Source: Acidobacteriota bacterium | Lineage (GTDB): Bacteria; Acidobacteriota; UBA4820; DSQY01 | Assembly: GCA_049968315.1 (NCBI GenBank) | Contig: JBMFRA010000001.1 | Span: 62,044-126,043, forward strand | Length of the DNA stretch: 64,000 nucleotides | Direction: 5' to 3' | Program-made: the position numbers and the translations under genes | Part shown: one piece after another, positions 1 to 64,000 of the stretch | Layout of the letters: each line of letters begins with the position of its first letter | Position numbering within the stretch: the stretch's first letter is position 1 | Notes under the pieces: model-generated | Told to the model about the DNA's origin: nothing | The model's database searches: none | The model's input: only the letters and a program-made list of their open reading frames with translations

Positions 1-751
1 CGGCGACGATGAGGGCCGGCACGGGGGGGTGGAGGCGCTCCGGGTTCATCAGGAAGCGGTCCCACCCCAGAAGGCCCAGGGCGAACTGGCCAAGAACCAC
101 GACGGAGAGAACCGTCCAGACGCGTTTCCGCCAGAGGGGCTGGCTCTTTCGGTCGGCCATACGGCCGGCCACCCATGCGGCGTAGAATCCCAGCGCCAGG
201 GCCTCCAGGAGGCCGCCGCCGGGGAGGAAGCGGTTGAGGAGGAGCATCCGGGCGGGGCCCTTGAGGTGGAGGAGGCCGAGGCAGGCGGCCGTCAGCAGGA
301 AGGCGGCGGTGGACAGGGGGGCGGCCCCCGGATTTTCCGTGAAGCGCCGCCGCAGGGGGCCCCTGTGGAAGAGCGCCGCCGCCCCGAGGGCCAGCCCCGC
401 CACGGCGCCCAGGATGATTGCCATTCGGAGGTAGGGTTCCCCCGCCGCCCGCCGAAGGGCGCCGATGCGGAGGGCGGTGTCGATCCAGAGGCCGGCGGCC
501 GCCAGGAGGAGCAGGGTCGCCACGCGGCGGACCCAATCCTCCCGGAGGGCAAGGACCAGGGGGGAGAGCAGGCAGGCCAGAAAGGCCCCCGGGGAGCCGG
601 CCCTCAGGAAGTGGGCGCCGAGGAGCAGAGCCGAGAGGACGGCGGGGGCCAGGGCCGCCGCGGCGGCGAGGGTGCCCCGGGAAGGGACCTCCGCCGCCGG
701 AGTGGCCGCCGCCGCCGGGATCCTGTCCTTGCCGCAGGACTCAGGGGCCAA
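1..751 (-). CDS. Polytopic membrane protein of the 4Fe-4S-binding (NapH/MauN-like) type, N-terminal part; runs off the window edge
   Basis: Not in the ORF track because it has no stop in the window. Manual translation from TTG at 751 (AGGAGG RBS upstream) gives LLLGAHFLRAG...EPYLRMAIILG...DRFLMNPERLHPPVPALIV, a hydrophobic N-terminus resembling this family. The Cys motifs would lie outside the window. Confidence 0.6.
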   Translation of the reverse strand, partial: MAPESCGKDRIPAAAATPAAEVPSRGTLAAAAALAPAVLSALLLGAHFLRAGSPGAFLACLLSPLVLALREDWVRRVATLLLLAAAGLWIDTALRIGALRRAAGEPYLRMAIILGAVAGLALGAAALFHRGPLRRRFTENPGAAPLSTAAFLLTAACLGLLHLKGPARMLLLNRFLPGGGLLEALALGFYAAWVAGRMADRKSQPLWRKRVWTVLSVVVLGQFALGLLGWDRFLMNPERLHPPVPALIVA

Positions 752-763
752 GGAAGCTCCTCC

Positions 764-1526
764 TCACAACCACTCCTCGGAGAGGATCTCCCCTTGGAGG
801 TTCACCACCACCCGCTTCAGCGGCACCTTCCGGCGGGAGCGGCGCAGCGCCTCCGCCGCCAGGTGGACGAGCCCCGCGCAGCAGGGGACCTGCATGACCA
901 GCACCGTCAGCGACTCGATCCGCGCCTCCTCCGCCAGGGCGACGAGCTTGCGGAGGTAGACATCCTGGCCCTGGTCCAGTTTGGGGCAGGCGACGGCGAG
1001 GGACTTGCCGGGAAGCCAGCGGGAGTGGAAATCGCCCATGGCGAAGGCGGTGCAGTCGGCGGCGAGGAGCACGTGGGCCCCCTGAAAGTAGGGGGCGGCA
1101 GGGGAGACCAGGTGGAGCTGGACGGGCCACTGCCGGAGGGCGGACGGCGACGCCGCCATGGAGGCCGGTGGCTGGGGCGGGTTCAAGGTGAGGGTCCGGG
1201 AACCGGGGCAACCCCCGCCCCCGCCGTGGACGGGAAAGGGCGTGAGGCCCGGGGGCAAGGCGGAAAACGCCGGTTCCGGTCGGCTTGGGCCCCGGTGGGC
1301 CTCCACCGCCCGCTCGTCAAAGGGGGCCGCCTCCCGCTCCTCCACGGTGATGGCCCCCCTGGGGGCACTCGCCCAGGCAGGCCCCCAGCCCGTCGCAGAG
1401 GACCTCCGACACCAGACGGGCCTCGCCCTCCACGATGCGAATGGCCCCCTCGGCGCAGGAGGGCACGCAGAGCCCGCACCCGTCGCACTTCTCCTCGTCG
1501 ATGCGAACCACCTTCCGGACCGCCAT
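764..1526 (-). pseudogene. 4Fe-4S dicluster iron-sulfur oxidoreductase, frameshifted (real lesion or sequencing error)
   Basis: The N-half has CDGCGLCVPSC and CDGLGACLGECP (ORF 1317..1622). The C-half has QWPVQLHLV, AADC, CPKLD and VPCC (ORF 764..1714). Removing one base from the C6 run at 1354-1359 joins them as ECPQGAIT. Confidence 0.8.
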
Positions 1527-1625
1527 GGACCACCTCCAGGGGCGAGAGTGTAGGGCGCTCCCCGGCCCGGTGCCTTGACCCAGGTCAAGGGCCGGGCCCC
1601 GGTGGGTGCCCCGGAAGCCCACGGC

Positions 1626-2633
1626 TCACTCCGCGCCGCCCCTTTCGCTTTCACCGTTTTCGAAGGGGTGGCCCTCCCGGCCGAAGTCGGGGAGGTAGTT
1701 CTCGGCGCTGTCAAGGGCCTGGATGTAGCCCTCGGTGAGACCCTCCCGTTCCAGGGCCTCCACGGCGCGGGCGTACTCCCCGGCGCCCAAGGGCCGGGAG
1801 AGGAGGGGGTGGCTCCTGGCGCGGTGGCGCGGGAAGTACTGGGCCATGAGGCTCACGGCCACCTCCCGCCCCAGGGTGCGGGCCAGGAAGCGAAGGACCT
1901 CCGGGGTCTGGGAGAGGCCGTTGGGCAGGACGAGGTGGCGGACCAGAAGGCCCCGCACCGCCACGCCGCCGCCGTCTAGGCGAAGGGGGCCCACCTGGCG
2001 CCACATCTCCGCGAGGGCCGCCTGGGCGTTGGGAAGGTACCCCACGGCGTCGGAGAGCTCCCTGGCGGATCCCTCCTCGAAGTACTTGAAGTCGGGCATG
2101 TAGATGTCCACGATGCCGTCCAGGAGCCGTAGGGTGGAGGCGGAGTCGTAGCCGCCGGAGTTGTAAACGACGGGCAGCCGGAGGCCCCTCCGGGCCGCCA
2201 GGGCCAGGGCCTCCACCGCCTGGGGGACCACGTGGCTGGGGCTGACCCAGTTGAGGTTGTGGACCCCCTGGCGCTCCAGGGAGAGGTAGACCTCCGCCAG
2301 CTCCTCCGCGGTGAGGGCGCCCTGACCCGGCCGCCACTCCTGGCTGATCTCGTAGTTTTGGCAAAAGAGGCAGTGGAGGTTGCAGTGGGCGAAGAAGACC
2401 GTCCCCGACCCGTTCCGGCCGCTGATGCACGGCTCCTCCCCCCGGTGGACGCAGAAGGAGGCCACCTCGGCCCGGCGGCCGGTCCGGCAGACGCCCCGGC
2501 GGTCCCTCAGGCGCCGGGTCCGGCAGTGGCGCGGGCAGACGCGGCACTCCTCCAACAGGGCCAGGAGAGCCTCCACCCGGCGGTCCAACTCGCCGGATTC
2601 CAGCAGGGCCAGATAGGCGGGAGGGGCGCTCAC
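1626..2633 (-). CDS. Radical SAM protein, PflX-like
   Basis: CNLHCLFCQN (CxxxCxxC), N-terminal CRVCPRHC, plus DIYMPDFKY and LVRHLVLP motifs. Confidence 0.88.
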   Translation of the reverse strand: MSAPPAYLALLESGELDRRVEALLALLEECRVCPRHCRTRRLRDRRGVCRTGRRAEVASFCVHRGEEPCISGRNGSGTVFFAHCNLHCLFCQNYEISQEWRPGQGALTAEELAEVYLSLERQGVHNLNWVSPSHVVPQAVEALALAARRGLRLPVVYNSGGYDSASTLRLLDGIVDIYMPDFKYFEEGSARELSDAVGYLPNAQAALAEMWRQVGPLRLDGGGVAVRGLLVRHLVLPNGLSQTPEVLRFLARTLGREVAVSLMAQYFPRHRARSHPLLSRPLGAGEYARAVEALEREGLTEGYIQALDSAENYLPDFGREGHPFENGESERGGAE

Positions 2634-2637
2634 GGGC

Positions 2638-3606
2638 TCAAGGGACGGGAAAGCCGCCGGGGGGGATGCGGTAGGCGCCGATCTTCTCCATGACGGCGTT
2701 GAACTCGGCGACGATGGCCTCGAGGATCTCCCGCACCGAGGCCCGGCGCTTCACCAGGCCGGCCACCTGGCCCATCATCACGGAGCCCCGGGTGACGTCA
2801 CCCTCCATGACGGCGGCCCGAAGCCTTCCCACGGCCAGCCCCTCGATCTCTTCCCAGGGGGCCCCTTTGCCCTCCATCTCGTAGAACTCCTGGGTGAGCA
2901 TGTTCTTCAGGGCGCGGACGGGCTTGTTGATGGAGCGGCCGGTGACGGCGGTGGAGCGGTCGGTGGCCTTGACGATGGCGTCCTTGTAGTTGTCGTGGGC
3001 CCTCGACTCGTGGGCCACCACCAGGGCGGTGCCGAGCTGGATGCCCTGGGCGCCCAGGGCGAAGGCGGCGGCCATGCCCCTGCCGTCGGCGATTCCGCCG
3101 GCGGCGATGACGGGGATGGAGAGGGCGTCGGCCATCTGCGGAATGAGGGGCATGGTGGCGGTGTCGCCGATGTGGCCGCCGGCCTCCTCCCCCTCGGCGA
3201 CGATGGCGTCGGCGCCGGACCGCTCCAGGCGCCTCGCCAGGGCCACCGAGTTCACGACGGGAACCACGGTGCACCCCGCCTTCTTGAGCTCCTCGATGAC
3301 GGGGCCGCTGTTCCCCGCCCCCAGCGTCACCACCGGCACCCGCTCCTCCTTGACCACCTCGATGCACTGCCGGAAGTTGGGGGAGAGGAGGATCAGGTTC
3401 ACGGCGAAGGGCTTCTCCGTGAGGGTGCGGAGCTTGCGGATCTCCTCCCGGAGCAGCTCCCCCGGCATGTTGCCGGTGGCGATGCACCCCAGTCCCCCCG
3501 CCTCGCTGACGGCGGAGGCGAGGACGGCCTCCGAGACCCAGGTCATGCCCCCTTGGAGGATGGGGTAGGGGATGCCCAAGAGACGGCAGACGGCGTTGTC
3601 CTTCAT
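2638..3606 (-). CDS. fabK: Enoyl-ACP reductase II / nitronate monooxygenase family
   Basis: YPILQGGM, EGEEAGGHIG, PVIAAGGIADGRG and GQVAGLV motifs; start set at MKDNAV. Confidence 0.8.
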   Translation of the reverse strand: MKDNAVCRLLGIPYPILQGGMTWVSEAVLASAVSEAGGLGCIATGNMPGELLREEIRKLRTLTEKPFAVNLILLSPNFRQCIEVVKEERVPVVTLGAGNSGPVIEELKKAGCTVVPVVNSVALARRLERSGADAIVAEGEEAGGHIGDTATMPLIPQMADALSIPVIAAGGIADGRGMAAAFALGAQGIQLGTALVVAHESRAHDNYKDAIVKATDRSTAVTGRSINKPVRALKNMLTQEFYEMEGKGAPWEEIEGLAVGRLRAAVMEGDVTRGSVMMGQVAGLVKRRASVREILEAIVAEFNAVMEKIGAYRIPPGGFPVP

Positions 3607-4376
3607 GGTCGTTCTCCCCGCCCGGCGAGCCACCCCCCGCGCGCCAGGGCCGATCGAAAAGGTTCCAGAAGCGGTGATTCCGAAGGTCCCGCGTAACGGC
3701 CTTCCAGGGGAAGATACCCCAGACGGAGGCAGAGGCGCCAGGCCAGGATCTCCAGCTTGGGGTCCTCCATCTCTCCCGCGGCCGATTTCACAAGGATCTC
3801 CCGTACGGGAGAGAAGCGCACCGCCGGTGCGTCGGCCTCGTTGACCGACCCGTCCCCGGGGGCTTTCTCCCGGCGGGAGGGGGAGACCCGGACGGCGCAG
3901 AGGTGGATCTTCTCCGAGGACTGGCCGTGGGAGGGAAAGAAGCCCCCGCCCAGGGAGAGGACCTCCCCCGCCGCCACGCGGAAACCGGCCTCCTCCCAAA
4001 CCTCCTCCACCACGCGCCTGAGGAGCCCTTCCACCCCCCGGTCCCCCTCCTCCACGCTTCCCGCCACCGCCTCGGGGGTGTGGAGGTAGACCCGGCCGTC
4101 GGGAACGGCCAGGGGGAGGTCCTTGCGGAAGTAGACCGGAACGCGGATCCCCGGCCGCCAGGCCATGTGGGGCTCCCCCTCCTCCTCGTGGAAGAGGGCG
4201 ACGGCGACGGCGTCGTAGCCCCGCCGGTGGATGTACTCGTAGAGGTACGGCCGGGAGCGGCCGCCTCCCGGGTAGAGGTTCCGGTACTTGAGCCGCACGA
4301 GGGTGAGGAAGCCGCCCTCCCCCGGGGCCGCCTCCCCCGCCGGCTCGATGGCCACCACCTCCCGCCCCTCGGCCAT
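3603..4376 (-). CDS. NUDIX hydrolase
   Basis: Nudix-like box AGSVEEGD...RRVVEEVWEEAG, followed by FFPSHGQSSEKIHL and DPK. Confidence 0.8.
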   Translation of the reverse strand: MAEGREVVAIEPAGEAAPGEGGFLTLVRLKYRNLYPGGGRSRPYLYEYIHRRGYDAVAVALFHEEEGEPHMAWRPGIRVPVYFRKDLPLAVPDGRVYLHTPEAVAGSVEEGDRGVEGLLRRVVEEVWEEAGFRVAAGEVLSLGGGFFPSHGQSSEKIHLCAVRVSPSRREKAPGDGSVNEADAPAVRFSPVREILVKSAAGEMEDPKLEILAWRLCLRLGYLPLEGRYAGPSESPLLEPFRSALARGGWLAGRGERP

Positions 4377-4377
4377 C

Positions 4378-5217
4378 TCAGCCCTCCACGGGGTGGACGG
4401 CGAAGACCAGGGGCTTGGTCTCTTCCAGGCGGGCGGCGGGGACCTCGGGGTCGTGTTCGAAGAAGAGGGTCCAGCCCTCCCGGGCCGCCGTGGGGAGGAG
4501 GGCCCGCTTGGTCTCCAGGGTCAGGGTGGGGTGGAGGTCGTAGGCCATGATCCAGGGGAGGGGAACGTGGTGCCGGGTGGGGATCAGGTCCCCCAGATAG
4601 AGGGCCGTCTCGCCGCGGGAGCGGAGGAGCACCCCCTGCATGCCCAGCGTGTGGCCGGGAAGGGGTTTGAGGACCACGCCGGGGGCCACCTCCTCTTCGC
4701 CCTCGGCGAGCCTCAGCCGCCCCTGTTCGAAGAGAGGTTCGTAGTTCCAGGGGAGGTAAGAGGCGCGGTTGCGCTCGTGGGCCGCCCGGGCCTCCTCCCA
4801 CTCCTTCCGCTGGACGACGTAGACGGCGTTGGGGAAGGCCGCCTCCACCCGGCCGCCCTCCCCCAGGCGGGTGTTGCCGCCGGCGTGGTCGAAGTGGAGG
4901 TGGGTGTTGACGACGACGTGGATCTCGCCGGGGGAGAGGCCGTGCTCCTGGAGGGCCTCGGGGAGCCGCCACGGGGCCACGGCGTAGGTCTCGCGGAACT
5001 TCTCGTCCTCCTTGGGGCCCACCCCCGTGTCCACCAGGAGGTTCACTCCCCCGGCGCGTACCAGGAGCACCCGCGTGTCCAGGAGGATTCGGTGCTTCTC
5101 GTCGGGGGGCGCCTTCTTCTCCCAGAGGAGGCGGGGAACGACGCCGAACATGGACCCGCCGTCCAGCCGCAGGGTTCCTGCGGAGAGGGAATGGACTTCG
5201 ATGTCGCCGATTCTCAC
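4378..5217 (-). CDS. Metallo-beta-lactamase-fold hydrolase (YtnP-like)
   Basis: LDGGSMFGVVP, THLHFDHAGG, PGHT and FEHDP motifs. Confidence 0.9.
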   Translation of the reverse strand: MRIGDIEVHSLSAGTLRLDGGSMFGVVPRLLWEKKAPPDEKHRILLDTRVLLVRAGGVNLLVDTGVGPKEDEKFRETYAVAPWRLPEALQEHGLSPGEIHVVVNTHLHFDHAGGNTRLGEGGRVEAAFPNAVYVVQRKEWEEARAAHERNRASYLPWNYEPLFEQGRLRLAEGEEEVAPGVVLKPLPGHTLGMQGVLLRSRGETALYLGDLIPTRHHVPLPWIMAYDLHPTLTLETKRALLPTAAREGWTLFFEHDPEVPAARLEETKPLVFAVHPVEG

Positions 5218-5227
5218 GAGGGCCTCC

Positions 5228-6751
5228 TCAACCCTCCGGGCCCGGCAGGGCGGAGGGAAACTGCCTCAAGGGGAGAACAACGGTGAAGGTGCTTCCCTTT
5301 CCCAGGGCCGATTCCACCTCGATGGTCCCGTCCAGGAGCCGGGCGCAGCGGTCGGCGATGGAAAGGCCCAGGCCCGTCCCGGCGTAGCGCCGGGAATCGG
5401 AGCCGTCGGCCTGGCGGAACTCCTCGAAGACCCGGGAGAGCTCCTGGGGCGGGATTCCGGGGCCCGTGTCGGAGAGCTGGAGGGAGAGCCTCCCTTCCCG
5501 GGTGGAGACCTTCAGGACCGCCCCCCCCTGCCGGGTGAACTTGGCGGCGTTGCCCAGGAGGTTCACCAGGATCCGGCGGAGGAGGTCGGGGTCGGTCCAC
5601 AGGGTGGGGGGAAGGTCGCTGGAGACCTCCAGGGCCAGGGAGAGGCCCTTCTGATGGAAGAGGGGTTCGGTCTCCTCCGCCAGCCCCTGCAGGAAGGCCC
5701 GAAGGTCCACCTCCCTCTCCTTCACCTCGAAGCCCCCCCGTTTGAGTTTGGCCAGGTCCAAAAGGTCGTTGATCGTCTCCAGGAGCTGGCGGGCATTCCG
5801 GTGGAGGAGGGCCAGGTGGCGCTTGGGGGCGGGGCCCAGGGCCTCCGAGTGGGCCTGAAGCGCCTCGGCGGCGATGAGAATAGCCGTCAGGGGGGTCCTC
5901 AACTCGTGGGTGACGTTGGCCAGGAACTGCTCCTGGAGCCTCGTGGAGTCCTCCAGCCGGGCCACCGTCCGCTTGAGCTCCGAGTGCTGCTTCTGCAGCT
6001 GCTCCCGGGTGCGGTAGAACTCGCTGACGTCCCGGAGGATCCCCAGGTAGGTGGGCGGCCGGCCGGGAAACCTCGAAGGGGCGAAGGTCAGGAGGGACCA
6101 GAAGAAGGCGCCCGATTTCTTCTGGACGCGGACCAGTTTGTTCTGGATCCCTTCCCGGAGGATGCGGGCCGTTCCCAGGAGGCGGAAGCGCCGGATCTCG
6201 TCGGGGGGGAGGAAGTCCGAGGGGTTCAGGGTGCGGCCCAGGAAGTCCCCCGGCTCGTGGCCGGTGACCGTCCGGAAGGCGGGGTTCACGTAGGAGACCG
6301 AGAGGTCCCGCTCCAGGACGAAGATCACGTCGTTGGAGCTCTCGGTCAGGACCAGGAACTGGTTGCGGATCCGGTCGTAGTCCCTGACCAGCGTCTGGGC
6401 GGCGGAGGCAGCCAAGAGCCAGAGGACGCGCCCCCGGCCGTCGCCCAGGGGATCCTCCACGGCGAGGTAGGCGCGGGGGGAAATGCCGGGGCGGTCCACC
6501 ACCACCGGCATGCCCGCCTCCCCTGGCGGCGGAAGGGGGGACGGGCCCCGCATCTGGTGCCAGAGGGAGGGGCAGGCCTCTTCCAGGGGAAGGCCTTCCA
6601 GGGGGGTCTCGGGGGTCTCCAGCAGACGGCGGGCGGCCGGGTTGGCGTAACGGACCCGGTCCCCGAGGTCCAGGACCAGGACCGCCTGGGGCAGGAGTTC
6701 GAAGTACCGCCGGAGGGGCTCCTCCGGAAGGGGCCGGCCGCCTTCGCCCAC
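5228..6751 (-). CDS. Cytoplasmic PAS-domain sensor histidine kinase
   Basis: Two PAS-like segments, H-box FLANVTHELRTPL, N-box NLLGNAAKF, and DTGPGI and GTGLGL boxes. Confidence 0.92.
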   Translation of the reverse strand: MGEGGRPLPEEPLRRYFELLPQAVLVLDLGDRVRYANPAARRLLETPETPLEGLPLEEACPSLWHQMRGPSPLPPPGEAGMPVVVDRPGISPRAYLAVEDPLGDGRGRVLWLLAASAAQTLVRDYDRIRNQFLVLTESSNDVIFVLERDLSVSYVNPAFRTVTGHEPGDFLGRTLNPSDFLPPDEIRRFRLLGTARILREGIQNKLVRVQKKSGAFFWSLLTFAPSRFPGRPPTYLGILRDVSEFYRTREQLQKQHSELKRTVARLEDSTRLQEQFLANVTHELRTPLTAILIAAEALQAHSEALGPAPKRHLALLHRNARQLLETINDLLDLAKLKRGGFEVKEREVDLRAFLQGLAEETEPLFHQKGLSLALEVSSDLPPTLWTDPDLLRRILVNLLGNAAKFTRQGGAVLKVSTREGRLSLQLSDTGPGIPPQELSRVFEEFRQADGSDSRRYAGTGLGLSIADRCARLLDGTIEVESALGKGSTFTVVLPLRQFPSALPGPEG

Positions 6752-6760
6752 CGTCTCACC

Positions 6761-7501
6761 TCACCCCTTGGGCCACGGTTCCACGGGATTCTCCAGGCGG
6801 ATCCCCGCCGTTTCCACCGCCACCACGTCCCCTGGAGAGAGGGGGCCGACGCCGGCGGGGGTACCCGTGGCGACGAGGTCCCCGGGAAGGAGGGTCATGG
6901 CCCGGGAAATGTAGCGGAGAAGAGCAGGGATGGGGAAGGCCATATCCGAGGCCTGTCCCTCCTGGACCAGGCGGCCGTTGAGGAAGGTCCGCACCTGGAG
7001 GGCTTCCCAGTCGGGGGCCGTCTCGATCCACGGGCCAACGGGGCAGAAGGTGTCGAAGGACTTGGCCCGGGAGAACTGCCCGTCCAGCTTCTGGAGGTCC
7101 CGTGCGGTGACGTCGTTGAGGGGGGTGACCCCCAGGAGGTAGGAGAGGGGGTCCTCCGCCTCGCCGAGGCGGTGGCAGGTCCTTCCCACCACCAGGGCGA
7201 TCTCCCCCTCGTACTCCACGCGGGAGGAATCCTCGGGGAGCAGGATGGTTCCCCCGGAGGGCAGAAGGGCCGAGGGGGCCTTCAGGAAGAGGAGGGGCCG
7301 CTCGGGCATGGGGTTGCCCAGTTCTCGGGCGTGTTCCCGGTAGTTTCGCCCCACGCAGACGATCTTGGAGGGGCGGGCGGGGGGAAGGAGGACCGCCTCC
7401 TCCACCGGGATCGCCTCCCCCGCCGGGCCCCGGAGAAGCCCGGGGGTCTCCTGGCAGACGGCCACTTCCCGTCCTTTCCACAATACGCGGCCTATCCGCA
7501 T
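6761..7501 (-). CDS. Fumarylacetoacetate hydrolase family protein
   Basis: KIVCVGRNY, EYEGE, NDVTARD, KSFDTFCPVGP and TGTPAGVG motifs. Confidence 0.92.
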   Translation of the reverse strand: MRIGRVLWKGREVAVCQETPGLLRGPAGEAIPVEEAVLLPPARPSKIVCVGRNYREHARELGNPMPERPLLFLKAPSALLPSGGTILLPEDSSRVEYEGEIALVVGRTCHRLGEAEDPLSYLLGVTPLNDVTARDLQKLDGQFSRAKSFDTFCPVGPWIETAPDWEALQVRTFLNGRLVQEGQASDMAFPIPALLRYISRAMTLLPGDLVATGTPAGVGPLSPGDVVAVETAGIRLENPVEPWPKG

Positions 7502-8334
7502 GAGAGCGCCTCCTCCAGGGACTCCTGGGCGAGGAAGCCCCGGTAGACGGGGCGCGCCTCCCCCGTGAGCCGGCAGAAAGGAGACCGGCCGCCGGAAGGG
7601 GCCACCTCCAGTTCCTTTCCCGACCGCGGGAGAAGCCGCACGGGGCCGGAGACGAGCCTCCGGCTCCACAGGACGGAGGCCACCGCCACGGCCCCCGTGC
7701 CGCAGGCCAGGGTCTCGCCCTCGACCCCCCGTTCGAAGGTCCGCACCCCGTAGGGCGGTCCCCCGGCCAGGGAGACGAAGTCCACGTTGGCGCCTAAGGG
7801 CCCCGCCTCGGGTGCGCTCCGGAGGGCCGCCCCCAGGGAAGCGACGGGGAGGGCCGAGAGGTCCCGGACGAAGACCACCAGGTGGGGGACGCCCGCCAGG
7901 ACCCGCAGGCCGGGCACGGTGCCGCGGGGCAGGGAGACCTCCACCGGCGCGGGCTCCTCGGGGGGAAGGGGAACCTCCACCTCCACCCGGCCGTCGGGGA
8001 GGACCCGGGCCGAGACGACGCCGGCACCCGTTTCCAGGGACATGGTGCGCCCCGCCGCCACCTTCAAGAAGGCGTAGCGGGCGGCGCAGCGGGCGCCGTT
8101 GCCGCAGAAGGGGCTCTCGGAGCCGTCGGGGTTGAAGAGCCGGAGGCGGAGGTGGGCCTTGGTGGAGGTCTCCAGAAGGACGAGACCGTCGGCTCCCACC
8201 GAGAGGCCGCGGCGGCAGAGCCCCCGGGCCAGCCGGGGAAGGGGCGCCGCGTTCCAGGCCCCCTGGCGGTTGTCCCCCAGGATGAAGTCGTTGCCCGCCC
8301 CCGAAAACTTGTAGAACTCCAGCGGTTCAGCCAT
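7492..8334 (-). CDS. dapF: Diaminopimelate epimerase
   Basis: [13 protein letters not shown] and [14 protein letters not shown], with both catalytic Cys present. Confidence 0.93.
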
Positions 8335-8473
8335 GGCTCGAAGAAAGTGCCGCGGCCGGCGGTGCCGGAGAGGCGCCCGTCCGGCGGGGGTAGGGATCGC
8401 CCTTCCGCCCGCAGGCGAGAATGGCGGCGAGGAGGACGAGGAGCAGGACCAGCGGTGCGGTCTTCCGTGCCAC
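8327..8473 (-). CDS. Small lipoprotein, LptM/YifL-like
   Basis: 48-aa ORF from GTG with a basic N-terminus, hydrophobic stretch and lipobox ILAC followed by GRKGDPYP. Its stop overlaps the dapF start. Confidence 0.6.
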
Positions 8474-8554
8474 GGCGAACCTCCGGGCCGATTCTACCAC
8501 GTCCGGGGGCCCGGGGGGCTTTTCCCGGAGGGCCCTTTCCCTCAAAATGGGACC

Positions 8555-8854
8555 ATGGAGAGGCAGCGGGAGACCCGGGCCTGGCGGGTGACGGGGCGGG
8601 TCCAAGGGGTGGGTTTCCGGTACTTCGTGGCGGCCCACGCGCGGTCCTTGGGACTCAAGGGGTGGGCCCGGAACCTCCTGGACGGGTCGGTGGAGGTCCA
8701 GGCGGCGGGGCCTTCGGAAGCCCTCGCCGCCCTGGAGGGGCACCTTCGGGAAGGACCTCCCCACGCCCGGGTGGAGGGGCTCCATCCCCTGCCGCCCTCC
8801 CCGAGGCTTGAACGGGCGCAGACCTTCACGGTAGAATCGGAGTTCGGCTGGTAG
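8555..8854 (+). CDS. acyP: Acylphosphatase
   Basis: GRVQGVGFR and [13 protein letters not shown] signatures. Confidence 0.92.
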
Positions 8855-8866
8855 GGCGCCGCGTGT

Positions 8867-8943
8867 GTGCCTGTAGCTCAGATGGATAGAGCACCTGCCT
8901 CCTAAGCAGGGGGTCGTGGGTTCAACTCCCGCCAGGCACACCA
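8867..8943 (+). tRNA. tRNA-Arg(CCT)
   Basis: GTGCCTG/CAGGCAC acceptor stem, anticodon arm CCTGC-CTCCTAA-GCAGG, GGTTCAACTCC T-arm, encoded CCA. Confidence 0.97.
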
Positions 8944-8977
8944 CACCGCCGGCGCCGCCCTTTGGGAAGGACCGGAC

Positions 8978-9727
8978 ATGGCATCGAGGAAGCTCACCAA
9001 GCAGCAGATGCGGGAGGACCAGTTCCGCGACGCCCTCACCGAGGTCTACGTCGGCACGCTCACCCACCTGGAGCGCCATTGGAGGGCGTACCTCCTGGGG
9101 CTCTTCGTGGCCGCCGCCGCGGGGGCGGGCGGGTGGTACCTGTGGGACCGCCACCGGGAGAAGGTCCAGGAACGCCAATACCTCCTCGGCCAGGTGATGG
9201 AGGCCCTCACCGCCCCCGTGGGCGAGAAGGCCGATCCCGGGGCCTCCCGGAGCCTCACCTTCTCCAGCGAGCAAGCGCGGCAGAAGGAGGTGGAGAGCCG
9301 GTTCCAGGCCTTCTCCAAGAACGCCTCCGGTGCCGCCCGCAAGACCGCCGCCCTGCTGGAGGCCGCCGTCCTCCTCCAGAAGGGGAAGGCCGACGAGGCC
9401 GTCTCCCGCCTGACCCCCCTGGTATCGGACGGGACCTACGGCCCCCTGGCCCTCTCCATGAGGGCCGCCGCCCACGAGGGGGCCGGCCGCTACGACCGCG
9501 CCGAGGCCGATTACAAGACCTTGGCGTCCCTCCAATCCCCCCTGCTGCCGCCGGGGGAGGGGGCCTGGCTCCTGGGCCAGTTCTACGAGCGGCGGGGCCA
9601 GAAAGACAAGGCGCTCTCCTCCTACCAGCAGGCGGAGAAGGCCCTTCCCCAAGGGGAAGAAGGCAAGGAGCCGGGGCTCCTACAGCGCGTGAAGAAGCGA
9701 ACGGAGGCCCTCAAGGAAGGCGCATGA
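8978..9727 (+). CDS. Membrane-anchored tetratricopeptide-repeat protein (YfgM-like)
   Basis: N-terminal KLTKQQMREDQF, one TM helix, then TPR-like helices. Confidence 0.7.
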   Translation: MASRKLTKQQMREDQFRDALTEVYVGTLTHLERHWRAYLLGLFVAAAAGAGGWYLWDRHREKVQERQYLLGQVMEALTAPVGEKADPGASRSLTFSSEQARQKEVESRFQAFSKNASGAARKTAALLEAAVLLQKGKADEAVSRLTPLVSDGTYGPLALSMRAAAHEGAGRYDRAEADYKTLASLQSPLLPPGEGAWLLGQFYERRGQKDKALSSYQQAEKALPQGEEGKEPGLLQRVKKRTEALKEGA

Positions 9728-11277
9728 CCCCCCCCGACGAGAAGCCCACCGCCGAGGAAGGGACCCCCATTCCCGCAGAGCGGCAAGACCTGGAGACGCT
9801 CTACAGGCTGGCGTACGTCGTCCACTCCTTCACGGACCTCCAGCCGCTTCTCGAGAACCTGGTGGACCTGGCCATCCAGCACCTCAACGCCGAACGGGGC
9901 GTCATCTTCCTCCTCAACCCCCAGGGGGAGCTCTACCCCACGGTGGCCCGCTCCCTCTACCCCGACGAGCTGGTGGACGTCCAGCGGGTGGCCCTCTCGG
10001 TGGTCCACGCCACCATGCGTTCCGGGGAGGGCATCCTCAGCGAGAACGCCCAGAGCGACCCGCGCTTCGAGAGCGAGAGCGCCATCCACTACAACATCCT
10101 CTCCGTTCTCTGCATGCCCCTGCAGTTCGCCGGGACGACCTTGGGGGCCCTCTACGTGGACCACGGCAAGCGACCGGGGGCCTTCACCGAGCGGGACCAT
10201 AAGTTCCTCAAGTCCTTCGTGGACCTGGCCTCCTCGGCCATCAAGTCCGCCCAGGAGAAGGAGACCTACCGTCTGGAGAACACCTACCTGCGGCAGATGG
10301 CCTCCCAGGAGAAGGGCTTTCCCGAGATCATCTCCAACTCCCCCAAGATCATCTCCATCCTCGAGACGGTGGACCTGGTGGCGGCCAGCAACGTCTCGGT
10401 GCTGGTGGTGGGGGAGAGCGGCACGGGGAAGGAACTCATCGCCCGGGCCATCCACTTCAAGTCCGCCCGCCGGGAGAAGAAGTTCGTCGCCCAGAACTGC
10501 GCCTCCCTTCCCGAATCCCTGCTGGAGAGCGAGCTCTTCGGGTACAAGAAGGGCTCCTACACCGGCGCCAGCCACGACAAGCCGGGACTCTTCGAGGTGG
10601 CCGACGGGGGGACCCTCTTCCTCGACGAGATCGGGGACCTCTCCCTCTCCTCCCAGGCCAAGATCCTGAGGGCCCTTCAGGAAGGGGAGATCCGCCGCCT
10701 GGGCGACAACAAGCCCAGGAAGGTGGACGTGCGCATCCTCTCCGCCACCAACAAGGACCTCCAGGAACAGATCCAGAAGGGCCTCTTCCGCGAGGACCTC
10801 TTCTACCGCCTCAACGTCGTCACCATCAAGCTGCCGCCACTGCGGGACCGAAAGGAGGACATTCCCCTCCTGGCCCGCCACTTCCTCACCTTCTACGGCT
10901 CCCGGATGGGACGCCGCCACATGGGCTTCGAGAAGGAGGCGCTGGAGATGCTCTGCGCCTACGCCTGGCCGGGGAACGTCCGCCAGCTCAAGAACGAGAT
11001 GGAGCGCCTGGCCATCCTTCTGGGGGACGGCGAGACGGTGGCCCCCGTCCACCTCTCGGAGGTGATCCAGCAGGCGGCGGTCCTGGGGGGTGCCGCCGGC
11101 GGCGCCGCCCGTCTCAGGGATTCCCTGGAGGCCATCCAGCGGAAGATGCTCCTCGAGGCGCTCCAGAAGTACCACTGGAACAAGACCCGGGCCGCGGAGG
11201 AGCTTGGGGTCACCCGGCGGGGGCTCATCAAGATGATCGAACGCTTCGACCTGGACCGCCGCCGGCGGCCCCGCTGA
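9724..11277 (+). CDS. GAF-domain sigma-54-dependent transcriptional activator (Fis-type HTH)
   Basis: GAF-like N-terminus, GESGTGKE, ESELFGYKKGSYTGA, LFLDEIG, WPGNVRQL and a C-terminal HTH. Confidence 0.93.
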   Translation: MTPPDEKPTAEEGTPIPAERQDLETLYRLAYVVHSFTDLQPLLENLVDLAIQHLNAERGVIFLLNPQGELYPTVARSLYPDELVDVQRVALSVVHATMRSGEGILSENAQSDPRFESESAIHYNILSVLCMPLQFAGTTLGALYVDHGKRPGAFTERDHKFLKSFVDLASSAIKSAQEKETYRLENTYLRQMASQEKGFPEIISNSPKIISILETVDLVAASNVSVLVVGESGTGKELIARAIHFKSARREKKFVAQNCASLPESLLESELFGYKKGSYTGASHDKPGLFEVADGGTLFLDEIGDLSLSSQAKILRALQEGEIRRLGDNKPRKVDVRILSATNKDLQEQIQKGLFREDLFYRLNVVTIKLPPLRDRKEDIPLLARHFLTFYGSRMGRRHMGFEKEALEMLCAYAWPGNVRQLKNEMERLAILLGDGETVAPVHLSEVIQQAAVLGGAAGGAARLRDSLEAIQRKMLLEALQKYHWNKTRAAEELGVTRRGLIKMIERFDLDRRRRPR

Positions 11278-11296
11278 CGGGAGAGGTGAGGCCAGC

Positions 11297-11893
11297 GTGC
11301 TTCGCAAAGGCATCCTCAACCTGCCCAACCTCCTGACCGCCTTCCGGATCTTCCTGGTTCCGCTGGTGGTGGTGGTGCTCCTCACGGAGTTCCAGTTCGA
11401 ACGCTGGTTCTTCGTCACCCGGGAGGCCCTGGCGGTGGGCCTCTTCCTGGTGGCGTCCCTCACCGACCTTCTGGACGGTTACCTGGCCCGGCGGCGGGGG
11501 GAGGTGACGACCCTGGGGCAGCTCCTGGACCCCATCGCCGACAAACTGCTCGTTTCCTCGGTCCTCATCTCCTTGGTGGAGATGCAGCTCGTCCCCGCCT
11601 GGGTGGTGGTGGTCATTGTGGGCCGGGAGTTTTCGGTGACGGGCCTCCGGATGATCGCCGCCCTAAACCGGGTGCTGATCCCCGCGGGGCGCCTGGGAAA
11701 GTGGAAGATGGTGGTGGAGGTCATCGCCATCTGCTTTATCATCTGGGGCAACCAGAAGGAATGGGACTGGGTCCTCCTCACGGGGCGCTGGCTCCTCTAC
11801 CTCGTGGCGGCGGTGGCCCTCGTCTCCCTGGCCGAATACTTCATCCAGTTCTCCCGGCGGATCGACCTCTTCCCCGGCGGGAAGGGACCGTGA
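11297..11893 (+). CDS. pgsA: CDP-diacylglycerol--glycerol-3-phosphate 3-phosphatidyltransferase
   Basis: NLPNLLT and DLLDGYLARR...GQLLDPIADK motifs. Confidence 0.9.
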   Translation: MLRKGILNLPNLLTAFRIFLVPLVVVVLLTEFQFERWFFVTREALAVGLFLVASLTDLLDGYLARRRGEVTTLGQLLDPIADKLLVSSVLISLVEMQLVPAWVVVVIVGREFSVTGLRMIAALNRVLIPAGRLGKWKMVVEVIAICFIIWGNQKEWDWVLLTGRWLLYLVAAVALVSLAEYFIQFSRRIDLFPGGKGP

Positions 11894-11930
11894 AGAGACG
11901 CCCGAACACCGGCATAAAGGAAGGCGGGCT

Positions 11931-14504
11931 TTGAGGGAGACCCTTCTGGCCCGCCTCGCCCTCTTCTGCGCCCGCCACCACCGGGCGGTCTTCACCGTGG
12001 CGGTGCTCTTCGCCCTCCTGGCGGCGTCGGTCTTCGTCTTCAAGCCGGTGAGGATCGAGTCGGACGTCCTGGACCTCCTTCCCCGGAAGAACCCGGCGGT
12101 GCGGGATTTCCGGGAGGCCACGGAGGATTTCAAGAGCCTCGACTACCTCTTCGTCCTCCTGGAGACCCGGGATCCGGAGAACCGGCCCATCGGCGACTAC
12201 GAGCCGGTGGCCGACGCCCTGGTGGAGGGCCTCAAGCAGACGGGCCTGGTGGAGGGGGTGGAGTACCGCCTCCAGGACTTCGAGCCGGCCATCGAAGCCC
12301 TGCTTCCCTACACCCTCCTGTACCTTCCGCCCTCGGCCCTGCCCGCGGTGGAGCAGCGCTTCTCCGACGCCGCCATCGCCCAACAGGTGGAAGCCAACCG
12401 GAAGCTCCTCTCCAACCCGGCCTCGCTGGTGACCAAGGACCTGGTCCAACTCGATCCCTTCGGCCTCCTGCCGGTCCTCAAGAACCACTTCGCCGGCAAG
12501 ACGCGAAGGCTGAAGGTGGACCTCTCGGACGGCTACTACGTCTCGGTGGACGGGAAGGCCCTCCTGCTCATCGTGCGCCCCAAGCGTCCGGCCCAGGACA
12601 TCCCCTTCGGCCGGAGGCTCATGGCGGAGGTGCGGCGGGTGGAGGGGGAGGTCCGGCGGGAATTCCAGGAGGACGATCCCCAGGCGATGGATGCCCTCGC
12701 CATCCGGTACGGGGGCGGCTACGCCATCGCCCAGGACGACGCCGACCTCATCCGGCGGGACGCCGTCGTCAACACCGCCGTCTCCGCCGTCCTCGTCCTC
12801 ACGGTCTTCCTCCTCGCCTTCCGGAGGAAGAGCGCGCTGGCCTACGGGTGGGTCCCCCTCGTCCTGGGCATCTTCCTGACCTTCGCCGTCGCCCACCTGC
12901 TGGGCATCCGGCTCAACAGCGCCACCGCCGGTTTCGCCGCCCTCCTCATCGGCCTCGGCATCGACTTCGCCACGGTCCTCTACGGGAGGTACGTGGAGGA
13001 ACGGAACGGGGGCCGGACGCTGGAGGAGGCCCTCCAGACCGCCATGGGGAAGACGGGGACCGGGGTGCTGGTGGGAGCCGTCACCACCGCCTGCACCTTC
13101 GGCGCCATGGTGGTGACGGAGTTCGAGGGGATGCGCCAGGTGGGGATCTTCACCGCCGCCGGCATCCTGCTGGCCGCCCTCACCGTCTTCACCCTCCTGC
13201 CCGCCATGCTGCAGTTCCACGAGCTCCACAAGCAAAGGCGGGAGGAGGAGCCCACCTTCCACATGCACGCCTTCTGGCTGGACGCCCTGGGCCGGTTCAG
13301 CGCCCGGCACCCGGGGCGGGTCCTCGCCGGGGCACTCTTGGGGACGGCGGTGATGGCCCTCCTCGCCACGGGGATAAAGCTCGACGAAAACATCAAGAAC
13401 CTGAGGAGCGAGCGCAACGAGGGCCTCCGCACGACCCGGGAGATCGGCGACCGCTTCGGGGCTTCCCTCACCTACATGATGGTCCTCCTGGAGGGATCCT
13501 CCCCCGAAGAGGTCCTGGAGAAGGCCGACCGGGCCGCCGAGGCGGTCCAGCCCTATCTCCGCTCGGGGGACATCCTCTTCGCCGACAGCCCCTCGGCCTA
13601 CGTTCCGCCGCCGGAGCGCCAGCGGGCGGTGATCGAGGCGATACGGTCCCACCCCGAGGCCTTTTCCTTTCCGAGGGTCCGGGAGGCCTTCCTCCGCGCC
13701 TGCCGGCGGGAGGGCTTCGACCCCGCCTTCTTTGCCCACTACCTCGAGGCCCTGGAGCGCATGCTGGAACCGCGGCGTCCCTTCACCTTCGAGGAGGCCC
13801 TCCGAACGCCGCTGCGGCCCCTGCTGGAGAAGTTCGTCGTCGAAAAGGCACCGGGCCATTACCGGGGTGTGGTGTACCTGTACGTTTCGGAGGAGTACCG
13901 CCGGGTGGAACCCCGGGGGCTCACGGAGGCGGTCCAGGCGGCGGTCCCCGGTGCCCGGCTGGCCGGTGTGAACGTCTTCTCCACGGCCCTCCGGGAAACG
14001 ATCAAGCGGGACGCCCTGCTGGCCTTCCTGGTGGGGAACCTCGTGGTGGTCCTGATCGTCGCCCTGGACTTTCGGTCCCTGCGCCTGGGCCTCCTGGCCC
14101 TCGCCCCCCTGGTGGTGGCCCTGGTCTGGCTCCTCGGGGCCATGGTGCTCCTGGGCCAGCCCCTCAACCTGATGAACATCTTCGTGACGACCCTCATCCT
14201 GGGGATCGGCTCCGACTACGGCATCTATTTCGTCCACCGCCACGAGGAGCCCGACGGGCGGGACATGGACCGGGTGGTTCAGGAGGCCGGGTCTCCCATC
14301 GCCATCGCCGCGCTCACCACCATGGCCGGCTTCGGCTCCATGGTGACCTCCTCCTACCCCGGGCTGCGGAGCATCGGGTGGGTCTCCCTTCTTGGTACCG
14401 TCTTCAGCATGGTGGGGACCCTCACGGTGCTGGTGGCGGTCCTCACCCTCTGGGACCGCCGCCGGGCCCGGAAGGAGGGGGGGGCGGCCGGCGTTGAGCG
14501 GTAA
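11931..14504 (+). CDS. MMPL/RND family lipid exporter
   Basis: Two repeats of TM, large loop and multi-TM block; GLGIDF and GIGSDYGI motifs. Confidence 0.88.
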   Translation: MRETLLARLALFCARHHRAVFTVAVLFALLAASVFVFKPVRIESDVLDLLPRKNPAVRDFREATEDFKSLDYLFVLLETRDPENRPIGDYEPVADALVEGLKQTGLVEGVEYRLQDFEPAIEALLPYTLLYLPPSALPAVEQRFSDAAIAQQVEANRKLLSNPASLVTKDLVQLDPFGLLPVLKNHFAGKTRRLKVDLSDGYYVSVDGKALLLIVRPKRPAQDIPFGRRLMAEVRRVEGEVRREFQEDDPQAMDALAIRYGGGYAIAQDDADLIRRDAVVNTAVSAVLVLTVFLLAFRRKSALAYGWVPLVLGIFLTFAVAHLLGIRLNSATAGFAALLIGLGIDFATVLYGRYVEERNGGRTLEEALQTAMGKTGTGVLVGAVTTACTFGAMVVTEFEGMRQVGIFTAAGILLAALTVFTLLPAMLQFHELHKQRREEEPTFHMHAFWLDALGRFSARHPGRVLAGALLGTAVMALLATGIKLDENIKNLRSERNEGLRTTREIGDRFGASLTYMMVLLEGSSPEEVLEKADRAAEAVQPYLRSGDILFADSPSAYVPPPERQRAVIEAIRSHPEAFSFPRVREAFLRACRREGFDPAFFAHYLEALERMLEPRRPFTFEEALRTPLRPLLEKFVVEKAPGHYRGVVYLYVSEEYRRVEPRGLTEAVQAAVPGARLAGVNVFSTALRETIKRDALLAFLVGNLVVVLIVALDFRSLRLGLLALAPLVVALVWLLGAMVLLGQPLNLMNIFVTTLILGIGSDYGIYFVHRHEEPDGRDMDRVVQEAGSPIAIAALTTMAGFGSMVTSSYPGLRSIGWVSLLGTVFSMVGTLTVLVAVLTLWDRRRARKEGGAAGVER

Positions 14505-14538
14505 GGGGCGAAGGGGTAGAGTGGCCTCGGTGGTGTCC

Positions 14539-15381
14539 ATGGACCCGGTGACCGTCAAGCACGAACGGTTGAAGGACCTCCTCGGAGCGCTGGAGGGAGG
14601 GGCGCTGGTGGCCTTCTCCGGAGGCGCCGACTCGGCCCTCCTCCTCCACCGGGCGGCATCCTTTGCCCCCCGGCCCGTGGTGGCCGCCACCGCCGACACC
14701 CCCACCCTTCCCCGCTCCGAACTCCAGCAGGCCAAGGCCTTCGCGGCGGCCCTGGGCCTCCGCCACCTCCTCCTGGCCACCGGGGAGACGGAGGACCCCA
14801 GGTTCCTCGCCAACGACGAACGGCGCTGCTATTACTGCAAGGAGGCCCTCTTCAAGGCCATGGAGCGGGCGGGAAGGGAGGTGGGCGCCCGGTGGCTCCT
14901 CTTCGGAGCCATCGCCGACGACCTGGGGGACTTCCGGCCCGGCATGGAGGCCGCCCGGGCCGCCGGAGCCCGGGCGCCCCTCCTGGAGGCGGGGTTCACC
15001 AAGGCCGAGGTGCGGGAACTCTCCCGCCGGCTGGGGCTGCCTACCTGGGACAAGCCGCAGGCCGCCTGCCTCTCCTCCCGGTTTCCCACCGGGGTCCCCA
15101 TCGCCGTGGAGACCCTGGGGCGGGTGGAGGCCGGGGAGGAGCTCCTGAAGTCGTTGGGATTCCGGCAGTGCCGGGCCCGTCTCTTCGGGGAGGGGGTGCG
15201 GCTGGAGGTGGAGGGGGAGGAGGTGGAGCGTGCCGCCGCGCCGGCGGTCCGCCGCTGCCTGGTGGAGGGCTTCAAAGCCCTGGGCTTCCGTTTCGTGACC
15301 CTGGACCTGGAGGGCTTCCGCTCGGGAAGCACCGGTCCTTCTATGGAGGAAAGCCCCCATGGGTTCCGTGGGAACACCTGA
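14539..15381 (+). CDS. larE: LarE-family ATP-dependent sulfur transferase
   Basis: PP-loop AFSGGADS, RCYYCK, DDLGDFRPG, WDKPQAACLSSR and LDLEGFRSG motifs. Confidence 0.9.
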   Translation: MDPVTVKHERLKDLLGALEGGALVAFSGGADSALLLHRAASFAPRPVVAATADTPTLPRSELQQAKAFAAALGLRHLLLATGETEDPRFLANDERRCYYCKEALFKAMERAGREVGARWLLFGAIADDLGDFRPGMEAARAAGARAPLLEAGFTKAEVRELSRRLGLPTWDKPQAACLSSRFPTGVPIAVETLGRVEAGEELLKSLGFRQCRARLFGEGVRLEVEGEEVERAAAPAVRRCLVEGFKALGFRFVTLDLEGFRSGSTGPSMEESPHGFRGNT

Positions 15382-15676
15382 GATCCTTGTGGTCCTCCTC
15401 GTGGCGCTCCTCCTCTTCGGGCCCCAGAAGCTGCCCGAGCTGGGCCGCTCCCTGGCCAAGGCCATCAAGGAATTCAAGAGGGCGAGCGCCGAACTCCAGG
15501 AGACCATCGAACGGGAGGTGGAGGAGCTGAAGCAGGAGGGCCCGCCCGGCGGAACGGTGAAGCCCCTTCCCCGGGGGACCCTGCCGCCGCCGCCGCCCCG
15601 CCCGGCCGCCCCCCCTCCCGAGGCGTCGGCAGGGGCCGGGGAACTCTCTCCCGGGGAAAAGGGGGACCGGGAGTGA
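15359..15676 (+). CDS. tatA: Twin-arginine translocase TatA/TatB subunit
   Basis: TM helix followed by FGPQKLPELGRSL; lies directly before tatC. Confidence 0.88.
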   Translation: MGSVGTPEILVVLLVALLLFGPQKLPELGRSLAKAIKEFKRASAELQETIEREVEELKQEGPPGGTVKPLPRGTLPPPPPRPAAPPPEASAGAGELSPGEKGDRE

Positions 15677-16428
15677 ACGCCCCCAAGAGCCGGGGGGAGA
15701 TGACCTTCCTGGAGCACTTCGAGGAGCTCCGGACGAGGATCACCCGCGCCCTTCTGGGCCTGGTGGTGGCCTTCGCCGCCGTGGTTCCCTTCATGGACCG
15801 TGTGGTGAAGGTCCTGGTGGAGCCCTACTACCGCTACCTGCCCGAGGGCCAGAAGAGCCTGGCCTACACGCAGGTGACGGAGATCTTCTTCGTGTACATG
15901 AAGGTCGCCATGGTCCTGGCGGTGGTCCTGGCGGCCCCTTGGATCTTCTACCAGCTCTGGGCCTTCATCGCCCCGGGCCTCAAGCCCCAGGAGAAGCGCT
16001 GGGCCATTCCCTTCGTACTCGCCACCTCGTTCTTCTTCGTGGCGGGTGTGGTCTTCTGCTACTTCGTGGTCCTGCCCCTCACCTTCCGCTTCTTCTTCCA
16101 GTTCAACGAGGGCTTCACCAACGTCGTCACCGTGTCGTACTTCTGGAACTTCGAGCTGGTCTTCCTGCTGGCCCTCGGCCTCGTCTTCGAGACCCCCGTC
16201 CTCATCTTCCTCCTCACCCGCCTGGGGGTGGTCTCCACCGCATTCCTCGCCAAGAACTTCAAGTGGGCCGTCCTCATCGCCTTCATCGTGGCGGCGGTGA
16301 TCACCCCCTCGGGGGATCCGGTCACCCAGACGGCGGTGGCCGGCCCCATGGTGGTCCTGTACGGCCTGGGGATTCTCATCTCCTTCGCCTTCCGCAAGCG
16401 GTCCACCCCCGAAGCCGGCGGAGTGTGA
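15673..16428 (+). CDS. tatC: Twin-arginine translocase TatC
   Basis: MTFLEHFEELR, WAFIAPGL, FETP and ITPSGD motifs. Confidence 0.95.
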   Translation: MNAPKSRGEMTFLEHFEELRTRITRALLGLVVAFAAVVPFMDRVVKVLVEPYYRYLPEGQKSLAYTQVTEIFFVYMKVAMVLAVVLAAPWIFYQLWAFIAPGLKPQEKRWAIPFVLATSFFFVAGVVFCYFVVLPLTFRFFFQFNEGFTNVVTVSYFWNFELVFLLALGLVFETPVLIFLLTRLGVVSTAFLAKNFKWAVLIAFIVAAVITPSGDPVTQTAVAGPMVVLYGLGILISFAFRKRSTPEAGGV

Positions 16429-16564
16429 GGGAAGGCGCTTTCCCGGAACGGGGGGATTTCCGCCTTCCATCCCCCTGTGGTAGGATTTCCGTAAGAGAGC
16501 GGGAAGATCGGGGTCCGTCGGCACGTTCCTGGCGGGAGGGGATGGCGGCGCGGTCCGCGGGGAG

Positions 16565-17290
16565 GTGCAGGTGAAGGCGACGGCGGTTCTCAGGGAGCCC
16601 GAACTGACGGAATTTCGAAAGGCCCTCAAGGCCTTCGCCGGAGGAGAAGCCAGGCTCTCCACCTTCGGAAGCGACCTGGAGGCCATCCAGGCGGTGTACA
16701 TCGAGGGGATGCCCCAGGTTCTCGTGGTGGACCTGGACCTGGAGAGCGTCATCGGCCTGGAGTTCATCCGGACCTTCAAGACCCAGGGGGGCTTCGAGGG
16801 GCTTCCCGTCTTCGTCGTCTCCTCCGCCGACCGCCGGATGGAGGCCTACGACGCCCAGGCGGCGGTCTGCCTCGTGAGACCGGTCTTGGCGGGGCGGTTC
16901 CTGGAGGCCCTCAAGGCCTTCTGTGCCTCCGCCGCCGCTCCGGAGGCCCCGCCGGCCAAAGCCCCTCCGCCGAAGTTCGAGGGGCCCGAGACCCGGAGAG
17001 CCTCCCGAAAGCCCCTGCAGACCGCCTGCATCGTCGCGACGGCGGGGCAGAAGCTCAAGGGGCTCCTCAAGGACATCTCCCTGAGCGGCGCCCGGATCGA
17101 AGTGAACGGGAAGCTGGAGCAGGGGGACCTCATCACCCTGATCATCGGCGTGCCCGGCACCGTTCCCCTGAAGGTGGTGGAGTTCAAGGCGCGGGTGGTG
17201 AGACAGACGGGCCAGGGCTACGGCCTCGCCTTCCGCCAGATGGACCCCGACACCCGGACCTTCGTGCAGGCCTATACCCAGAAGGAGTGA
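16565..17290 (+). CDS. Receiver-like domain plus PilZ domain protein
   Basis: VLVVDLDL receiver core, Pro/Ala linker, and PilZ motifs RRASR and DISLSG. Confidence 0.78.
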   Translation: MQVKATAVLREPELTEFRKALKAFAGGEARLSTFGSDLEAIQAVYIEGMPQVLVVDLDLESVIGLEFIRTFKTQGGFEGLPVFVVSSADRRMEAYDAQAAVCLVRPVLAGRFLEALKAFCASAAAPEAPPAKAPPPKFEGPETRRASRKPLQTACIVATAGQKLKGLLKDISLSGARIEVNGKLEQGDLITLIIGVPGTVPLKVVEFKARVVRQTGQGYGLAFRQMDPDTRTFVQAYTQKE

Positions 17291-17299
17291 CCGAAGGGC

Positions 17300-18982
17300 C
17301 TACCCCAGGGCCATTCGGAGCAGTTCCCGGGCGTGGGTGACGGCCGTTTCGGTCACCGTCTCTCCCGCCAGCATCCGGGCCAACTCGTGAAGGCGCGCCT
17401 CCCCGCCCAGGAGGGAGGCCCGGACCGTGGTGCGGCCGCCCCGGGTCTCCTTGCGGACGAGGATGTGGTGGTGGGCGAAGGCGGCGATCTGGGGGAGGTG
17501 GGTGATGCAGAGGACCTGGCGCCTCCCCCCCAGCTCCCGGAGGCGGCGCCCCACCCGCTCCGCCGGCCTGCCGCCGATGCCGGCGTCCACCTCGTCGAAG
17601 ACGAGGGTCTCGGGGCCCACGGCGGCTCCTTCGGTGAGCACCGCCAGGTAGGTTCGGCTGAGCTCTCCGCCGGAGGCCACCTTGGAGAGGGGCTTCAGCG
17701 GTTCGCCGGGGTTGGCGGAGAAGAGGAAGCGGACCTCCTCCTGGCCCCAGGGGGCGGCATCGGCGGGGGAGAGCAGGGGGCGTGTCCGCCGTTCCACCTC
17801 GAAACGGGCCTTCTCCAGGGCCAGGGGCTTCAGGGCCTCGGTCACCCTCTTTGCGAAGAGGGGGGCGGCGGCGGCCCGGGCCTCCGAGAGGCCATGGGCC
17901 GCCTCCCGGTACCGCGCGAAGGCCGCTTCCACCGCTTCCGCGGCGGCCGCTTCGGAGGTGGCGCCACCGGAGAGGATCGCCGCCTCCTCCCCGAAGGCCC
18001 GGCGTTTCTCCAGGACCTCTTGGAGGGATGGGCCGTAGCGCCGTTTGAGCCGGTCGAGGTCCTGAAGACGCTCCTCGACCCGTTCGAGGGCCGAGGGGTC
18101 GAAGGCTGTGTCGGAAGCGGTCCGCTCGGCCTCCGCCCCCACGGAGGCCATGACGGAGCTGGCCCCCTCCAGGTCCTTCAAGTACGGCTGCCAGGCAGGG
18201 TCCACCTCGCAGAGGCGCCTGAGGTGGCGGAGGGCCTCCCGGAGGAGGTGCCCCGCCGCCCCCTCCCCTCCGCCCAGGATGGAGGCGAGGCCCGCCGCCG
18301 CCTCGGCGATCTCCTCGGCGTGGCGCAGGCGGTCACGGGCCGCCAGCAGTTCCTCCTCCTCGCCTTCCCGGGGAGAGACGCGGTCGATCTCCGCCATCTT
18401 CTGGCGGAGCTCTTCCAGGCGCCGGGCCCGGTCGCTCTCGGAGCGGCGCAGGAAGTCGAGGCGGCGGACGGCCTCCTCCAGGAGGCGGTGGGCCTCCGCG
18501 GTCTCCCGGGCGTGGGGGGCCACTTCGGGGAGGGCGTCGAGGATCTCCCGCTGGCGGGCTTCGTCGGCGAGGTGCTGGCTCTGGTTCTGGCCGTGGATCT
18601 TCAGGAGGCGTCCCCCCACCTCCCGGAGGGAGGCCGCCGGGACCGCCGTCCCGTTGATGGCGGCCCCGCTCCGTCCTTCCCGCGGGATCCTTCGGAGCAG
18701 GCGGACCTCCCCGGAGAAGGGAATCCCGTGGGCCTCGAGGAGGCGCGCCAGGGCCTCCCCATCCTCGCTGGAGGGATGGAAGACCGCCTCCACCACGGCC
18801 TCCTTGGCGCCGTGCCGCACCATCTCCGGCTCGGCCCGTCCTCCGGCCACCTGCCCCAGGGCCTCCACCAGGATGGACTTCCCTGCGCCCGTCTCCCCGG
18901 TGAGCAGGGTGAGACCCTCCCCCAGGGAGAGGTCCAGGTCCTCCACCAGGGCGAAATCCTTCAGGCGAAGGGAACGGAGCAT
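17300..18982 (-). CDS. recN: DNA repair protein RecN
   Basis: TGETGAGKS, ASGGELSR, FDEVDAGIGG and ITHLPQIAA motifs. Confidence 0.96.
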   Translation of the reverse strand: MLRSLRLKDFALVEDLDLSLGEGLTLLTGETGAGKSILVEALGQVAGGRAEPEMVRHGAKEAVVEAVFHPSSEDGEALARLLEAHGIPFSGEVRLLRRIPREGRSGAAINGTAVPAASLREVGGRLLKIHGQNQSQHLADEARQREILDALPEVAPHARETAEAHRLLEEAVRRLDFLRRSESDRARRLEELRQKMAEIDRVSPREGEEEELLAARDRLRHAEEIAEAAAGLASILGGGEGAAGHLLREALRHLRRLCEVDPAWQPYLKDLEGASSVMASVGAEAERTASDTAFDPSALERVEERLQDLDRLKRRYGPSLQEVLEKRRAFGEEAAILSGGATSEAAAAEAVEAAFARYREAAHGLSEARAAAAPLFAKRVTEALKPLALEKARFEVERRTRPLLSPADAAPWGQEEVRFLFSANPGEPLKPLSKVASGGELSRTYLAVLTEGAAVGPETLVFDEVDAGIGGRPAERVGRRLRELGGRRQVLCITHLPQIAAFAHHHILVRKETRGGRTTVRASLLGGEARLHELARMLAGETVTETAVTHARELLRMALG

Positions 18983-18998
18983 GGGGACCGGTGCGCCG

Positions 18999-20366
18999 TC
19001 AGCCGCGGAACCAGCAGGGTCCGTAACAGTCGGGCTGGTTGGTGATCCGTTTCACCCCCGAGCCGTCCCACCGCATGATGTAGATCTGGTAAGAGCCGGA
19101 GCGGTTGCTGGAAAAAGCCAGGTACCGGCCGTCGGGGGACCAGGAGGGCGATTCGCTGTTTCCCGGCCCGTCGGTGAGGTAGGTCACCTCGCCGCTGTTG
19201 AGGTCCATCACGGCGATGTCGAAGTGGCCGTTGCGGAAGGTGCTGTAGGCGATCTTGTCCCCCCGGGGGGACCAGGCGGGCTGGTCGCACCGCCCGCTTC
19301 CCTCGGGGGAGATCCGTTTCACGTTGGCGCCGTCCCGGTCCATCACGTAGATCTGGGGGGAGCCGGAGCGGTCGGAGGTGAAGGCGATCTTCTGGTCGTC
19401 GGGGGACCAGGTGGGTGCCGTGTCGATGGCCCAGGAGACGGTGAGGCGCGTGAGGGCGCGGCTCTCGAGGTTGAGGAGCCAGACGTCGGGGTTCCCCGCC
19501 CGGGAGGAGCAGAAGGCCACGAAGCGCCCGTCGTGGGAGAAGCGGGGATTGGCGTTGAGGCCCTCCCCTTCGCCGTAGAGTTTGGTCCTCCGCCCCTGGC
19601 GGTCCAGGAGGAAGAGCTCCTGGCGGTCCTTGAGGATGGAGGTGAAGACCATCCGGTCCCCCTTGGGGCTCACGTCGGGGGTGACGTTGAGCTGGCCCAT
19701 GGCCGTGAGGCGGATGAGCCCCTTGCCGTCGTAGTCGCAGAGGAAGATGTCCTCGGTGGCCCCCAGGTGGGAGGTGAAGAGGATCTGGCTCGTGGGGAAG
19801 GTCCCGGCCCCGAAGAGGTAATCCAGGATCACGGCGGAGAGGTTGTGGGCCAGGGTTCGGAAGTCGGACTCGGGGCCCTTGATCCGCTTTCCCGTCACCA
19901 TCTCCTTGCGCTTGACGTCGAAGAGGCGCCCCTCCAGGGTGAGCTGGCCCTCCTGGGCGTGGAGGGTGGAGAGGAGGAGGTAGTCGGCGTTCATGGCCTT
20001 CCAGGCGTCGTAGTCCACCCGGTCCTCGAGGTTCATGCCGGAAAAGAGCGCCGGGTCCACCAGGCGGAAGTAGCCGGAGAAGTCCAGGTCGTCGGCGACG
20101 ATGGAGAGGATCTCCCGGCCCTGGACGGCGGTTTGCCCGTCGGTCTTGCAGGGGGGTACGGCGATGGCGGCGCGGGTGAAACCGCTCTCGGTGATGACGC
20201 CGGTGATCTGGTTCCCCTGGGGAACGGCCCCGGGGGCCGGCGGGGGAGAGGGCGGGGTCTGGGCCAGGAGTGCCAGGGAGGCCCCGAGGAAAAACGCGAG
20301 GGGGGCCGCTTTCACCATGGTGGCCGGCATCGGCGCACCGGGTGCCCGGTTTCCGTCGTTTCGCAT
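18999..20366 (-). CDS. tolB: Tol-Pal beta-propeller protein TolB
   Basis: Signal peptide, TolB-N segment (DDLDFSGYF) and multiple PD40 repeats (PxWSPDG). Start uncertain. Confidence 0.85.
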   Translation of the reverse strand: MRNDGNRAPGAPMPATMVKAAPLAFFLGASLALLAQTPPSPPPAPGAVPQGNQITGVITESGFTRAAIAVPPCKTDGQTAVQGREILSIVADDLDFSGYFRLVDPALFSGMNLEDRVDYDAWKAMNADYLLLSTLHAQEGQLTLEGRLFDVKRKEMVTGKRIKGPESDFRTLAHNLSAVILDYLFGAGTFPTSQILFTSHLGATEDIFLCDYDGKGLIRLTAMGQLNVTPDVSPKGDRMVFTSILKDRQELFLLDRQGRRTKLYGEGEGLNANPRFSHDGRFVAFCSSRAGNPDVWLLNLESRALTRLTVSWAIDTAPTWSPDDQKIAFTSDRSGSPQIYVMDRDGANVKRISPEGSGRCDQPAWSPRGDKIAYSTFRNGHFDIAVMDLNSGEVTYLTDGPGNSESPSWSPDGRYLAFSSNRSGSYQIYIMRWDGSGVKRITNQPDCYGPCWFRG

Positions 20367-20395
20367 CGTCGCTTCCCCCTCGGGCGGCCCGGAAC

Positions 20396-21058
20396 TCAGA
20401 GGAGCCGGCCGCCCAGGATTTCCTTGACCAGCTCCTCTTTCGGAGCCGGTATCACCGCCCAGTTGGTGAGGAGGCCCTTCTCGCCGATGACCTCCTTGCC
20501 CGCGTCCACCGCCGCCCGAACCGCCGCCACCTCGCCGGTGAGGATGCAGAAGGCCTTTCCCCCCAAGGCCATGGCGATCCGAATCTCCAGAAGGCGGACC
20601 TCGGCCGCCTTGACGGCGGCGTCGGCCCCCTCGATGAGGGTGGCGACGTTGAAGGCCTCCAGGACCCCCAGGGCCTCCACCTTCTGGACCTCCGCCGACT
20701 GGGAGAGGGCCGGGAAGATCTGCTCGTGCAGGTGGGGGATGACGATGGCGTCGGCCACCGTCTCCATGCAGAGGTCTCGGCCGGCGGACAGCGCGCTGGT
20801 GCAGGCGGCCACGTCGCCCCGAACCAGAACCATGTACTTGCCGGAACAGATGGCCCGGCTAGTCAGGAGTTCCACGTCGGCGGCCTTCAGCATGACGTCC
20901 GTGGCCTCCACCCCCTTGGCGATGGAGGTGAGTTCCAGCAGCCCTATGGCGTCGCGGATCGGTCCCCGTCCAGAGGAGGGGAGGGCCTCCCCGCCCTTGG
21001 GAGCGGAAGGGGGGGCCTTGGCGGAACGTGCCTTGATCTGACGGATCTTGGGGCTCAT
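20396..21058 (-). CDS. pduT: Bacterial microcompartment tandem-domain shell protein (BMC-T, PduT-like)
   Basis: AIGLLELTSIAKG...DVMLKAA...ICSGKY...GDVAA, then a second BMC domain ADAAVKAA...LGGK...GEVAAVRAAV. The pore Cys (ICSGK) is kept. Confidence 0.88.
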   Translation of the reverse strand: MSPKIRQIKARSAKAPPSAPKGGEALPSSGRGPIRDAIGLLELTSIAKGVEATDVMLKAADVELLTSRAICSGKYMVLVRGDVAACTSALSAGRDLCMETVADAIVIPHLHEQIFPALSQSAEVQKVEALGVLEAFNVATLIEGADAAVKAAEVRLLEIRIAMALGGKAFCILTGEVAAVRAAVDAGKEVIGEKGLLTNWAVIPAPKEELVKEILGGRLL

Positions 21059-22347
21059 GGCACCTCCAGGGAAATCCGGCCGTCCGTCGCCACGACCCGT
21101 CCGGCCCGCGGGGCGTGGAGCCGTGCCCCCAGTGCCCCCTCGGGAATTTCCGCCAGGAGCGCCCCCGCCGCCACCCGGTCCCCGGGCTTGACCACCGGAA
21201 CCGAGGGGGCGCCGGCGTGTTGCTTCAGGGGAAGGGTGAGGCGCGGCGCCGGGACATCCCGGGAGTCGAAGCGGTGCGGGGCTTCGAAGCGCAGGAGGTC
21301 CAGCCGCTGCATCAGCGTGCGGGTGGGGGTGCGCCGGTAGGGGAAGAGGGGGGAGGGCGTCACCTCCTGCCTTTGGGGGCGGATGCCCCGGGCGAGCAGG
21401 GCCCGCTTGCTCTCCACCATGACCCGGAAGGGGTCCAGGTCCTCGGGGCAGGCGTAGAGGGAGCACAGGGCGCACTCGCAGCAGTAGAGGGCCGTCTCCT
21501 GCCAGGAAAGGGCCGCCTCCGGGGCGAAGGATACGGAAATCATCGCCTTGTGGGGCTTGACGAAGTGTCCCAGGAGGTCCCGCGGGCACAGGTCCGAACA
21601 GCGCATGCACTGGTCGCATGAGTAGGCGATCCGGTGGACCTGCCGGGGGGAGCGTCCCTTCCGGAGCAGGACCGAGTGGCCCTCCGGGAGCACCAGCAAC
21701 CCCGAGGTGGTCTTGGTGACCGGGAGGTCGAGGTCCTCGGCCACGGTACCCATCATGGCCCCGTTGACCACCACCCCCACACCGTCGGTGGGCACGCCGG
21801 CGGCCTCCAGGACCGCCCGCAGGGGCGTCCCCACGGGCACCTTCAGCGTGAGAACCTCCGGGACCGCCCCCGAGACGGTGAGGAACTTCTCGGTGACGGG
21901 CTTTCGAAGGCCGACGTTGAGGACCGTCTCCACGTTCTGGACCACCACCCCGACGTCCAAGGGGAGCCCCCCTTTGGGGATGGGGCGCCCGGTGGTCTCG
22001 TAGACGAGGATGTGTTCGTCGCCGGAGGGGTAGGTGTCCTTGAGGGGGCAGACCTCCACACCCTGGAGTTCGTCCCGCAGCCGCTCCATGAGCCGCCGGT
22101 GTTTCTCCTTGATCCCGACGAGAACCCTCCGGGCACCCACCGATTCGGCGCAGAGGTGGAGGCCCTCGGCGAAGGGGGCGAGGAAGTGCTCGAGGATCTC
22201 CTGGTCCTTGTAGAGGAGCGGCTCGCACTCGGCGGCGTTGACGGCGAAGGTGTCGGCGGGGGACGACAGTTTGACGTGGGTGGGGAATCCTGCGCCCCCG
22301 GCTCCCACGACGCCGAATTCCCGCGCAATCCGAGCTCCTTCGCCCAT
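21055..22347 (-). CDS. pduS: PduS/RnfC-like flavin-FeS oxidoreductase
   Basis: GVVGAGGAGFPTHVK, NAAECEPLL, two CxxCxxCxxxCP clusters and C-terminal LKQHAGAP...VKPGDRV; overlaps pduT by 4 nt. Confidence 0.85.
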   Translation of the reverse strand: MGEGARIAREFGVVGAGGAGFPTHVKLSSPADTFAVNAAECEPLLYKDQEILEHFLAPFAEGLHLCAESVGARRVLVGIKEKHRRLMERLRDELQGVEVCPLKDTYPSGDEHILVYETTGRPIPKGGLPLDVGVVVQNVETVLNVGLRKPVTEKFLTVSGAVPEVLTLKVPVGTPLRAVLEAAGVPTDGVGVVVNGAMMGTVAEDLDLPVTKTTSGLLVLPEGHSVLLRKGRSPRQVHRIAYSCDQCMRCSDLCPRDLLGHFVKPHKAMISVSFAPEAALSWQETALYCCECALCSLYACPEDLDPFRVMVESKRALLARGIRPQRQEVTPSPLFPYRRTPTRTLMQRLDLLRFEAPHRFDSRDVPAPRLTLPLKQHAGAPSVPVVKPGDRVAAGALLAEIPEGALGARLHAPRAGRVVATDGRISLEVP

Positions 22348-22441
22348 GGCGCCTCCGCTTCCAAGGTAGCAGGGTTGGCCTCCCTCTTCAAGGCGGCGCG
22401 GGAAAGGAGCTGTGGTACCCTGACCACAGGGAGGTCTGGGG

Positions 22442-23854
22442 ATGCGCATCCACATGATGGCGGTGGGTGGGACCGGGATGGGCTCGCTGGCGGGGCTCCT
22501 GAAGGCCCAGGGTCACGAGGTGACCGGGTGCGACGGAGCCCTTTACCCTCCCATGTCCGAGGCCATCGCGCGGTACGGGATTCCCGTCACCGAGGGATTC
22601 GACCGGGCCCACCTGGAGCGCTTCCGGCCCGATCTGGTGGTGGTGGGGAACGCCGTCCACCGGGACAACCCCGAGGCCGTGGCCCTTCTCGAAGAGGAGA
22701 TCCCGTACTGTTCTATGGCGGAGGCGGTGCGCCGCTTCGCCCTGGAAGGGAGGCGGAGCCTCGTCGTGGCGGGGACCCACGGGAAGACGACCACCACAGC
22801 CCTCACGGCGTGGCTCCTGGAGGCGGCGGGCCTCAGCCCCAACGCGCTGGTGGGCGGCATCGTCAAGGGGTGGGAGAGCTCCTTCCGGTGGGGGGGCGGC
22901 GAGTGGACGGTGGTGGAGGGCGACGAGTACGAAACGGCCTTCTTCGACAAGGGCCCCAAGTTCCTCCATTACGACCCCGACCTCCTGGTCCTCAACAACA
23001 TCGAGATGGACCACCTCGACAACTTCCGCGACCTCCCCAGCCTGGAGACGGCCTTCGTCCGGCTCTTCGGCGTCGTCCGCGAGGACGGGCTCATCCTGGC
23101 CGGCGGCGAGTGCCCCCGCGTGGCCCGCCTCCTGCCGCAGGCGGGGCGCAGGGTGCTGACCTTCGGCCTCGCCGGCGGGCAGGACTGGTCCGCCACGGAG
23201 GTGGCCTACGGAGAGGAGGGGACCCGTTTCCAGCTCCTCCACCGGGGACGGCGGGTGGGCTCCTTCCGGAGCCCCCTCTACGGCCCCCACAACCTGCGGA
23301 ACGCCGTGGCCGCTCTGGCGGCGGCCCTGGAGGCGGGGGCCGAGGCGGCTCGGCTCCCCGAGGGCCTCCGGGCCTTCCCCGGTGTCCGGAGGCGGCAGGA
23401 AATCCTCCACGTGGGGCCCCGCTTCGTCGTGGTGGACGACTTCGCCCACCACCCCACCGCCCTGCGGGAGACCCTCAAAGCCCTTCGGCAGCGGTTCCCG
23501 GGGCGGCCGGTCACCGCCTTCTTCGAACCGCGCTCCTACACCTGCCAGACCAAGCTTCACGAGGAGACCCTGCCGGAGGCCCTCGCCCTCGCCGACGAAG
23601 TGGTTCTGGGCCCCCTGCCCGAAGCTTCCCGCATCCCACCCGAGAAACGCCTCGACCTTCAGCGGGTGGCCGGCGGGCTCGGGTCCCTGGGGCGGAAGGC
23701 GGCCGTGATCCGTACCTACGGGGAAGGGGCGGAGCTCCTTCGAACCGGGGCCCTTTCCGCCGGGGTGGTGGCCTTCTTCTCCTCGGGGGCCTACGGTGGC
23801 CTGCCGGCCCTGGCGGCGGCCGAGCTGGGGAACCGGGAAGAGGAGGGTCCGTGA
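22442..23854 (+). CDS. mpl: Murein peptide ligase (Mpl/MurC family)
   Basis: GGTGMGSLA, GTHGKTTT, EGDEYETAFFDK, DDFAHHPT and FEPRS motifs. Confidence 0.9.
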   Translation: MRIHMMAVGGTGMGSLAGLLKAQGHEVTGCDGALYPPMSEAIARYGIPVTEGFDRAHLERFRPDLVVVGNAVHRDNPEAVALLEEEIPYCSMAEAVRRFALEGRRSLVVAGTHGKTTTTALTAWLLEAAGLSPNALVGGIVKGWESSFRWGGGEWTVVEGDEYETAFFDKGPKFLHYDPDLLVLNNIEMDHLDNFRDLPSLETAFVRLFGVVREDGLILAGGECPRVARLLPQAGRRVLTFGLAGGQDWSATEVAYGEEGTRFQLLHRGRRVGSFRSPLYGPHNLRNAVAALAAALEAGAEAARLPEGLRAFPGVRRRQEILHVGPRFVVVDDFAHHPTALRETLKALRQRFPGRPVTAFFEPRSYTCQTKLHEETLPEALALADEVVLGPLPEASRIPPEKRLDLQRVAGGLGSLGRKAAVIRTYGEGAELLRTGALSAGVVAFFSSGAYGGLPALAAAELGNREEEGP

Positions 23855-24561
23855 AGATCCGCTGCGCCTCCTGCGGTGCCGACTTTCCCCTGGAACGGGA
23901 CACGTCCTTTCAGGAATGTCCCTTCTGCCGCTCCCACCTCTTCCTGGACCGCGCCCGGACCTTCCTCCGATTCGCCCTGCGGCCCCTCCTGGACCCCTCC
24001 CGGGCGAGGCTCTCCCTCCTGGCTGCCCTGAAGCGGATGGAACTGCCGCTCCTGCCCATCCTGGAGGTCCGGCCCCGCTGGATCCCTTTCTGGAGCCAGA
24101 GGGGCCGGGAGAGCGAAGGGGCCGTCCCGGCCCTCTCCCCCCGCCCCCCCTGGCTCCGGGGCTACCACCTGCCGCCGGCGGAGGCCCGTGTCGCCGGCGG
24201 GGAAGAGGCCGCCTTCGCCCCCCTGGAGGGGGTGGAGGAGGTCTCCTCCGGCTGGATGGGAGAAGGCCAGGCGGGGGAGTACCGGCTCTTCCTGGTCCCT
24301 TTCTACCGGGTGGCCCTGGGGGGCGGGGAGGAACCCTACGTGGCGTGGGTGGAAGCGGTATCGGGGGCGGTCCGTTTCGAGAGAAGCCCGCTGCCTCTCA
24401 CGGCGTCGGTTTCCAGGCGCTTCTGGAGCGCCATGGTGGGCCTCTTCACCCTATTCCTGGCCGAGTCGCTCCTCCTGCCGGCGGGCCTGGCCCTGGCGGC
24501 GGTCCTGCTTTCGGCACTGGCTTGCCTGCCGGTCCTCCGGAAGGTTGCGGGGGTGGACTGA
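23851..24561 (+). CDS. Zinc-ribbon membrane protein 1
   Basis: GTG start overlaps the mpl stop; CASC/CPFC, WIPFW and LVPFY motifs, C-terminal TM pair. Confidence 0.75.
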   Translation: MKIRCASCGADFPLERDTSFQECPFCRSHLFLDRARTFLRFALRPLLDPSRARLSLLAALKRMELPLLPILEVRPRWIPFWSQRGRESEGAVPALSPRPPWLRGYHLPPAEARVAGGEEAAFAPLEGVEEVSSGWMGEGQAGEYRLFLVPFYRVALGGGEEPYVAWVEAVSGAVRFERSPLPLTASVSRRFWSAMVGLFTLFLAESLLLPAGLALAAVLLSALACLPVLRKVAGVD

Positions 24562-24563
24562 CC

Positions 24564-25739
24564 GTGGGCGCTACCCGGACCCTCTCCTGCCCCTCCTGCG
24601 CCGGTGCCGTGGCGCCGCCGACCGGTTCCCGGAAGATCCGTTGCCCTTACTGCGGCAAGGCCCTCTACTACGCGGGAGACGATTTTCTGCCGCGGATGGT
24701 CCTTCCTCCCGTCCTGGGGGAGCCCGAGTGCCGGGGCGTCCTGGAGGGGATCCTCCGGCAGCGGCTCCTCCCGCCGGGGCTGGCCGGGCGGGCCAGGGTC
24801 CTGGAGCGCCGGAGGCTCTACCTTCCCTTCTACCTGCTGACGGGGAAGCGGGGCGGGGTTCTGGAGACGGGGAGGGAGCGGGTGGTGAACGACGCCCTGG
24901 GGGCCCGCCTGCAGCGGTTCTCCCCCCTCAACCGGCTGGCGGCGGCCTCGGGGGACCCCGATCTGGCCTCCATGGCCGGAAGGGTGGAGCGCCCCCAGGT
25001 GGTGGTGGAGGAGGACAGCCGGGTGGTGCTGGGGGACTTCCGGTACTTCTACCCCGCCGCGAGCCTCTCCGCCTGGAGCTTCGACGACGGGGACCTCCGG
25101 GAGGCGGCCCTCTCCCGCTTGGAAACGGCCTTGCCCACGCGGGTGGAGGAGCTGGCGGTCCAAGGAGAAGTGGTGGACCCCACGGTCCCCTTGGAGACGA
25201 TCCTGGAGAAGGGGGTGGCCGGCCAAGGCGGGAAGAGCGGGGAGGTGGCCATCCTGGAGGTCCAGCCGGTCCTCCTCTACCTCCCCGTGGCGGTCTATTC
25301 CCTGGCCTTCGGTTCCCGCGTCTTCGAGGTGGTGGTTTCCGAGCTGGACGGCAGGGCCCTATCCGGAACCCTGCCGGTGAGGCGGGACTGGCCCGTGGCG
25401 GCGGGAGCCCTCTTCACCGCCGGAGCGGGGTTCCTGTCGGGACAGCTCCTCCGGACCCTGTGGGCGGCATCGAGCCGGTTCTCCCCCGCAGAAGCCGAGG
25501 TGCTGAGGCCCTGGGCACTGGTCCTCCTCCTCCTGGGTCTCCTCCTGGCGGCGGGCGGCCTGGACGTCGCGTGGGCCCTTCTCCGCACCCCCTTCGTCCT
25601 CCGGCTCACGGGGGCCGGCCCGCGGCTGGACCGGGAAGGGCCGGTACCTCCCAGTCCCTTGAACCCCCTGCGCCGTCTTCTGGCGGCGGCCCTCGCCGAG
25701 GGGGCCGCCGGGGCCCTGGCGCCCAGGAGGCGGCGGTGA
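24564..25739 (+). CDS. Zinc-ribbon membrane protein 2
   Basis: CPSC/CPYC, LYLPFY and LYLPV motifs, two C-terminal TM segments. Confidence 0.75.
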   Translation: MGATRTLSCPSCAGAVAPPTGSRKIRCPYCGKALYYAGDDFLPRMVLPPVLGEPECRGVLEGILRQRLLPPGLAGRARVLERRRLYLPFYLLTGKRGGVLETGRERVVNDALGARLQRFSPLNRLAAASGDPDLASMAGRVERPQVVVEEDSRVVLGDFRYFYPAASLSAWSFDDGDLREAALSRLETALPTRVEELAVQGEVVDPTVPLETILEKGVAGQGGKSGEVAILEVQPVLLYLPVAVYSLAFGSRVFEVVVSELDGRALSGTLPVRRDWPVAAGALFTAGAGFLSGQLLRTLWAASSRFSPAEAEVLRPWALVLLLLGLLLAAGGLDVAWALLRTPFVLRLTGAGPRLDREGPVPPSPLNPLRRLLAAALAEGAAGALAPRRRR

Positions 25740-26365
25740 AGACCGGCCCCCTCCTGGTACCCCTCTCCTGTCCGAGGTGCGGCGGGGATCCGCTGGGGGG
25801 AGGCGCCGCCCGGGTCTTCCTCTGCCCATCCTGCCGCCTGGCGGTGGTGCCCGAGGAGGGGAACCGGACCTACCCCCTCCTGGCTTACCGGCCGAGGATC
25901 TCCGGGACCACCACCCTCCTCTTCCCCTTTTGGCGGGTTTCGGGGCGCCTGCTCCTGAGGGGGGGCGATCCGAAAAAGATGGCGGCGTGGCAACGGCTCA
26001 AAGCCCTCGGAGCCTTCTTCTTCCCCGCTTTCCTCACCCTCCGTCTGGGGTACTACGACGACCTGACCTTGCGGTACGGCCTGATGGAGGAGGGCCGCCT
26101 GGAGGAAGACGGCGGCTGGCGGGGCCCGGTGGCCGATGGGGTTCGCCTGCCGCGCGGCCTCGAAGAGCAGGCCCGTCTGGCCTCCCTGGCCTACCTGGAC
26201 CGGGCGGCGGACGTCACGGGCGTGGAGGCGCGGTTCGTGGCGGAAAGGGTGGCCTACGTCCTGGTTCCCTTCCTCCTCGACGGGGAGGGGTGGGTGGACG
26301 GCCTTTTGGGGATCCGCTTCCCAAGGGGCCTGCTGGGAGCCCTGGCCGCCCCCGCAGGACCTTGA
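25736..26365 (+). CDS. Zinc-ribbon protein 3
   Basis: GTGA overlap with the previous gene; CPRC/CPSC, LFPFW and VLVPF motifs; no clear TM segment. Confidence 0.7.
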   Translation: MKTGPLLVPLSCPRCGGDPLGGGAARVFLCPSCRLAVVPEEGNRTYPLLAYRPRISGTTTLLFPFWRVSGRLLLRGGDPKKMAAWQRLKALGAFFFPAFLTLRLGYYDDLTLRYGLMEEGRLEEDGGWRGPVADGVRLPRGLEEQARLASLAYLDRAADVTGVEARFVAERVAYVLVPFLLDGEGWVDGLLGIRFPRGLLGALAAPAGP

Positions 26366-26436
26366 CAGGGAGGGGGGGGCCGGTACACCATTCGGTACGA
26401 TGTGAGACCGCGTGCGACCTCGGGGAGGAGGGTGCC

Positions 26437-28269
26437 ATGGCCGAGATCAAGACCCTGTGTGACCTGTATTTCCACACCATCGAGAACCTCGCCCGCCCGG
26501 ACCACTTGTTGAGAAAGCGGAAGGGGCTGTGGGAGGTGGTCTCCACCCAGGAGATCGCCGAGACGGTGGAGGCCTTCTCCTGCGGCCTCATGGCCCTCGG
26601 GGTCAAGCCCGGCGACAAGGTGGTCCTCATCTCCGAGGACCGTCCCAAATGGCTCCTCACCGACTACGCGGTGCTCACCGCCGGTGCGGCGGACGTGCCC
26701 ATCTACCCCACCCTGAACGCCCAGGAGACGGCCTACATTGCCAACAACAGCGACGCCGAAGTGGCGGTGGTCTCCAACGAGGACCAGGCCAACAAGCTCC
26801 TCTCCCAGAGGGAGAACCTCAAGCGCCTCAAGAGCATCGTCGTCTTCGACCCTCCCACCGACGGCCACCCCGACCTGCTGACCTGGGACCAGGTCATCGC
26901 CTGGGGGAAGGACTACGCCGCCAAGAACCCCGGAATCCACCGCAAGGTGGCCTCGCAGGTGAAGCCGGAGGACCTGGCCACCCTCATCTACACCTCCGGG
27001 ACCACCGGGGTTCCCAAGGGGGTCATGCTGACCCACTCCAACTTCGTGGAGAACTGCCGGGCGGGGATGGAGTACCTGGAGATCGACGCCACCGACCGGG
27101 CCCTGGTCTTTCTCCCCTTGAGCCACTCCTTGGAGCGGATGATCGACTACTGCTACTTCTGGCAGGGGCTCTCCATCGCCTACGCCGAGAGCATCGAGAA
27201 GGTGGCCGACAACCTGGGGGAGGTGAAGCCCACCTGCATGGCCGCCGTGCCCCGGCTCTACGAGAAGGTCTACGCCCGGCTCATGGAGCAGGCCGCCCAG
27301 AGTTCCGCCCTCAAGAAATTCCTCATCCACTGGAGCATCCGGACGGTGAGCGAATGGGCCGAGACCTACAAGGCCAACAAGGGCAAGGTTCCCATGGGCC
27401 TGGCCTTCCGCCGTGCCCTCGCCGACAAGATCGTTCCCAAGAAGCTCCGGGCCCGGGTGGGCGGCCGCATCCGCTTCTTCGTCTCCGGCGGGGCCCCCTT
27501 GCCCCGGCACCTGGCGGTCTTCTTCTACGGGTGCGGCCTCCCCATCGCCGAGGGCTACGGGCTGACGGAAACCACCCCGGTGGTTTCGGTCAACGAGTTC
27601 CACAAGGACGGGCGGGAGAACATCCGCTTCGGGTCCCCCGGAAGGCCGCTGAAGAACGTGGAGGTCCGCATCGCCGAGGACGGAGAACTCTGGGTGCGGG
27701 GGCCCAACGTCATGAAGGGCTACTACAAGATGCCCAAGGAGACGGAGGAGGTCCTGACCCCCGACGGGTGGTTCGCCACCGGCGACATCGCCACCCTGGA
27801 TGAAGACGGCTTCCTCTTCATCACCGACCGCAAGAAAGAACTCATCGTCACCGCCGGCGGGAAGAACGTCGCCCCCCAGCCCATCGAGAACGAGCTGAAG
27901 TGCAACAAGTACGTGACCCAGGCGGTTCTCATCGGCGACCGGCGGCCCTACATCACCGCCCTCATCGTCCCCAACTTCGACAACGTCATCGAGTACTGCA
28001 AGAGCAAAGGGGTGAACAAGATCGACCCCCGGGACCTCTGCCGGGAGCCGGTGGTGGCCCACCTCTTCCAGAACGTGCTGGACCGGGTCAACGCCAACCT
28101 GAGCCGGTACGAGCAGATCAAGAAGTGCCGCCTCCTTCCCAAGGAGCTCACCATGGAGGAGGGGGAACTCACCCCCACCCTCAAGGTGAAGCGCCGGGTC
28201 ATCAACCAGAAGTACGGCCACCTCATCGAGGAGATGTACGCCGAAAACGGGAATGGCTCCAAGAAGTGA
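26437..28269 (+). CDS. Long-chain fatty-acid--CoA ligase
   Basis: YTSGTTGVPKG, EGYGLTET, GWFATGD and TPTLKVKR motifs; GGAGG RBS. Confidence 0.93.
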   Translation: MAEIKTLCDLYFHTIENLARPDHLLRKRKGLWEVVSTQEIAETVEAFSCGLMALGVKPGDKVVLISEDRPKWLLTDYAVLTAGAADVPIYPTLNAQETAYIANNSDAEVAVVSNEDQANKLLSQRENLKRLKSIVVFDPPTDGHPDLLTWDQVIAWGKDYAAKNPGIHRKVASQVKPEDLATLIYTSGTTGVPKGVMLTHSNFVENCRAGMEYLEIDATDRALVFLPLSHSLERMIDYCYFWQGLSIAYAESIEKVADNLGEVKPTCMAAVPRLYEKVYARLMEQAAQSSALKKFLIHWSIRTVSEWAETYKANKGKVPMGLAFRRALADKIVPKKLRARVGGRIRFFVSGGAPLPRHLAVFFYGCGLPIAEGYGLTETTPVVSVNEFHKDGRENIRFGSPGRPLKNVEVRIAEDGELWVRGPNVMKGYYKMPKETEEVLTPDGWFATGDIATLDEDGFLFITDRKKELIVTAGGKNVAPQPIENELKCNKYVTQAVLIGDRRPYITALIVPNFDNVIEYCKSKGVNKIDPRDLCREPVVAHLFQNVLDRVNANLSRYEQIKKCRLLPKELTMEEGELTPTLKVKRRVINQKYGHLIEEMYAENGNGSKK

Positions 28270-30388
28270 CGTCCAGCCGGAGAAGGCCCGCGCGGAGGTC
28301 CCCGGCGAACTCCGCGCGGTGCCGTCTCTGAAGGCGGCGACGGCCCGGAAGTTGGCCGCCCTCGGGGTTCGGGGCCCGGAGGACCTTCTCTGGCGCCTGC
28401 CGTACCGGTACGAAGACCGGCGGAACCCCCTGCCGCTCTCCCAGGCCAGGCCCGGCGCCGCGGCCCTCTTTCGGGTCCGGGTCGGGGCGGTCCGGGGGCG
28501 GCGGGCCTTCCGGCGGAGGCGCATGCACCTCCTGGAGGCCATCGTCTCCGACGCCACGGGGAGCCTCCACGCCGTATGGTTCAACCAGCCCTGGCTGGAA
28601 AAGGTTCTGCTCCCGGGGCGGGAGGTCTTTCTCTACGGGCGGGTGGGCCTCTTTTCCACCCGGAGCGGACTCCGGTTGCAGCTGGAGAGCCCGGAGGTGG
28701 AGGCGGCGGAGGGAGCGGGCCCGCTCCTGGAAGGCCGCGTCGTGCCGGTCTACCGCTGCGAGGGCGGCCTCACCCAGCGCGAGTTGCGCGGGCTCTTCGC
28801 CGAACTCCTCCTGGGCGGGAAGCTCGCGCTGGAGGAGGTCCTGCCGGAGGCCCTCCTCCGGGAGGAGTCCCTTCCGCCCCGCCGGAGGGCCTTCGAAGAG
28901 GCCCACTTTCCACCGGAACCCCCCGCCGGGGACCTCGCCTGGATCCCGGGGGAGGCCCGGCGCCGCCTCGCCTTCGAAGAGCTGCTGGCCTTCCAGTGGG
29001 AGTTGGCCCTCTCCCGAAGGGAAAGGGAGGAGAGCCCCGGCGTCAGGGTGAGGCCCACACCCGAGGCGGGACAGCTCCTCAGGCGCATCCTGCCCTTCCG
29101 CCTGACGGGCGCCCAGCGGCGGGTCCTGAAGGAGGTGGTGGCCGACCTGGAGGCCCCCCGTCCCATGTACCGGCTCCTCTACGGCGACGTCGGTTCCGGA
29201 AAGACCATCGTCGCCTTCCTGGCCATGGTGCTCACCGCCCACGCCGGCTACCAGGCGGCCTTTCTCGCCCCCACGGAGATCCTGGCCCTCCAGCAGTTCC
29301 AGCGGATGGAGGAGCGCCTCCGGGGAACGGGAATCGCCGTGGGGTACCTGGCGGCGTCGGTGACCGGCAAGGCCCGGAACCTCCTGCTCGGCGCCCTCTC
29401 CCGGGGGGAGCTGCCCCTGGTGGTGGGGACCCACAGCCTCCTGGGGGAGGCGGTCTCCTTCCGGAACCTCGGGCTCGCCGTGATCGACGAACAGCACCGT
29501 TTCGGCGTGCTCCAGCGGGCGAGGATCGCCGCCAAGGGAGAGAGCCCCAACGTACTGGTCATGAGCGCCACCCCCATCCCCCGGAGCCTCGCCCTCACCC
29601 TCTACGGGGACCTGGACCTCTCCCTCCTGGACGAGAAGCCGCCGGGGCGGCGGAAGGTCGCCACCGTCCTGAGGGGCGAGTCGGCCCGCAGGCGCCTCGA
29701 AGCCTTCCTCCGAAAGGAGATGGACGAAGGAAGGCAGGTCTTCGTGGTCTTCCCCCTCGTGGAAGGCTCGGAGGAGGCGGCCGCCGCCGAAGAGGCTTTT
29801 CGGAGGCTCACGGCGGGCCCCTTCCGGGGCTACCCCGCGGCCCTCCTCCACGGCCGTCTCAAGGCGGCGGAGAAGGAGCGGGTCATGGGGGCGGTGCGCC
29901 GGGGGGAGGTGAGGCTCCTCGTGGCGACGACGGTGGTGGAGGTGGGGGTGGACCTTCCCGAAGCCAGCGTCATGGTGGTGGAAAACGCCGAGCGTTTCGG
30001 GCTCGCCCAGCTCCACCAGCTCCGCGGGCGGGTGGGCCGGGGGGAGCAGAAGGCCTACTGCGTGCTCATGGCCTCCCCCAATGCCTCCCCCGAAGCCCTG
30101 GAACGGCTCCGGGTCCTCGAGCGCTTCGACGACGGCTTCGCCATCGCCGAGGAGGACCTGCGGCTCCGGGGGGCCGGCGACCCCCGCGGAACGCGGCAGT
30201 GGGGCGGACGGACCTTCCGGGTGGCCAATCCCCTTCGGGATCATGGTATCTTGCAAGGCGCCCGGGAGTGGGCCCGAAGACTCGCCGACCCTCGATTTCC
30301 CTGGGGACCCGGCGAAAAGGAGCGCTTTCTCCGATGGATCGAAAGACAGAAGGAGGGCTCGGCCCTCGACCTCTCTCGGATCGGCTGA
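28253..30388 (+). CDS. recG: ATP-dependent DNA helicase RecG
   Basis: GDVGSGKT, DEQHRFG, MSATPIPR, QLHQLRGRVGRG and DLRLRGAG motifs. Confidence 0.96.
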   Translation: MAPRSDVQPEKARAEVPGELRAVPSLKAATARKLAALGVRGPEDLLWRLPYRYEDRRNPLPLSQARPGAAALFRVRVGAVRGRRAFRRRRMHLLEAIVSDATGSLHAVWFNQPWLEKVLLPGREVFLYGRVGLFSTRSGLRLQLESPEVEAAEGAGPLLEGRVVPVYRCEGGLTQRELRGLFAELLLGGKLALEEVLPEALLREESLPPRRRAFEEAHFPPEPPAGDLAWIPGEARRRLAFEELLAFQWELALSRREREESPGVRVRPTPEAGQLLRRILPFRLTGAQRRVLKEVVADLEAPRPMYRLLYGDVGSGKTIVAFLAMVLTAHAGYQAAFLAPTEILALQQFQRMEERLRGTGIAVGYLAASVTGKARNLLLGALSRGELPLVVGTHSLLGEAVSFRNLGLAVIDEQHRFGVLQRARIAAKGESPNVLVMSATPIPRSLALTLYGDLDLSLLDEKPPGRRKVATVLRGESARRRLEAFLRKEMDEGRQVFVVFPLVEGSEEAAAAEEAFRRLTAGPFRGYPAALLHGRLKAAEKERVMGAVRRGEVRLLVATTVVEVGVDLPEASVMVVENAERFGLAQLHQLRGRVGRGEQKAYCVLMASPNASPEALERLRVLERFDDGFAIAEEDLRLRGAGDPRGTRQWGGRTFRVANPLRDHGILQGAREWARRLADPRFPWGPGEKERFLRWIERQKEGSALDLSRIG

Positions 30389-31920
30389 GGTTTCCCCTGG
30401 CCCTCTTGGGAGGAGCCCTTCTCTGGGCGGCCTCCCTTCCTCCCTACGGCGTGCCGATCCTGGCGGTGGCCGCCTTCTTCCCCCCCCTCCTCTTCCTTCC
30501 GGAGGAGAGCCCCCGCCGGGCGGCGGCCTGGGGCTGGGCGGGGGGGAGCCTCTTCGAAGCGGCGACCCTTTGGTGGCTCGTCCCCACGGTGGTCCGCTTC
30601 GGCGGCATCCCCCTTCCCGTGGCCCTCCTGCTGATCGCGGGACTCTGCCTCCTTCTGGGCCTCTACTGGGCGGGCTTCTTCGCCACCGTGGCCCTCGCCG
30701 TCCGCCGCCGGGGAGAAGGGGCCCTCCTCGTGGCCCCCCTGGCATGGGTTCTCTGGGAGTGGCTTCGGGGAACGCTGCTCACGGGCTTTCCCTGGTGGGG
30801 GCCCGGGTACGCCCTTTCCCTCTACCCGGCCCTCCTCCAGTGCGTGCGGTTTCTGGGGATCCTGGGCCTTTCCCTCCTGGCGGTCCTCGCCGCCGCGGCG
30901 GTGGCCCTGTGGGTGAGGGAGCGGGAAAGCCCCGTGACCCTGGCGGCGGTGGCGGCCTCCCTCCTGCTCTACGGGGCGGCCTTTCTCTGGGGAACGGCCC
31001 AGGAGCGGAGGCCGGTCCTTCCCCTTCCCACCCTGGCGGTGGGGTACCTCCAGCCCCAAGTTCCCCAGGACGCCAAGTGGGACGAAGAGGAGGCGGGACG
31101 CATCGCAGGCCGCATGGAAAACCTCAGCCTGGCCTTTGAAAAGTACGGCCTCAAGTTGCTGGTCTGGCCCGAGTCCTCCACGCCCTCCGTCTGGGAGCGG
31201 GACCCGGCCCTCCAGCTTCGGGTGGCGGCCATCGCACGGCGAATCGGCGCGCCGGTTCTGGTGGGGACCACGCTGGAGGAGGCCGCCGGATTCCGCAACG
31301 GCGCCGTTCTCGTCACGCCCGAGGGCGGGGAGGGAGGCAGGTACGCCAAGACCCACCTGGTCCCCTTCGGCGAGTACGTTCCCTTGAGGCGCCTGCTCTT
31401 CTTCGCCCGGCCGCTGGTGGAGGCGGTGGGGGACTTCGTCCCCGGCAGCTCTCTGGCTCCCCTGGAGACGCCCGCGGGAAAGGCCGGCGTCACCATCTGT
31501 TACGAGGCCATCTTTCCGGGGCTCGTCCGAAGGCAGGTCCTTCAAGGTGCCGAGGTGCTGGTCAACCTGACCAACGACGCCTGGTACGAGGGGACGCCGG
31601 GGCCCTTCCAGCACTTCCTGATGGAGCGGGTCCGGGCGGTGGAGACCGACCGGTACCTCATCCGGAGCGCCAACGGCGGGGTCAGCGGGGTGGTGGACCC
31701 CCGGGGCCGCCTCCAGGCCCGGACGCCCCCCGGGGAAGCGGCCTCCTTCTGGGGCATCGTGGCCCCCCGAAGGACCTCGACCCTCTGGACCCGGGTGGGG
31801 AACGGCTGGCTGGGGATCGTCTTCCTGGCCCTGTTGGCCACCCTCCTTCCCACCCCTCCGCGGATACGGGTCTGGAAGGGAAGGGCGGCGGTCCCGGAGG
31901 CAGACTCTACAGAAGAATAG
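30334..31920 (+). CDS. lnt: Apolipoprotein N-acyltransferase
   Basis: TGFPW, VWPES, KTHLVPFGEYVP, ICYE and TNDAWY motifs. Start uncertain. Confidence 0.93.
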   Translation: MDRKTEGGLGPRPLSDRLRFPLALLGGALLWAASLPPYGVPILAVAAFFPPLLFLPEESPRRAAAWGWAGGSLFEAATLWWLVPTVVRFGGIPLPVALLLIAGLCLLLGLYWAGFFATVALAVRRRGEGALLVAPLAWVLWEWLRGTLLTGFPWWGPGYALSLYPALLQCVRFLGILGLSLLAVLAAAAVALWVRERESPVTLAAVAASLLLYGAAFLWGTAQERRPVLPLPTLAVGYLQPQVPQDAKWDEEEAGRIAGRMENLSLAFEKYGLKLLVWPESSTPSVWERDPALQLRVAAIARRIGAPVLVGTTLEEAAGFRNGAVLVTPEGGEGGRYAKTHLVPFGEYVPLRRLLFFARPLVEAVGDFVPGSSLAPLETPAGKAGVTICYEAIFPGLVRRQVLQGAEVLVNLTNDAWYEGTPGPFQHFLMERVRAVETDRYLIRSANGGVSGVVDPRGRLQARTPPGEAASFWGIVAPRRTSTLWTRVGNGWLGIVFLALLATLLPTPPRIRVWKGRAAVPEADSTEE

Positions 31921-32011
31921 GGCCGGCCCGCCCTGCCGCGGAGGCGGCCTCCAAGGGAGCGCCAGAGAGCTCCGAAGGAAACGCCTTCGGAAACGGCTGT
32001 AGAATCACGAT

Positions 32012-32276
32012 GGCACCCCTCGAAGGGCCGTCTCTTCTGAGCCTGTACCGAGGGAGCAATCGCGGCGACAAGTTGCTGTAGAGAGATGGCCAACCGGCTG
32101 TCCATGAAGGAGAAAGGCGCGTACCGGCCCGAAGCAGGGCAATGGCCGGGCCATGTAGCCAGTGGGGGGGGAGAAGGACCGAACCTGAAGTAATGAAGAG
32201 GGGCGCCTTGGCTGGGAGGGTCTTCCCAGGAGGGCGCGAAAGCCCCCTGCTCCCCACGCAAGGTTTTACCTCCCAG
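32012..32276 (+). ncRNA. Candidate structured non-coding RNA, family unassigned
   Basis: Nested helices 32012-21/32198-207, 32026-35/32082-91, 32096-100/32156-60, 32124-29/32144-49 and 32206-10/32259-63. GCAA and GAAA tetraloops on the + strand; TAGAAT just upstream. Confidence 0.5.
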
Positions 32277-32309
32277 GTGAAGGAGTGGAATGGGCAACGG
32301 GAGGCGGTG

Positions 32310-32337
32310 TTGTCATTCGGGAGGCCTCTTCTATAAT
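32310..32337 (+). promoter_or_regulatory. Sigma70-type promoter of cysK
   Basis: TTGTCA-16nt-TATAAT, followed by an AAGGAG RBS. Confidence 0.7.
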
Positions 32338-32371
32338 TAGCAATTTGGTTGGAGAAAGAAAGGAGCCGGTC

Positions 32372-33328
32372 GTGAGAGGACGCATTTACGACGGAATCGG
32401 CGAAACCATCGGCGATACCCCCCTCGTCCGTCTCAAGCGCCTGGTGGAGGCGGGGATGGCGGAGGTCTGCGTCAAGCTGGAGTTCTTCAATCCGGGAGCC
32501 AGCGTGAAGGACCGCATCGCCAAGGCCATGGTGGAGGCGGCGGAGGCGTCGGGCGCCCTGCGCCCCGGCATGGAGATCCTGGAGCCCACCTCGGGCAACA
32601 CCGGGATCGGTCTGGCCATGGTGGCGGCGGAGAAGGGCTACCCGCTGACCCTGGTCATGCCGGAGACCATGAGCGAGGAGCGGCGGCGGCTGTTGCAGGC
32701 CTTCGGCGCCCGCTTGGTCCTCACCCCCGGCGACAAGGGGATGAAGGGCGCCATTGCCGTGGCCGAGAGGATGAAGGCGGAGAAGGGGCCCGGCGTCTTC
32801 GTCCCCTCCCAGTTCGACAACCCCGCCAACCCCTGGATTCACCGGAACTCCACCGCTCTGGAGGTCCTCCGGGACACCGGCGGGCGGCTGGACGCCTTCG
32901 TCGCCGGGGTGGGGACGGGGGGAACCGTCGCCGGCGTCGGGAAGATGCTGAAGACGGCCCTGGGGCCCGGGGTCCTCGTCGTGGCGGTGGAGCCCAAGGA
33001 TTCTCCGGTCCTGTCGGGGGGCAGCCCGGGGCCGCACAAGATCCAGGGCATCGGTGCGGGCTTCGTCCCCGCCAACTACGACCCTGCGGTGGTGGACCGG
33101 GTGGTGGCCGTCGCCGCGGAGGACGCCTTTGCCGCCGCCCGCAGGCTGGCCGTGGAAGAGGGGATCCTGGTCGGCATCTCCTCGGGGGCCATTCTCCACG
33201 CCGCCCTGGGCGTCGCCCGCGAGCTGGGCCCGGGAAGGCGCGTCGTCAGCGTCGTCTGCGACAGCGGGGAGCGGTACCTCTCCACCCCCCTCTTCCCCTA
33301 CGAGGAGCCGGAGCGCCGGGCACCCTGA
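32372..33328 (+). CDS. cysK: Cysteine synthase A
   Basis: [24 protein letters not shown] and PHKIQGIG motifs. Confidence 0.95.
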
Positions 33329-33427
33329 CACCCCTCTTGCCCCGGAGGCTTGCCGGAATTACACTCGGTCCAGGGCAGGATACTCCGCGGTGGTGGGGCC
33401 GGTGGGCCCCGTGCACGAGGGGGTGCC

Positions 33428-34108
33428 ATGGGACAGCGGATCCTGATCGTCGAAAGCGGAATGCCGGTGGTTCCCTTCGACCAGAGCCTTCTCCTCCGGA
33501 AGGAGCACGAGGTCTCTCGCGCCGCCACCGGGGAAGAGGCCCTGGCCAAGATCCGGGAGCAGGCCCCCAGCCTCGTCATCACCGACGACCGCCTCCAGGA
33601 CATGGAGGTGAAGGACTTCGTCCAGAAGCTCCGGAGCTCTCCGGAGGGTAGGAACGCCGCGGTGGTCCTCCTCTCGGGAAGTTCTTCTCCGGAAAAGCCC
33701 GAGGGCGTGAACACCGTCCTCAAGAAGCCCGTATCGGGCCCCGACTTCTACGAGGCCTGCCGCCGCCTCCTCTCCATCGCCGTGCGGAAGGACGCCCGCC
33801 TCCTCGTCTACGTCCAGGTCCAGGGCTTCGTCCAGTCCAGCCTCTTCCTCTGCAACTCCCTGAACCTCAGCGCATCGGGGATCCTCATCCTCACGGCCCG
33901 CCGGCTCAAGATCGGCGACCGGATCCAGCTGCAAATCACCCTGCCCATGGAGAAGGAGAAGGTCCGGGTCAACGGGGTGGTGGTGCGGGAGGCCAAGGAG
34001 GTGGACAGCCGGCTCAACGCCTACGGGATCCAGTTCGAAGACATCTCCCCCGAAGACCGGCGGCGGATCCAGAACTTCGTGGACGCGGGTCTGAAGGCGG
34101 GGGCCTGA
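33428..34108 (+). CDS. Receiver plus PilZ domain protein
   Basis: RILIVE...LVITDD...LKKP receiver domain; PilZ-like RKDAR and NLSASG. Confidence 0.78.
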   Translation: MGQRILIVESGMPVVPFDQSLLLRKEHEVSRAATGEEALAKIREQAPSLVITDDRLQDMEVKDFVQKLRSSPEGRNAAVVLLSGSSSPEKPEGVNTVLKKPVSGPDFYEACRRLLSIAVRKDARLLVYVQVQGFVQSSLFLCNSLNLSASGILILTARRLKIGDRIQLQITLPMEKEKVRVNGVVVREAKEVDSRLNAYGIQFEDISPEDRRRIQNFVDAGLKAGA

Positions 34109-34120
34109 GCCGGCGCCCCC

Positions 34121-34711
34121 TCAGGGGGCGAGGCTCTTCAGGGCCAGCCGGATCCAATCCTCCAGCGTACCCTCCGGTGCCCGGGCCCGGGCGGTCTCCA
34201 GGGCCTTCTGGGCGAGCTGGGTCTTGTACCCGAGGTTCTGGAGGGCCGCCACGGCGTCGGCGAGGTCGGGGGAGGGGGCCGGCTCCCGCGCCTCGGAGGC
34301 GGAGGCGGGCCAGAGGTCTCCGATCCGTTCCTTGAGCTCCAGGCAGATGCGCTGGGCCGTCTTTTTCCCGATGCGGGGGACGGCCTCCATCCGGCGTGTG
34401 TCCCCCCGGGCGATGGCGGTGAGCAGCTCGGGGAGTTCCATCCCCGAAAGGACCGCCAGGGCCGTCATGGGCCCCACCCCCTGGACGGTGGTCAGGCGCC
34501 GGAAGGTCTCCCGCTCCTCCCGGGAGAGGAAGCCGAAGAGGACGATGGCGTCCTCCCGCACGTCGGTGTGGATGAAGAGGTCCACCTCGCCGTCCTGAAG
34601 GCGCGTGAAGGTGGTCAGCGGAACCCGGACCTCGTACCCCACCCCCCCCGCCTCCACCACCAGGGCGGAGGGTTCCCGTTCCAGCAGGCGGCCCCGGAGC
34701 CTTCCGATCAC
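34121..34711 (-). CDS. ruvA: Holliday junction branch migration protein RuvA
   Basis: MIGRLRG, GGVGYEV, VREDA and IGKKTAQRI motifs. Confidence 0.96.
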   Translation of the reverse strand: MIGRLRGRLLEREPSALVVEAGGVGYEVRVPLTTFTRLQDGEVDLFIHTDVREDAIVLFGFLSREERETFRRLTTVQGVGPMTALAVLSGMELPELLTAIARGDTRRMEAVPRIGKKTAQRICLELKERIGDLWPASASEAREPAPSPDLADAVAALQNLGYKTQLAQKALETARARAPEGTLEDWIRLALKSLAP

Positions 34712-35205
34712 GGCCTTCTCCGTGGCGCCAGGGGGGAGGTGGAGGCCGAAAGGGCGCAGAGGGCCAGGGCCAGGGCGTCGGCGGCGTCGGAGGGGGAAGG
34801 GAGGTCGGCGAGGCCGAGGATGGCCTTCACCATGGCCTGGACCTGGTGCTTCTCCGCGCGGCCGTAGCCGGCGACGGCCGTCTTGACCTCCGCCGGCGAG
34901 AACTCCAGCAGGGGAAGGCCGGCGGCGGCGCAGGCCACCATCACCGCCCCGCGGACCTGGCCCAGTTTTAGGGCGCTTTGCACGTTCCCCGCCACGAAGA
35001 CCCCCTCCAGGGCCGCCACGTCGGGATGGTGCTCCGCGATCAGGTCCCGCAGCGCCTCGTGGATCCGGAGGAGCCGTTGGGGGTGGGGGAGGTCCCCCGG
35101 AAGGCGGAGGGCGCCGTAGGAGAGGGCCCGGTCCCGTCCCCCCCGGCGCTCCACGACGCCGAAACCGGTACAGCGGGAGCCGCTGTCCACCCCCAGGGCG
35201 ATCAT
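34708..35205 (-). CDS. ruvC: Crossover junction endodeoxyribonuclease RuvC
   Basis: LGVDSG, LGQVRG, GYGRAEKHQV and DAADALA motifs. Confidence 0.95.
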   Translation of the reverse strand: MIALGVDSGSRCTGFGVVERRGGRDRALSYGALRLPGDLPHPQRLLRIHEALRDLIAEHHPDVAALEGVFVAGNVQSALKLGQVRGAVMVACAAAGLPLLEFSPAEVKTAVAGYGRAEKHQVQAMVKAILGLADLPSPSDAADALALALCALSASTSPLAPRRRP

Positions 35206-35954
35206 CCCGCCTCGAAGGCCTCGAGGTCTTGGTCGTCGATGTCGAAGTTGGCCCAGACGTTGGCCACGTCGTCGTTGTCCTCGAGGGCGTCGATGAGCTT
35301 GAGGAGCCCCCGGGCCTGGTCGCCGGTGAGGTGGACGGTGAGGAGGGGCGCCCAGGCCGCCTTGGCGCTGGAGACGGGGATACCGGCCTTCTGGAGGGCG
35401 TCGTTGACGGCGTTCAGGGATTCGAAGGTGGTGATCACCGTGTAGGTGTCCCCGTCGTTCTGGACGTCCTCGGCCCCGGCCTCGATGGCCGCCTCGAAGA
35501 TCTTTTCCTCGCTGAGGCCCGCCGCCGGGACGGTGATCTGTCCCTGCCGCTGGAAGTTCCGGGAGGCGCACCCCGGCACGCCGAGGTTCCCGCCGTACTT
35601 GCTGAAGGTGTGCCGGATCTCCCCGGTGGTCCGGTTGCGGTTGTCGGTCTGGGCCTCCACCATGATGGCGACGCCCGCCGGCCCGAAGCCCTCGAAGAGC
35701 ACTTCTTCGATGGCCTCGCCCGCTTCGGCCCCCGTGCCGCGGGCGATGGCCCGCTTGATGTTGTCGTTGGGCATGTTGATGGCCCGGCCCGCCTGGATGG
35801 CCGCCCTCAGCCGGGGGTTGTTGTCGGGGTCGCCCCCGCCGAGGCGGGCGGCCACGATGATCTCCTTGGCGATCTTGGTGAACATCTTCCCACGCTTGGC
35901 GTCCTGGGCGCCCTTGCGCGCTTTGATATTGGCCCATTTGTTGTGACCGGACAT
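35202..35954 (-). CDS. yebC: YebC/PmpR family protein
   Basis: MSGHNKWANIK, TDNRNRT and LEDNDDV motifs; usual position before ruvC. Confidence 0.96.
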   Translation of the reverse strand: MSGHNKWANIKARKGAQDAKRGKMFTKIAKEIIVAARLGGGDPDNNPRLRAAIQAGRAINMPNDNIKRAIARGTGAEAGEAIEEVLFEGFGPAGVAIMVEAQTDNRNRTTGEIRHTFSKYGGNLGVPGCASRNFQRQGQITVPAAGLSEEKIFEAAIEAGAEDVQNDGDTYTVITTFESLNAVNDALQKAGIPVSSAKAAWAPLLTVHLTGDQARGLLKLIDALEDNDDVANVWANFDIDDQDLEAFEAG

Positions 35955-35998
35955 GGGTCCCTCACCTCCAGAAAGGCCCCCATTCTACCACGAACCGC

Positions 35999-37192
35999 TC
36001 AGTCCCGGGGGTAGGAGAGGGCCTCCTTCAGGCGGAAGAGGTCGCTCTCCCGCGGCACCAGGCGGACCACGGTGTGGAGGGTCTCGGGGTCCACCAGCTC
36101 CTGGAAGGGCACGGCCCGCAGGGTGAACTGCTCCCCCACGCTGACCATGCACCCGAACCGTCCCTCCTGGTAGAGCCGGAAGGCGCCGTTGCCCAGCATG
36201 GAGCCGAGGACCACGTCGTAGGAAACGGGAGGGGCCGTTCGCGTTTCGTAGCCGATCTGCTTGGGGTTGATCTTCTTCTCCCGGCCGGTCATTTCCTTGT
36301 ATCGGGCGGCGGTCTTCTCCGCCAGGGTGCGGCAGAGTTCGGCCCGGCCGTAGTACACGTTGCCGTGGGCGTCCACCTCCCGGGGCCGGTGGGCCTCTCC
36401 CAGCCGGTCGGCGAGCCCTTCGGCGATGCAGATGAGACCGGCGGTGCGGCCGTCCCGTTCGCGGCGCACGATGAGGCCGGCGAAGCGCTCCGCCAGCGCA
36501 TCGGGGTCCAGGTCCCCCTCCAGGTCCTCCGCCGCCACGATGTCGCAGGCCTCGGCGGCGATTCCGGCGGCGTAGGTGATCCACCCCGCCTTCCTGCCCA
36601 TGAGTTCCACCAGGAAGTAGGCGTTGGTGGAATCGGCGTCGGCCTTGAGGTTGAGCAGGGCCTTCTGGGCGGCGTCCACCGCCGTCCAGAAGCCGAAGGT
36701 CCAGTCGATGCCGTAGTAGTCGTTGTCGATGGTCTTGGGGACGTGGATGGTGGGCATCCCCAGGAGGTGGAGGAAGTTGGCCGTCTTGAGGGTGTCGTCG
36801 CCGCCCATGGTGACCAGGGCCTCCACCCCGAGGCTCCGCAGGCCATCCACGATGGCCCTCAGCCGCCCGTTCTTCTCGGGGTCCCAGAGGTCCGCCTTGG
36901 TGCGGATGGGTTTTCCGGGGTTGGCCCGGGAGGAGCGAAGGAAGACCCCCCGCTGGTTCCGGATGGCGGAGACGGAGGTGTCCAGCCGGAGAAAGTCGCG
37001 GCCCTCCTCAAGCGGCGAGGCGGGGCCGAACTTCTCCAGGCGGGAGAATCCCTCCAGGAAGCCCAGCACGGCGACGCCGTGGTCCAGGAAGCCGAGGGCG
37101 GCGGCGGAGATCACGGCGTTGGCGGCGGGGGCCGGCCCCCCCGAGAAGACCATTCCGACCTTGGGACCGTTGGAAGACGTGGCAGCGGACAT
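35999..37192 (-). CDS. Phosphofructokinase, probably PPi-dependent
   Basis: GGPAP, GGDDT, PKTIDND, ELMGR and GYETR motifs. Confidence 0.88.
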   Translation of the reverse strand: MSAATSSNGPKVGMVFSGGPAPAANAVISAAALGFLDHGVAVLGFLEGFSRLEKFGPASPLEEGRDFLRLDTSVSAIRNQRGVFLRSSRANPGKPIRTKADLWDPEKNGRLRAIVDGLRSLGVEALVTMGGDDTLKTANFLHLLGMPTIHVPKTIDNDYYGIDWTFGFWTAVDAAQKALLNLKADADSTNAYFLVELMGRKAGWITYAAGIAAEACDIVAAEDLEGDLDPDALAERFAGLIVRRERDGRTAGLICIAEGLADRLGEAHRPREVDAHGNVYYGRAELCRTLAEKTAARYKEMTGREKKINPKQIGYETRTAPPVSYDVVLGSMLGNGAFRLYQEGRFGCMVSVGEQFTLRAVPFQELVDPETLHTVVRLVPRESDLFRLKEALSYPRD

Positions 37193-37342
37193 GGGCGACC
37201 TCCCTTGGACGCGTGCGGGTGTGTTCACGGACGGCGGCAGTATAGCGGTCCATCCTCCGCCCCCTCAAGCCCCGGCCGGGAAGAGCCGGCCCTTTCCCGG
37301 CGTTGCCCTGGTAGCCGGCCAGGTCCGGAATGGAGGCGTGGA

Positions 37343-37870
37343 GTGAACGCACCGCACCTGCACCTCGTGCTCAACCATTTCCCCGTGGTGGGGAGCCCAT
37401 TGGTTCTGGCGTTGGGCCTCTGGGCCTTCTGGAAGCGGGACCCCTCCCTGGTCCGGGCCTTCCTGGTGGGCCAGATCGTACTGGGGTTCCTCGCCCTGGC
37501 GGCCTTCTTCAGCGGAAGCGCCGCCGAGGAGGGGGTGGAGGAGCTGCCGGGGGTCTCCAAGGGCCTCATCGAGGCCCACGAGGAGGCGGCCTACGCCGCC
37601 CTGGCCCTCCTGGTCCTGGGTGCCGCCACGGCCCTGGCCGCCCTCTGGCGGGCCCGGAAGCGCGGGGAAGCGGCCCCAGGGGCCCTCGCCCTGTCGTTGC
37701 TTCTCCTCGCGGCCTCGTCGGGTGCCGCGGCCTGGACCGCCAACCGGGGGGGGAAGATCCGCCACCCGGAGATCTCCGCTTCCCCGGCCCCTTCCGCCGC
37801 CCCGCCGTCGAAGGAGGGCGGCAGGGGAGGGGAGAGGGAGCGGGAGGAGCGGGGCCGGGAGGACCGTTAG
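37343..37870 (+). CDS. Four-TM membrane protein with conserved His residues (DUF2231-like)
   Basis: HLHLVLNHFP, IEAHEEAA and GGKIRHPEI motifs. Confidence 0.7.
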   Translation: MNAPHLHLVLNHFPVVGSPLVLALGLWAFWKRDPSLVRAFLVGQIVLGFLALAAFFSGSAAEEGVEELPGVSKGLIEAHEEAAYAALALLVLGAATALAALWRARKRGEAAPGALALSLLLLAASSGAAAWTANRGGKIRHPEISASPAPSAAPPSKEGGRGGEREREERGREDR

Positions 37871-38286
37871 GGGGCCTCGGAGGGCTCCGGGGGCCGCTCC
37901 CGCGGACCGGGGGCCTCACCGGCGAGGAGGGCGAGGTTCTCCGACACCTCCAAGGCCTTGGGGATCATCCGCCGGACCCTTTCCTTCGGGTAGTTGGCCT
38001 TCCGGAGGTCCTGCCCCAGGACGAGGAGGGAGGAGAAGCGGCAGGGGATGCACCCGAAACGGGTGGCCCGGGAGAGCCCCTCGGCGGCGGCGAGGAGGCT
38101 GGTTCCGTCTTCGTGGGGGAGGCCGTAGGCGGCCGAGGCGGCCAACAGGGCCTCCCGGACGGCCAAGAAGGCACGGCCGGCGGCGGCGTAGACCTCACCC
38201 CGGCCCAGCAGGAGCTGGGCCTCCCTCCGGGCCTCCTCGGCCCTTCGGATGCGCTCCGCGCAGGCGGGGGAGAGGGCCGGGGCCAT
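37867..38286 (-). CDS. Putative degenerate HEPN-like protein
   Basis: Helical pattern RAEEARREAQLLL...AAGRAFLAVREAL, H in LPHE, and LRKANY resembling HEPN R..ADY. Confidence 0.5.
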   Translation of the reverse strand: MAPALSPACAERIRRAEEARREAQLLLGRGEVYAAAGRAFLAVREALLAASAAYGLPHEDGTSLLAAAEGLSRATRFGCIPCRFSSLLVLGQDLRKANYPKERVRRMIPKALEVSENLALLAGEAPGPRERPPEPSEAP

Positions 38287-38292
38287 TTCCCC

Positions 38293-38787
38293 TCAGCCGA
38301 TGCGGGGGGGGAAGGCGCTGCGGAGTCGGTGGAAGACCCCCTGCAGGTCCTCGGGAATGACCCGCAGTTCGCCGAAGAGGGTGGTGAAGTTGGTGTCGCC
38401 GGTCCAACGGGGCACGATGTGGAAGTGCAGGTGGTCCAGGATCCCCGCCCCCGCCGCTTCCCCCAGGTTGAGGCCCACGTTGAAGCCGTGGGGGTGGTAG
38501 GTACGCCTCAGCACGTCCTCGCAGCAGGCCACCGCCTCGATGGCGGCGGCGCGGGCCTCGGCGGTGAGCCCCGAGAGGGAATCCACGTGGGCCCGGGGAA
38601 CCACCAGCAGGTGGCCGTTGGTGTAGGGGTACTTGTTGAGGAGGATGGCGGTGGCCTCGTCCCGGTAGACCACCAGGTTGTCCAGGGAAGGCGTTTCCGT
38701 GAAGGCCCGGCAGAAGACGCAGCCCTGGCGCTGTTTGTCGGGGTCCGTCACGTATTGGAGACGCCAGGGGGAGTAAACGATCTCCAT
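38293..38787 (-). CDS. HIT family hydrolase
   Basis: SPWR, CVFC, NKYPYTNGH and HLHFHIVPRW motifs. Confidence 0.93.
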   Translation of the reverse strand: MEIVYSPWRLQYVTDPDKQRQGCVFCRAFTETPSLDNLVVYRDEATAILLNKYPYTNGHLLVVPRAHVDSLSGLTAEARAAAIEAVACCEDVLRRTYHPHGFNVGLNLGEAAGAGILDHLHFHIVPRWTGDTNFTTLFGELRVIPEDLQGVFHRLRSAFPPRIG

Positions 38788-38853
38788 GGCCGCCTTCCCG
38801 CCGGGCGGGCGGGGAACCACCCCGCCCGGCCCTCCGGCGCGTTGCTTGTGCGG

Positions 38854-39129
38854 TCAGCGGTTGACCGCTTCCTTCAGTTCCTTGCCGGCGCGGAAGTAGG
38901 GAACCTTCTTCCGGGATACCTGGACCTTCTCGCCGGTCTTGGGGTTCCGGGCGGTGCGGGCCTCCCGGATCTTCATGCGAAAGGAGCCGAAGCCCCGGAG
39001 TTCCACCTTCTCCCCCTGCTCCAAGGCGTCGGTGACCGCCTTGAAGATGGTGTTCACGATGATCTCCGCCGGCTTCTTGGGCAGGTTGGAACGCTTGGCC
39101 ACCAGTTCGATGAGATCGGCCTTGGTCAT
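38854..39129 (-). CDS. ihfB: Integration host factor beta / HU family
   Basis: VELRGFGSF, ARNPKTG and GKELKE motifs; lies directly after rpsA. Confidence 0.88.
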   Translation of the reverse strand: MTKADLIELVAKRSNLPKKPAEIIVNTIFKAVTDALEQGEKVELRGFGSFRMKIREARTARNPKTGEKVQVSRKKVPYFRAGKELKEAVNR

Positions 39130-39132
39130 GCC

Positions 39133-40914
39133 CTACTCCTCGTCGTTCCTCTGAAAGCCGCTGAAGTCCACCACGTCCCCCAGGCTCACCCGCCCGTCTT
39201 CGGGAGAGGGGCGGTAGGAGCCGTCCTCGTCCTTGTCCCGCATCTGGCGCTCGCGGCGCTGGCCTTCCTTGAGGGAGAGGCCGATGCGCTTCTCGTGGGG
39301 CTCGAGGCGGATGATCTTGAAGGGGTAGGACTGGCCCACCTCCACCACCTCGGAGCAGGTGGTGATGTGCTTGTCGGAGAGTTCGGAGATGTGCACCAGA
39401 CCCTCCACCCCGTCCCCGAGGTCCACGAAGGCCCCGAAGTCCACGATCTTGGTCACCGTTCCGGGGACCACGTCGCCCACGTAATGGGACTGGAAGAACT
39501 GGTCCCAGATGTCGGGCTGGAGCGCCTTGATGCTCAGGGAAAGGCGCTGGTTGACGGCGTCGATGTTGGTGATGACCGCCTCCACTTCGTCGCCCTTCTT
39601 CAGGATCTCGCTGGGGTGGCTGATCCGTTTCCAGGAGAGGTCGGAGATGTGGACCAGTCCGTCCACGCCGTCCAGGACCTCCACGAAGACGCCGAAGTCG
39701 GTGATGTTCCGGACCTTGCCCCGGACCCGGTCCCCCTCCCGGTAGGTTTCGGTGATGATGTCCCAGGGGTTGGGCTCGGCCTGCTTGAGGCCCAGGGAGA
39801 TGCGCTGGGCCTCGGGGTCCACGTCCAGCACCACCACCTCCACCATGTCGCCCACGTTGAGGACGGCGGAGGGGTGCTTCACCTTCTTGGTCCAGGACAT
39901 CTCGGAGACGTGGATCATCCCCTCGATTCCCGGCTCCAGCTCGACGAAGGCGCCGTAGTTGGTCAGGGAGATGACCTGGCCCCGCACCTTCATGCCGATG
40001 GGGTACTTCTCCGCCACGTTGGTCCAGGGGGAGGGCTCCAGCTGCTTGAAGCCCAGCTGGAGCTTGCCGGTCTCCTCGTCGAAGTTGAGGACCAGCACGT
40101 CCACCTGGTCCCCCACCTGGAAGATCTCGGAGGGGTGGTTCACGCGCTTCCAGGACATGTCGGTCACGTGCAGCAGGCCGTCGATGCCGCCGAGGTCCAC
40201 GAAGGCGCCGAAGTTGGTGAGGTTCTTGATGGTCCCCCGGAGGGGCATGCCCTTCTGGATGGCCTCCAGGATGCGTTCCTTCTGCACGGAGACCTTTTCT
40301 TCGAGGTAGGCCTTCCGGGAGAGGACGATGTTGCCCCGCTTCCGGTTGACCTTGATGACCTTCATCTCGACCTCCTGGCCCTTGAGGGCGCGGAGGTTTC
40401 GGATGGGCTGCAGATCCACCAGGGATCCGGGGAGGAAGGCGCGGACCCCCACGTCCACCGCCAGGCCGCCCTTCACCCGGTCCAGGATGATGCCCTTGAT
40501 GGGGCGGCCCTCCTTGTAGGCGCGCTCCACCTCTTCCCAGGCCTTCATCTTCTGGGCCTTGACCTTGCTGAGGACCACGTGGCCGTTCTGGTCCTCCAGG
40601 CGCTCGAGGAAGACCTCCACCTCGTCGCCGGGGGCAACGGTCATCTCGCCCAGGGCGTTGAGGAACTCCTCCTTGGGCACCACCCCTTCGCTCTTGAGGC
40701 CGACGTCCACCAGGACGTCGGTGGGGGTGATGGCCACCACCTTCCCCCGGATGAGGTGGCGCTCGCTGTGGTCCGCCGCCTGGCTCTTGAGGAGAGCCCC
40801 CATATCCACCCGGCTCTCTTCCCCGATGTTGTCGGAGCTGAGCTCGAGCCACTCCTGGGGCACCTCGAAGGGCGCACCCGGACCCTTCGGGTCCCTTTCT
40901 TCCGTAACCGACAT
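39133..40914 (-). CDS. rpsA: 30S ribosomal protein S1
   Basis: Six S1 repeats (FGAFV...GLxHxSxLSW). Confidence 0.97.
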   Translation of the reverse strand: MSVTEERDPKGPGAPFEVPQEWLELSSDNIGEESRVDMGALLKSQAADHSERHLIRGKVVAITPTDVLVDVGLKSEGVVPKEEFLNALGEMTVAPGDEVEVFLERLEDQNGHVVLSKVKAQKMKAWEEVERAYKEGRPIKGIILDRVKGGLAVDVGVRAFLPGSLVDLQPIRNLRALKGQEVEMKVIKVNRKRGNIVLSRKAYLEEKVSVQKERILEAIQKGMPLRGTIKNLTNFGAFVDLGGIDGLLHVTDMSWKRVNHPSEIFQVGDQVDVLVLNFDEETGKLQLGFKQLEPSPWTNVAEKYPIGMKVRGQVISLTNYGAFVELEPGIEGMIHVSEMSWTKKVKHPSAVLNVGDMVEVVVLDVDPEAQRISLGLKQAEPNPWDIITETYREGDRVRGKVRNITDFGVFVEVLDGVDGLVHISDLSWKRISHPSEILKKGDEVEAVITNIDAVNQRLSLSIKALQPDIWDQFFQSHYVGDVVPGTVTKIVDFGAFVDLGDGVEGLVHISELSDKHITTCSEVVEVGQSYPFKIIRLEPHEKRIGLSLKEGQRRERQMRDKDEDGSYRPSPEDGRVSLGDVVDFSGFQRNDEE

Positions 40915-40973
40915 GTACGTGTACCTCCCGGACTTGGATTTGGCTTCCCGCCCGAAGGCGGAAGCCTTGGGGA

Positions 40974-41002
40974 AGTCTACCGGAAAAGCGCCGGAAAGTC
41001 AA
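40974..41002 (-). promoter_or_regulatory. Sigma70-type promoter of rpsA
   Basis: TTGACT-17nt-TAGACT on the minus strand. Confidence 0.65.
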
Positions 41003-41139
41003 CGAGATGGAGGGGGAAAAAGGGGAGAGGGGGGACGGGGGAGGAGCGAAGGGGAGGAAGGGACCAGCCTTTTTCCACCGGCGTTTTCGCCTCTTTCTTC
41101 CTTTTGCCCAGGCGCAGAGCCTGCCGGCGCCCGCCGGCT

Positions 41140-41718
41140 TCAGAACTCGATGCCCTCCCGGGCGGGGACGCCGGCGTCGAAGTAGTGCTTGATTTTCCGC
41201 ATTTCGGTGACGAGGTCGGCGGCCTCGAGGACCGCCGTGAGGCGCGTCCTGCCGGAGAGCACCAGCTCGGCACGCCCCCGTTCCTTCCAAAGGCCGATGA
41301 TCCCCAGGATCTCCTCCTCCCTAAGGAGCCGGTACCGTTGGGCCGAGAGGATTTCGTCGAGGATGACCAGGCCGAAATCGGGGGAGGCCACCGCCTCCCG
41401 GGCCAGCGCCAGGCCCCTCTGGGCCTCCGCCAGGTCCTCCTCCGTGACCCCGAAGCGGAAGGTGCCGTCGGGGCGGATCCGCTCGCAGCCCGTGGGATCG
41501 AGCCGCAGGCCGGAGAGGGTTCTCAAGACCTTCCGTTCGGCGTAGTGCTCGTGGGTCCCGTCGAAGCCCTTGTCGAACTGGATCATCCAGACCCGCCTGC
41601 CGGCCCCCAGGGCCCGCACGGCCAGCCCGATGCAGGCGGTGGTCTTCCCCTTCCCGTCCCCGGTGTAGACGTGGAGCCGCGGGGCATCGGGGTTCTCGGC
41701 AATGGGCCTCGGGGTCAT
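41140..41718 (-). CDS. btuR: Cob(I)alamin adenosyltransferase (CobA/CobO/BtuR family)
   Basis: YTGDGKGKTT, ILDEI and ADLVTEM...KHYF...AREGIEF motifs. Confidence 0.9.
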   Translation of the reverse strand: MTPRPIAENPDAPRLHVYTGDGKGKTTACIGLAVRALGAGRRVWMIQFDKGFDGTHEHYAERKVLRTLSGLRLDPTGCERIRPDGTFRFGVTEEDLAEAQRGLALAREAVASPDFGLVILDEILSAQRYRLLREEEILGIIGLWKERGRAELVLSGRTRLTAVLEAADLVTEMRKIKHYFDAGVPAREGIEF

Positions 41719-41730
41719 GGCGCGCCTCTT

Positions 41731-42222
41731 TCACGAAGGGGGAGCGAAACGGGGCGGGATCCCCCCCACCACCAGGGTGTCCCCCCGGCGGACGCCGTGG
41801 CGCCGGCAGAAGCCGCCGTTCACCTCCAGGACGTGGCGGATGGGGAGGCCGGGGGAGTAGTTGGGGCAGGGGTCGGCGGGGCAGGGGGGGACCTCCTCCG
41901 AAATGTCGGCGATCCGGAAGGAAGCGTCCAGCCACAACAGGTCCAAGGCAATCTTGCAGTTCTTCATCCAGAAGGGTCGAACCTCGTCGGTGTCGAAGAG
42001 GAAGAGCATCCCCCGGTCCTCGGGGAGGTCCTCCACGAACATGAGGCCCCGGGCCTGATCGAGAGGCGTCAGGGCCAGGTCCACCCGGACGGTGGTGCCG
42101 TCGGGGAAGACCACCCAGGGCGAGGACACGGCATCCTGGGTGCCGGTGCCGGAAGGAGGCGGTGGGGCGGGAGAACAGCCCCCCGCCAGGAGGAGGGCGA
42201 GGAGGAGGGCGGCGGGCTTCAC
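41731..42222 (-). CDS. DUF192 family lipoprotein
   Basis: Signal with AGGC; ARGLMF, GMLFLF, FWMKN and VLEVNGG motifs. Confidence 0.88.
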   Translation of the reverse strand: MKPAALLLALLLAGGCSPAPPPPSGTGTQDAVSSPWVVFPDGTTVRVDLALTPLDQARGLMFVEDLPEDRGMLFLFDTDEVRPFWMKNCKIALDLLWLDASFRIADISEEVPPCPADPCPNYSPGLPIRHVLEVNGGFCRRHGVRRGDTLVVGGIPPRFAPPS

Positions 42223-42776
42223 GGGAGCCTCGGCGCCTCGCGGATCCAACTCCGCATGCGGAAGAGGTAGTGAAACCCCGAAAAAACGGTGAAAAAGGCC
42301 ACCGCCCCCATGAGGAGGCGGGCGGCCCCGCCGGGAAAGCCGAAGGAGTTCTGCAGAAGGACCGCCACGGCGTAGGCGATCTGCGCGAAGGTCGTACACT
42401 TCCCCGGAAGGGAGGGGGGGAAGGAGCGGATCCCGAAGGAGAGGTTCAGGATGAGGGAGAGGGTCACGATGATGACGTCCCGGGCGATGGTGAGAACGGG
42501 GACCCAGACGGGAATGGGGTGGGTGATGCCCGTCTCCGGAAGGGCCAGGGCCACGTAGGTGGCCGTCAGCATCAGCTTGTCGGCCATGGGGTCCAGGAAG
42601 GCGCCCAGCTCGGAGCGCTGGTCGAAGAACCGGGCGATGAAGCCGTCCAGTGCGTCGGTGAGACCGGCCCCCACGAAGAGGAAGAGGGCCGCGGTGGGGT
42701 GGCCGTAGACCACCGCCAGGATGAAGAGCGGGATCAGCGCGATCCTCAGGACCGACAGGAGGTTGGGAATGGTCAT
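42219..42776 (-). CDS. CDP-alcohol phosphatidyltransferase (second paralogue)
   Basis: TIPNLLS and DALDGFIAR...GAFLDPMADK motifs. Confidence 0.9.
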   Translation of the reverse strand: MTIPNLLSVLRIALIPLFILAVVYGHPTAALFLFVGAGLTDALDGFIARFFDQRSELGAFLDPMADKLMLTATYVALALPETGITHPIPVWVPVLTIARDVIIVTLSLILNLSFGIRSFPPSLPGKCTTFAQIAYAVAVLLQNSFGFPGGAARLLMGAVAFFTVFSGFHYLFRMRSWIREAPRLP

Positions 42777-42813
42777 GCGCCCGGCCCGCTCCCCAATGGT
42801 GTCAAAGGAAGGG

Positions 42814-43698
42814 TCACTCCAGGGAGTCGCCCACCTGGGCTTGGCCCCCGCCCTCCACCACGCCGATGGAGAGGTGCTCGCCGATGATCTTCGTCACGGT
42901 GACCGTGCCGATCCGCGTCTTCTCCTGCCCCAGAACCTTGCCGGTCTCGGGGTCGGTGATGGTCTCCCCGACGCGGAAGAGCTTGAACTGCTGGCCTTCC
43001 TTGATCCCGTCGGTGCTTCCGAGGTTGAGGTAGACCTTGCCCTCCGAGACCTTCGCCACCTTGCCGGTGACCAGCGCCGCGGCCCCCAGCCCCTCCTTGA
43101 GGGCTTCGGTGCTCTGGACGATCTTCTGGGCCAGGCGGTCCACCGCCGGCTGGAAGATCTTCCGCGCCTGCGACTCGTCCCAGTCGGTTCCGCCGCCGAT
43201 GCCGGCGATGCGCACCTTTCCGAAGGAGGTGGTCCCCGATTCACTCCCGGTGAAGAGAATCTCCCCCGTGGTGGTGTTCACCAGCCGAAGGCTCAACGTC
43301 CCTTCGGCGGTGGTCTTGCCAAAGTCCACGCCGACCTTGAAGAAGGCCTCCCCGCCGGACTTCCGGATGGAGAAGTCGGTGACGGCGCCCAGGACCACCA
43401 GCTGGCAGCCCAGCAGTTTCCCCACCTTGACGGCGGTCTTGTCGTCGATGGCCCCCGAGAGGGAGAGTTCCTGCTCCTGGAGGACCGACTCCAGCTCCTT
43501 GCGCTCGATGACCCGGAACTGCCCCGACTGGACCAGCTTTTCCACCAGCCAGTCCTCGATGGCCGGCCCCAGGCGGCCGTGGCCGTACTGGGACTCGTTG
43601 CGGATCTTGAGAACGGCGATCCTCGGCTTCTGGGCAAAGGCCGAGAGGGTAAGGGCGGCACAAAATGCGACCAGCACGAAAAGGCTGAGGCGCTTCAT
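42814..43698 (-). CDS. Secreted CsgG/HfaB-family protein with an FlgT-C-like domain
   Basis: Signal peptide; KPRIAV, FRVIERKELESVLQEQ, GKLLG and LRLVNTTTGEI (CsgG-like); then VYLNLGSTDGIKEG...ITDPETGKVLG (FlgT-C-like). Confidence 0.8.
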   Translation of the reverse strand: MKRLSLFVLVAFCAALTLSAFAQKPRIAVLKIRNESQYGHGRLGPAIEDWLVEKLVQSGQFRVIERKELESVLQEQELSLSGAIDDKTAVKVGKLLGCQLVVLGAVTDFSIRKSGGEAFFKVGVDFGKTTAEGTLSLRLVNTTTGEILFTGSESGTTSFGKVRIAGIGGGTDWDESQARKIFQPAVDRLAQKIVQSTEALKEGLGAAALVTGKVAKVSEGKVYLNLGSTDGIKEGQQFKLFRVGETITDPETGKVLGQEKTRIGTVTVTKIIGEHLSIGVVEGGGQAQVGDSLE

Positions 43699-43719
43699 GG
43701 CTTACCTCCTCGAGAACCC

Positions 43720-43749
43720 AGGATACAGGCCTCAAAAGGCCACTGTCAA
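43720..43749 (-). promoter_or_regulatory. Internal sigma70-type promoter for the CsgG-like gene
   Basis: TTGACA-18nt-TATCCT followed by an AGGAGG RBS. Confidence 0.55.
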
Positions 43750-44805
43750 ACGGTTGGCGCTCTGGGATACGATCTTGGCCCGGGGCCATAGCTTTCGGAC
43801 CTCCTGGGCCAGGTCCGAGGCGTCGCCCTGCATGGAAACGCCCAGGGTGGCACCCTCGGGGGACGATTCCCGCACCACCGCCTCTTGAATGCCGCGGCCC
43901 TCCGCCAGGAGGCGCTTGGCCACCTCTTGGGCCTTCCCGCCGCCTCCCTGGATCTCCAGCGTGAGCATGCGGGTGGAGGAGGACTCCTTGGCCCACTGGG
44001 TGGTGATCTGCCGCACGAGGTCGTTTCCGGCCACCATGGCGGCCTGGCGGGAGGCCTCCTGGAAGCCGGCCTCCCCGACGTGGACGGCGGTGCCGCTGCC
44101 GGAGGCGGTGCCCAGGAGTTCCCGGGTATCGGCCTTGAGGGCCTTCAGGGAGAGGGCCGCCTGGTAGGAGGTGAGGTTGGACTTCCTCACCCTCCCGCCG
44201 GCGCCGCCGGAGACCTTCCCCAGCACCACCACCTCGGCGCCATAGCGCTTCAGGAGGTCGGTCTGGCCGCCCTCGCCCATTCCCCAGAAGGAGGCGCCTC
44301 CCGCGCTCTCCGGCGCCTCCACCACCAGGAATCCCTTGTCCCGGAAGAGGCGTTCCAGGACCGACTTGGCCGTCCCCTGGTCGTCCTCGACGGCAACCGC
44401 CAGGCGGGGCATCTTCATCCGTCTGAGGAGGAGCCCCAGAGAGCCGAGGTCATCGGCCAGGTTGCCCTCCCGGACCTCCGCTTCCACCGTGACGCTGTAC
44501 AGGTTGGCTTCCAGGTCGGGCTTTTCCGAGAGGATCCGGTAGTTGGCCACGTACCCCCGGGTCTGGGTGAAGATCTTGTCCGCGAGGAGCGCATTGTTCT
44601 GCACCAGCGTCTCCGAGTCCACCAGGGTCCCGATGACCTGCTCCACGGCGTTGCGGAGGGCGCTCTCCAGGGCCCGGTCCCGCGCCTTGGCGGCATCGCC
44701 CCCGAGGACCGCCGCCGTTCCGGTGGCGGTGACGCGGCTCTGGGCCGGGGCCGCCAGCGACGCCGCGAGAAGGAGCATGCCGAAGAAAACCAGTCGGTGC
44801 TTCAT
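43732..44805 (-). CDS. Secreted protein with an FlgT N-terminal-like domain
   Basis: Signal peptide; VTATGTA...ARDRALESALRNAVEQVIGTLVDSETLV...YSVTVEAEV, then an alpha/beta middle domain. Confidence 0.72.
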   Translation of the reverse strand: MKHRLVFFGMLLLAASLAAPAQSRVTATGTAAVLGGDAAKARDRALESALRNAVEQVIGTLVDSETLVQNNALLADKIFTQTRGYVANYRILSEKPDLEANLYSVTVEAEVREGNLADDLGSLGLLLRRMKMPRLAVAVEDDQGTAKSVLERLFRDKGFLVVEAPESAGGASFWGMGEGGQTDLLKRYGAEVVVLGKVSGGAGGRVRKSNLTSYQAALSLKALKADTRELLGTASGSGTAVHVGEAGFQEASRQAAMVAGNDLVRQITTQWAKESSSTRMLTLEIQGGGGKAQEVAKRLLAEGRGIQEAVVRESSPEGATLGVSMQGDASDLAQEVRKLWPRAKIVSQSANRLTVAF

Positions 44806-44842
44806 GGACCACCTCCGTTCGTGAAGGTCGTTTCTTTTCATT

Positions 44843-46697
44843 CTACTCTCCTTGGATCTCCGCGGACCCCGCCGGCGGCTGCGGCCGGCCCCGCCGTCTT
44901 CCCCGGATCCGTACCACCGGAATGGGGTCGGCCTTCCCCTTGACGGTGACCGGATCCATGGGTTCCCAGTCGTAGGTTTCGTCGAAGCCGGGGATGGCGG
45001 CCCGCAGGCGGTCGGGAAGGATCACGTCGTCCCGTACCGCCAGCCCCTGCAGGCGGGAGGCGAGGTTCACCGTGTCCCCGATGACGGTGTAGGCGAAGTT
45101 GGTCTTGGATCCGTTGTTCCCGACCACCACCGGCCCCGCATTCACCGCCACGCCGATGTGGAGCGGGGGCTTACCCTCGGCGGCGAAGCGCTCCCTGAGG
45201 AGGGCGGCCCGCTCCTGCATGGACACGGCGCAGGAGACGGCGCGGCTCGTGTGGTCCTCCATGGCCAACGGGTCGCCGAAGAAGGCCAGGATGGCGTCGC
45301 CGATGAACTTGTCCAGGGTGCCGTCGTGGGCGAAGAGGACCTCGGTCATCTCGGTGAAGTACTCGTTGAGGAGGGCGCTCACCTGCTCCGGGGGGAGCCG
45401 TTCCGAGAGGGAGGTGAAGCCCCGGATGTCGGAGAAGAGGATGGAGAGCTCCTTGCGCCGTCCCCCCAGCTGGACGAGTCCGGGGTTCTGGAGGAGGGTC
45501 CTCGCCACGTTGGGGGAGACGTACCGGCTGAAGAGGCGCTCCACCTCCCGCCTTCCCCGGTAGTCGGCCACCCGGTGGTAGGCGAAGGACCCGGCGGCGT
45601 AGGCCATGGCCGAGAGGAGAAGGGCCAGCAGGGGAAGGGGGCGGCCGGCCCGCACGGCGAGGAGCCCCGCCCCCCCCGAGGATCCCCAGCAGCCCCATCC
45701 AGAGGGCGAGGGCGGTGAAGGGCCTCAGCGCCCATCCGGTGAGGAGGACCGCGAGGAGGACGAGGGCGGCCCACAGGAACGCCAGGGCCTTTCCTCCGAG
45801 GGGAAGGATCTCCTCGCCGTCGAGGAGCGCCTCCAGGGCCTGGCCGTGGACCTCGACCCCGGCCATGGTGTGGCTGCGCAGTTCACCGCTCCCGTGGCTC
45901 CTGGCGGGGAGGGGGACGGAGAAGAAATCGTGCTGGCTCGGCCTCGTGGAGCCGACGAGCACGACCTTGTTTCGCACCGGCTGGAGGGAGGGCCCGCCCT
46001 TGAGCACCTCCGCGAAGGAGAGGCGGGGCAGGGAGCCGTCGCCCCCCCGGAAGGGGATCCACCAGCCGGTGCCGTCGGTTCGGAAGGGGTGGTCCTCCAG
46101 CCAGAGGGTGCCCCCCTCCCACCGGGCCTGGGGGGGCTTCCCCGGGAACCAGAGGAGGCGGGCGCAGGCCAGGGCCAGGGGAAGGGGGCCCGTGCGCCCG
46201 TCCCCCTGGAGGTACGGAGGGGGCAGCCGGCGGAAGATCCCGTCGCGGTCCGAGAGGAGGTCGATGGAGCCCAGGGCCACCGCCCGGCGGCGGAAGCGCT
46301 CCAGCGGGTAGAGTCCGTTTCCGGGGCTGCACGCCAGCACCGTATCCACCCGCGCCAGGGCTGCCTCCAGGGCTCCGTCCTCCCCTTCCTCCCGGGGCTC
46401 CAGGAAGAGGACGTCCAAGGCCACCAGCGAGGCACCGGCGTCCCAGAGGCGCCCCAAGAGGGCGGCGTACTCGGAGCGGGTGGGGTTGCGCCCTCCCAGG
46501 GAACGGAAATCCTCGTCGGAGAGGGTGACCAGAAGGACCTTTCCCGAAGGGGGGCGGCTTCGGGCCCGGAGGAGAATGTCGTAGAGGCGCCCTTCCATCC
46601 CCTGGACGGCCCCGAAGGCCAGGGGGAGGACCACCCCGAGGGTCAGGGCGAGGCCCGTCAGCAGGCCTCCCCGGCGGAAGGGGGGAAGGGTCGCCAT
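44843..46697 (-). pseudogene. CHASE2-domain class III adenylate cyclase, frameshifted in a G8 run (real lesion, switch or sequencing error)
   Basis: CHASE2 motifs LDVLF, DRDGIFRR, NKVVLVG and MAGVEVH plus TM helices are in one frame. The cyclase core FSDIRGFT, DKFIGDA and YTVIGDTVNLASRL is in another. Deleting one base at 45670-45677 joins them. Confidence 0.85.
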
Positions 46698-46704
46698 GGG
46701 CCCC

Positions 46705-47757
46705 TCAGCGAGCCGTGAGCCAGAGGTCCCCTCCGGAGGCGGGGGTGAACCTGCGGCCCTCGACGCCGCCGACGTCGGGACGAACGATGACCCGGACCTT
46801 TCCATCCCTAAGGATCCCCGACTGCCGGTCGGCCTCCTGGAGACGGGCGGCCTCCTCCTTCGTCACGACCACGTCGGCCCGCAGGGCTCCGCGGGCCGCG
46901 GCGGCCCGGACCACCAGGCCTTCCTCCCCCCGGGGGCGGGGCGAGGGCTCCCGCTGGGCCGTCTCCAGGGGCGGCCGGGCGATGAGGGCCAGGGTGAGGA
47001 GGGGAGAGGTGAAGAAGCCCGGACCGAAGGTTCCCTGGGGTTCCGGGGGGGCGGTGACGTAACGGGCGAGCATGGCCTCCCGGGCCCTCGAGGGCTTGAC
47101 GGTCTTGGGACCGTAGACCTCGTTTCCCTGGGGATCGACGATCCGCATCTGGAGGGCCGGTTTGAGGCCCGCCTCCCGCCCATCCACCGTCACGGCCCCG
47201 AAGGAGGCGAGGGAGGAGGGGGCGGGGGCTTGGGAAGGGGCCGGCGGCGGAGCCGAGGATTCCCGGGAACGGGCCTGGGGGGGCGGCGGGGGAGGAGGCG
47301 CCTCCGGCTCGGGCGGAAGGGTCACCACCGCCACCTCGGAGGCGATGCCGTGGACCCCGTTGATGGGGACCTCCAAGGCCACGACGGTCCGGTCCCCCCG
47401 CGTCTCCTCCGAAAGGACCTTCCCTCCCTGGACGATCCCCCGGACCCGGACCTTCAGGGCCTCGAAGGACTCCAGGCGCCGCTCGGCGTCCACGGGGAGG
47501 CGCAGGGCCAGACGCAGCGCGGCGGCCTGGGCCTTGACCAGCGCCGTGCGGCGGGACTCCACCAGGGCCTGGGCCCGGGGAACCCCGGCGGTCAGAGGCA
47601 CCGACGCCTCGGTGCGGATCCACCCGGCGTCCCAGTCCACCGTTCCATCGGGGAGGCTCTCCCGGTAGGGGGCCAGGGCGGGCTCCCCGGTGAGGGCCGT
47701 GAGGGCGATCAGAAGCAGGCCTCCAAAGGCCGCAGCGGATTTGATGCGAGGGCGCAT
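46705..47757 (-). CDS. Secreted LPP20-like protein with a Pro-rich linker
   Basis: Signal-like N-terminus; GTVDWDAGWIR...RRTALVKAQ and VTVDGR...KPALQMRIVDPQGNEVYG. Confidence 0.62.
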   Translation of the reverse strand: MRPRIKSAAAFGGLLLIALTALTGEPALAPYRESLPDGTVDWDAGWIRTEASVPLTAGVPRAQALVESRRTALVKAQAAALRLALRLPVDAERRLESFEALKVRVRGIVQGGKVLSEETRGDRTVVALEVPINGVHGIASEVAVVTLPPEPEAPPPPPPPQARSRESSAPPPAPSQAPAPSSLASFGAVTVDGREAGLKPALQMRIVDPQGNEVYGPKTVKPSRAREAMLARYVTAPPEPQGTFGPGFFTSPLLTLALIARPPLETAQREPSPRPRGEEGLVVRAAAARGALRADVVVTKEEAARLQEADRQSGILRDGKVRVIVRPDVGGVEGRRFTPASGGDLWLTAR

Positions 47758-47825
47758 GCCTTTCCCCTCCTTTTGGAGAGAGGGTATCACCTCTCCGGGG
47801 AATGGGAAGGGGCGGCAAGGGGCTT

Positions 47826-47841
47826 TGTGACGGAAATCACG
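47826..47841. promoter_or_regulatory. CRP-type binding site
   Basis: TGTGA-CGGAAA-TCACG, a 9/10 match to TGTGA-N6-TCACA, in the gap between the crp-like gene and the LPP20-like gene. Confidence 0.72.
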
Positions 47842-47880
47842 CCCCGGGGGCCTGACGGCGGACCTCGCCGGTGAAGGTAA

Positions 47881-48561
47881 TCAGAGAGGGCGCTTGTAGA
47901 GAAGGATCTTCCGGCCCACCAGCCGAAGGACCCCCTGGCTCTCCAGCTCCCGCAGCAGGCGGTTCACCGTCTCGCGGCTGGTCCCGATGATGTGGGCGAT
48001 CTCCTCCTGGGTCGGGCGGTTGAAGAGGATGGAACCGTCGGCCAGCCGCCGTCCCTCCCGTTCGGCCAGTCCGTTGAGAAAGCGCGCCAGGCGGCCGAAG
48101 GTGTCCTCCAGCACCAGGCTGGCCAGGCGCTGGGAGGTGTCCCGGAGGCGGCGGGAGAGGACCTGGATCAGCTCCATGGCCAGGGAGGGGCTCTCCGCCA
48201 GGGCGGCGAGAAAGCTCTCCCGGGAGAGGACCAGGCAGACGGTGTCCTCGGCGGCGCTGACGTTGGCCGAGCGCCTTTCCTGGGGGTCGAAGAGGGCCAG
48301 CTCTCCCACGATCTCCCCCGGCCCCAGGAGGGCCAGGGTGACCTGGCGCCCGTCGCCCCCGTCCAGGTGGCACTTCACCCGTCCCGAGAGGACGATGTAG
48401 AGGCTGTCCCCGGGGTCGCCGAACCGGAAGAGGACGGCACCCTTGGGCCAGGACCGCTCTTCGGAGAAGCGTAGGAGGTTCTTGAGGTGGGGCGGGTCCA
48501 GCGCCGAGAAGAAGTCGATCTGCTTGAGAAAACGCAGCTGGGTCATTAGAGCATCCTCCAT
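47881..48561 (-). CDS. Crp/Fnr family cAMP-binding transcriptional regulator
   Basis: cNMP pocket GELAL...RSA; HTH TQEEIAHIIGTSRETVNR. Confidence 0.93.
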   Translation of the reverse strand: MEDALMTQLRFLKQIDFFSALDPPHLKNLLRFSEERSWPKGAVLFRFGDPGDSLYIVLSGRVKCHLDGGDGRQVTLALLGPGEIVGELALFDPQERRSANVSAAEDTVCLVLSRESFLAALAESPSLAMELIQVLSRRLRDTSQRLASLVLEDTFGRLARFLNGLAEREGRRLADGSILFNRPTQEEIAHIIGTSRETVNRLLRELESQGVLRLVGRKILLYKRPL

Positions 48562-48622
48562 CGGTACACCCCCGGCCAAGCGAAACCGGGGGGGCGGCGG
48601 CCCCCCCGGCTGGACGCGGCGG

Positions 48623-48976
48623 TCACCCGAGGTCGTCGCCCTCGGGAGGCGTTTCCTCGCCCCCTTCGGCGGCGAAGTCGCCGGTGTCCGGCTCCTCTCC
48701 TTCGACCCCCGCCATCTTCTGCATGACGTGGCGCGGAACGGAGACGTTGGTGATGGCGTGCTTGAAGACGATCTGGTCGTAGTCGCGGCCGCGGATGTGG
48801 ATGGTGTAGCGGTCGAAGCCGAGAACCTGCCCCACGAACTTCTTGCCGCTGACCAGGAAGATCGTGATGAGGGACCGGTCCTTCCGGACGAAGTTGAGGA
48901 TCTGGTTCTGGATGTTGATCTCACGGTTGGCGGGGGGTCTCTTCGAGCCATCTTTCGATGCATTCAAGGGCATCAT
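48623..48976 (-). CDS. hfq: RNA chaperone Hfq
   Basis: NIQNQILN, IFLVSG, FDRY and FKHAI motifs with an acidic tail; conserved position after miaA. Confidence 0.88.
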   Translation of the reverse strand: MMPLNASKDGSKRPPANREINIQNQILNFVRKDRSLITIFLVSGKKFVGQVLGFDRYTIHIRGRDYDQIVFKHAITNVSVPRHVMQKMAGVEGEEPDTGDFAAEGGEETPPEGDDLG

Positions 48977-49871
48977 GGGTCCAGGCCTCCTTTTGAATGT
49001 CGAACCATTGGATTCCTTCTTCTTTCCTGAACCAGGCCAGCTGGCGCCTAGCCAGGTTCCTCGACCGCCTCTTGATAAGCCCGACGGCCTCCTCCAGGGA
49101 AAGGGAACCTTCCAGGAAAGCCGCCAATTCCCCGTAGCCGATGGCCTTGCGCACCGGCCCCTGGAGCCGCCCGTCCTGCCACAGGCCGCGGACCTCATCG
49201 AGGAGGCCTGCGGCCATCATCTCCTCCACGCGGCTCTCGATCCTATGGTAAAGGAAGGGGTTGGGAGCCGTCAAACCCACCGTGAGCCCGGGGATCACCC
49301 GGCTTCCGAAGGGGCTTTCGCGGATGAAGGCGGAGAGGGGCTTTCCGGTGGCGAGGCGCACTTCCAGGGCCCGAACGGTGCGGAGGAGATCCCGGGGACC
49401 GATGGTGGCGGCGTAGGCGGGGTCCAGCCGGCGCAGGAGCCGGTGGAGCCCCTCCGGTCCCCGGCGTTCCGTGCGGGAGAGGAGCCTCCGGCGGATGGCC
49501 TCCTGCCGCCCCGGTGCCTCCACCAGGCCCCGGGTGAGGGCCCGGTAGTAGAGCCCCGTTCCCCCGGTGAGGATGGCCAAGCGGCCCCGGGCGTGGATCT
49601 CCGAGAGGGCCTTCAGGGCCAGGGTTCGGAAGGCACCGGCGGAGAAGACCGTCCCCGGCTCCGCCACGTCCAGGAGGTGGTGGGGAACCCCCCGGCGTTC
49701 CGCCGGGGAAGGCTTGTCCGTACCGATGTCGAGGCCGCGGTAGACGGCCATGGAATCGCACGAGACGATCTCCCCGCCGAAGCACAGGGCCACCTCCACC
49801 GCGAAGCGGGACTTGCCGGCGGCGGTGGGGCCGACGATGGAAAGGAGCCGCGGGAACTCAGGCAGAGCCAC
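48921..49871 (-). CDS. miaA: tRNA dimethylallyltransferase
   Basis: GPTAAGKS, DSMAVYRGLDIGTDKP, GGTGLY and ARRQLAWF motifs. Confidence 0.96.
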   Translation of the reverse strand: MALPEFPRLLSIVGPTAAGKSRFAVEVALCFGGEIVSCDSMAVYRGLDIGTDKPSPAERRGVPHHLLDVAEPGTVFSAGAFRTLALKALSEIHARGRLAILTGGTGLYYRALTRGLVEAPGRQEAIRRRLLSRTERRGPEGLHRLLRRLDPAYAATIGPRDLLRTVRALEVRLATGKPLSAFIRESPFGSRVIPGLTVGLTAPNPFLYHRIESRVEEMMAAGLLDEVRGLWQDGRLQGPVRKAIGYGELAAFLEGSLSLEEAVGLIKRRSRNLARRQLAWFRKEEGIQWFDIQKEAWTHDALECIERWLEETPRQP

Positions 49872-50976
49872 GGAAGAGGTCTTTGCGGGTGTGGCGCAGG
49901 GTATCCAGGACGCGGCTCTCGTGGTCGGGCCCCAGGGTGCGGCGGATGGCCAGCAGCGCGCTGTAGAGGTACTCGTTGAGGGACTGGACCAGGAGGCTCC
50001 GGCGGTCCCCCTCCACCTGCCGCAGGTTCTCCAGGATCCGCTCCTCCGAGAGGGAGCCGTTGCTCCGGAGGGTCACCCTCCCCAAGACCTCCGGCTGGGC
50101 CGTCTTCAGTTTCCCCAGGTACTTCTCCAGGATGTTCTCCGCGATGGGGCCCACCTCCCGCAGCAGGTAGTGGTAGAGGAAGGAGAACATCTCGTTGTAG
50201 TTCCGGATGAGCTCGGCGAACTCCTGCAGCTCCCGCCGCTCTTCCTCGAAGCGGTCCTTGCGTCCCTTCACGTGGAGGTAGCCGATGGTGAAGAAGATGT
50301 AGAGCGTCTTCAGCGTCTCGAACTCGCCGATCTCGCTGAGGTCGCAGATCTCCCGTACGCTCCGGTTGCCGTCCACCAGCTTGAAGACGTGCTTCTCGTA
50401 CTCCTCGAAGTGGAGGCCCTGGGGCCGGTGGGCGGGGAGGACCCTCTCGAAGATCACGTCCTCGTTGGGCATGGTCCTCTTGAAGAGGCCGGGGTCGTCG
50501 ATGCGGCGAAGGCCCTCCAGCAGGAGCTCGGGGACGGAGATGGCGGTGGTGATGTTCTCCCCGGTCTTCTCCTCGCCCTCGAAGAACTGGAAGGAGCCCG
50601 ATTCCCAGCGGAGGATGGAGTAGGCGATCTCCTGCACCTGGTGGCGGACCTCGTTCCAGAGGTCCTTGGGGGCCAGGGCCTTCATCTCCACGAGGATCTT
50701 CCCCAGGCGCTTGCCCCTGGTGACGCGGCGGCTGGCCTCCTCGAACTGTTCCTGGGTGATCTTCCCCTCGCGGAGGAGCATCTCCCCGAACCGTTCGTCC
50801 GGAACGTTGGAGGTGGCGAAGACCACCACGCCGTTCTTGAAGTGCAGGGTCTTGGTGATGGTGCCGTTGCGGACGAGGAGGACCCCCGTCTTGCCGGTGG
50901 TCTTCAGGAAGTCGAGGATTTCCGGCAGGCCGAGCTGGCCGTAGTCGCCCTGGAGGGGAAGGGCCGGAAGGCTCAT
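49858..50976 (-). CDS. DUF4388 (PATAN-like) domain protein
   Basis: LQGD...LPEIL...KTGVL, RFGEMLLREG, RLGKILV, WESGSFQF and LLEGLRRID motifs. Confidence 0.82.
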   Translation of the reverse strand: MSLPALPLQGDYGQLGLPEILDFLKTTGKTGVLLVRNGTITKTLHFKNGVVVFATSNVPDERFGEMLLREGKITQEQFEEASRRVTRGKRLGKILVEMKALAPKDLWNEVRHQVQEIAYSILRWESGSFQFFEGEEKTGENITTAISVPELLLEGLRRIDDPGLFKRTMPNEDVIFERVLPAHRPQGLHFEEYEKHVFKLVDGNRSVREICDLSEIGEFETLKTLYIFFTIGYLHVKGRKDRFEEERRELQEFAELIRNYNEMFSFLYHYLLREVGPIAENILEKYLGKLKTAQPEVLGRVTLRSNGSLSEERILENLRQVEGDRRSLLVQSLNEYLYSALLAIRRTLGPDHESRVLDTLRHTRKDLFRGSA

Positions 50977-51524
50977 GGGTTTCTCCCGGCAAGGGTCCCG
51001 GGGCCGCCGGCGGCGGCGGGGGACAGGGAGCCTTGCACCCAGGGGGCGGCGGCGGCCAGCACCACCCGGCCCACGAGGAGTTCCCCGGGGACGGGCCCCG
51101 TCCTGCGGCTGTCCAGGCTCTCCAGGAGGTTGTCCCCGACGCAGAAGAAGGCCCCCGGCGGCACGGTGACCTCTCGCTCCCGGCCTTGGCCGGGCGGAGA
51201 TGCGAAAGGCGGCACGGGGCGGCCGTTCACCGCAACCCCGCCGTCGGAGAAGACCACCCGGTCCCCTGGAAGAGCCACCACACGCTTCACGGCCAGCCCC
51301 CACCCGGGGGTCCGAAAGACCACCACCTCCCCCCGCCGGGGGGAACGCCAGAGGAAGGCGGTGCGGTCCACGAGGACGACGCTCCCGTCGGAGAGGGTAG
51401 GGGCCATGCTCCGCCCCGCCACCCGGAAGGGGCGCAGGAGGGCCCCCACCAGCAGGGTGGCGGCCAGGACGGAAAGGCCCGCGGAGAGCACGTACGGGCG
51501 TAGGCTGCCGGGAGCCGCGGCCAT
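50973..51524 (-). CDS. lepB: Signal peptidase I
   Basis: SMAPTL, VKRVVALPGD and GDN...SLDSR motifs. Confidence 0.9.
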   Translation of the reverse strand: MAAAPGSLRPYVLSAGLSVLAATLLVGALLRPFRVAGRSMAPTLSDGSVVLVDRTAFLWRSPRRGEVVVFRTPGWGLAVKRVVALPGDRVVFSDGGVAVNGRPVPPFASPPGQGREREVTVPPGAFFCVGDNLLESLDSRRTGPVPGELLVGRVVLAAAAPWVQGSLSPAAAGGPGTLAGRNP

Positions 51525-51646
51525 GGGTCGTTCCCCTTCAGAAGGGGGATTCTACTGCCGTTCGGCCGGGCAGGCAAGGAGACGGCAGCGGCCTTCCGCC
51601 GGGCCGGGGAGGGAAAAAAGAACCGCCCGGAGGCGGTGGAGGGGGT

Positions 51647-51722
51647 TGGTGGGCCATGTAGGACTCGAACCTACAACCTTGGGATTAAGAGTCCCCTGCT
51701 CTACCGGTTGAGCTAATGGCCC
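51647..51722 (-). tRNA. tRNA-Lys(CTT)
   Basis: GGGCCAT/ATGGCCC acceptor stem, anticodon loop CTCTTAA, GGTTCGAGTCC T-arm, CCA end. Confidence 0.97.
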
Positions 51723-51735
51723 ATCCAGAAGGGGA

Positions 51736-51764
51736 ATTATGCCCGAAACGCCCCGGAGAGTCAA
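51736..51764 (-). promoter_or_regulatory. Sigma70-type promoter of tRNA-Lys
   Basis: TTGACT-17nt-CATAAT. Confidence 0.65.
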
Positions 51765-52804
51765 CGGGCCCCCGGCCACCTGGCCACGGCGGTGGCGTCC
51801 AGGCCGTACCCCGCCGGGGGTCCTTTCCGGAGGAGGTCCAACGCGCGGAAGGCCACCATGGCGGCGTTGTCGGTGCACAGGCGGGGGGAGGGGAGGCCGG
51901 CGGCAAGGCCGAGGTCTTCGGCGAGGCGCTTGAAGCGCTCCCTGAGGAGCCGGTTGCAGGCCACCCCGCCGGCGAGGACCAGGGAGGCGGGCCTGTAGCG
52001 GAGGGCCGCCTTCTTCAGGCGTCCGAGGAGGTGGTCCACCACCCGCTTCTGGAAGGAGGCCATGAGGTCGTACTCCCAGGCGGGCAGGGCGTCGAGGTCT
52101 TCCGCCGGGGCCGGCACGAGGCCCCCTTCGCGGATTCGGTGGAGCGCCGCCGTCTTCAGCCCGGAGAAGGAGAAGTCCAGACCGTTGCCCCCCGACATCC
52201 GGGGGAGGGGAAGGTCGAAGGCCCGCGGGTTCCCCCTGGGGGAGAGGCGGTCGATCACGGGGCCGCCGGGGTAGGGGAGGCCCAGGAACTTGGCCACCTT
52301 GTCCAGGGCCTCCCCCGCCGCGTCGTCCCGGGTGGCCGCCGCCAGCTGCGGCCCGTCGGGGCCAGGGCACCAAAAGAGGTGGGAGTGGCCGCCGGACACG
52401 ACGAGCCCCAGTGCCGGGTAGGGGAGGGAGGGGTGCTCCATCCAGGGAGAGCGCAGGTGGGCCTCGATGTGGTTGACGCCCACCACCGGGATCCCCAGGG
52501 ACCACGCCAAGGACTTGGCGTAGGAAAGTCCCACGAGGAGACTGCCCAGGAGGCCGGGGCCCGAAGAAACCGCCACCGATCCGATGGCCGAGAGGGGGGT
52601 CCCCGCCTCCGCCAGCGCCCCCTCCACCACGGAGGGCAGGCGTTCCAGGTGGGCCCGGCTGGCCAGCTCGGGAACCACGCCCCCGTAAGGGCCATGGACC
52701 TCCGCCTGGCCGGCGAGGACGCAGGAGAGGAGGAGACCCTCCTCCGTCACCACGGCGGCGGAGGAATCGTCGCAGGAGGTCTCGATGCCCAGAACGGGCC
52801 TCAT
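51761..52804 (-). CDS. tsaD: tRNA threonylcarbamoyltransferase TsaD
   Basis: GIETSCDD, GGVVPELASRAH, NHIEAH, VSGGHS and CTDNAAM motifs. Confidence 0.96.
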   Translation of the reverse strand: MRPVLGIETSCDDSSAAVVTEEGLLLSCVLAGQAEVHGPYGGVVPELASRAHLERLPSVVEGALAEAGTPLSAIGSVAVSSGPGLLGSLLVGLSYAKSLAWSLGIPVVGVNHIEAHLRSPWMEHPSLPYPALGLVVSGGHSHLFWCPGPDGPQLAAATRDDAAGEALDKVAKFLGLPYPGGPVIDRLSPRGNPRAFDLPLPRMSGGNGLDFSFSGLKTAALHRIREGGLVPAPAEDLDALPAWEYDLMASFQKRVVDHLLGRLKKAALRYRPASLVLAGGVACNRLLRERFKRLAEDLGLAAGLPSPRLCTDNAAMVAFRALDLLRKGPPAGYGLDATAVARWPGAR

Positions 52805-53859
52805 GGACGGTTCCGCTGGAGGAAGTCGCGCACCGTCTCGGGGGTGACGGGGGAGATCTCGCCGCACTCGGTGAAGATGGCGGTCACCAAGTCGTGGGGG
52901 GTCACGTCGAAGGCGGGGTTGTAGGCGGAGGCCCCCCGGGGGGCCACCTCGTTCTTCTCGAAGGCCAGCACCTCCCAAGGCTCCCGGACCTCGATGGGAA
53001 TGGCCCGCCCGTCGGGTGCCGAGGGGTCGAAGGTGCTCAGGGGGGCGGCGACGTAGAAGGGGACGCCGTGGCGCCGGGCCAGCACCGCCAGGGGGTAGGT
53101 GCCGATCTTGTTGGCCACGTCCCCGTTCAGGGCGATGCGGTCGGCCCCCACCACCACCAGGTCGATCTTGCCCGCGGCGAGGAGGGAGGCCGCCGCCGAG
53201 TCGCAGAGCAGCGTCACGGGGATCTTCTCCTCCACCATCTCCCAGGCGGTGAGGCGGGCGCCCTGCAGGTAGGGCCGGGTTTCGTCGGCGTAGAGGGTCA
53301 CTTCCTTCCCCTCGTCCCGCGCCGCCCGCACGACACCCAGGGCGGTGCCGTACCCTCCGGTGGCCAGGGCACCGGCGTTGCAGTGGGTGAGAACGGCGGC
53401 CCGGTCGGGCACCCGCCGGCTTCCGACCTTCCCCATGGCCATGCAGGCGGCCACGTCGTCCCGGTGGATCTGGAGGGCCTCCTCCTCCACCGCCGCGGCC
53501 ACGTCCTCCGGATCCGCCCCGCTGCGGATGAGGTCCAGGGCGAGCCGTTCCAGCCTGCGGACGGCCCACTCCAGGTTCACGGCGGTGGGGCGTGCCGCCA
53601 GCAGTGCGGCGGCCTCGGCGGAGACCCGGCGCTTGAAATCCTTCCGGTTGGCGCAGCCCCGGGCCGCCGTCTGGGCGGCGAGCGCCATCCCGTAAGCCGC
53701 CGCGACGCCGATGGCCGGCGCTCCCCGCACCACCATGGTTCGAATGGCCTCCGCCACCTGCGAGGCGGTCCGGCACTCGACGTAGCCGATCTCGCGGGGC
53801 AGCCTGCGCTGGTCGAGAAGTTCGAGGGCCCTTCCCGTCCAGCGGATGTGTGCGCGCAT
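52801..53859 (-). CDS. mtnA: Methylthioribose-1-phosphate isomerase
   Basis: VRGAPAIG, RPTAVNL, THCNAGALAT and NKIGTY motifs. Confidence 0.96.
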   Translation of the reverse strand: MRAHIRWTGRALELLDQRRLPREIGYVECRTASQVAEAIRTMVVRGAPAIGVAAAYGMALAAQTAARGCANRKDFKRRVSAEAAALLAARPTAVNLEWAVRRLERLALDLIRSGADPEDVAAAVEEEALQIHRDDVAACMAMGKVGSRRVPDRAAVLTHCNAGALATGGYGTALGVVRAARDEGKEVTLYADETRPYLQGARLTAWEMVEEKIPVTLLCDSAAASLLAAGKIDLVVVGADRIALNGDVANKIGTYPLAVLARRHGVPFYVAAPLSTFDPSAPDGRAIPIEVREPWEVLAFEKNEVAPRGASAYNPAFDVTPHDLVTAIFTECGEISPVTPETVRDFLQRNRP

Positions 53860-53870
53860 GGAGCCCCCCC

Positions 53871-54101
53871 TCAGGAACCCGATTCCTTTTCCAGGTGCTC
53901 CCGGATCAACCGGAGATCCTCCTCCCGGATCTTCTCCATACGGAGGTCCGTCTCCAGCTCCCGGACCGAACGGGCCACCGCCTCCTTCAGGAGGTCCGGC
54001 GTCCGGTGGTCGGGAATGGGCACCTTCTCTCCGAAGAGAGGCCAGAGGGCGAAGAGAAAGGAGCCGAGGGCCAGCAGGAGCGAGAAGAGGACCGCCGCCA
54101 T
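53871..54101 (-). CDS. Small single-TM protein resembling the CcmI N-terminus
   Basis: TGATG overlap with ccmF; TM helix ending WPLF, then RELETDLRMEKIREED. Confidence 0.6.
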   Translation of the reverse strand: MAAVLFSLLLALGSFLFALWPLFGEKVPIPDHRTPDLLKEAVARSVRELETDLRMEKIREEDLRLIREHLEKESGS

Positions 54102-56170
54102 CACCACCTCCGCATGGGCACGAGGGCCGTGAGGCCCCCCGCCAGGATGAAGAGGCCTCCCAGCCAGAGCCAGGCGACCATGGGGTTGACGTAGGCGCCC
54201 AGGACCACCGTGCCCTCCTCCAGGCTGAAGCCGGCGAGGACGGTGTAGAAGTCCTCCATGAGGCGGGAGTGGATGGCCACCTCGTAGGTCGGTTGCTGGG
54301 GGTTGGCGGCGTAGAAGACCCGCTGGGGACGGAGGAGGGAGACGAAGCGGTCTCCCTTGAAGACCTGGAGATCGGCCCAGACCCTGGCCTCGTTGACCTT
54401 GCGAAGGTCGGCGTTCAGGTCGTCGTGGCCCAGGGAAGCCAGGCGGACGGTGTAAGGGCCGAAGCGCACGGCGTCCCCGACCTTCATGGATTCCTGGTAC
54501 TCCCGCTGGAAGGTCCCGGAGAAGGCCACCCCCAGAAAGAGGCAGACCACGCCGAAGTGGACCAGGTAGCCTCCGTACCGGCGCGGGTTTTCCCGGAAGG
54601 GGTGGAGGAGGGCCGAGGGAAGCCCCTTCCCGGCCCGCCGTGCGGCCCGGACCGACCGGGCGTACTCCTCCAAGAGGATGGCCGCCACGAAGAAGGAGAG
54701 TGCGGTGCAGGCGAGGAGGTACCAGAAGGTGAGGGGGCGGGCGGCCAGATCCGCCCGGAGGGCAGGTCCCCCTAAAAAGATGGCCGCCAACGAGGCCAAA
54801 AGGGCCGAAGCCCCGGCCAGGGCCGGGAAGAAGAGGTGCCTCCGGTAGGCCTCCCATCCGCCCCTCCGCCAGGGGGCGATGGAGGCGAGGCCCATGACGA
54901 GCAGGATCGCCAGGGCCACCGGAAGGACCCTCGGGTTGTAAAACTCCGGCCCGTGGCTCAACTCCTTGCCGGTGGCCATCCGGTAGAAGATGGGGCTGGT
55001 GACGCCGAAGAGGACGACCAGGGCCATGAGGCCCAGAAGGAGGTTGGCGTAGAGGAAGAGCCCCTCCCGGCTACCGGCGGATTCGAGGCGCTGGCCGCTC
55101 TCCAAAAGCGCCTTCCTCCTCAGGATCAGCACTACCCCGAGGACCAGCATGCCGGCCAGGAAGGCGATGAAGAGGGTTCCCAGCTGGAAGTACCAGGGGA
55201 TGGACGGGTCCTCCTGGCCGAAGGTGTGGACCGACTGGAGGATCCCCGAGCGGGTGAGGAAGGTCCCGTAGATGCACAGCAGGAAGGTGGCGAGGATGAA
55301 GAAGACGTTCCAGAAGCGGTAGATGCCGCGCTTCTCCTGCATGAGGAAGGAGTGGAGGAAGGCCGTCCCCGTCACCCACGGCAAGAAGGAGGCGTTCTCC
55401 ACCGGGTCCCACGCCCAGTAGCCTCCCCACCCCAGCTCGATGTAGGCCCAGTACCCCCCGAGGAGGATCCCGATGCCCAGGGTGAGCCACGAGAACATGG
55501 CCCAGTTTCGTGCGGAGCGCATCCAGAAGGTGTTGCGCTCCCGGTGGGCCAAGGCGCCCAGGATGAAGGCGAAGGGGATGGCGAAGCCCACGTAGCCCAG
55601 GTAGAGCATGGGGGGGTGGATGGCCATGTAGACGTTCTGGAGGAGGGGGTTGAGGCCGTTTCCCTCCACCTGGGCCAGGGCCTCGGGGGGATAGTCCTTG
55701 AGGGCCACGCCATTCCCGTCGAAGAGCGGTTCGAAGGGGCTGGCCTTGAAAACCAGGACCACCAGGAAGAAGAGGAGGGTGAGGAGCAGGAGGAAGGCGG
55801 TGAAGGGAAGAAGCCGCAGGTTGTTCCGGCGGTTGAGGGTGACCGCCAGGGAGGAGAAGACCGCCAAGAGGGTGCACCAGAAGAGGAGGGAGCCGCTCAT
55901 GCCGCCCCAGAGGGCCGAGAGTTTGTAGACCAGGGGCTGGGTCGTGCGGGAGTACTCCCAGACGTACTTGAGGGTGAAGTCGTTGCGGAGGAGGGCCGCC
56001 CAGAGGGCGAGGACGGCCACCCCCGTCAGCAGGGTGACGCCGTGGATGGACCGGACCGCGCTCCGAAGGAGGCGGAGGTCCTGGGAGCGGTAGGCGCCCA
56101 GCGAGGCCACGGTGCCCCAGAGGGCCAGCGCCAGGGCGGTGAAGAGGGCGTAGGTTCCGACGGTTCCCAT
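54101..56170 (-). CDS. ccmF: Cytochrome c biogenesis heme lyase CcmF
   Basis: NPLLQ, HPPMLYLGY, WAYIELGWGGYWAWDPVENAS and SVHTF motifs. Confidence 0.96.
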   Translation of the reverse strand: MGTVGTYALFTALALALWGTVASLGAYRSQDLRLLRSAVRSIHGVTLLTGVAVLALWAALLRNDFTLKYVWEYSRTTQPLVYKLSALWGGMSGSLLFWCTLLAVFSSLAVTLNRRNNLRLLPFTAFLLLLTLLFFLVVLVFKASPFEPLFDGNGVALKDYPPEALAQVEGNGLNPLLQNVYMAIHPPMLYLGYVGFAIPFAFILGALAHRERNTFWMRSARNWAMFSWLTLGIGILLGGYWAYIELGWGGYWAWDPVENASFLPWVTGTAFLHSFLMQEKRGIYRFWNVFFILATFLLCIYGTFLTRSGILQSVHTFGQEDPSIPWYFQLGTLFIAFLAGMLVLGVVLILRRKALLESGQRLESAGSREGLFLYANLLLGLMALVVLFGVTSPIFYRMATGKELSHGPEFYNPRVLPVALAILLVMGLASIAPWRRGGWEAYRRHLFFPALAGASALLASLAAIFLGGPALRADLAARPLTFWYLLACTALSFFVAAILLEEYARSVRAARRAGKGLPSALLHPFRENPRRYGGYLVHFGVVCLFLGVAFSGTFQREYQESMKVGDAVRFGPYTVRLASLGHDDLNADLRKVNEARVWADLQVFKGDRFVSLLRPQRVFYAANPQQPTYEVAIHSRLMEDFYTVLAGFSLEEGTVVLGAYVNPMVAWLWLGGLFILAGGLTALVPMRRW

Positions 56171-56173
56171 GGG

Positions 56174-56584
56174 TTACGTCCTGGCTCCCGGCCGGGGGTC
56201 GCTTCCCTGGGACTCGTACTTGGAGGGGCATTTCACGATCAACTCCCGGCCTTCGAAGGTTCCCGAGGGGCCCATCCGGCCGTCCACCACCACCTCCAGC
56301 CCCTCCTTGAAGGCGTCGGGGATGGCCCCCCGGTAGTGGACGGGCACCTTCTTCTCGCCGTCGGAGACCGCGAACCAGAGGTTCAAGCGGTCCTCCGACA
56401 TCCGGACGCTGCCCGGCTCGATGACGCCCTTGAGGCGCAGGCGCCCCCCCTGGACGGCGGGGTCCGCCAGGAACTGGGTGGGGCTGTAGTAGTACACCGG
56501 TTTGGCCGTCCCGGCGCTGGAGAGGAGGAACAACGCCACGGCGCCGGCGACGATGATGAGCGCCACGGTGATCTTCACGCGCAT
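56174..56584 (-). CDS. ccmE: Heme chaperone CcmE, CxxxY variant
   Basis: YYYSP, YRGAIPDAFKEG and KCPSKY motifs. Confidence 0.92.
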   Translation of the reverse strand: MRVKITVALIIVAGAVALFLLSSAGTAKPVYYYSPTQFLADPAVQGGRLRLKGVIEPGSVRMSEDRLNLWFAVSDGEKKVPVHYRGAIPDAFKEGLEVVVDGRMGPSGTFEGRELIVKCPSKYESQGSDPRPGART

Positions 56585-56632
56585 GGTCACCTCCAGGGCC
56601 TTCCGCCCGGGGGGCCGAAGGCCCGACCTCTC

Positions 56633-56661
56633 ACTGTACCTGGCAACGCCCCGTCCGTCAA
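56633..56661 (-). promoter_or_regulatory. Sigma70-type promoter of ccmE
   Basis: TTGACG-17nt-TACAGT. Confidence 0.55.
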
Positions 56662-56675
56662 AATATTCGGTGCCG

Positions 56676-57296
56676 TCACCGGGAAGACGCCTCTGCGCGG
56701 CGGCGGAGGGCCGGCACCTCCTGGAGGGGGTTTCCCATCTCGGCGAAGAGCCGGATGGCCGCGACCCCGGCGGCCCCCGCCCGGAGGACCGTCCCCAGCC
56801 GGTCGCGGGAGACCCCGCCCAGGGCCAGGACGGGGATGGGGCTCTGGCGGCAGGCCTCCTGCAGGGCCTCGAGACCCAAGGGGGGGCCGTAGGGAGCCTT
56901 GGAGGGGGTTGGAAAGACGGGGCCCAACGTCACCGCGTCCGCCCCTTCCTCCGCGGCCCTCTGGACCTCCGCCAGGTCGTGGCAGGAGCGGACCACCAGG
57001 AACGGAGGGGGACAGAGGCGCCGTACCTCCCCCGTGGGAAGCCCCTGGGCGGGGAGGTGGACGCCCGCCGCCCCCGAGGCCAGGGCCAGGTCGGGGCGGC
57101 CGTTGACGAGGAGGCGGGTGCCGAAGCGGAGGGCCTCCCAGCGGAGGGCCCGCAGCACCTCGAAGAGGGCCCGGTCGGGCAGGTCCTTCTCCCGGAGCTG
57201 GAGCCAGTCCACCCCGGCCCGGATGAGGGCGGAGAGCTGGCCCAGCAGGCCGCCCTCCCCCGCCAGGCGCCGGTCGGAGATGGCGTAGAGGATCAC
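56676..57296 (-). CDS. thiE: Thiamine phosphate synthase / TenI family
   Basis: QLREK, GVHL, SCH, GPVFPTPSK and ALGG motifs. Confidence 0.82.
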   Translation of the reverse strand: MILYAISDRRLAGEGGLLGQLSALIRAGVDWLQLREKDLPDRALFEVLRALRWEALRFGTRLLVNGRPDLALASGAAGVHLPAQGLPTGEVRRLCPPPFLVVRSCHDLAEVQRAAEEGADAVTLGPVFPTPSKAPYGPPLGLEALQEACRQSPIPVLALGGVSRDRLGTVLRAGAAGVAAIRLFAEMGNPLQEVPALRRRAEASSR

Positions 57297-57640
57297 CGCC
57301 GCCGCTCCTCCAGGCGGCCCGCCAGGCGGGCCCCCCGCTCGATCCGCACCTTTTCGCAGCGCAGGCTTCCCTGAAAGTCCGCCCCCGGGAGAAAGACCGC
57401 CCCTCCGGCTTCCACCGCCCCCCGGTAGACGCCAGAAAGGGTGAAGGCCCGTGCCCGCACCTCGCCCTCCACCCTGGCGCCCCGGGCGACGGTGATCTCT
57501 CCCCGGCAGCGGACGGGGCCCTTCAGGCGGCCGTGGACCTCCAGGTCGGCGGCTCCCTCGAACTCGCCTTCGAAGGAAGTCCTCTCGGAGAGGAGGGAAC
57601 GGGGCGGCGGAGGAGGCGGCGATTTCTGGAACCAGCCCAT
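57293..57640 (-). CDS. Bactofilin (polymer-forming cytoskeletal protein)
   Basis: Beta-helix pattern TSFEGEF...LEVHGRLKG...VEGEV...IERGARLAG. Confidence 0.8.
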   Translation of the reverse strand: MGWFQKSPPPPPPRSLLSERTSFEGEFEGAADLEVHGRLKGPVRCRGEITVARGARVEGEVRARAFTLSGVYRGAVEAGGAVFLPGADFQGSLRCEKVRIERGARLAGRLEERRR

Positions 57641-57746
57641 GGTCTTCTCCCTGCACGGGAGGCGGAGTGTACGGGAGTCGCGGGGGCATTTCAAGGGGAA
57701 AGGGAAGGGCCGCGGGAGGGAAGGGTTGCTGCGAAGGAAGCAGCGA

Positions 57747-57777
57747 AAGGAGGGAGGGCCGGAAGCCCTCCCTCCTT
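57747..57777 (-). terminator. Strong hairpin, probable terminator of the tRNA-Gly/repeat transcript
   Basis: Perfect 13-bp stem AAGGAGGGAGGGC/GCCCTCCCTCCTT with a 5-nt loop, just past the last repeat; the T-tract is short. Confidence 0.55.
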
Positions 57778-57784
57778 GCCAGCC

Positions 57785-58303
57785 TGGAGCGGGCGACGGG
57801 TTTCGAACCTACGCGCCGTAGCGTGCTCGCGGGCGTCGGAGTCCGCCCGCTTGCGCGCGCAACGGCGCCTACGGTTCCCGGGGTGGGTCTCTCCCCCACG
57901 CCGGCCTAACGGCGGCCGCTCCCTCTGCGGTCGCGGCCTCGTAACGGCCGGCGGGGGGCTCCCACCCTTCGAAACCCGCAGGATGCCGGCGGTGGGGTTT
58001 TGAGCCTCGTGATGGGAGAGGGAAAAGAAGTTGGAGCGGGCGACGGGTTTCGAACCTACGCGCCGTAGCGTGCTCGCGGGCGTCGGAGTCCGCCCGCTTG
58101 CGCGCGCAACGGCGCCTACGGTTCCCGGGGTGGGTCTCTCCCCCACGCCGGCCTAACGGCGGCCGCTCCCTCTGCGGTCGCGGCCTCGTAACGGCCGGCG
58201 GGGGGCTCCCACCCTTCGAAACCCGCAGGATGCCGGCGGTGGGGTTTTGAGCCTCGTGATGGGAGAGGGAAAAGAAGTTGGAGCGGGCGACGGGTTTCGA
58301 ACC
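57785..58303 (-). repeat. tRNA-linked tandem repeat: 2 x 247 bp, bounded by three copies of the 25-bp tRNA-Gly 3' end
   Basis: 57785-58031 and 58032-58278 read identically; TGGAGCGGGCGACGGGTTTCGAACC starts at 57785, 58032 and 58279. Confidence 0.95.
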
Positions 58304-58354
58304 CGCGACCTCAAGCTTGGGAAGCTCGCGCTCTACCGGCTGAGCTACGCCCGC
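58279..58354 (-). tRNA. tRNA-Gly(CCC)
   Basis: GCGGGCG/CGCCCGC acceptor stem, anticodon loop TTCCCAA, GGTTCGAAACC T-arm, U73 and CCA. Confidence 0.97.
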
Positions 58355-58366
58355 CTCCGAGGGGGG

Positions 58367-58396
58367 AGGATAGCAAAGGGCCAGGTGCGCCGTCAA
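58367..58396 (-). promoter_or_regulatory. Sigma70-type promoter of tRNA-Gly
   Basis: TTGACG-18nt-TATCCT with a TGn extension. Confidence 0.6.
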
Positions 58397-58546
58397 TAGG
58401 AGGCCCTGGTCCCACGTCGTGCCGGCGGCGCAGTCTTGCGGCACCGGTGGAAGGGCCGCCGCGCCGCGGGGGCGTTGCCAGGAAGGGCGGGCCTCTGTAG
58501 AATGGGCCGGCGCCGAGGCCCGAAGGCCTGCGCCGGGGGAGAGACC

Positions 58547-60079
58547 ATGGCGAGACGAGCGGGGGTCCTGTTGGCGGGGTTGGTGGCCCTGGCCCTGCCC
58601 CTTTGGGGACTCGAGGTCAAGGGGCCGGGCGGCTCCTTCCGGCTCCGCGACCGCTCTTCCCAGGGGGTTCGGTGGGTCTGCGCCGACGAGCTGGCCCGCG
58701 CCCTGGGGGGGAGCACCTCCAAAGACCCCGTTTCGGCCTACCCCGTGCTCACGGTGGGAGGGAAGCGCATCCTCGTCTCCACCGCCTCGCCCATGGTGTC
58801 GGTGGAGGGAAGGATCGTTCGGCTCGGCAGGTCCGCCCGGGAGGCCGAAGGCTGCCTCTGGCTCCCCGAGGAGTTTCTGACGGCGGTGCTCCCGCAGGTA
58901 CTGGGAGGGCCCGTTTCGGTGGGAGGGAGCCCCGACACTCCCCAATCCCAGCCCCCTCCGGAGGAAGCGGCGGCGGGGCGGGTCGCGGTGGAGGTCGCCG
59001 TGGGAGCGGACCTGGTGAAGGTGACCCTCGCCGGGCCGGCGGCTTCTCAGGCCCAGGTGGCGCAGAAGGGACGGGAGGTGGAAGTCCGGCTCCCCGCGGG
59101 GGCCTTCTCCGCCCCCGCCCGGGACCTGGGGAAGGGGATCGTGGAGCGGGTGGCTCCCGACCAGGAGGGGCGGCTCCTCCGGATTCGCCTCGGCGAGCGT
59201 TTCGGCGGCATGGAGACGGAGAAGAAGGCCACCCCCCCGGCGGTGACCCTCCTCTTCCGGGGACAGGCCCAGGAGTTGCCCGCCCCCGAGACGCCGGCGG
59301 TTCCGCCTGGAGTACCCGGGGACAATCCAACCCCCCCGCCGGTGGAAGCGGCGGCGGTGGCGCAAGGCTTCCCCGTGAAGACGCCCGCGGTGGACGTGGT
59401 GGTGATCGATCCGGGCCACGGCGGTTCCGACACCGGGGCCCTGGGTCCCAAGGGCGTCGCCGAGAAGGACCTAACCCTGGCGCTGGCCAAGAAGCTGGAG
59501 GTCCTCTTGGAAAAGAGGGGGTTCCGGGTGGTCCTCACCCGCGACGGCGACACCTCCGTGCCCTTGAAACAGCGGGCGGCCCTGGCCAACTTCAACCAGG
59601 CCGACCTCTTCCTCTCGGTCCATATGAACGCCTCCCCCGCGCCCTCCGCCAGGGGGCCGGAGGTGTATTTCATGAGCCAGCAGGCCACGGACCTCTGGTC
59701 CCGGGAGCTGGCGGAAAAGGAGAACGCCTCCGGCGGCGGCGCACCCCCGGGGGGCGGCGGCCTGGACCTTGTCCTCTGGGACCTGGCCCAAACGGCCCAC
59801 CTCCAGGAGAGCGCCTTCCTGGCGGAGTCCATCCAGAACGCCCTCAACGGCCTCATGGGCACCGACCGGCGGGCGGTGCGGCAGGCTCCCTTCGCCGTGT
59901 TGGAGGGGGCCACCATGCCGGCGGTTCTGGTGGAGGTGGCCTTTTTGAGCAACCCCGAGGAGTCCAGGAAGGCCAGCGACCCGGCCTTCCAGGACCGGGT
60001 GGCGGAACGGCTCGCCGATGCCCTGTCCGCCTTCAAGGAGCGTTATGAGAGTCCCGCGGCGGTGTCCGGCGCTCCGTAG
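58547..60079 (+). CDS. N-acetylmuramoyl-L-alanine amidase (Amidase_3)
   Basis: Signal peptide; IDPGHGG, EKDL, SVHMN and PAVLVEVAFLSN motifs. Confidence 0.92.
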   Translation: MARRAGVLLAGLVALALPLWGLEVKGPGGSFRLRDRSSQGVRWVCADELARALGGSTSKDPVSAYPVLTVGGKRILVSTASPMVSVEGRIVRLGRSAREAEGCLWLPEEFLTAVLPQVLGGPVSVGGSPDTPQSQPPPEEAAAGRVAVEVAVGADLVKVTLAGPAASQAQVAQKGREVEVRLPAGAFSAPARDLGKGIVERVAPDQEGRLLRIRLGERFGGMETEKKATPPAVTLLFRGQAQELPAPETPAVPPGVPGDNPTPPPVEAAAVAQGFPVKTPAVDVVVIDPGHGGSDTGALGPKGVAEKDLTLALAKKLEVLLEKRGFRVVLTRDGDTSVPLKQRAALANFNQADLFLSVHMNASPAPSARGPEVYFMSQQATDLWSRELAEKENASGGGAPPGGGGLDLVLWDLAQTAHLQESAFLAESIQNALNGLMGTDRRAVRQAPFAVLEGATMPAVLVEVAFLSNPEESRKASDPAFQDRVAERLADALSAFKERYESPAAVSGAP

Positions 60080-60638
60080 CCTGCCCTCGGCCCTGCTGGG
60101 GCTTCTCCTCCTCGCCTGCGGGCGGGGGGAGCCCTCCCGTGCCCCCGCGGGCGAAGGAAACCCCGGAGGGGCGGCGACGGTGGACCGCACCCTGCTCTAC
60201 CCGGCGGAGGGGGACCTCCTCCTCCACGCCGTTCCCGTCCGGCTGGAGGCCGTGGGGACGGCCGAGGAGGCCATGGCCCTGGTGGCCCGGAGGTACGTGG
60301 AGAACCAGCCGGCCGAGGGGTTCTTCTCTCCCTTCCCCGAAGGGTGCACCGTCCGGGCCCTCTTCCTGCTTCCGGGGGGGCGGCTGGTGGTGGACCTGGC
60401 GGGGCCGGTGACCGCCGGGAGCGGAACCTCGACGGAGGCCCTCCGGGTCTACGGCCTGGTGGACACCCTCGCCGCCAACTTCCCGGAGGTCCGGTCGGTG
60501 CGGATCCTCGTGGAGGGCCACCAGGTGGAGACCCTCCTCGGGCACCTGGACGTGAGCGGCCCCATACCGCCCCAGGCGGAGTACCTGGGGCCCGAGCTTC
60601 GCGCGTCGGGGCTCCTTGCGGAGCGGCGCGGTGGTTGA
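60045..60638 (+). CDS. GerMN-domain lipoprotein
   Basis: Lipobox LLAC; GTSTE...VDTL...VRILVEG...ETLLGHLD; lies between the amidase and murI. Confidence 0.8.
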   Translation: MRVPRRCPALRSLPSALLGLLLLACGRGEPSRAPAGEGNPGGAATVDRTLLYPAEGDLLLHAVPVRLEAVGTAEEAMALVARRYVENQPAEGFFSPFPEGCTVRALFLLPGGRLVVDLAGPVTAGSGTSTEALRVYGLVDTLAANFPEVRSVRILVEGHQVETLLGHLDVSGPIPPQAEYLGPELRASGLLAERRGG

Positions 60639-61425
60639 GGGACCCATCGGCGTCTTCGATTCGGGGGTCGGGGGGCTCACCGTGGTGGCGGAGATCCTGC
60701 GGCAATCCCCCGGCGAGGAGATCCTCTACTTCGGCGACACGGCCAGGGTTCCCTACGGCAACAAATCCCCGGCGACGGTGGTGCGCTATTCCCTGGAGAT
60801 CGGGAGGTTCCTGGAAAAGAAAGGGATCCGCCACCTCGTGGTGGCCTGCAACACCTCCAGCTCCGTGGCCCTCCAGGACCTCGCCCGGGCTCTCTCGGTG
60901 CCGGTCCTCGGCATGATCGAACCGGGTGCCCGGGCGGCGGTGGAGGCCACCCGAAACGGTAAGGTGGGCCTCATCGGAACCCGGGCCACCGTGGCCAGCG
61001 GCGCCTACCCCGCCGCCGTGGCGCGGCTGGACCCCGCCGTGAAGGTCTTCTCCGCCGCGTGCCCCCTCTTCGTCCCCTTGGTGGAGGAGGGCTGGAGCAG
61101 CGACCCGGTGGCCCTCCAGGTCGCCTCCCGCTACCTGGAACCCCTCCTGAGGGAGGGCATCGACACCCTGATCCTGGGCTGCACCCACTACCCCGTCCTG
61201 GTTCCCGTTCTCCGTCGGGTGGCGGGGGAGGGGGTTTGCCTCATCTCCTCCGCCGCCGCCGCCGCCCAGGCGCTGAAGCCCACCCTGGGGCGCGGGGAGG
61301 GCGGCGGAATCACCTGCTTCGTCACCGACCCGGGCACCCATTTCCGGGAGGTGGGGGAGCGCATCCTGGGAAGGGCCATCGGCGAGCTGGTGGCCGTTCC
61401 GGAAGAAAGGTTGAGAGACCCATGA
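60631..61425 (+). CDS. murI: Glutamate racemase
   Basis: [14 protein letters not shown] and LGCTHYP motifs. Confidence 0.96.
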
Positions 61426-62159
61426 GAAACGACGGAAGGAGCCCCTCCGAGCTGAGACCGGTGGTGATCCGGCCGAACTACGTGGACTTTCCCGCCGGCT
61501 CCTGCCTGGTGGAATTCGGCAGGACGCGGGTGGTCTGCACCGCTACGGTGGAGGACCGGGTTCCCCCCTTCCTCAAGGGGACGGGCCAGGGGTGGATCAC
61601 CGCCGAATACGGGATGCTCCCCGGTTCGACCCAGCAGCGGACCCCGCGGGAGGCCTCCAAGGGGCGGCAGTCGGGCCGGACCCAGGAGATCCAGCGCCTC
61701 ATCGGACGGTCGCTGCGCGCCGTCACCGACCTGGGGGCCCTGCCGGACCAGACGGTGTGGATCGACTGCGACGTGATCCAGGCCGACGGAGGGACCCGGA
61801 CGGCGGCCATCACCGGTTCCTTCGTGGCGCTGCTTCTGGCCTTCCACCACATGACCGAGACGCGGCTCATCAAGGCCTTTCCCGTCCGCCGGCTGGTGGC
61901 GGCCATCAGCGTCGGGATCCTCCGGGGGGAGAAGATCCTGGACCTCAACTACGAGGAGGACAGCCTGGCGGAGGTGGACATGAACGTCGTCATGACCGAC
62001 GACGGGAGGTTCATCGAGATCCAGGGGACCGCCGAGCACAACCCCTTTTCCAAGGGCGACCTCGACGCCCTCCTAGCCCTGGCCGCCCAAGGGATCGACC
62101 GCCTCCTGGCCTTCCAGCGGGAGGCCCTCCCCTTCGACCTGCAGAAGTACGGGCTGTAG
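61422..62159 (+). CDS. rph: Ribonuclease PH
   Basis: [24 protein letters not shown] and EIQGTAE motifs. Confidence 0.97.
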
Positions 62160-62175
62160 GCCATCCCTGTCCCGC

Positions 62176-62664
62176 TCAGGGAGCGGGGGGCGGGGCGGGG
62201 ACCTCCGGGGGAACGGCGCGGACCTCCCCCACCTGCGGGGGTGGCGGGGGGGCGGCGGCCTTGGGGGCCCGGGGCCGGTCGTCCCGGGTGTCACGGTCGT
62301 AGAAGTTGGAAGTGACCTTCCGGACCTTCTCGCCGGAGGGAAAGGCCGCCAGGTACCCCGTGGCGGAGGTCCCGTAGATCTTCAGGGTGGCCGCCACCCA
62401 GTCGTACCCCTTGAGGGGGCCCGAAAAGACGAAGACGATGGGGCCCAGGCTGGGGAACTCCAGCCGGCCGCGGCCACGGATGTCGAGGCGGGCGGAGGTG
62501 TCCAGCCAGCGGAAGTCTCCGGTGGAGGTATCGATCCAGACCACCGCCCTTCCGTAGTCGCTCTTGAGGAAGAGGTCGTAGGCCGGTTCGGCCTGGGGGG
62601 CGGCGGCCTGGGCCATCCCGAGGGAAAAGACTAGGCAGAGGGCCCGAAGGCTACGGCGCTTCAT
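62176..62664 (-). CDS. Hypothetical secreted protein with a Pro-rich tail
   Basis: Signal peptide ending AQA and a beta-rich body; overlaps the panD end. Confidence 0.65.
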
Positions 62665-63043
62665 CGGAGAGGCGGCCGCCCTCGTAGAGGGAAACCTTCC
62701 GGATCCGGTTGGCGCCGTCCACCAGGACCACCCGGGGCTTGAAGGTCCTGGCCTCCCCGGGGTCCATGAGGGCGTAGGCGCAGAGGATCACCACGTCTCC
62801 TTTCTTCACGAGGTGCGCCGCCGCGCCGTTGATCTGGACGACCCCCGAGCCCGGGGGTGCCCAGAGGGTATAGGTGCGGAGCCGGGCCCCGTTGGTGACG
62901 TCGTAGATCTCCACCGCCTCGTGGGGGAGGATGCCCGCCGCCTCCATGAGCGCGGCGTCGAGGGTCACCGACCCCTCGTAGGAGAGGTCGGCGTCGGTGA
63001 CGGTGGCCCTGTGGATCTTGCCCTTGAGCAGCGTCAGCAGCAT
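62651..63043 (-). CDS. panD: Aspartate 1-decarboxylase
   Basis: [12 protein letters not shown] cleavage site and INGAAA motifs. Confidence 0.96.
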
Positions 63044-63046
63044 GGT

Positions 63047-63907
63047 TCACGCTCCTGGGGACGGATTCAGTACGGTGTTGTCGATGAGGCGGGTGGAACC
63101 GAAGAAGGCCGCCAGGGCCAGCAGGGCGGGGGCCTCGACCCGCTCCACGGGGACCAGGCTCTCGGCGTCCACCAGCTCGACGTAGTCGATGGTGGCCAGG
63201 GGGGCTCCCGCCATCTCCCGGCGGACGGTGTCCAGGAGGACCTCCCCCCGGCGCTCCCCGGCGGCGAAGAGGGCCTCGGCGGCCTTCAGCGAGCGGAAAA
63301 GGACCGGGGCCTGCCTCCGCTCCTCGGGGGAGAGGTAGACGTTGCGGCTGGACATGGCCAGGCCGTCTCCTTCCCGCACGATGGGGCAGACGACGATCTC
63401 CACCGGAAGGTTGAGGTCCTTGGTGAAACGGCGGATGACGGCGGCCTGCTGGGCGTCCTTCTGGCCGAAGAGGGCGAGATCGGGCTCGCAGGCGGCGAAG
63501 AGCTTGGTGACCACAGTGGCCACCCCGGAGAAGTGGCCGGGCCTTCGGGCCCCGCAGAGCCCCTCCGTGAGGGGCCCCTCCACCGTGACCCGGGTGGCGA
63601 AGCCCCGGGGGTACATTTCCTCGACTTCGGGAGCGAAGAGGGCGTCCACCCCCTCCGCCTCCAGGAGGGCCGAGTCCCGCGGGAGGTCCCGGGGGTACCG
63701 GTCCAGGTCCTCCCGGGGGCCGAACTGGATGGGGTTCACGAAGATGGAGGCGAGGACGCAGGAAGCCCTCCGCCTGCCCTCGCGAACCAGCGAGAGGTGG
63801 CCCTCGTGCAGGTACCCCATGGTGGGGACCAGGGCCACCCGGTGGCCCTCGGCCTTCCGGGAGCGGCTGAAGCGCCGGATCTCTTCAACGGTCTTCAGGG
63901 TGCGCAT
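63047..63907 (-). CDS. panC: Pantoate--beta-alanine ligase
   Basis: PTMGYLHEGH, FGQKD, GLAMSSRN and RLIDN motifs. Confidence 0.97.
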   Translation of the reverse strand: MRTLKTVEEIRRFSRSRKAEGHRVALVPTMGYLHEGHLSLVREGRRRASCVLASIFVNPIQFGPREDLDRYPRDLPRDSALLEAEGVDALFAPEVEEMYPRGFATRVTVEGPLTEGLCGARRPGHFSGVATVVTKLFAACEPDLALFGQKDAQQAAVIRRFTKDLNLPVEIVVCPIVREGDGLAMSSRNVYLSPEERRQAPVLFRSLKAAEALFAAGERRGEVLLDTVRREMAGAPLATIDYVELVDAESLVPVERVEAPALLALAAFFGSTRLIDNTVLNPSPGA

Positions 63908-64000
63908 GGCGGTGCTCGTACCCGAAGTGCTCCAGGAGCTCCTCGGGAAGGTGAAAGGCCTCGGCCTCGGTGGGGAAGGCCCCCGTTCGCACGTCCTCGG
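63885..64000 (-). CDS. panB: Ketopantoate hydroxymethyltransferase, C-terminal fragment
   Basis: Manual translation EDVRTGAFPTEAEAF resembles the PanB C-terminus; lies directly upstream of panC. Confidence 0.7.
   Translation of the reverse strand, partial: EDVRTGAFPTEAEAFHLPEELLEHFGYEHRHAHPEDR

Follow-up and report, generated by a model that had tools for sequence, protein, structure and literature searches.

An operon-like locus that places a CHASE2 adenylate cyclase among FlgT/Lpp20/CsgG-like exported proteins beside a CRP-family regulator in a hot-spring Acidobacteriota

Does a membrane adenylate cyclase encoded among exported proteins and beside a CRP-family regulator form a signaling circuit with them, or do these genes merely share a neighbourhood? 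The question is raised by a 64,000-nucleotide stretch of DNA (the window) from a hot-spring Acidobacteriota genome, a 98.3% complete draft assembly of 113 contigs, in which the original prediction, made from the sequence alone, saw a self-contained cAMP circuit coupled to envelope proteins. We confirmed the observations behind that prediction, and its interpretation is partly supported. The five genes are co-oriented on the minus strand, as claimed, and the profile searches that it proposed returned Pfam matches for CHASE2, Guanylate_cyc, CsgG, FlgT_N, FlgT_C and Crp. The features of the locus, in the direction of transcription, are:

48588..48606, minus strand: terminator-like hairpin, 3' of hfq and directly upstream of crp
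47881..48561, minus strand: crp, encoding a 226-aa regulator of the CRP/FNR family that combines a cNMP-binding domain with a helix-turn-helix of the CRP type (Pfam)
47826..47841, no strand assigned: cGTGA-N6-TCACa, by sequence a palindrome of the E. coli CRP type, between crp and g2
47781..47789, minus strand: candidate extended -10 element, TGaTACCCT, 39 nt past the box
46705..47757, minus strand: g2, an exported protein of 350 aa in which a Pro-rich linker joins an Lpp20/SHS2-like N-domain to a second domain (predicted model)
44843..46697, minus strand: CHASE2 class III adenylate cyclase, in two frames in the assembly (Pfam, residue alignment)
45670..45677, no strand assigned: C8 run (G8 on the coding strand) with one extra base, the seat of the frameshift
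43732..44841, minus strand: exported FlgT-like protein (Pfam FlgT_N, 3.3e-7; model pLDDT 83)
42814..43698, minus strand: exported CsgG-like protein whose C-terminal domain is FlgT_C/TsaP-like (Pfam and PDB matches)

The cyclase ATG lies 8 nt beyond the g2 stop codon (46705-46707), the FlgT-like ORF follows the cyclase stop by 1 nt, and a gap of 33 nt separates it from the CsgG-like gene. This tight packing suggests that g2, the cyclase and the FlgT-like and CsgG/FlgT_C-like genes are arranged as one operon. As predicted, all three exported proteins carry signal peptides, of the ordinary kind when read from the translations, and none of the three translations contains a lipobox.

The closest known system is the Sinorhizobium meliloti locus clr (SMc02175) - cyaD1 (SMc02176) - smc02177 - smc02178, with the outer-membrane protein NsrA. 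There, too, a CHASE2 adenylate cyclase stands beside a CRP-family regulator, with exported neighbours behind a regulator box, and the signal is taken in via an envelope protein: the S. meliloti CHASE2 cyclases have been shown to sense through NsrA and to act via Clr (PMC13001267), whereas for the present locus such a route is proposed. The original prediction knew of no described system with this combination; that statement must be qualified, because the S. meliloti locus follows the same plan. The S. meliloti neighbours comprise one FecR-domain protein and one protein whose fold is unknown, whereas here the cyclase shares its operon with a FlgT/Lpp20/CsgG-like triad; the regulator box is TGTT-N8-AACA there but of the E. 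coli CRP type here.

The reading that we prefer, and which we regard as evenly balanced between belief and doubt, is that an envelope complex is coupled to the CHASE2 cyclase and read out by CRP. The triad of this lineage has acquired a membrane adenylate cyclase, whose periplasmic CHASE2 domain would sense what state the triad is in, with g2 as the most likely intermediary. The cyclase would then produce cAMP, and a CRP-type regulator, for which the best candidate is crp, next door in most genomes, would bind the TGTGA-N6-TCACA box before g2 and tune how strongly both the triad and the cyclase are transcribed, with a sign of feedback that may be either positive or negative. Such a circuit would suggest protein partners for CHASE2, a sensor domain with mostly unknown signals.

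The cyclase and its reading frame

The cyclase matches the Pfam CHASE2 (4.9e-41) and Guanylate_cyc (1.7e-23) profiles. Its start is most likely the ATG at 46697, which follows a GAGGGG ribosome-binding site; the CHASE2 and membrane part extends from there down to ~45677, where the catalytic part begins. Catalytic residues were read off alignments to solved cyclases, and these bear out the assignments in the original prediction. The metal-binding Asp residues lie in ILFSDIRGF and KFIGDAI, the Thr in YTVIGD and the Asn and Arg in VNLASR, while at the position of the ATP-selecting Lys of DKFIGD the alignment shows E in Cya2 (2w01) and K in the engineered adenylate cyclase 6fht. These residues are of the ATP type, and the product is probably cAMP.

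A single extra base in the C8/G8 run splits the gene between two frames. Homopolymer runs are prone to slippage, and it is quite possible, although we lean against it, that the cyclase is truly broken in this strain, as a fresh pseudogene or through a homopolymer on/off switch, so that the circuit would be interrupted here. Such a defect would bear only on the state of the gene, and it could be combined with any other reading of the locus. Against it, neither half shows any other interruption, and identity with the closest relative is 86% for the CHASE2 part and 89% for the catalytic part. The cyclase is a single intact ORF of 607-622 aa in 16/16 relatives, and the window comes from a draft in 113 contigs. 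Furthermore, two contigs from other sequencing runs, one of 17,668 nt from run X1 (97% identical, 62 differences in 2101 nt) and one of 250 nt from run X4, have one base fewer at 45676 and an intact gene. Nor is the C8 run a conserved contingency tract, as it is interrupted both in the X1 contig and in one relative (G002). The frameshift reflects an error of assembly or else a lesion that arose very recently. The original prediction had allowed for a decaying cyclase; the intact genes in the relatives and in the 97%-identical contig speak against decay, and the system as such is under selection within the family.

Domains of the three exported proteins

The g2 protein itself gives no Pfam match at E<=0.01, and the label LPP20-like comes from its predicted model and from the 9 of 20 sampled g2 relatives that carry LPP20. 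This model (pLDDT 77) aligns to D1 and D2 of Treponema pallidum Tp0624 (5jir; Foldseek E 1.5e-11; Z 20.3, rmsd 3.4 Å over 225 aa) and, with Z 7.3, to Lpp20 (5ok8). As modelled, g2 appears to correspond to the Tp0624 D1-D2 unit, which has been described as a tandem pair without known function that may touch outer-membrane proteins (PMC5104382). The g2 protein differs from Tp0624 in its Pro-rich linker, its conserved C-terminal tail and the absence of the OmpA-like D3. The g2 family comprises 5529 representatives at E<=1e-3.

In the model of the FlgT-like protein, a FlgT_N (SHS2) domain is followed by a middle domain of the CsgG/PelC/LptE kind and by an alpha/beta domain at the C-terminus; the model matches FlgT (3w1e, E 1.2e-11), the Vibrio LPHT ring (8z5n), GNA1162, PelC, CsgG and LptE. 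The CsgG-like protein, the sole member of the CsgG family in the genome, matches the Pfam profiles CsgG (1.5e-27, profile positions 7-195), FlgT_C (4.3e-6) and LpoB (7.6e-8). It aligns at aa 50-158 with CsgG (4uv2), over a region that includes the first membrane hairpin of the curli channel, and its C-domain matches TsaP-like 6ve2_O (aa 202-269) and TsaP (3jc8). In contrast to the curli system, it has no lipobox, and no csgE/F/A/B-like neighbours were seen at the locus.

The three exported proteins are one version of an envelope triad that is widespread across phyla, and its domain kit is common to the flagellar H-ring and basal-disk proteins FlgT, FlgP/Lpp20 and FlgO, as well as to CsgG and TsaP. 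The same kit is found in the H and T rings of Vibrio (FlgT/FlgO/FlgP) and, in Campylobacter, in the basal disk of FlgP; an SHS2 fold is common to FlgP, Lpp20 and FlgT (PMC12222027), and relatives of the triad give weak FlgO matches. The triad differs from Vibrio FlgT in that the C-domain is placed on the separate CsgG-like protein. A search of the 98.3%-complete genome for a flagellar export gene and flagellin found neither FlhA nor flagellin, which argues that the triad is non-flagellar here. New here is that the three proteins make up a triad occurring in many phyla, in a genome in which no flagellar genes turned up.

Among 79 distant FlgT-like loci from outside the family, an adjacent g2-like gene was found in 61, a CsgG-like gene in 54, a FecR-domain gene in 36 and a CHASE2 cyclase in 4. 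The cyclase is absent from the other 75 and from 10/10 loci of other Acidobacteriota families, so the core job of the triad requires no cAMP. The FecR-domain genes recall Burkholderia, where the genes for CHASE2 kinases lie next to those for LysM/FecR periplasmic proteins (PMC5192318): the BiofilmReg operon (response regulator - LysM/FecR protein - CHASE2 histidine kinase) likewise joins CHASE2 to an exported accessory protein, but it signals through a histidine kinase, and its accessory protein comes from another family.

Linkage of g2 to CHASE2 cyclases

The neighbourhood comparison called for by the original prediction showed g2, the cyclase and the FlgT-like and CsgG-like genes together at the loci of all 16 relatives, which span 6 genera; the FlgT-like gene is present in 24/24 genomes of the family. 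Directly upstream of a CHASE2 cyclase, g2 occurs at 17/17 loci of this Acidobacteriota family and at 5/5 Desulfobacterota loci with the same g2 type. Three of the latter (L088, L095 and L116) have the rearranged gene order CsgG - FlgT - g2 - cyclase by Pfam, and a sample of 61 genomes of the same taxonomic order contained only two further genomes with this g2 type, both with g2 directly upstream of a CHASE2 cyclase. A CHASE2 profile built from Acidobacteriota sequences only scored the five g2-linked Desulfobacterota cyclases at 110.7-121.5 bits and seven paralogous CHASE2 proteins, encoded in three of the source genomes, at 29.9-73.2 bits, whereas a catalytic-domain profile gave no separation (202-207 vs 196-245 bits). 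Judged by these scores, the sensor domains of g2-linked cyclases form their own subgroup and the catalytic domains do not. The pairing and the subgroup, both new here, support the earlier claim that the exported proteins and the cyclase belong together.

These data bear on a simpler explanation, in which cAMP-CRP turns on the exported proteins as an envelope structure or secretion device with no role in CHASE2 sensing, the cyclase merely sharing their promoter. The CRP-type box does lie upstream of the entire operon, and in S. meliloti the Clr targets smc02177 (FecR), smc02178 and smb20495 (TPR) are dispensable for signal perception, the exported neighbours of cyaD1 having been tested and found to be outputs, not sensors (PMC5498481). 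In addition, a 36.5%-GC genome of another Acidobacteriota family (G073) has the order miaA-hfq-hflX-crp-g2-FlgT-CsgG without a cyclase, with 13 nt between the end of crp and g2; the triad can thus be under CRP control on its own. We nevertheless consider this explanation rather unlikely. Desulfobacterota keep g2 beside the cyclase at loci with no crp nearby and no CRP-type box, what the g2-linked cyclases have in common is the sensor domain, and a regulatory target need not share an operon with the cyclase.

The CRP-type box and its regulator

The regulator matches Pfam cNMP_binding (1e-26), HTH_Crp_2 (1.5e-14) and Crp (1.2e-6); its nearest solved structures are GlxR (4byy, 8e-42) and M. tuberculosis Crp (3d0s). 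The GE...RSA cassette and SRETVNR recognition helix that had been pointed out are preserved in 15/15 aligned orthologues. The predicted CRP box is also present, about 77 nt from the g2 ATG (47757), as one of three GTGA-N6-TCAC sites in the window (0.38 expected; 1/100 shuffles gave three), the remaining two of which fall within the tolB ORF. From the candidate -10 element, the box centre would lie near -60; a TGnTAnnnT element recurs at the identical 39-nt spacing in G002, G015 and G007.

Across 16 genomes, the box matched at 9/10 positions in eight (genus g1, 2/5; g3, 4/4; g4, 2/2), at 8/10 in two and was absent in six, namely three of the window's own genus and 3/3 of genus g6. The two 8/10 matches (G008 and G005), not significant taken alone, have the same geometry, with 21 nt to a -10-like element, and crp elsewhere. 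The box is retained in 5/6 genera despite spacer changes, which makes CRP-type control of the cyclase's own operon, and hence the feedback loop of the original prediction, plausible from sequence.

Other parts of that prediction did not hold. The circuit is not self-contained: the genome has 7 Guanylate_cyc matches in ~5 loci and 10 cNMP_binding matches, and further [TC]GTGA-N6-TCACA sites precede a SpoIIE-type phosphatase, a ParA-like protein, an MBL hydrolase and other unrelated genes. Nor is crp a dedicated neighbour. It stays with miaA-hfq, sits apart from the operon in two genera (G008 and G005) and, in genus g6, is missing in G013 and broken in G021. The same findings would suit inherited synteny, in which crp is a general regulator belonging with miaA-hfq, the operon is its neighbour by chance and the box is one of a broad regulon. 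The flanking housekeeping genes, from the gene before miaA through rpsA, are equally syntenic across the family, so family synteny alone proves little.

We consider inherited synteny distinctly improbable, since it leaves the cyclase-triad link in other phyla unexplained. Moreover, genus g6 lost the box along with crp, the two losses coinciding in 2/3 genomes, and crp-g2-FlgT-CsgG survives in the 36.5%-GC family at about 35% protein identity. This cyclase-free arrangement and the retention of the box in five of the six genera are likewise new here.

Gene content of the locus and the reading frame of the cyclase

The original prediction named a CRP-type regulator, a CRP-type palindrome (the box), an exported protein (here g2), a CHASE2 cyclase and FlgT-like and CsgG-like genes. 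This set proved real, with all genes on the minus strand and all of them except g2 supported by Pfam:

47881-48561, minus strand: crp, regulator gene (cNMP_binding 1e-26, HTH_Crp_2 1.5e-14, Crp 1.2e-6)
Between hfq and crp, directly upstream of crp: terminator-like hairpin
47826-47841, spacer between crp and the next gene: CRP-type palindrome cGTGA-N6-TCACa
46705-47757, minus strand: g2, exported protein without Pfam match
Start ATG at 46697, minus strand: cyclase (CHASE2 4.9e-41; Guanylate_cyc 1.7e-23 in another frame)
43732-44841, minus strand: FlgT-like gene (FlgT_N)
42814-43698, minus strand: CsgG-like gene, last of the operon (CsgG, FlgT_C and LpoB matches)

The four operon genes are separated by gaps of 8, 1 and 33 nt, and the cyclase ATG, 8 nt past the g2 stop, is preceded by a GAGGGG site. 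The source is an Acidobacteriota MAG (113 contigs, 98.3% complete), and near-identical contigs are present in sequencing runs labelled hot springs metagenome. Downstream, pgsA (CDP-alcohol phosphatidyltransferase, 42219-42776, minus strand) begins 37 nt past the CsgG-like gene, which it also follows in all 16 relatives' loci; the two genes may be co-transcribed. The last bases of the FlgT-like gene coincide with part of a promoter-like TTGACA-18-TATCCT (43720-43749, minus strand) that stands a short way ahead of the CsgG-like gene; 6.2 kb yielded this one site, where 0.1 would be expected.

The CHASE2 match spans profile positions 4-256 of 257, and hydrophobic segments flank it on both sides, as for N-terminal and C-terminal membrane helices; the predicted periplasmic domain would occupy approximately residues 33-302 of the N-terminal frame. 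Alignment of the catalytic domain to 6fht, 2w01 and CyaB (3r5g) bore out the ATP-type residues that had been read from the sequence: two metal Asp are present, a Lys stands at the position of Glu in the guanylate cyclase Cya2 (2w01) and of Lys in the adenylate-cyclase derivative 6fht, the Thr in YTVIGD is the same as in CyaB, and the transition-state Asn and Arg occur in VNLASR. With these positions playing what we take to be their usual metal, substrate and transition-state roles, the active site is, as judged from its residues, ATP-type and of class III, IIIb-like with Lys/Thr.

As assembled, the cyclase gene is not one uninterrupted frame, owing to an extra base in a C8 run at 45670-45677 (plus strand), where the CHASE2 and catalytic frames overlap, both remaining open across the run. 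A single cyclase ORF of 607-622 aa is present in 16/16 relatives, and the closest of them has one base fewer at the run. The base at 45676 is also missing from a 17,668-nt contig of sequencing run X1 (62 differences in 2101 nt) and from a 250-nt contig of run X4. The runs comprise contigs only, and in none did the share of sampled words reach one half (0.46 at best; shares below 0.2 were not used). The contigs show an intact frame in near relatives and say nothing on the source reads. A programmed frameshift at the G8 run, or phase variation there, was rejected as a conserved feature, since G002, a genome of the same genus, and the X1 contig both have an interrupted run. This lack of conservation makes a built-in switch unlikely, except perhaps in this strain.

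The regulator, its putative site and their conservation

The regulator contains the phosphate-binding cassette GELALFDPQERRSA and the recognition helix SRETVNR, both of which align to GlxR, the nearest solved protein together with M. tuberculosis Crp. The patterns GE..R[ST]A and [ST]RETV[NS]R are conserved in 15/15 aligned orthologues; we assume that this cassette and the R-E-x-x-x-R helix have the roles they have in E. coli CRP. Against NCBIfam NF008732, the E. coli CRP equivalog, the protein scored 122.9 bits, so far under the cut-off of 266 that it is to be placed as a CRP/FNR family member and not as an orthologue of E. coli CRP.

The box was surveyed in 16 genomes and scored out of 10 half-site positions. 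A 9/10 match was found in the window, G002, all four genomes of genus g3 and both of genus g4, and in these the half-sites are kept while the spacers vary. A TGnTAnnnT element follows 39 nt after the end of the box in the window, G002 and g4, for a predicted box centre near -60, and in g3 TGgTACTAT follows after 19 nt, which would put the centre near -40. Two further genomes (G008 and G005) carry TGTGA-N6-TCATG (8/10, a match level that is weak alone) ending 21 nt upstream of a -10-like hexamer. The box is absent from 3/5 genomes of the window's own genus, where the spacer is only ~50 nt, and from 3/3 genomes of genus g6, two of which have lost crp or carry it broken. We infer from these positions that in most genera the operon would be under the control of a putative CRP-type site.

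The FlgT-like gene was found in 24/24 genomes of the family and in 0/16 of the others first sampled. In all 16 loci compared, from six genera, g2, the cyclase and the FlgT-like and CsgG-like genes occur together, and the flanking miaA, hfq, pgsA and rpsA are mostly syntenic too. The regulator gene adjoins the operon in 12/16 loci, one of the 12 copies being broken (G021) and one of the 16 loci ending too early to tell. G008 and G013 lack it at this position; miaA-hfq-crp lies on another contig in G008 and G005, and G013 yielded no crp orthologue at 1e-20. The broken G021 orthologue (L033/L137, G021:C6) has three stops (two TGA, one TAA) inside the match and a frame change, and belongs to g6, the only genus without a box in any g2 promoter.

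The circuit had been described as self-contained, which the rest of the genome contradicts: seven Guanylate_cyc matches in about five loci and ten cNMP_binding matches were found, and CRP-type boxes also precede unrelated genes. The 67 genome-wide occurrences of GTGA-N6-TCAC are mostly GGTGA..TCACC within ORFs, and approximately eight [TC]GTGA..TCACA sites lie outside a crude ORF map. Those of the form [TC]GTGA-N6-TCACA near gene starts in the source genome (G000) are:

C6:52946
C9:19932
C12:53161
C13:12812
C19:9999
C47:3530
C53:8445

The genes behind some of these boxes encode a SpoIIE-type phosphatase, a ParA-like/HTH_25 protein, an MBL hydrolase, a sulfite-reductase-like protein and a glycine-zipper protein, and the sites may form a small CRP regulon. 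Two GTGA-N6-TCAC sites 132 nt apart in the window (19042-19055 and 19174-19187) were discarded as regulatory candidates; both are GGTGA..TCACC inside the tolB ORF (18999-20366, minus strand) and are probably chance coding matches.

The exported proteins

The model of g2 (pLDDT 77) matches the D1-D2 unit of Tp0624 with Z 20.3 and an rmsd of 3.4 A over 225 residues, model residues 36-333 aligning as a tandem unit to chain residues 67-325, and its N-domain model matches Lpp20 (5ok8) with Z 7.3. At E<=0.01 the protein itself had no Pfam match, LPP20 included. Among 20 sampled relatives, LPP20 was detected at the same threshold in nine and FlgT_N alone in three more; relatives are labelled 'LPP20' in Atlas. 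The family is large and has no model of its own; 5529 representatives pass E<=1e-3, and 993 pass <=1e-30. The function of the Tp0624 D1-D2 tandem unit is given as unknown in its report (PMC5104382), and FlgP, Lpp20 and FlgT share an SHS2 fold (PMC12222027).

The FlgT-like protein matches FlgT_N at 3.3e-7 (31.2 bits, cut-off 28.8), and its model (pLDDT 83) resembles FlgT and the Vibrio LPHT ring, with a middle domain matching GNA1162, PelC, CsgG and LptE. Foldseek aligned it to 3w1e with E 1.2e-11 at a TM of only 0.26, a low value that reflects different placement of the domains. FlgT proper is a flagellar protein whose single chain combines FlgT_N, FlgT_M and FlgT_C; here FlgT_C is found on the neighbouring CsgG-like protein and not on the FlgT-like one. 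Neither FlhA nor flagellin was found in the genome, indicating that the three exported proteins (the triad) are not flagellar here. The CsgG-like protein has a CsgG domain (1.5e-27, 96.8 bits, cut-off 20.8); residues 50-158 align to CsgG, including the region of the first membrane hairpin and not the second, and residues 202-269 to TsaP-like proteins. It has no lipobox. NCBIfam matches to LipL46 (3.9e-10, far under cut-off) and BimA (a low-complexity Pro-rich stretch) were set aside as weak.

The triad beyond the family and a candidate partner of CHASE2

A profile scan found 165 FlgT-like relatives, of which the best 80 loci were kept, 79 once the sister genome was removed. These distant loci include Calditrichota, WOR-3, Fermentibacterota, Thermodesulfobacteriota, Myxococcota and Nitrospirota. 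Their neighbours were called by local profiles, with Pfam spot checks on 68 proteins.

Genes adjacent to the FlgT-like gene in 79 distant loci (from the best 80 of 165)
g2-like: 61/79
CsgG-like: 54/79
FecR-domain: 36/79
TPR+SLH: 32/79
CHASE2 cyclase: 4/79

In an Acidobacteriota phylum sample, a match was found in 30/201 genomes, and ten loci from other families of the phylum contained the FlgT-like gene (10/10), the CsgG-like gene (9/10) and no cyclase (0/10). One such genome (G073, 36.5% GC; L150 = G073:C1:170600-185800, 2191-9117) has the order miaA-hfq-hflX-crp-g2(513 aa)-FlgT-like-CsgG-like without a cyclase, the crp stop lying 13 nt upstream of g2, which argues for an old linkage of crp with the triad, one that needs no cyclase.

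Three Desulfobacterota loci show the order CsgG - FlgT - g2 - cyclase. This g2 type occurs in only 3/61 sampled genomes of the taxonomic order in question, and in both new genomes among the three g2 lies directly upstream of a CHASE2 cyclase. Cyclase-linked rows do not group together in a quick tree built from 96 FlgT-like proteins: they are spread over separate clades, with four label changes required; two rows scored as without cyclase (L098, L104) end at a contig edge, and gains are indistinguishable from losses. The cyclases were compared using a CHASE2 profile, built from Acidobacteriota sequences alone, and a catalytic profile.

Profile scores of cyclases (CHASE2 profile; catalytic profile)
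Five g2-linked Desulfobacterota cyclases: 110.7-121.5 bits; 202-207 bits
Seven CHASE2 paralogues in three of the genomes these come from: 29.9-73.2 bits; 196-245 bits
Cyclase of locus L042: 27.4 bits; 185.4 bits

The CHASE2 scores thus separate g2-linked cyclases from paralogues, so the periplasmic sensor tracks g2 linkage, as expected if g2 is a direct partner.

Gene linkage and predicted folds suggest that the cyclase works together with the exported proteins as one unit. The original interpretation therefore stands as to this linkage and the CRP-type site in most genera, and fails as to isolation from the cell's cAMP network. On the same grounds, we favour, at even odds, a reading in which the triad, most likely by way of g2 contacting CHASE2, is read by the cyclase, with CRP as the readout. 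Alternatively, the exported proteins may be outputs only. S. meliloti is pertinent here: the locus clr-cyaD1-smc02177(FecR)-smc02178 carries a Clr-box, its logic is the same as that of the window locus, and its exported neighbours are outputs dispensable for perception (PMC5498481). We regard this alternative as unlikely, the sensor domain being what tracks g2 linkage. More speculatively, and with considerable doubt, the triad could be an undescribed non-flagellar envelope complex of many phyla that senses envelope state and signals to interchangeable partners, either a FecR-domain protein (Calditrichota, Myxococcota) or a dedicated CHASE2 adenylate cyclase subtype (one Acidobacteriota family, some Desulfobacterota), the cAMP-CRP loop closing in Acidobacteriota on the complex's own operon. 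In that case g2, with its Tp0624 D1-D2 fold, would be the first protein ligand assigned to CHASE2 outside the S. meliloti case.

The system is a variant of the CHASE2 cyclase-CRP cascade. CHASE2-domain signals were called unknown in 2016 in a paper that also places a LysM/FecR protein gene next to a CHASE2 kinase gene in Burkholderia (PMC5192318). The one CHASE2 case with a known signal that we found is S. meliloti, whose CHASE2 cyclases receive a plant protein signal via the outer-membrane protein NsrA (PMC13001267). A search, mostly outside subscription journals, found no literature linking CHASE2, adenylate cyclase and lipoprotein; such partners are absent from the titles and abstract openings of the CHASE2-cyclase papers listed, and may be described elsewhere. 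The listed papers that join at least two of FlgT, LPP20 and CsgG all concern flagellar motors.

The main value of these results would lie in a testable CHASE2 partner and in showing that a non-flagellar triad of FlgT/Lpp20/CsgG-like proteins is widespread, as far as gene linkage and predicted folds indicate. The candidate partner is concrete: in two phyla far removed from each other, the gene directly upstream of one particular CHASE2 subtype is g2. The locus would also provide a first functional handle on the large g2 family and on the unexplained Tp0624 D1-D2 unit. The FlgT/FlgP/FlgO domain kit appears as a conserved module in genomes where flagellar genes were not found, which would bear on the origin of the flagellar outer rings.

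Several distant loci differ in detail. L041, L075, L053 and 33 others have, after the triad, a gene for a FecR-domain protein (~250-270 aa) that bears a signal peptide or membrane anchor, and the TPR+SLH gene of Calditrichota is placed between those of g2 and the FlgT-like protein. In WOR-3 and Fermentibacterota (e.g. L084, L094, L109) the order is CsgG-like (~200 aa, without FlgT_C) - g2 - FlgT-like, and all three triad proteins carry lipoboxes, whereas the Acidobacteriota versions have plain signal peptides; the lipobox count, made by regular expression, is rough. The Desulfobacterota and L042 operons have no CRP-type box upstream, the best matches reaching 6-7 of 10 positions. The Desulfobacteraceae operon of L088 begins with its CsgG-like gene, and ~55 nt further upstream, at 951-966, is a perfect palindrome, ATTGACAGCAGTCAAT, which may be a site for another regulator. 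Besides a DUF4384 gene, L042 has a pair of FlgT-like genes and a CHASE2 cyclase that belongs to another subtype. Its contig (NYYS01000066.1) is filed under a Woesearchaeota archaeon MAG; the FlgT-like genes and the cyclase are typical of bacteria, and the assignment may be a binning error.

Follow-up and report, generated by a model that had tools for sequence, protein, structure and literature searches.

What does it mean when a tRNA gene is followed by perfect repeats that each end in a copy of its own 3' end? The question is raised by a tRNA-Gly(CCC) gene in the 64,000-nucleotide stretch of DNA analyzed here (the window), behind which a first-pass annotation had described two identical 247-bp units. 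The annotation offered two answers, namely, a nonautonomous mini-element that integrates repeatedly at the tRNA or a cotranscribed array that is processed into CCA-ending RNAs in the manner of the Escherichia coli tyrT repeats. We confirmed the two units themselves: Tandem Repeats Finder reported an array at 57785-58303 with a period of 247, 2.1 copies, 100% matches, 0 indels, and a score of 1038, and a separate repeat search returned the copies 57785-58031 and 58032-58278, both at 100%. In the sense of the tRNA the order is tRNA (58354-58279), unit 1, and unit 2, and the features of the locus are as follows.

58367..58396, minus strand: predicted sigma-70-like promoter of the tRNA-Gly transcription unit (TTGACG, 18 nt, TATCCT)
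58279..58354, minus strand: tRNA-Gly(CCC) with encoded CCA (ARAGORN; Rfam tRNA model, 67.8 bits, match 58282-58354)
58278-58032, minus strand: unit 1, the first behind the tRNA in the tRNA sense
57785..58031, minus strand: unit 2, 100% identical to unit 1 (leader 58031-57980, core 57979-57796, tail 57809-57785)
57747..57777, minus strand: strong 14-bp hairpin after the last CCA (-36.5 kcal/mol, z -4.71)
57641-57293, minus strand: bactofilin coding sequence (Pfam PF04519, E 2e-19) with its own promoter-like site at 57694-57666

Both units end in GGTTCGAAACCCGTCGCCCGCTCCA, which is an exact copy of the final 25 nt of the tRNA-Gly, as the annotation had stated. This tail spans the last 2 nt of the 5' T-stem strand, the T-loop, the 3' acceptor strand, and CCA. 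The 25-nt block occurs three times at the locus, and direct repeats of the tRNA 3' part flank the units, which bears out the att-duplication geometry that had been recognized. The strong hairpin placed 3' of the array was likewise found, at 57777-57747; it has a weak U-run and fails the terminator scan (threshold, 5 T in 8), and it is likely the end of the tRNA-Gly transcription unit. At the other end, a consensus scan gave the promoter-like site 9 of 12 consensus matches and a TG ahead of the -10 hexamer. The units are bounded by a conserved promoter-tRNA on one side and this strong hairpin on the other, and the promoter and terminator scan detected neither promoter-like nor terminator-like sites inside them. 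The junction between the end of one unit and the start of the next should assemble only from a sample that contained two or more copies in tandem, or a circle. ARAGORN detected three tRNAs in the window, of which the other two also encode CCA; in contrast to the tRNA-Gly locus, tRNA-Lys(CUU) has an ordinary intrinsic terminator, a short GC hairpin and T run, behind it (51646-51610, minus strand).

The units do not appear to code for protein. No Pfam family was found in the two longest open reading frames (ORFs) across them, their length of 247 is not a multiple of 3, and GC content by codon position is flat (0.65/0.79/0.71), whereas GC3 reaches 0.84 to 0.94 in four neighbor genes. A Pfam scan of 56 distinct ORFs across the 64-kb window revealed no integrase, transposase, or reverse transcriptase, so that the absence of an integrase or a convincing ORF, claimed earlier, was upheld. 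Long spurious ORFs run on both strands of this high-GC region (e.g., 57869-59419, minus strand), including one of 516 amino acids (aa) that passes antisense to the amidase gene and through the tRNA and units; ORF length is therefore a poor guide at this locus, and the real genes are separated by GC3. Housekeeping genes flank the locus: bactofilin, thiamine-phosphate synthase, and reading frames read as ccmE and ccmF (outside the Pfam-scanned set) to one side and genes for an Amidase_3 protein, a Germane-domain protein, and glutamate racemase to the other. The units do not differ from these surroundings in GC content. Two other direct-repeat families in the window, D10 (39416-40214, spacing of about 258 nt) and D3 (19041-19415, spacing of 267 nt), fall within an S1-domain protein (39136-40914) and a TolB-like PD40 protein (19002-20366), respectively, and are protein domain repeats, not DNA elements. 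We also considered a MITE or REP-type dispersed repeat as the identity of the unit and rejected it, since the unit lacks terminal inverted repeats and has no additional copy in the 64 kb.

What the units do show is a strongly predicted fold. In the tRNA sense, the whole unit has a minimum free energy (MFE) of -141.7 kcal/mol (z -5.26), compared with a z of -2.71 in antisense, and a covariance model of the unit (R1) scored 219 bits in the tRNA sense versus 27 to 29 bits in antisense. The parts of unit 1 are as follows.

58227..58278, minus strand: leader, 52 nt, pyrimidine-rich and unstructured (-3.6 kcal/mol, z +0.75)
58043..58226, minus strand: structured core with a predicted Y fold
58226-58218, minus strand: 5' strand of the closing helix P1, predicted
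58214-58128, minus strand: hairpin A, about 87 nt
58124-58052, minus strand: hairpin B, about 73 nt
58051-58043, minus strand: 3' strand of P1, equal to the T-loop and 3' T-stem part of the tail
58032..58056, minus strand: tail, identical to the 25 nt at the 3' end of the tRNA

P1 is predicted to join an upstream GGGUUUC with the GAAACCC of the tail, with nine pairs in the window that include the tRNA's own T-stem. Hairpins A and B would sit on P1 and form a three-way junction, i.e., a Y shape, and the last 11 to 13 nt of the unit (58042-58032), comprising the acceptor 3' strand and the UCCA end, are predicted to be unpaired. Some local features of this fold deserve mention. The tip stem of hairpin B, GCGGGCG/CGCCCGC (58094-58073), is identical to the acceptor stem of the tRNA-Gly and might compete for the 3' tail of the unit (58042-58032). 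In the MFE fold, a GCCGGC in the leader (58237-58232) pairs with the acceptor strand of the tail (58041-58036) at 5 of 6 positions, a pairing that is absent in the relative described below; together with P1, it resembles in the window a decayed acceptor/T-arm minihelix. Several more specific identities were rejected. A kink-turn in hairpin A fails since the nonbulged strand reads AG or AAA where GA is needed. Hairpins A and B do not represent a MITE inserted in the T-loop with a TTCGAA duplication, as they lack terminal inverted repeats and have no other copies. A guide RNA of the TnpB, Cas12, or bridge-RNA type was dismissed, since there is no nuclease or recombinase gene, the "guide" would lie inside P1, and large internal loops are lacking.

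We further investigated whether this fold is maintained in a relative. A scan of a genome collection with the middle 33-mer of the tRNA (exact match) returned 70 loci, mostly in metagenome-assembled genomes (MAGs) of Eisenbacteria and Acidobacteriota; the window's own contig is not among them. One of these, JBBILR010000007.1 from an Acidobacteriota bacterium (L043), is the sole locus of the 70 with an identical tRNA and a downstream duplicate of its tail, and it is syntenic with the window on the amidase side. At the other 69 tRNA-Gly(CCC) loci, the tRNA differs in sequence and its tail is not duplicated within 2 kb; these loci are too distant to serve as empty sites. The first-pass annotation had suggested searching relatives for the unit and had counted a lack of homologues against its reading; the unit at the syntenic tRNA of L043 is such a homologue. 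The identities between the window and L043 are as follows.

tRNA: 100% (76/76)
core without the tail (about 170 nt): 90.6%
flanking coding DNA: 81.4%
promoter region: 79%, with both hexamers unchanged upstream of the L043 tRNA
leader: no better than shuffles, 378 of 500 of which equal its score

A drifted leader next to a conserved core looks like vertical descent under selection. The idea that the leader is a decayed 5' part of a tRNA was dropped, because the leaders of the window and L043 are not significantly alike and the similarity to a tRNA exists by eye only. The L043 unit has a period of 253 nt and the same Y fold (z -5.13), and in both loci P1 is predicted to be built with the tail copy, leaving the NCCA end unpaired.

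The changes between the two cores bear directly on the fold. An alignment of the window and L043 gave 63 consensus pairs in RNAalifold. Sixteen columns of the 196-column core are substituted; 10 of them are paired columns, which make up five fully compensated pairs, and the remaining 6 are unpaired, while none of the 63 pairs is broken or changed on one side. Not one of 200,000 random placements of 16 substitutions gave five or more double-changed pairs, and when the partners were shifted by 1 to 3 columns, no compensated pair remained and pairing did not exceed 44%. The shuffle control built into the tool has a floor of 15/500 because the alignment has two rows only, and the covariation support as a whole rests on two independent DNA-level sequences, the window and L043. 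All of the compensated pairs lie within hairpins A and B; P1 and helices 4, 5, and 7 are invariant and so carry no covariation support. Since all 63 consensus pairs are Watson-Crick, with zero G-U, they name neither a strand nor an RNA. The substitution pattern points to a core under selection for structure.

Behind the unit of L043 (L043:2304-2438), a hairpin and T-run directly follow the CCA, and then a second, diverged, AT-richer unit begins, inside which the contig ends, 135 nt past the first unit. The first 80 nt of this second unit are 77.6% identical to the start of unit 1, a score that none of 500 shuffles reached. The 5' strand of its P1, GGGAUUC, would fit a GAAUCCC T-loop tail and thereby points to another tRNA type.

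Additional members were recognized through spurious translations. We used the sense ORF 58146-57694 as a query against 1.84 billion protein representatives and obtained P0001 (256 aa, E 3.5e-44, three matched stretches) and P0002 (138 aa, E 7.6e-6); a third match, P0003, was discarded as an unrelated repeat protein. The antisense-frame query had no matches, and word-based searches yielded nothing beyond the matches of the sense ORF. The features of P0001 and P0002 are known from amino acid strings alone, in which third codon positions and indels are not visible. Read in this way, P0001 starts with a tRNA-like end ("...WGFESPLRHQ"), with a T-stem that would be paired throughout; its unit 1 ends in "...RRFESRFPLQ," a Gly-like tail, and its unit 2, 84 codons further on, ends in "...RRFESPLRHQ," which repeats the first tail. 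The translation of P0002, which comes from another organism, reads as the core, then a third tail type, and then a diverged second unit of the type found behind unit 1 of L043. The nonidentical tandem units in P0001 imply that tandem arrays are real in this family. When unit 2 of P0001 was threaded on the codons of L043, A in column 16 and T in column 97 gave an A-U pair; this pair would therefore occur in three states, U-A in the window, C-G in L043, and A-U in P0001, the last of these deduced from the translation. The unpaired end of the tail matches the neighboring tRNA in the window, L043, and P0001, and the tRNA type appears to be another one in P0001 and P0002. A role for the tip of hairpin B as a conserved partner of the tail was abandoned, because its translation is unchanged in P0001 despite the different tails.

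All 4,227 Rfam families, searched at E values up to 10 against 3 kb around the locus (56500-59500), matched only at the tRNA. A blastn search in distant mode with the 721-nt locus against 72,556 plasmid and 50,697 phage records found nothing beyond the tRNA part (query positions 64-165), which matched at 173 plasmid and 268 phage records. A repeat search, blastn-short, and model R1 found no further copy of the unit in the 64-kb window, and R1 found no further significant copy in the window plus the 70 loci, the best extra match being the truncated second unit of L043 (17 bits, E 0.19). Our literature searches on similar tRNA-linked repeats in bacteria found no description of this family.

Based on these results, we propose that the units are a new RtT-like family, unrelated in sequence to RtT itself, of structured noncoding RNA modules that are cotranscribed with a tRNA, and we give this reading about an even chance. 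It is favored by the compensated changes, a core conserved above its coding flanks, the drifted leader, the position of the units, the strand bias, and the parallel with RtT. Of the two answers first offered, the rtT-like array is the one that gained, through its architecture and its conserved, compensated fold, whereas the mini-element has points on both sides. In the proposed scheme, a transcript from the tRNA-Gly promoter would read through the tRNA and both units to the hairpin at 57777-57747, and each unit would fold into the Y, of which hairpins A and B are backed by compensated changes and P1 is a prediction. The enzymes that trim tRNA 3' ends would also set the 3' ends of the units and free CCA-ending RNAs; we propose shared enzymes because the units end exactly like the tRNA and because the 171-nt rtT RNA of E. 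coli provides an analogy. The array could grow and shrink by recombination between the 25-nt tails or whole units, which would also keep the tails equal to the neighboring tRNA. One point against an RtT-like RNA is that a role in folding leaves the match between tail and tRNA type unexplained, for which recombination at the T-loop is the simpler account.

Such recombination is central to the other answer, according to which the unit is a mini-CIME without genes: the tail, leader, and Y core would form a 247-bp circle, a tyrosine integrase acting in trans would recombine it with the T-loop core of either a tRNA gene or a unit already in place, repeated integration would build the tandem array, and the Y would be a cis-acting feature or an RNA payload. 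We regard this as possible but doubtful. The 25-nt block, running from the T-stem/T-loop to CCA, has the shape of a known T-loop att core; that of phage Ms6 comprises 26 bases over the T-loop and 3' end (PMC1762012), and the accretion of decayed elements and tandem arrays at one att site is on record (PMC5704250). T-loop-core recombination would explain why tails equal the neighboring tRNA, the 100% identity of the two copies in the window and the second, diverged unit behind the first in L043 are consistent with it, and, judging from the translations, the order of tails in P0001 fits a Gly-type circle integrated into the distal core of a resident unit, and P0002 carries the same core with a third tail type. 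On the other hand, no gene for an integrase, transposase, or reverse transcriptase exists among the 56 distinct window ORFs scanned, the base composition of the units is that of their surroundings, and neither the window nor the plasmid and phage records hold another copy beyond the tRNA part. No empty site was seen among the 70 loci, where the identical-tRNA locus L043 is occupied and the other 69 are too distant to count. Moreover, this sole DNA-level relative has its unit at the same syntenic tRNA with a leader that has diverged like neutral DNA, which suggests long residence rather than recent arrival. The RtT-like RNA and mobile-element readings are not mutually exclusive. In a combined and more speculative form, which we think unlikely, these units, and by extension E. 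coli RtT, would be widespread but unrecognized gene-less RNA cassettes of tRNA transcription units that move between tRNA genes by T-loop-core recombination and gain the tail of the new tRNA at each move, with the Y as a payload or cis-acting part. If the tail changes do reflect movement between tRNA genes, we would be dealing with a minimal mobile unit that carries no gene.

Two other explanations dispense with a stable RNA. The units could be a cis-acting structured spacer of the tRNA operon that terminates or attenuates transcription, blocks 3' exonucleases, or serves as a platform for processing. Their location between the tRNA and the next promoter, their very stable folds, the Rfam listing of RtT as Cis-reg, and the hairpin with T-run directly behind the CCA of the L043 unit all agree with this; yet a barrier or terminator would need no exact tRNA tail and no conserved three-way junction spread over 170 nt, and the hairpin at 57777-57747 alone could suffice, and we consider a spacer of this kind improbable. 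We judge it very improbable indeed that a tRNA-Gly duplicate decayed, or an island was deleted, and left the unit behind as a neutral relic, with the tandem copy an assembly artifact. The degenerate, acceptor-like GCCGGC kept in the leader, with 5 of 6 pairs to the tail in the MFE fold, and the tRNA's own T-stem inside P1 could be taken as traces of a tRNA, and the L043 contig breaks 135 nt past the unit, as assemblies do at repeats. However, neither ARAGORN nor the Rfam tRNA model detected a tRNA in the units, P0001 holds tandem units that are not identical, and an end-to-start junction should not assemble from a single linear copy. The compensated substitutions and the conservation of the core above the coding flanks exclude neutrality, so that, for the unit itself, the relic reading is largely refuted.

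The proposed RtT-like RNA can be compared with three kinds of known systems. Integrase islands and CIMEs likewise have a direct repeat of the block from the T-loop to the 3' end, with an intact tRNA on one side; they can form tandem arrays at one att site (PMC5704250); and, according to the translations, our units would share with them the change of tail types with the neighboring tRNA. They differ in that only 222 bp and zero genes lie between the repeats in the window, with no integrase in the 64 kb, no remnants of island genes in the units, and a base composition equal to that of the host, and in that the interior is a structured module, conserved and with compensated changes, as would not be expected of att arms. 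A second comparison is with spacers of the leuZ type: the 3' external transcribed spacer of E. coli leuZ is a functional RNA cut from a tRNA precursor. Like the proposed RNAs of the window, it is a non-tRNA RNA made from a tRNA promoter and freed by tRNA processing, but spacers of this type are short and unrepeated and lack a copy of the tRNA tail.

The closest parallel is RtT (RF00391). To our knowledge, it has been an isolated enterobacterial curiosity with no settled function since its first description, and in older papers rtT RNA is reportedly released by processing and affects the stringent response. The resemblance to the E. coli tyrT repeats, which the first-pass annotation had pointed out, held for the architecture when we analyzed the K-12 locus, though not for the sequence. 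The K-12 tyrT locus has a 178-bp repeat in 3.1 copies with 95% matches and four Rfam RtT matches of 133 to 138 bits, and the 19-nt tail of tRNA-Tyr occurs there six times, i.e., at two tRNAs and four RtT ends. The RtT consensus structure is closed by a helix between an upstream stretch and the T-loop/T-stem part of the tail, and its final 9 nt, up to CCA, are unpaired; the annotated rttR RNA runs from just behind tyrV to such a CCA. A preprint (bioRxiv 10.1101/2024.07.17.603846) describes rtT RNA as freed by processing and as affecting the stringent response.

Both families are thus tandem arrays directly behind a tRNA gene and in the same orientation, their units end in the exact 3' end of the tRNA from the T-arm to CCA (19 nt in E. 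coli and 25 nt in the window), and both have a closing helix on the tail copy, an unpaired CCA end of 9 to 13 nt, and branched hairpins inside. The two families also differ. The window units have no sequence or covariance-model similarity to RF00391, which gave no match in 56500-59500 at E values up to 10 (gathering score, 45 bits); the tRNA is Gly(CCC) instead of Tyr; the unit is 247 nt long with two long hairpins on a three-way junction, versus 178 nt; the copies are 100% identical, versus 95%; there is no tpr-like ORF; and the host is related to an Acidobacteriota MAG, not to an enterobacterium. Because the RF00391 model has no match, the likeness is one of design, not of shown descent. The window would contain a second family on the RtT plan, unrelated in sequence and from a distant phylum, which suggests that this plan is selected in its own right and is not the accident of one locus. 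With its compensated pairs and changing tails, the family provides comparative material on the RtT plan beyond E. coli alone.
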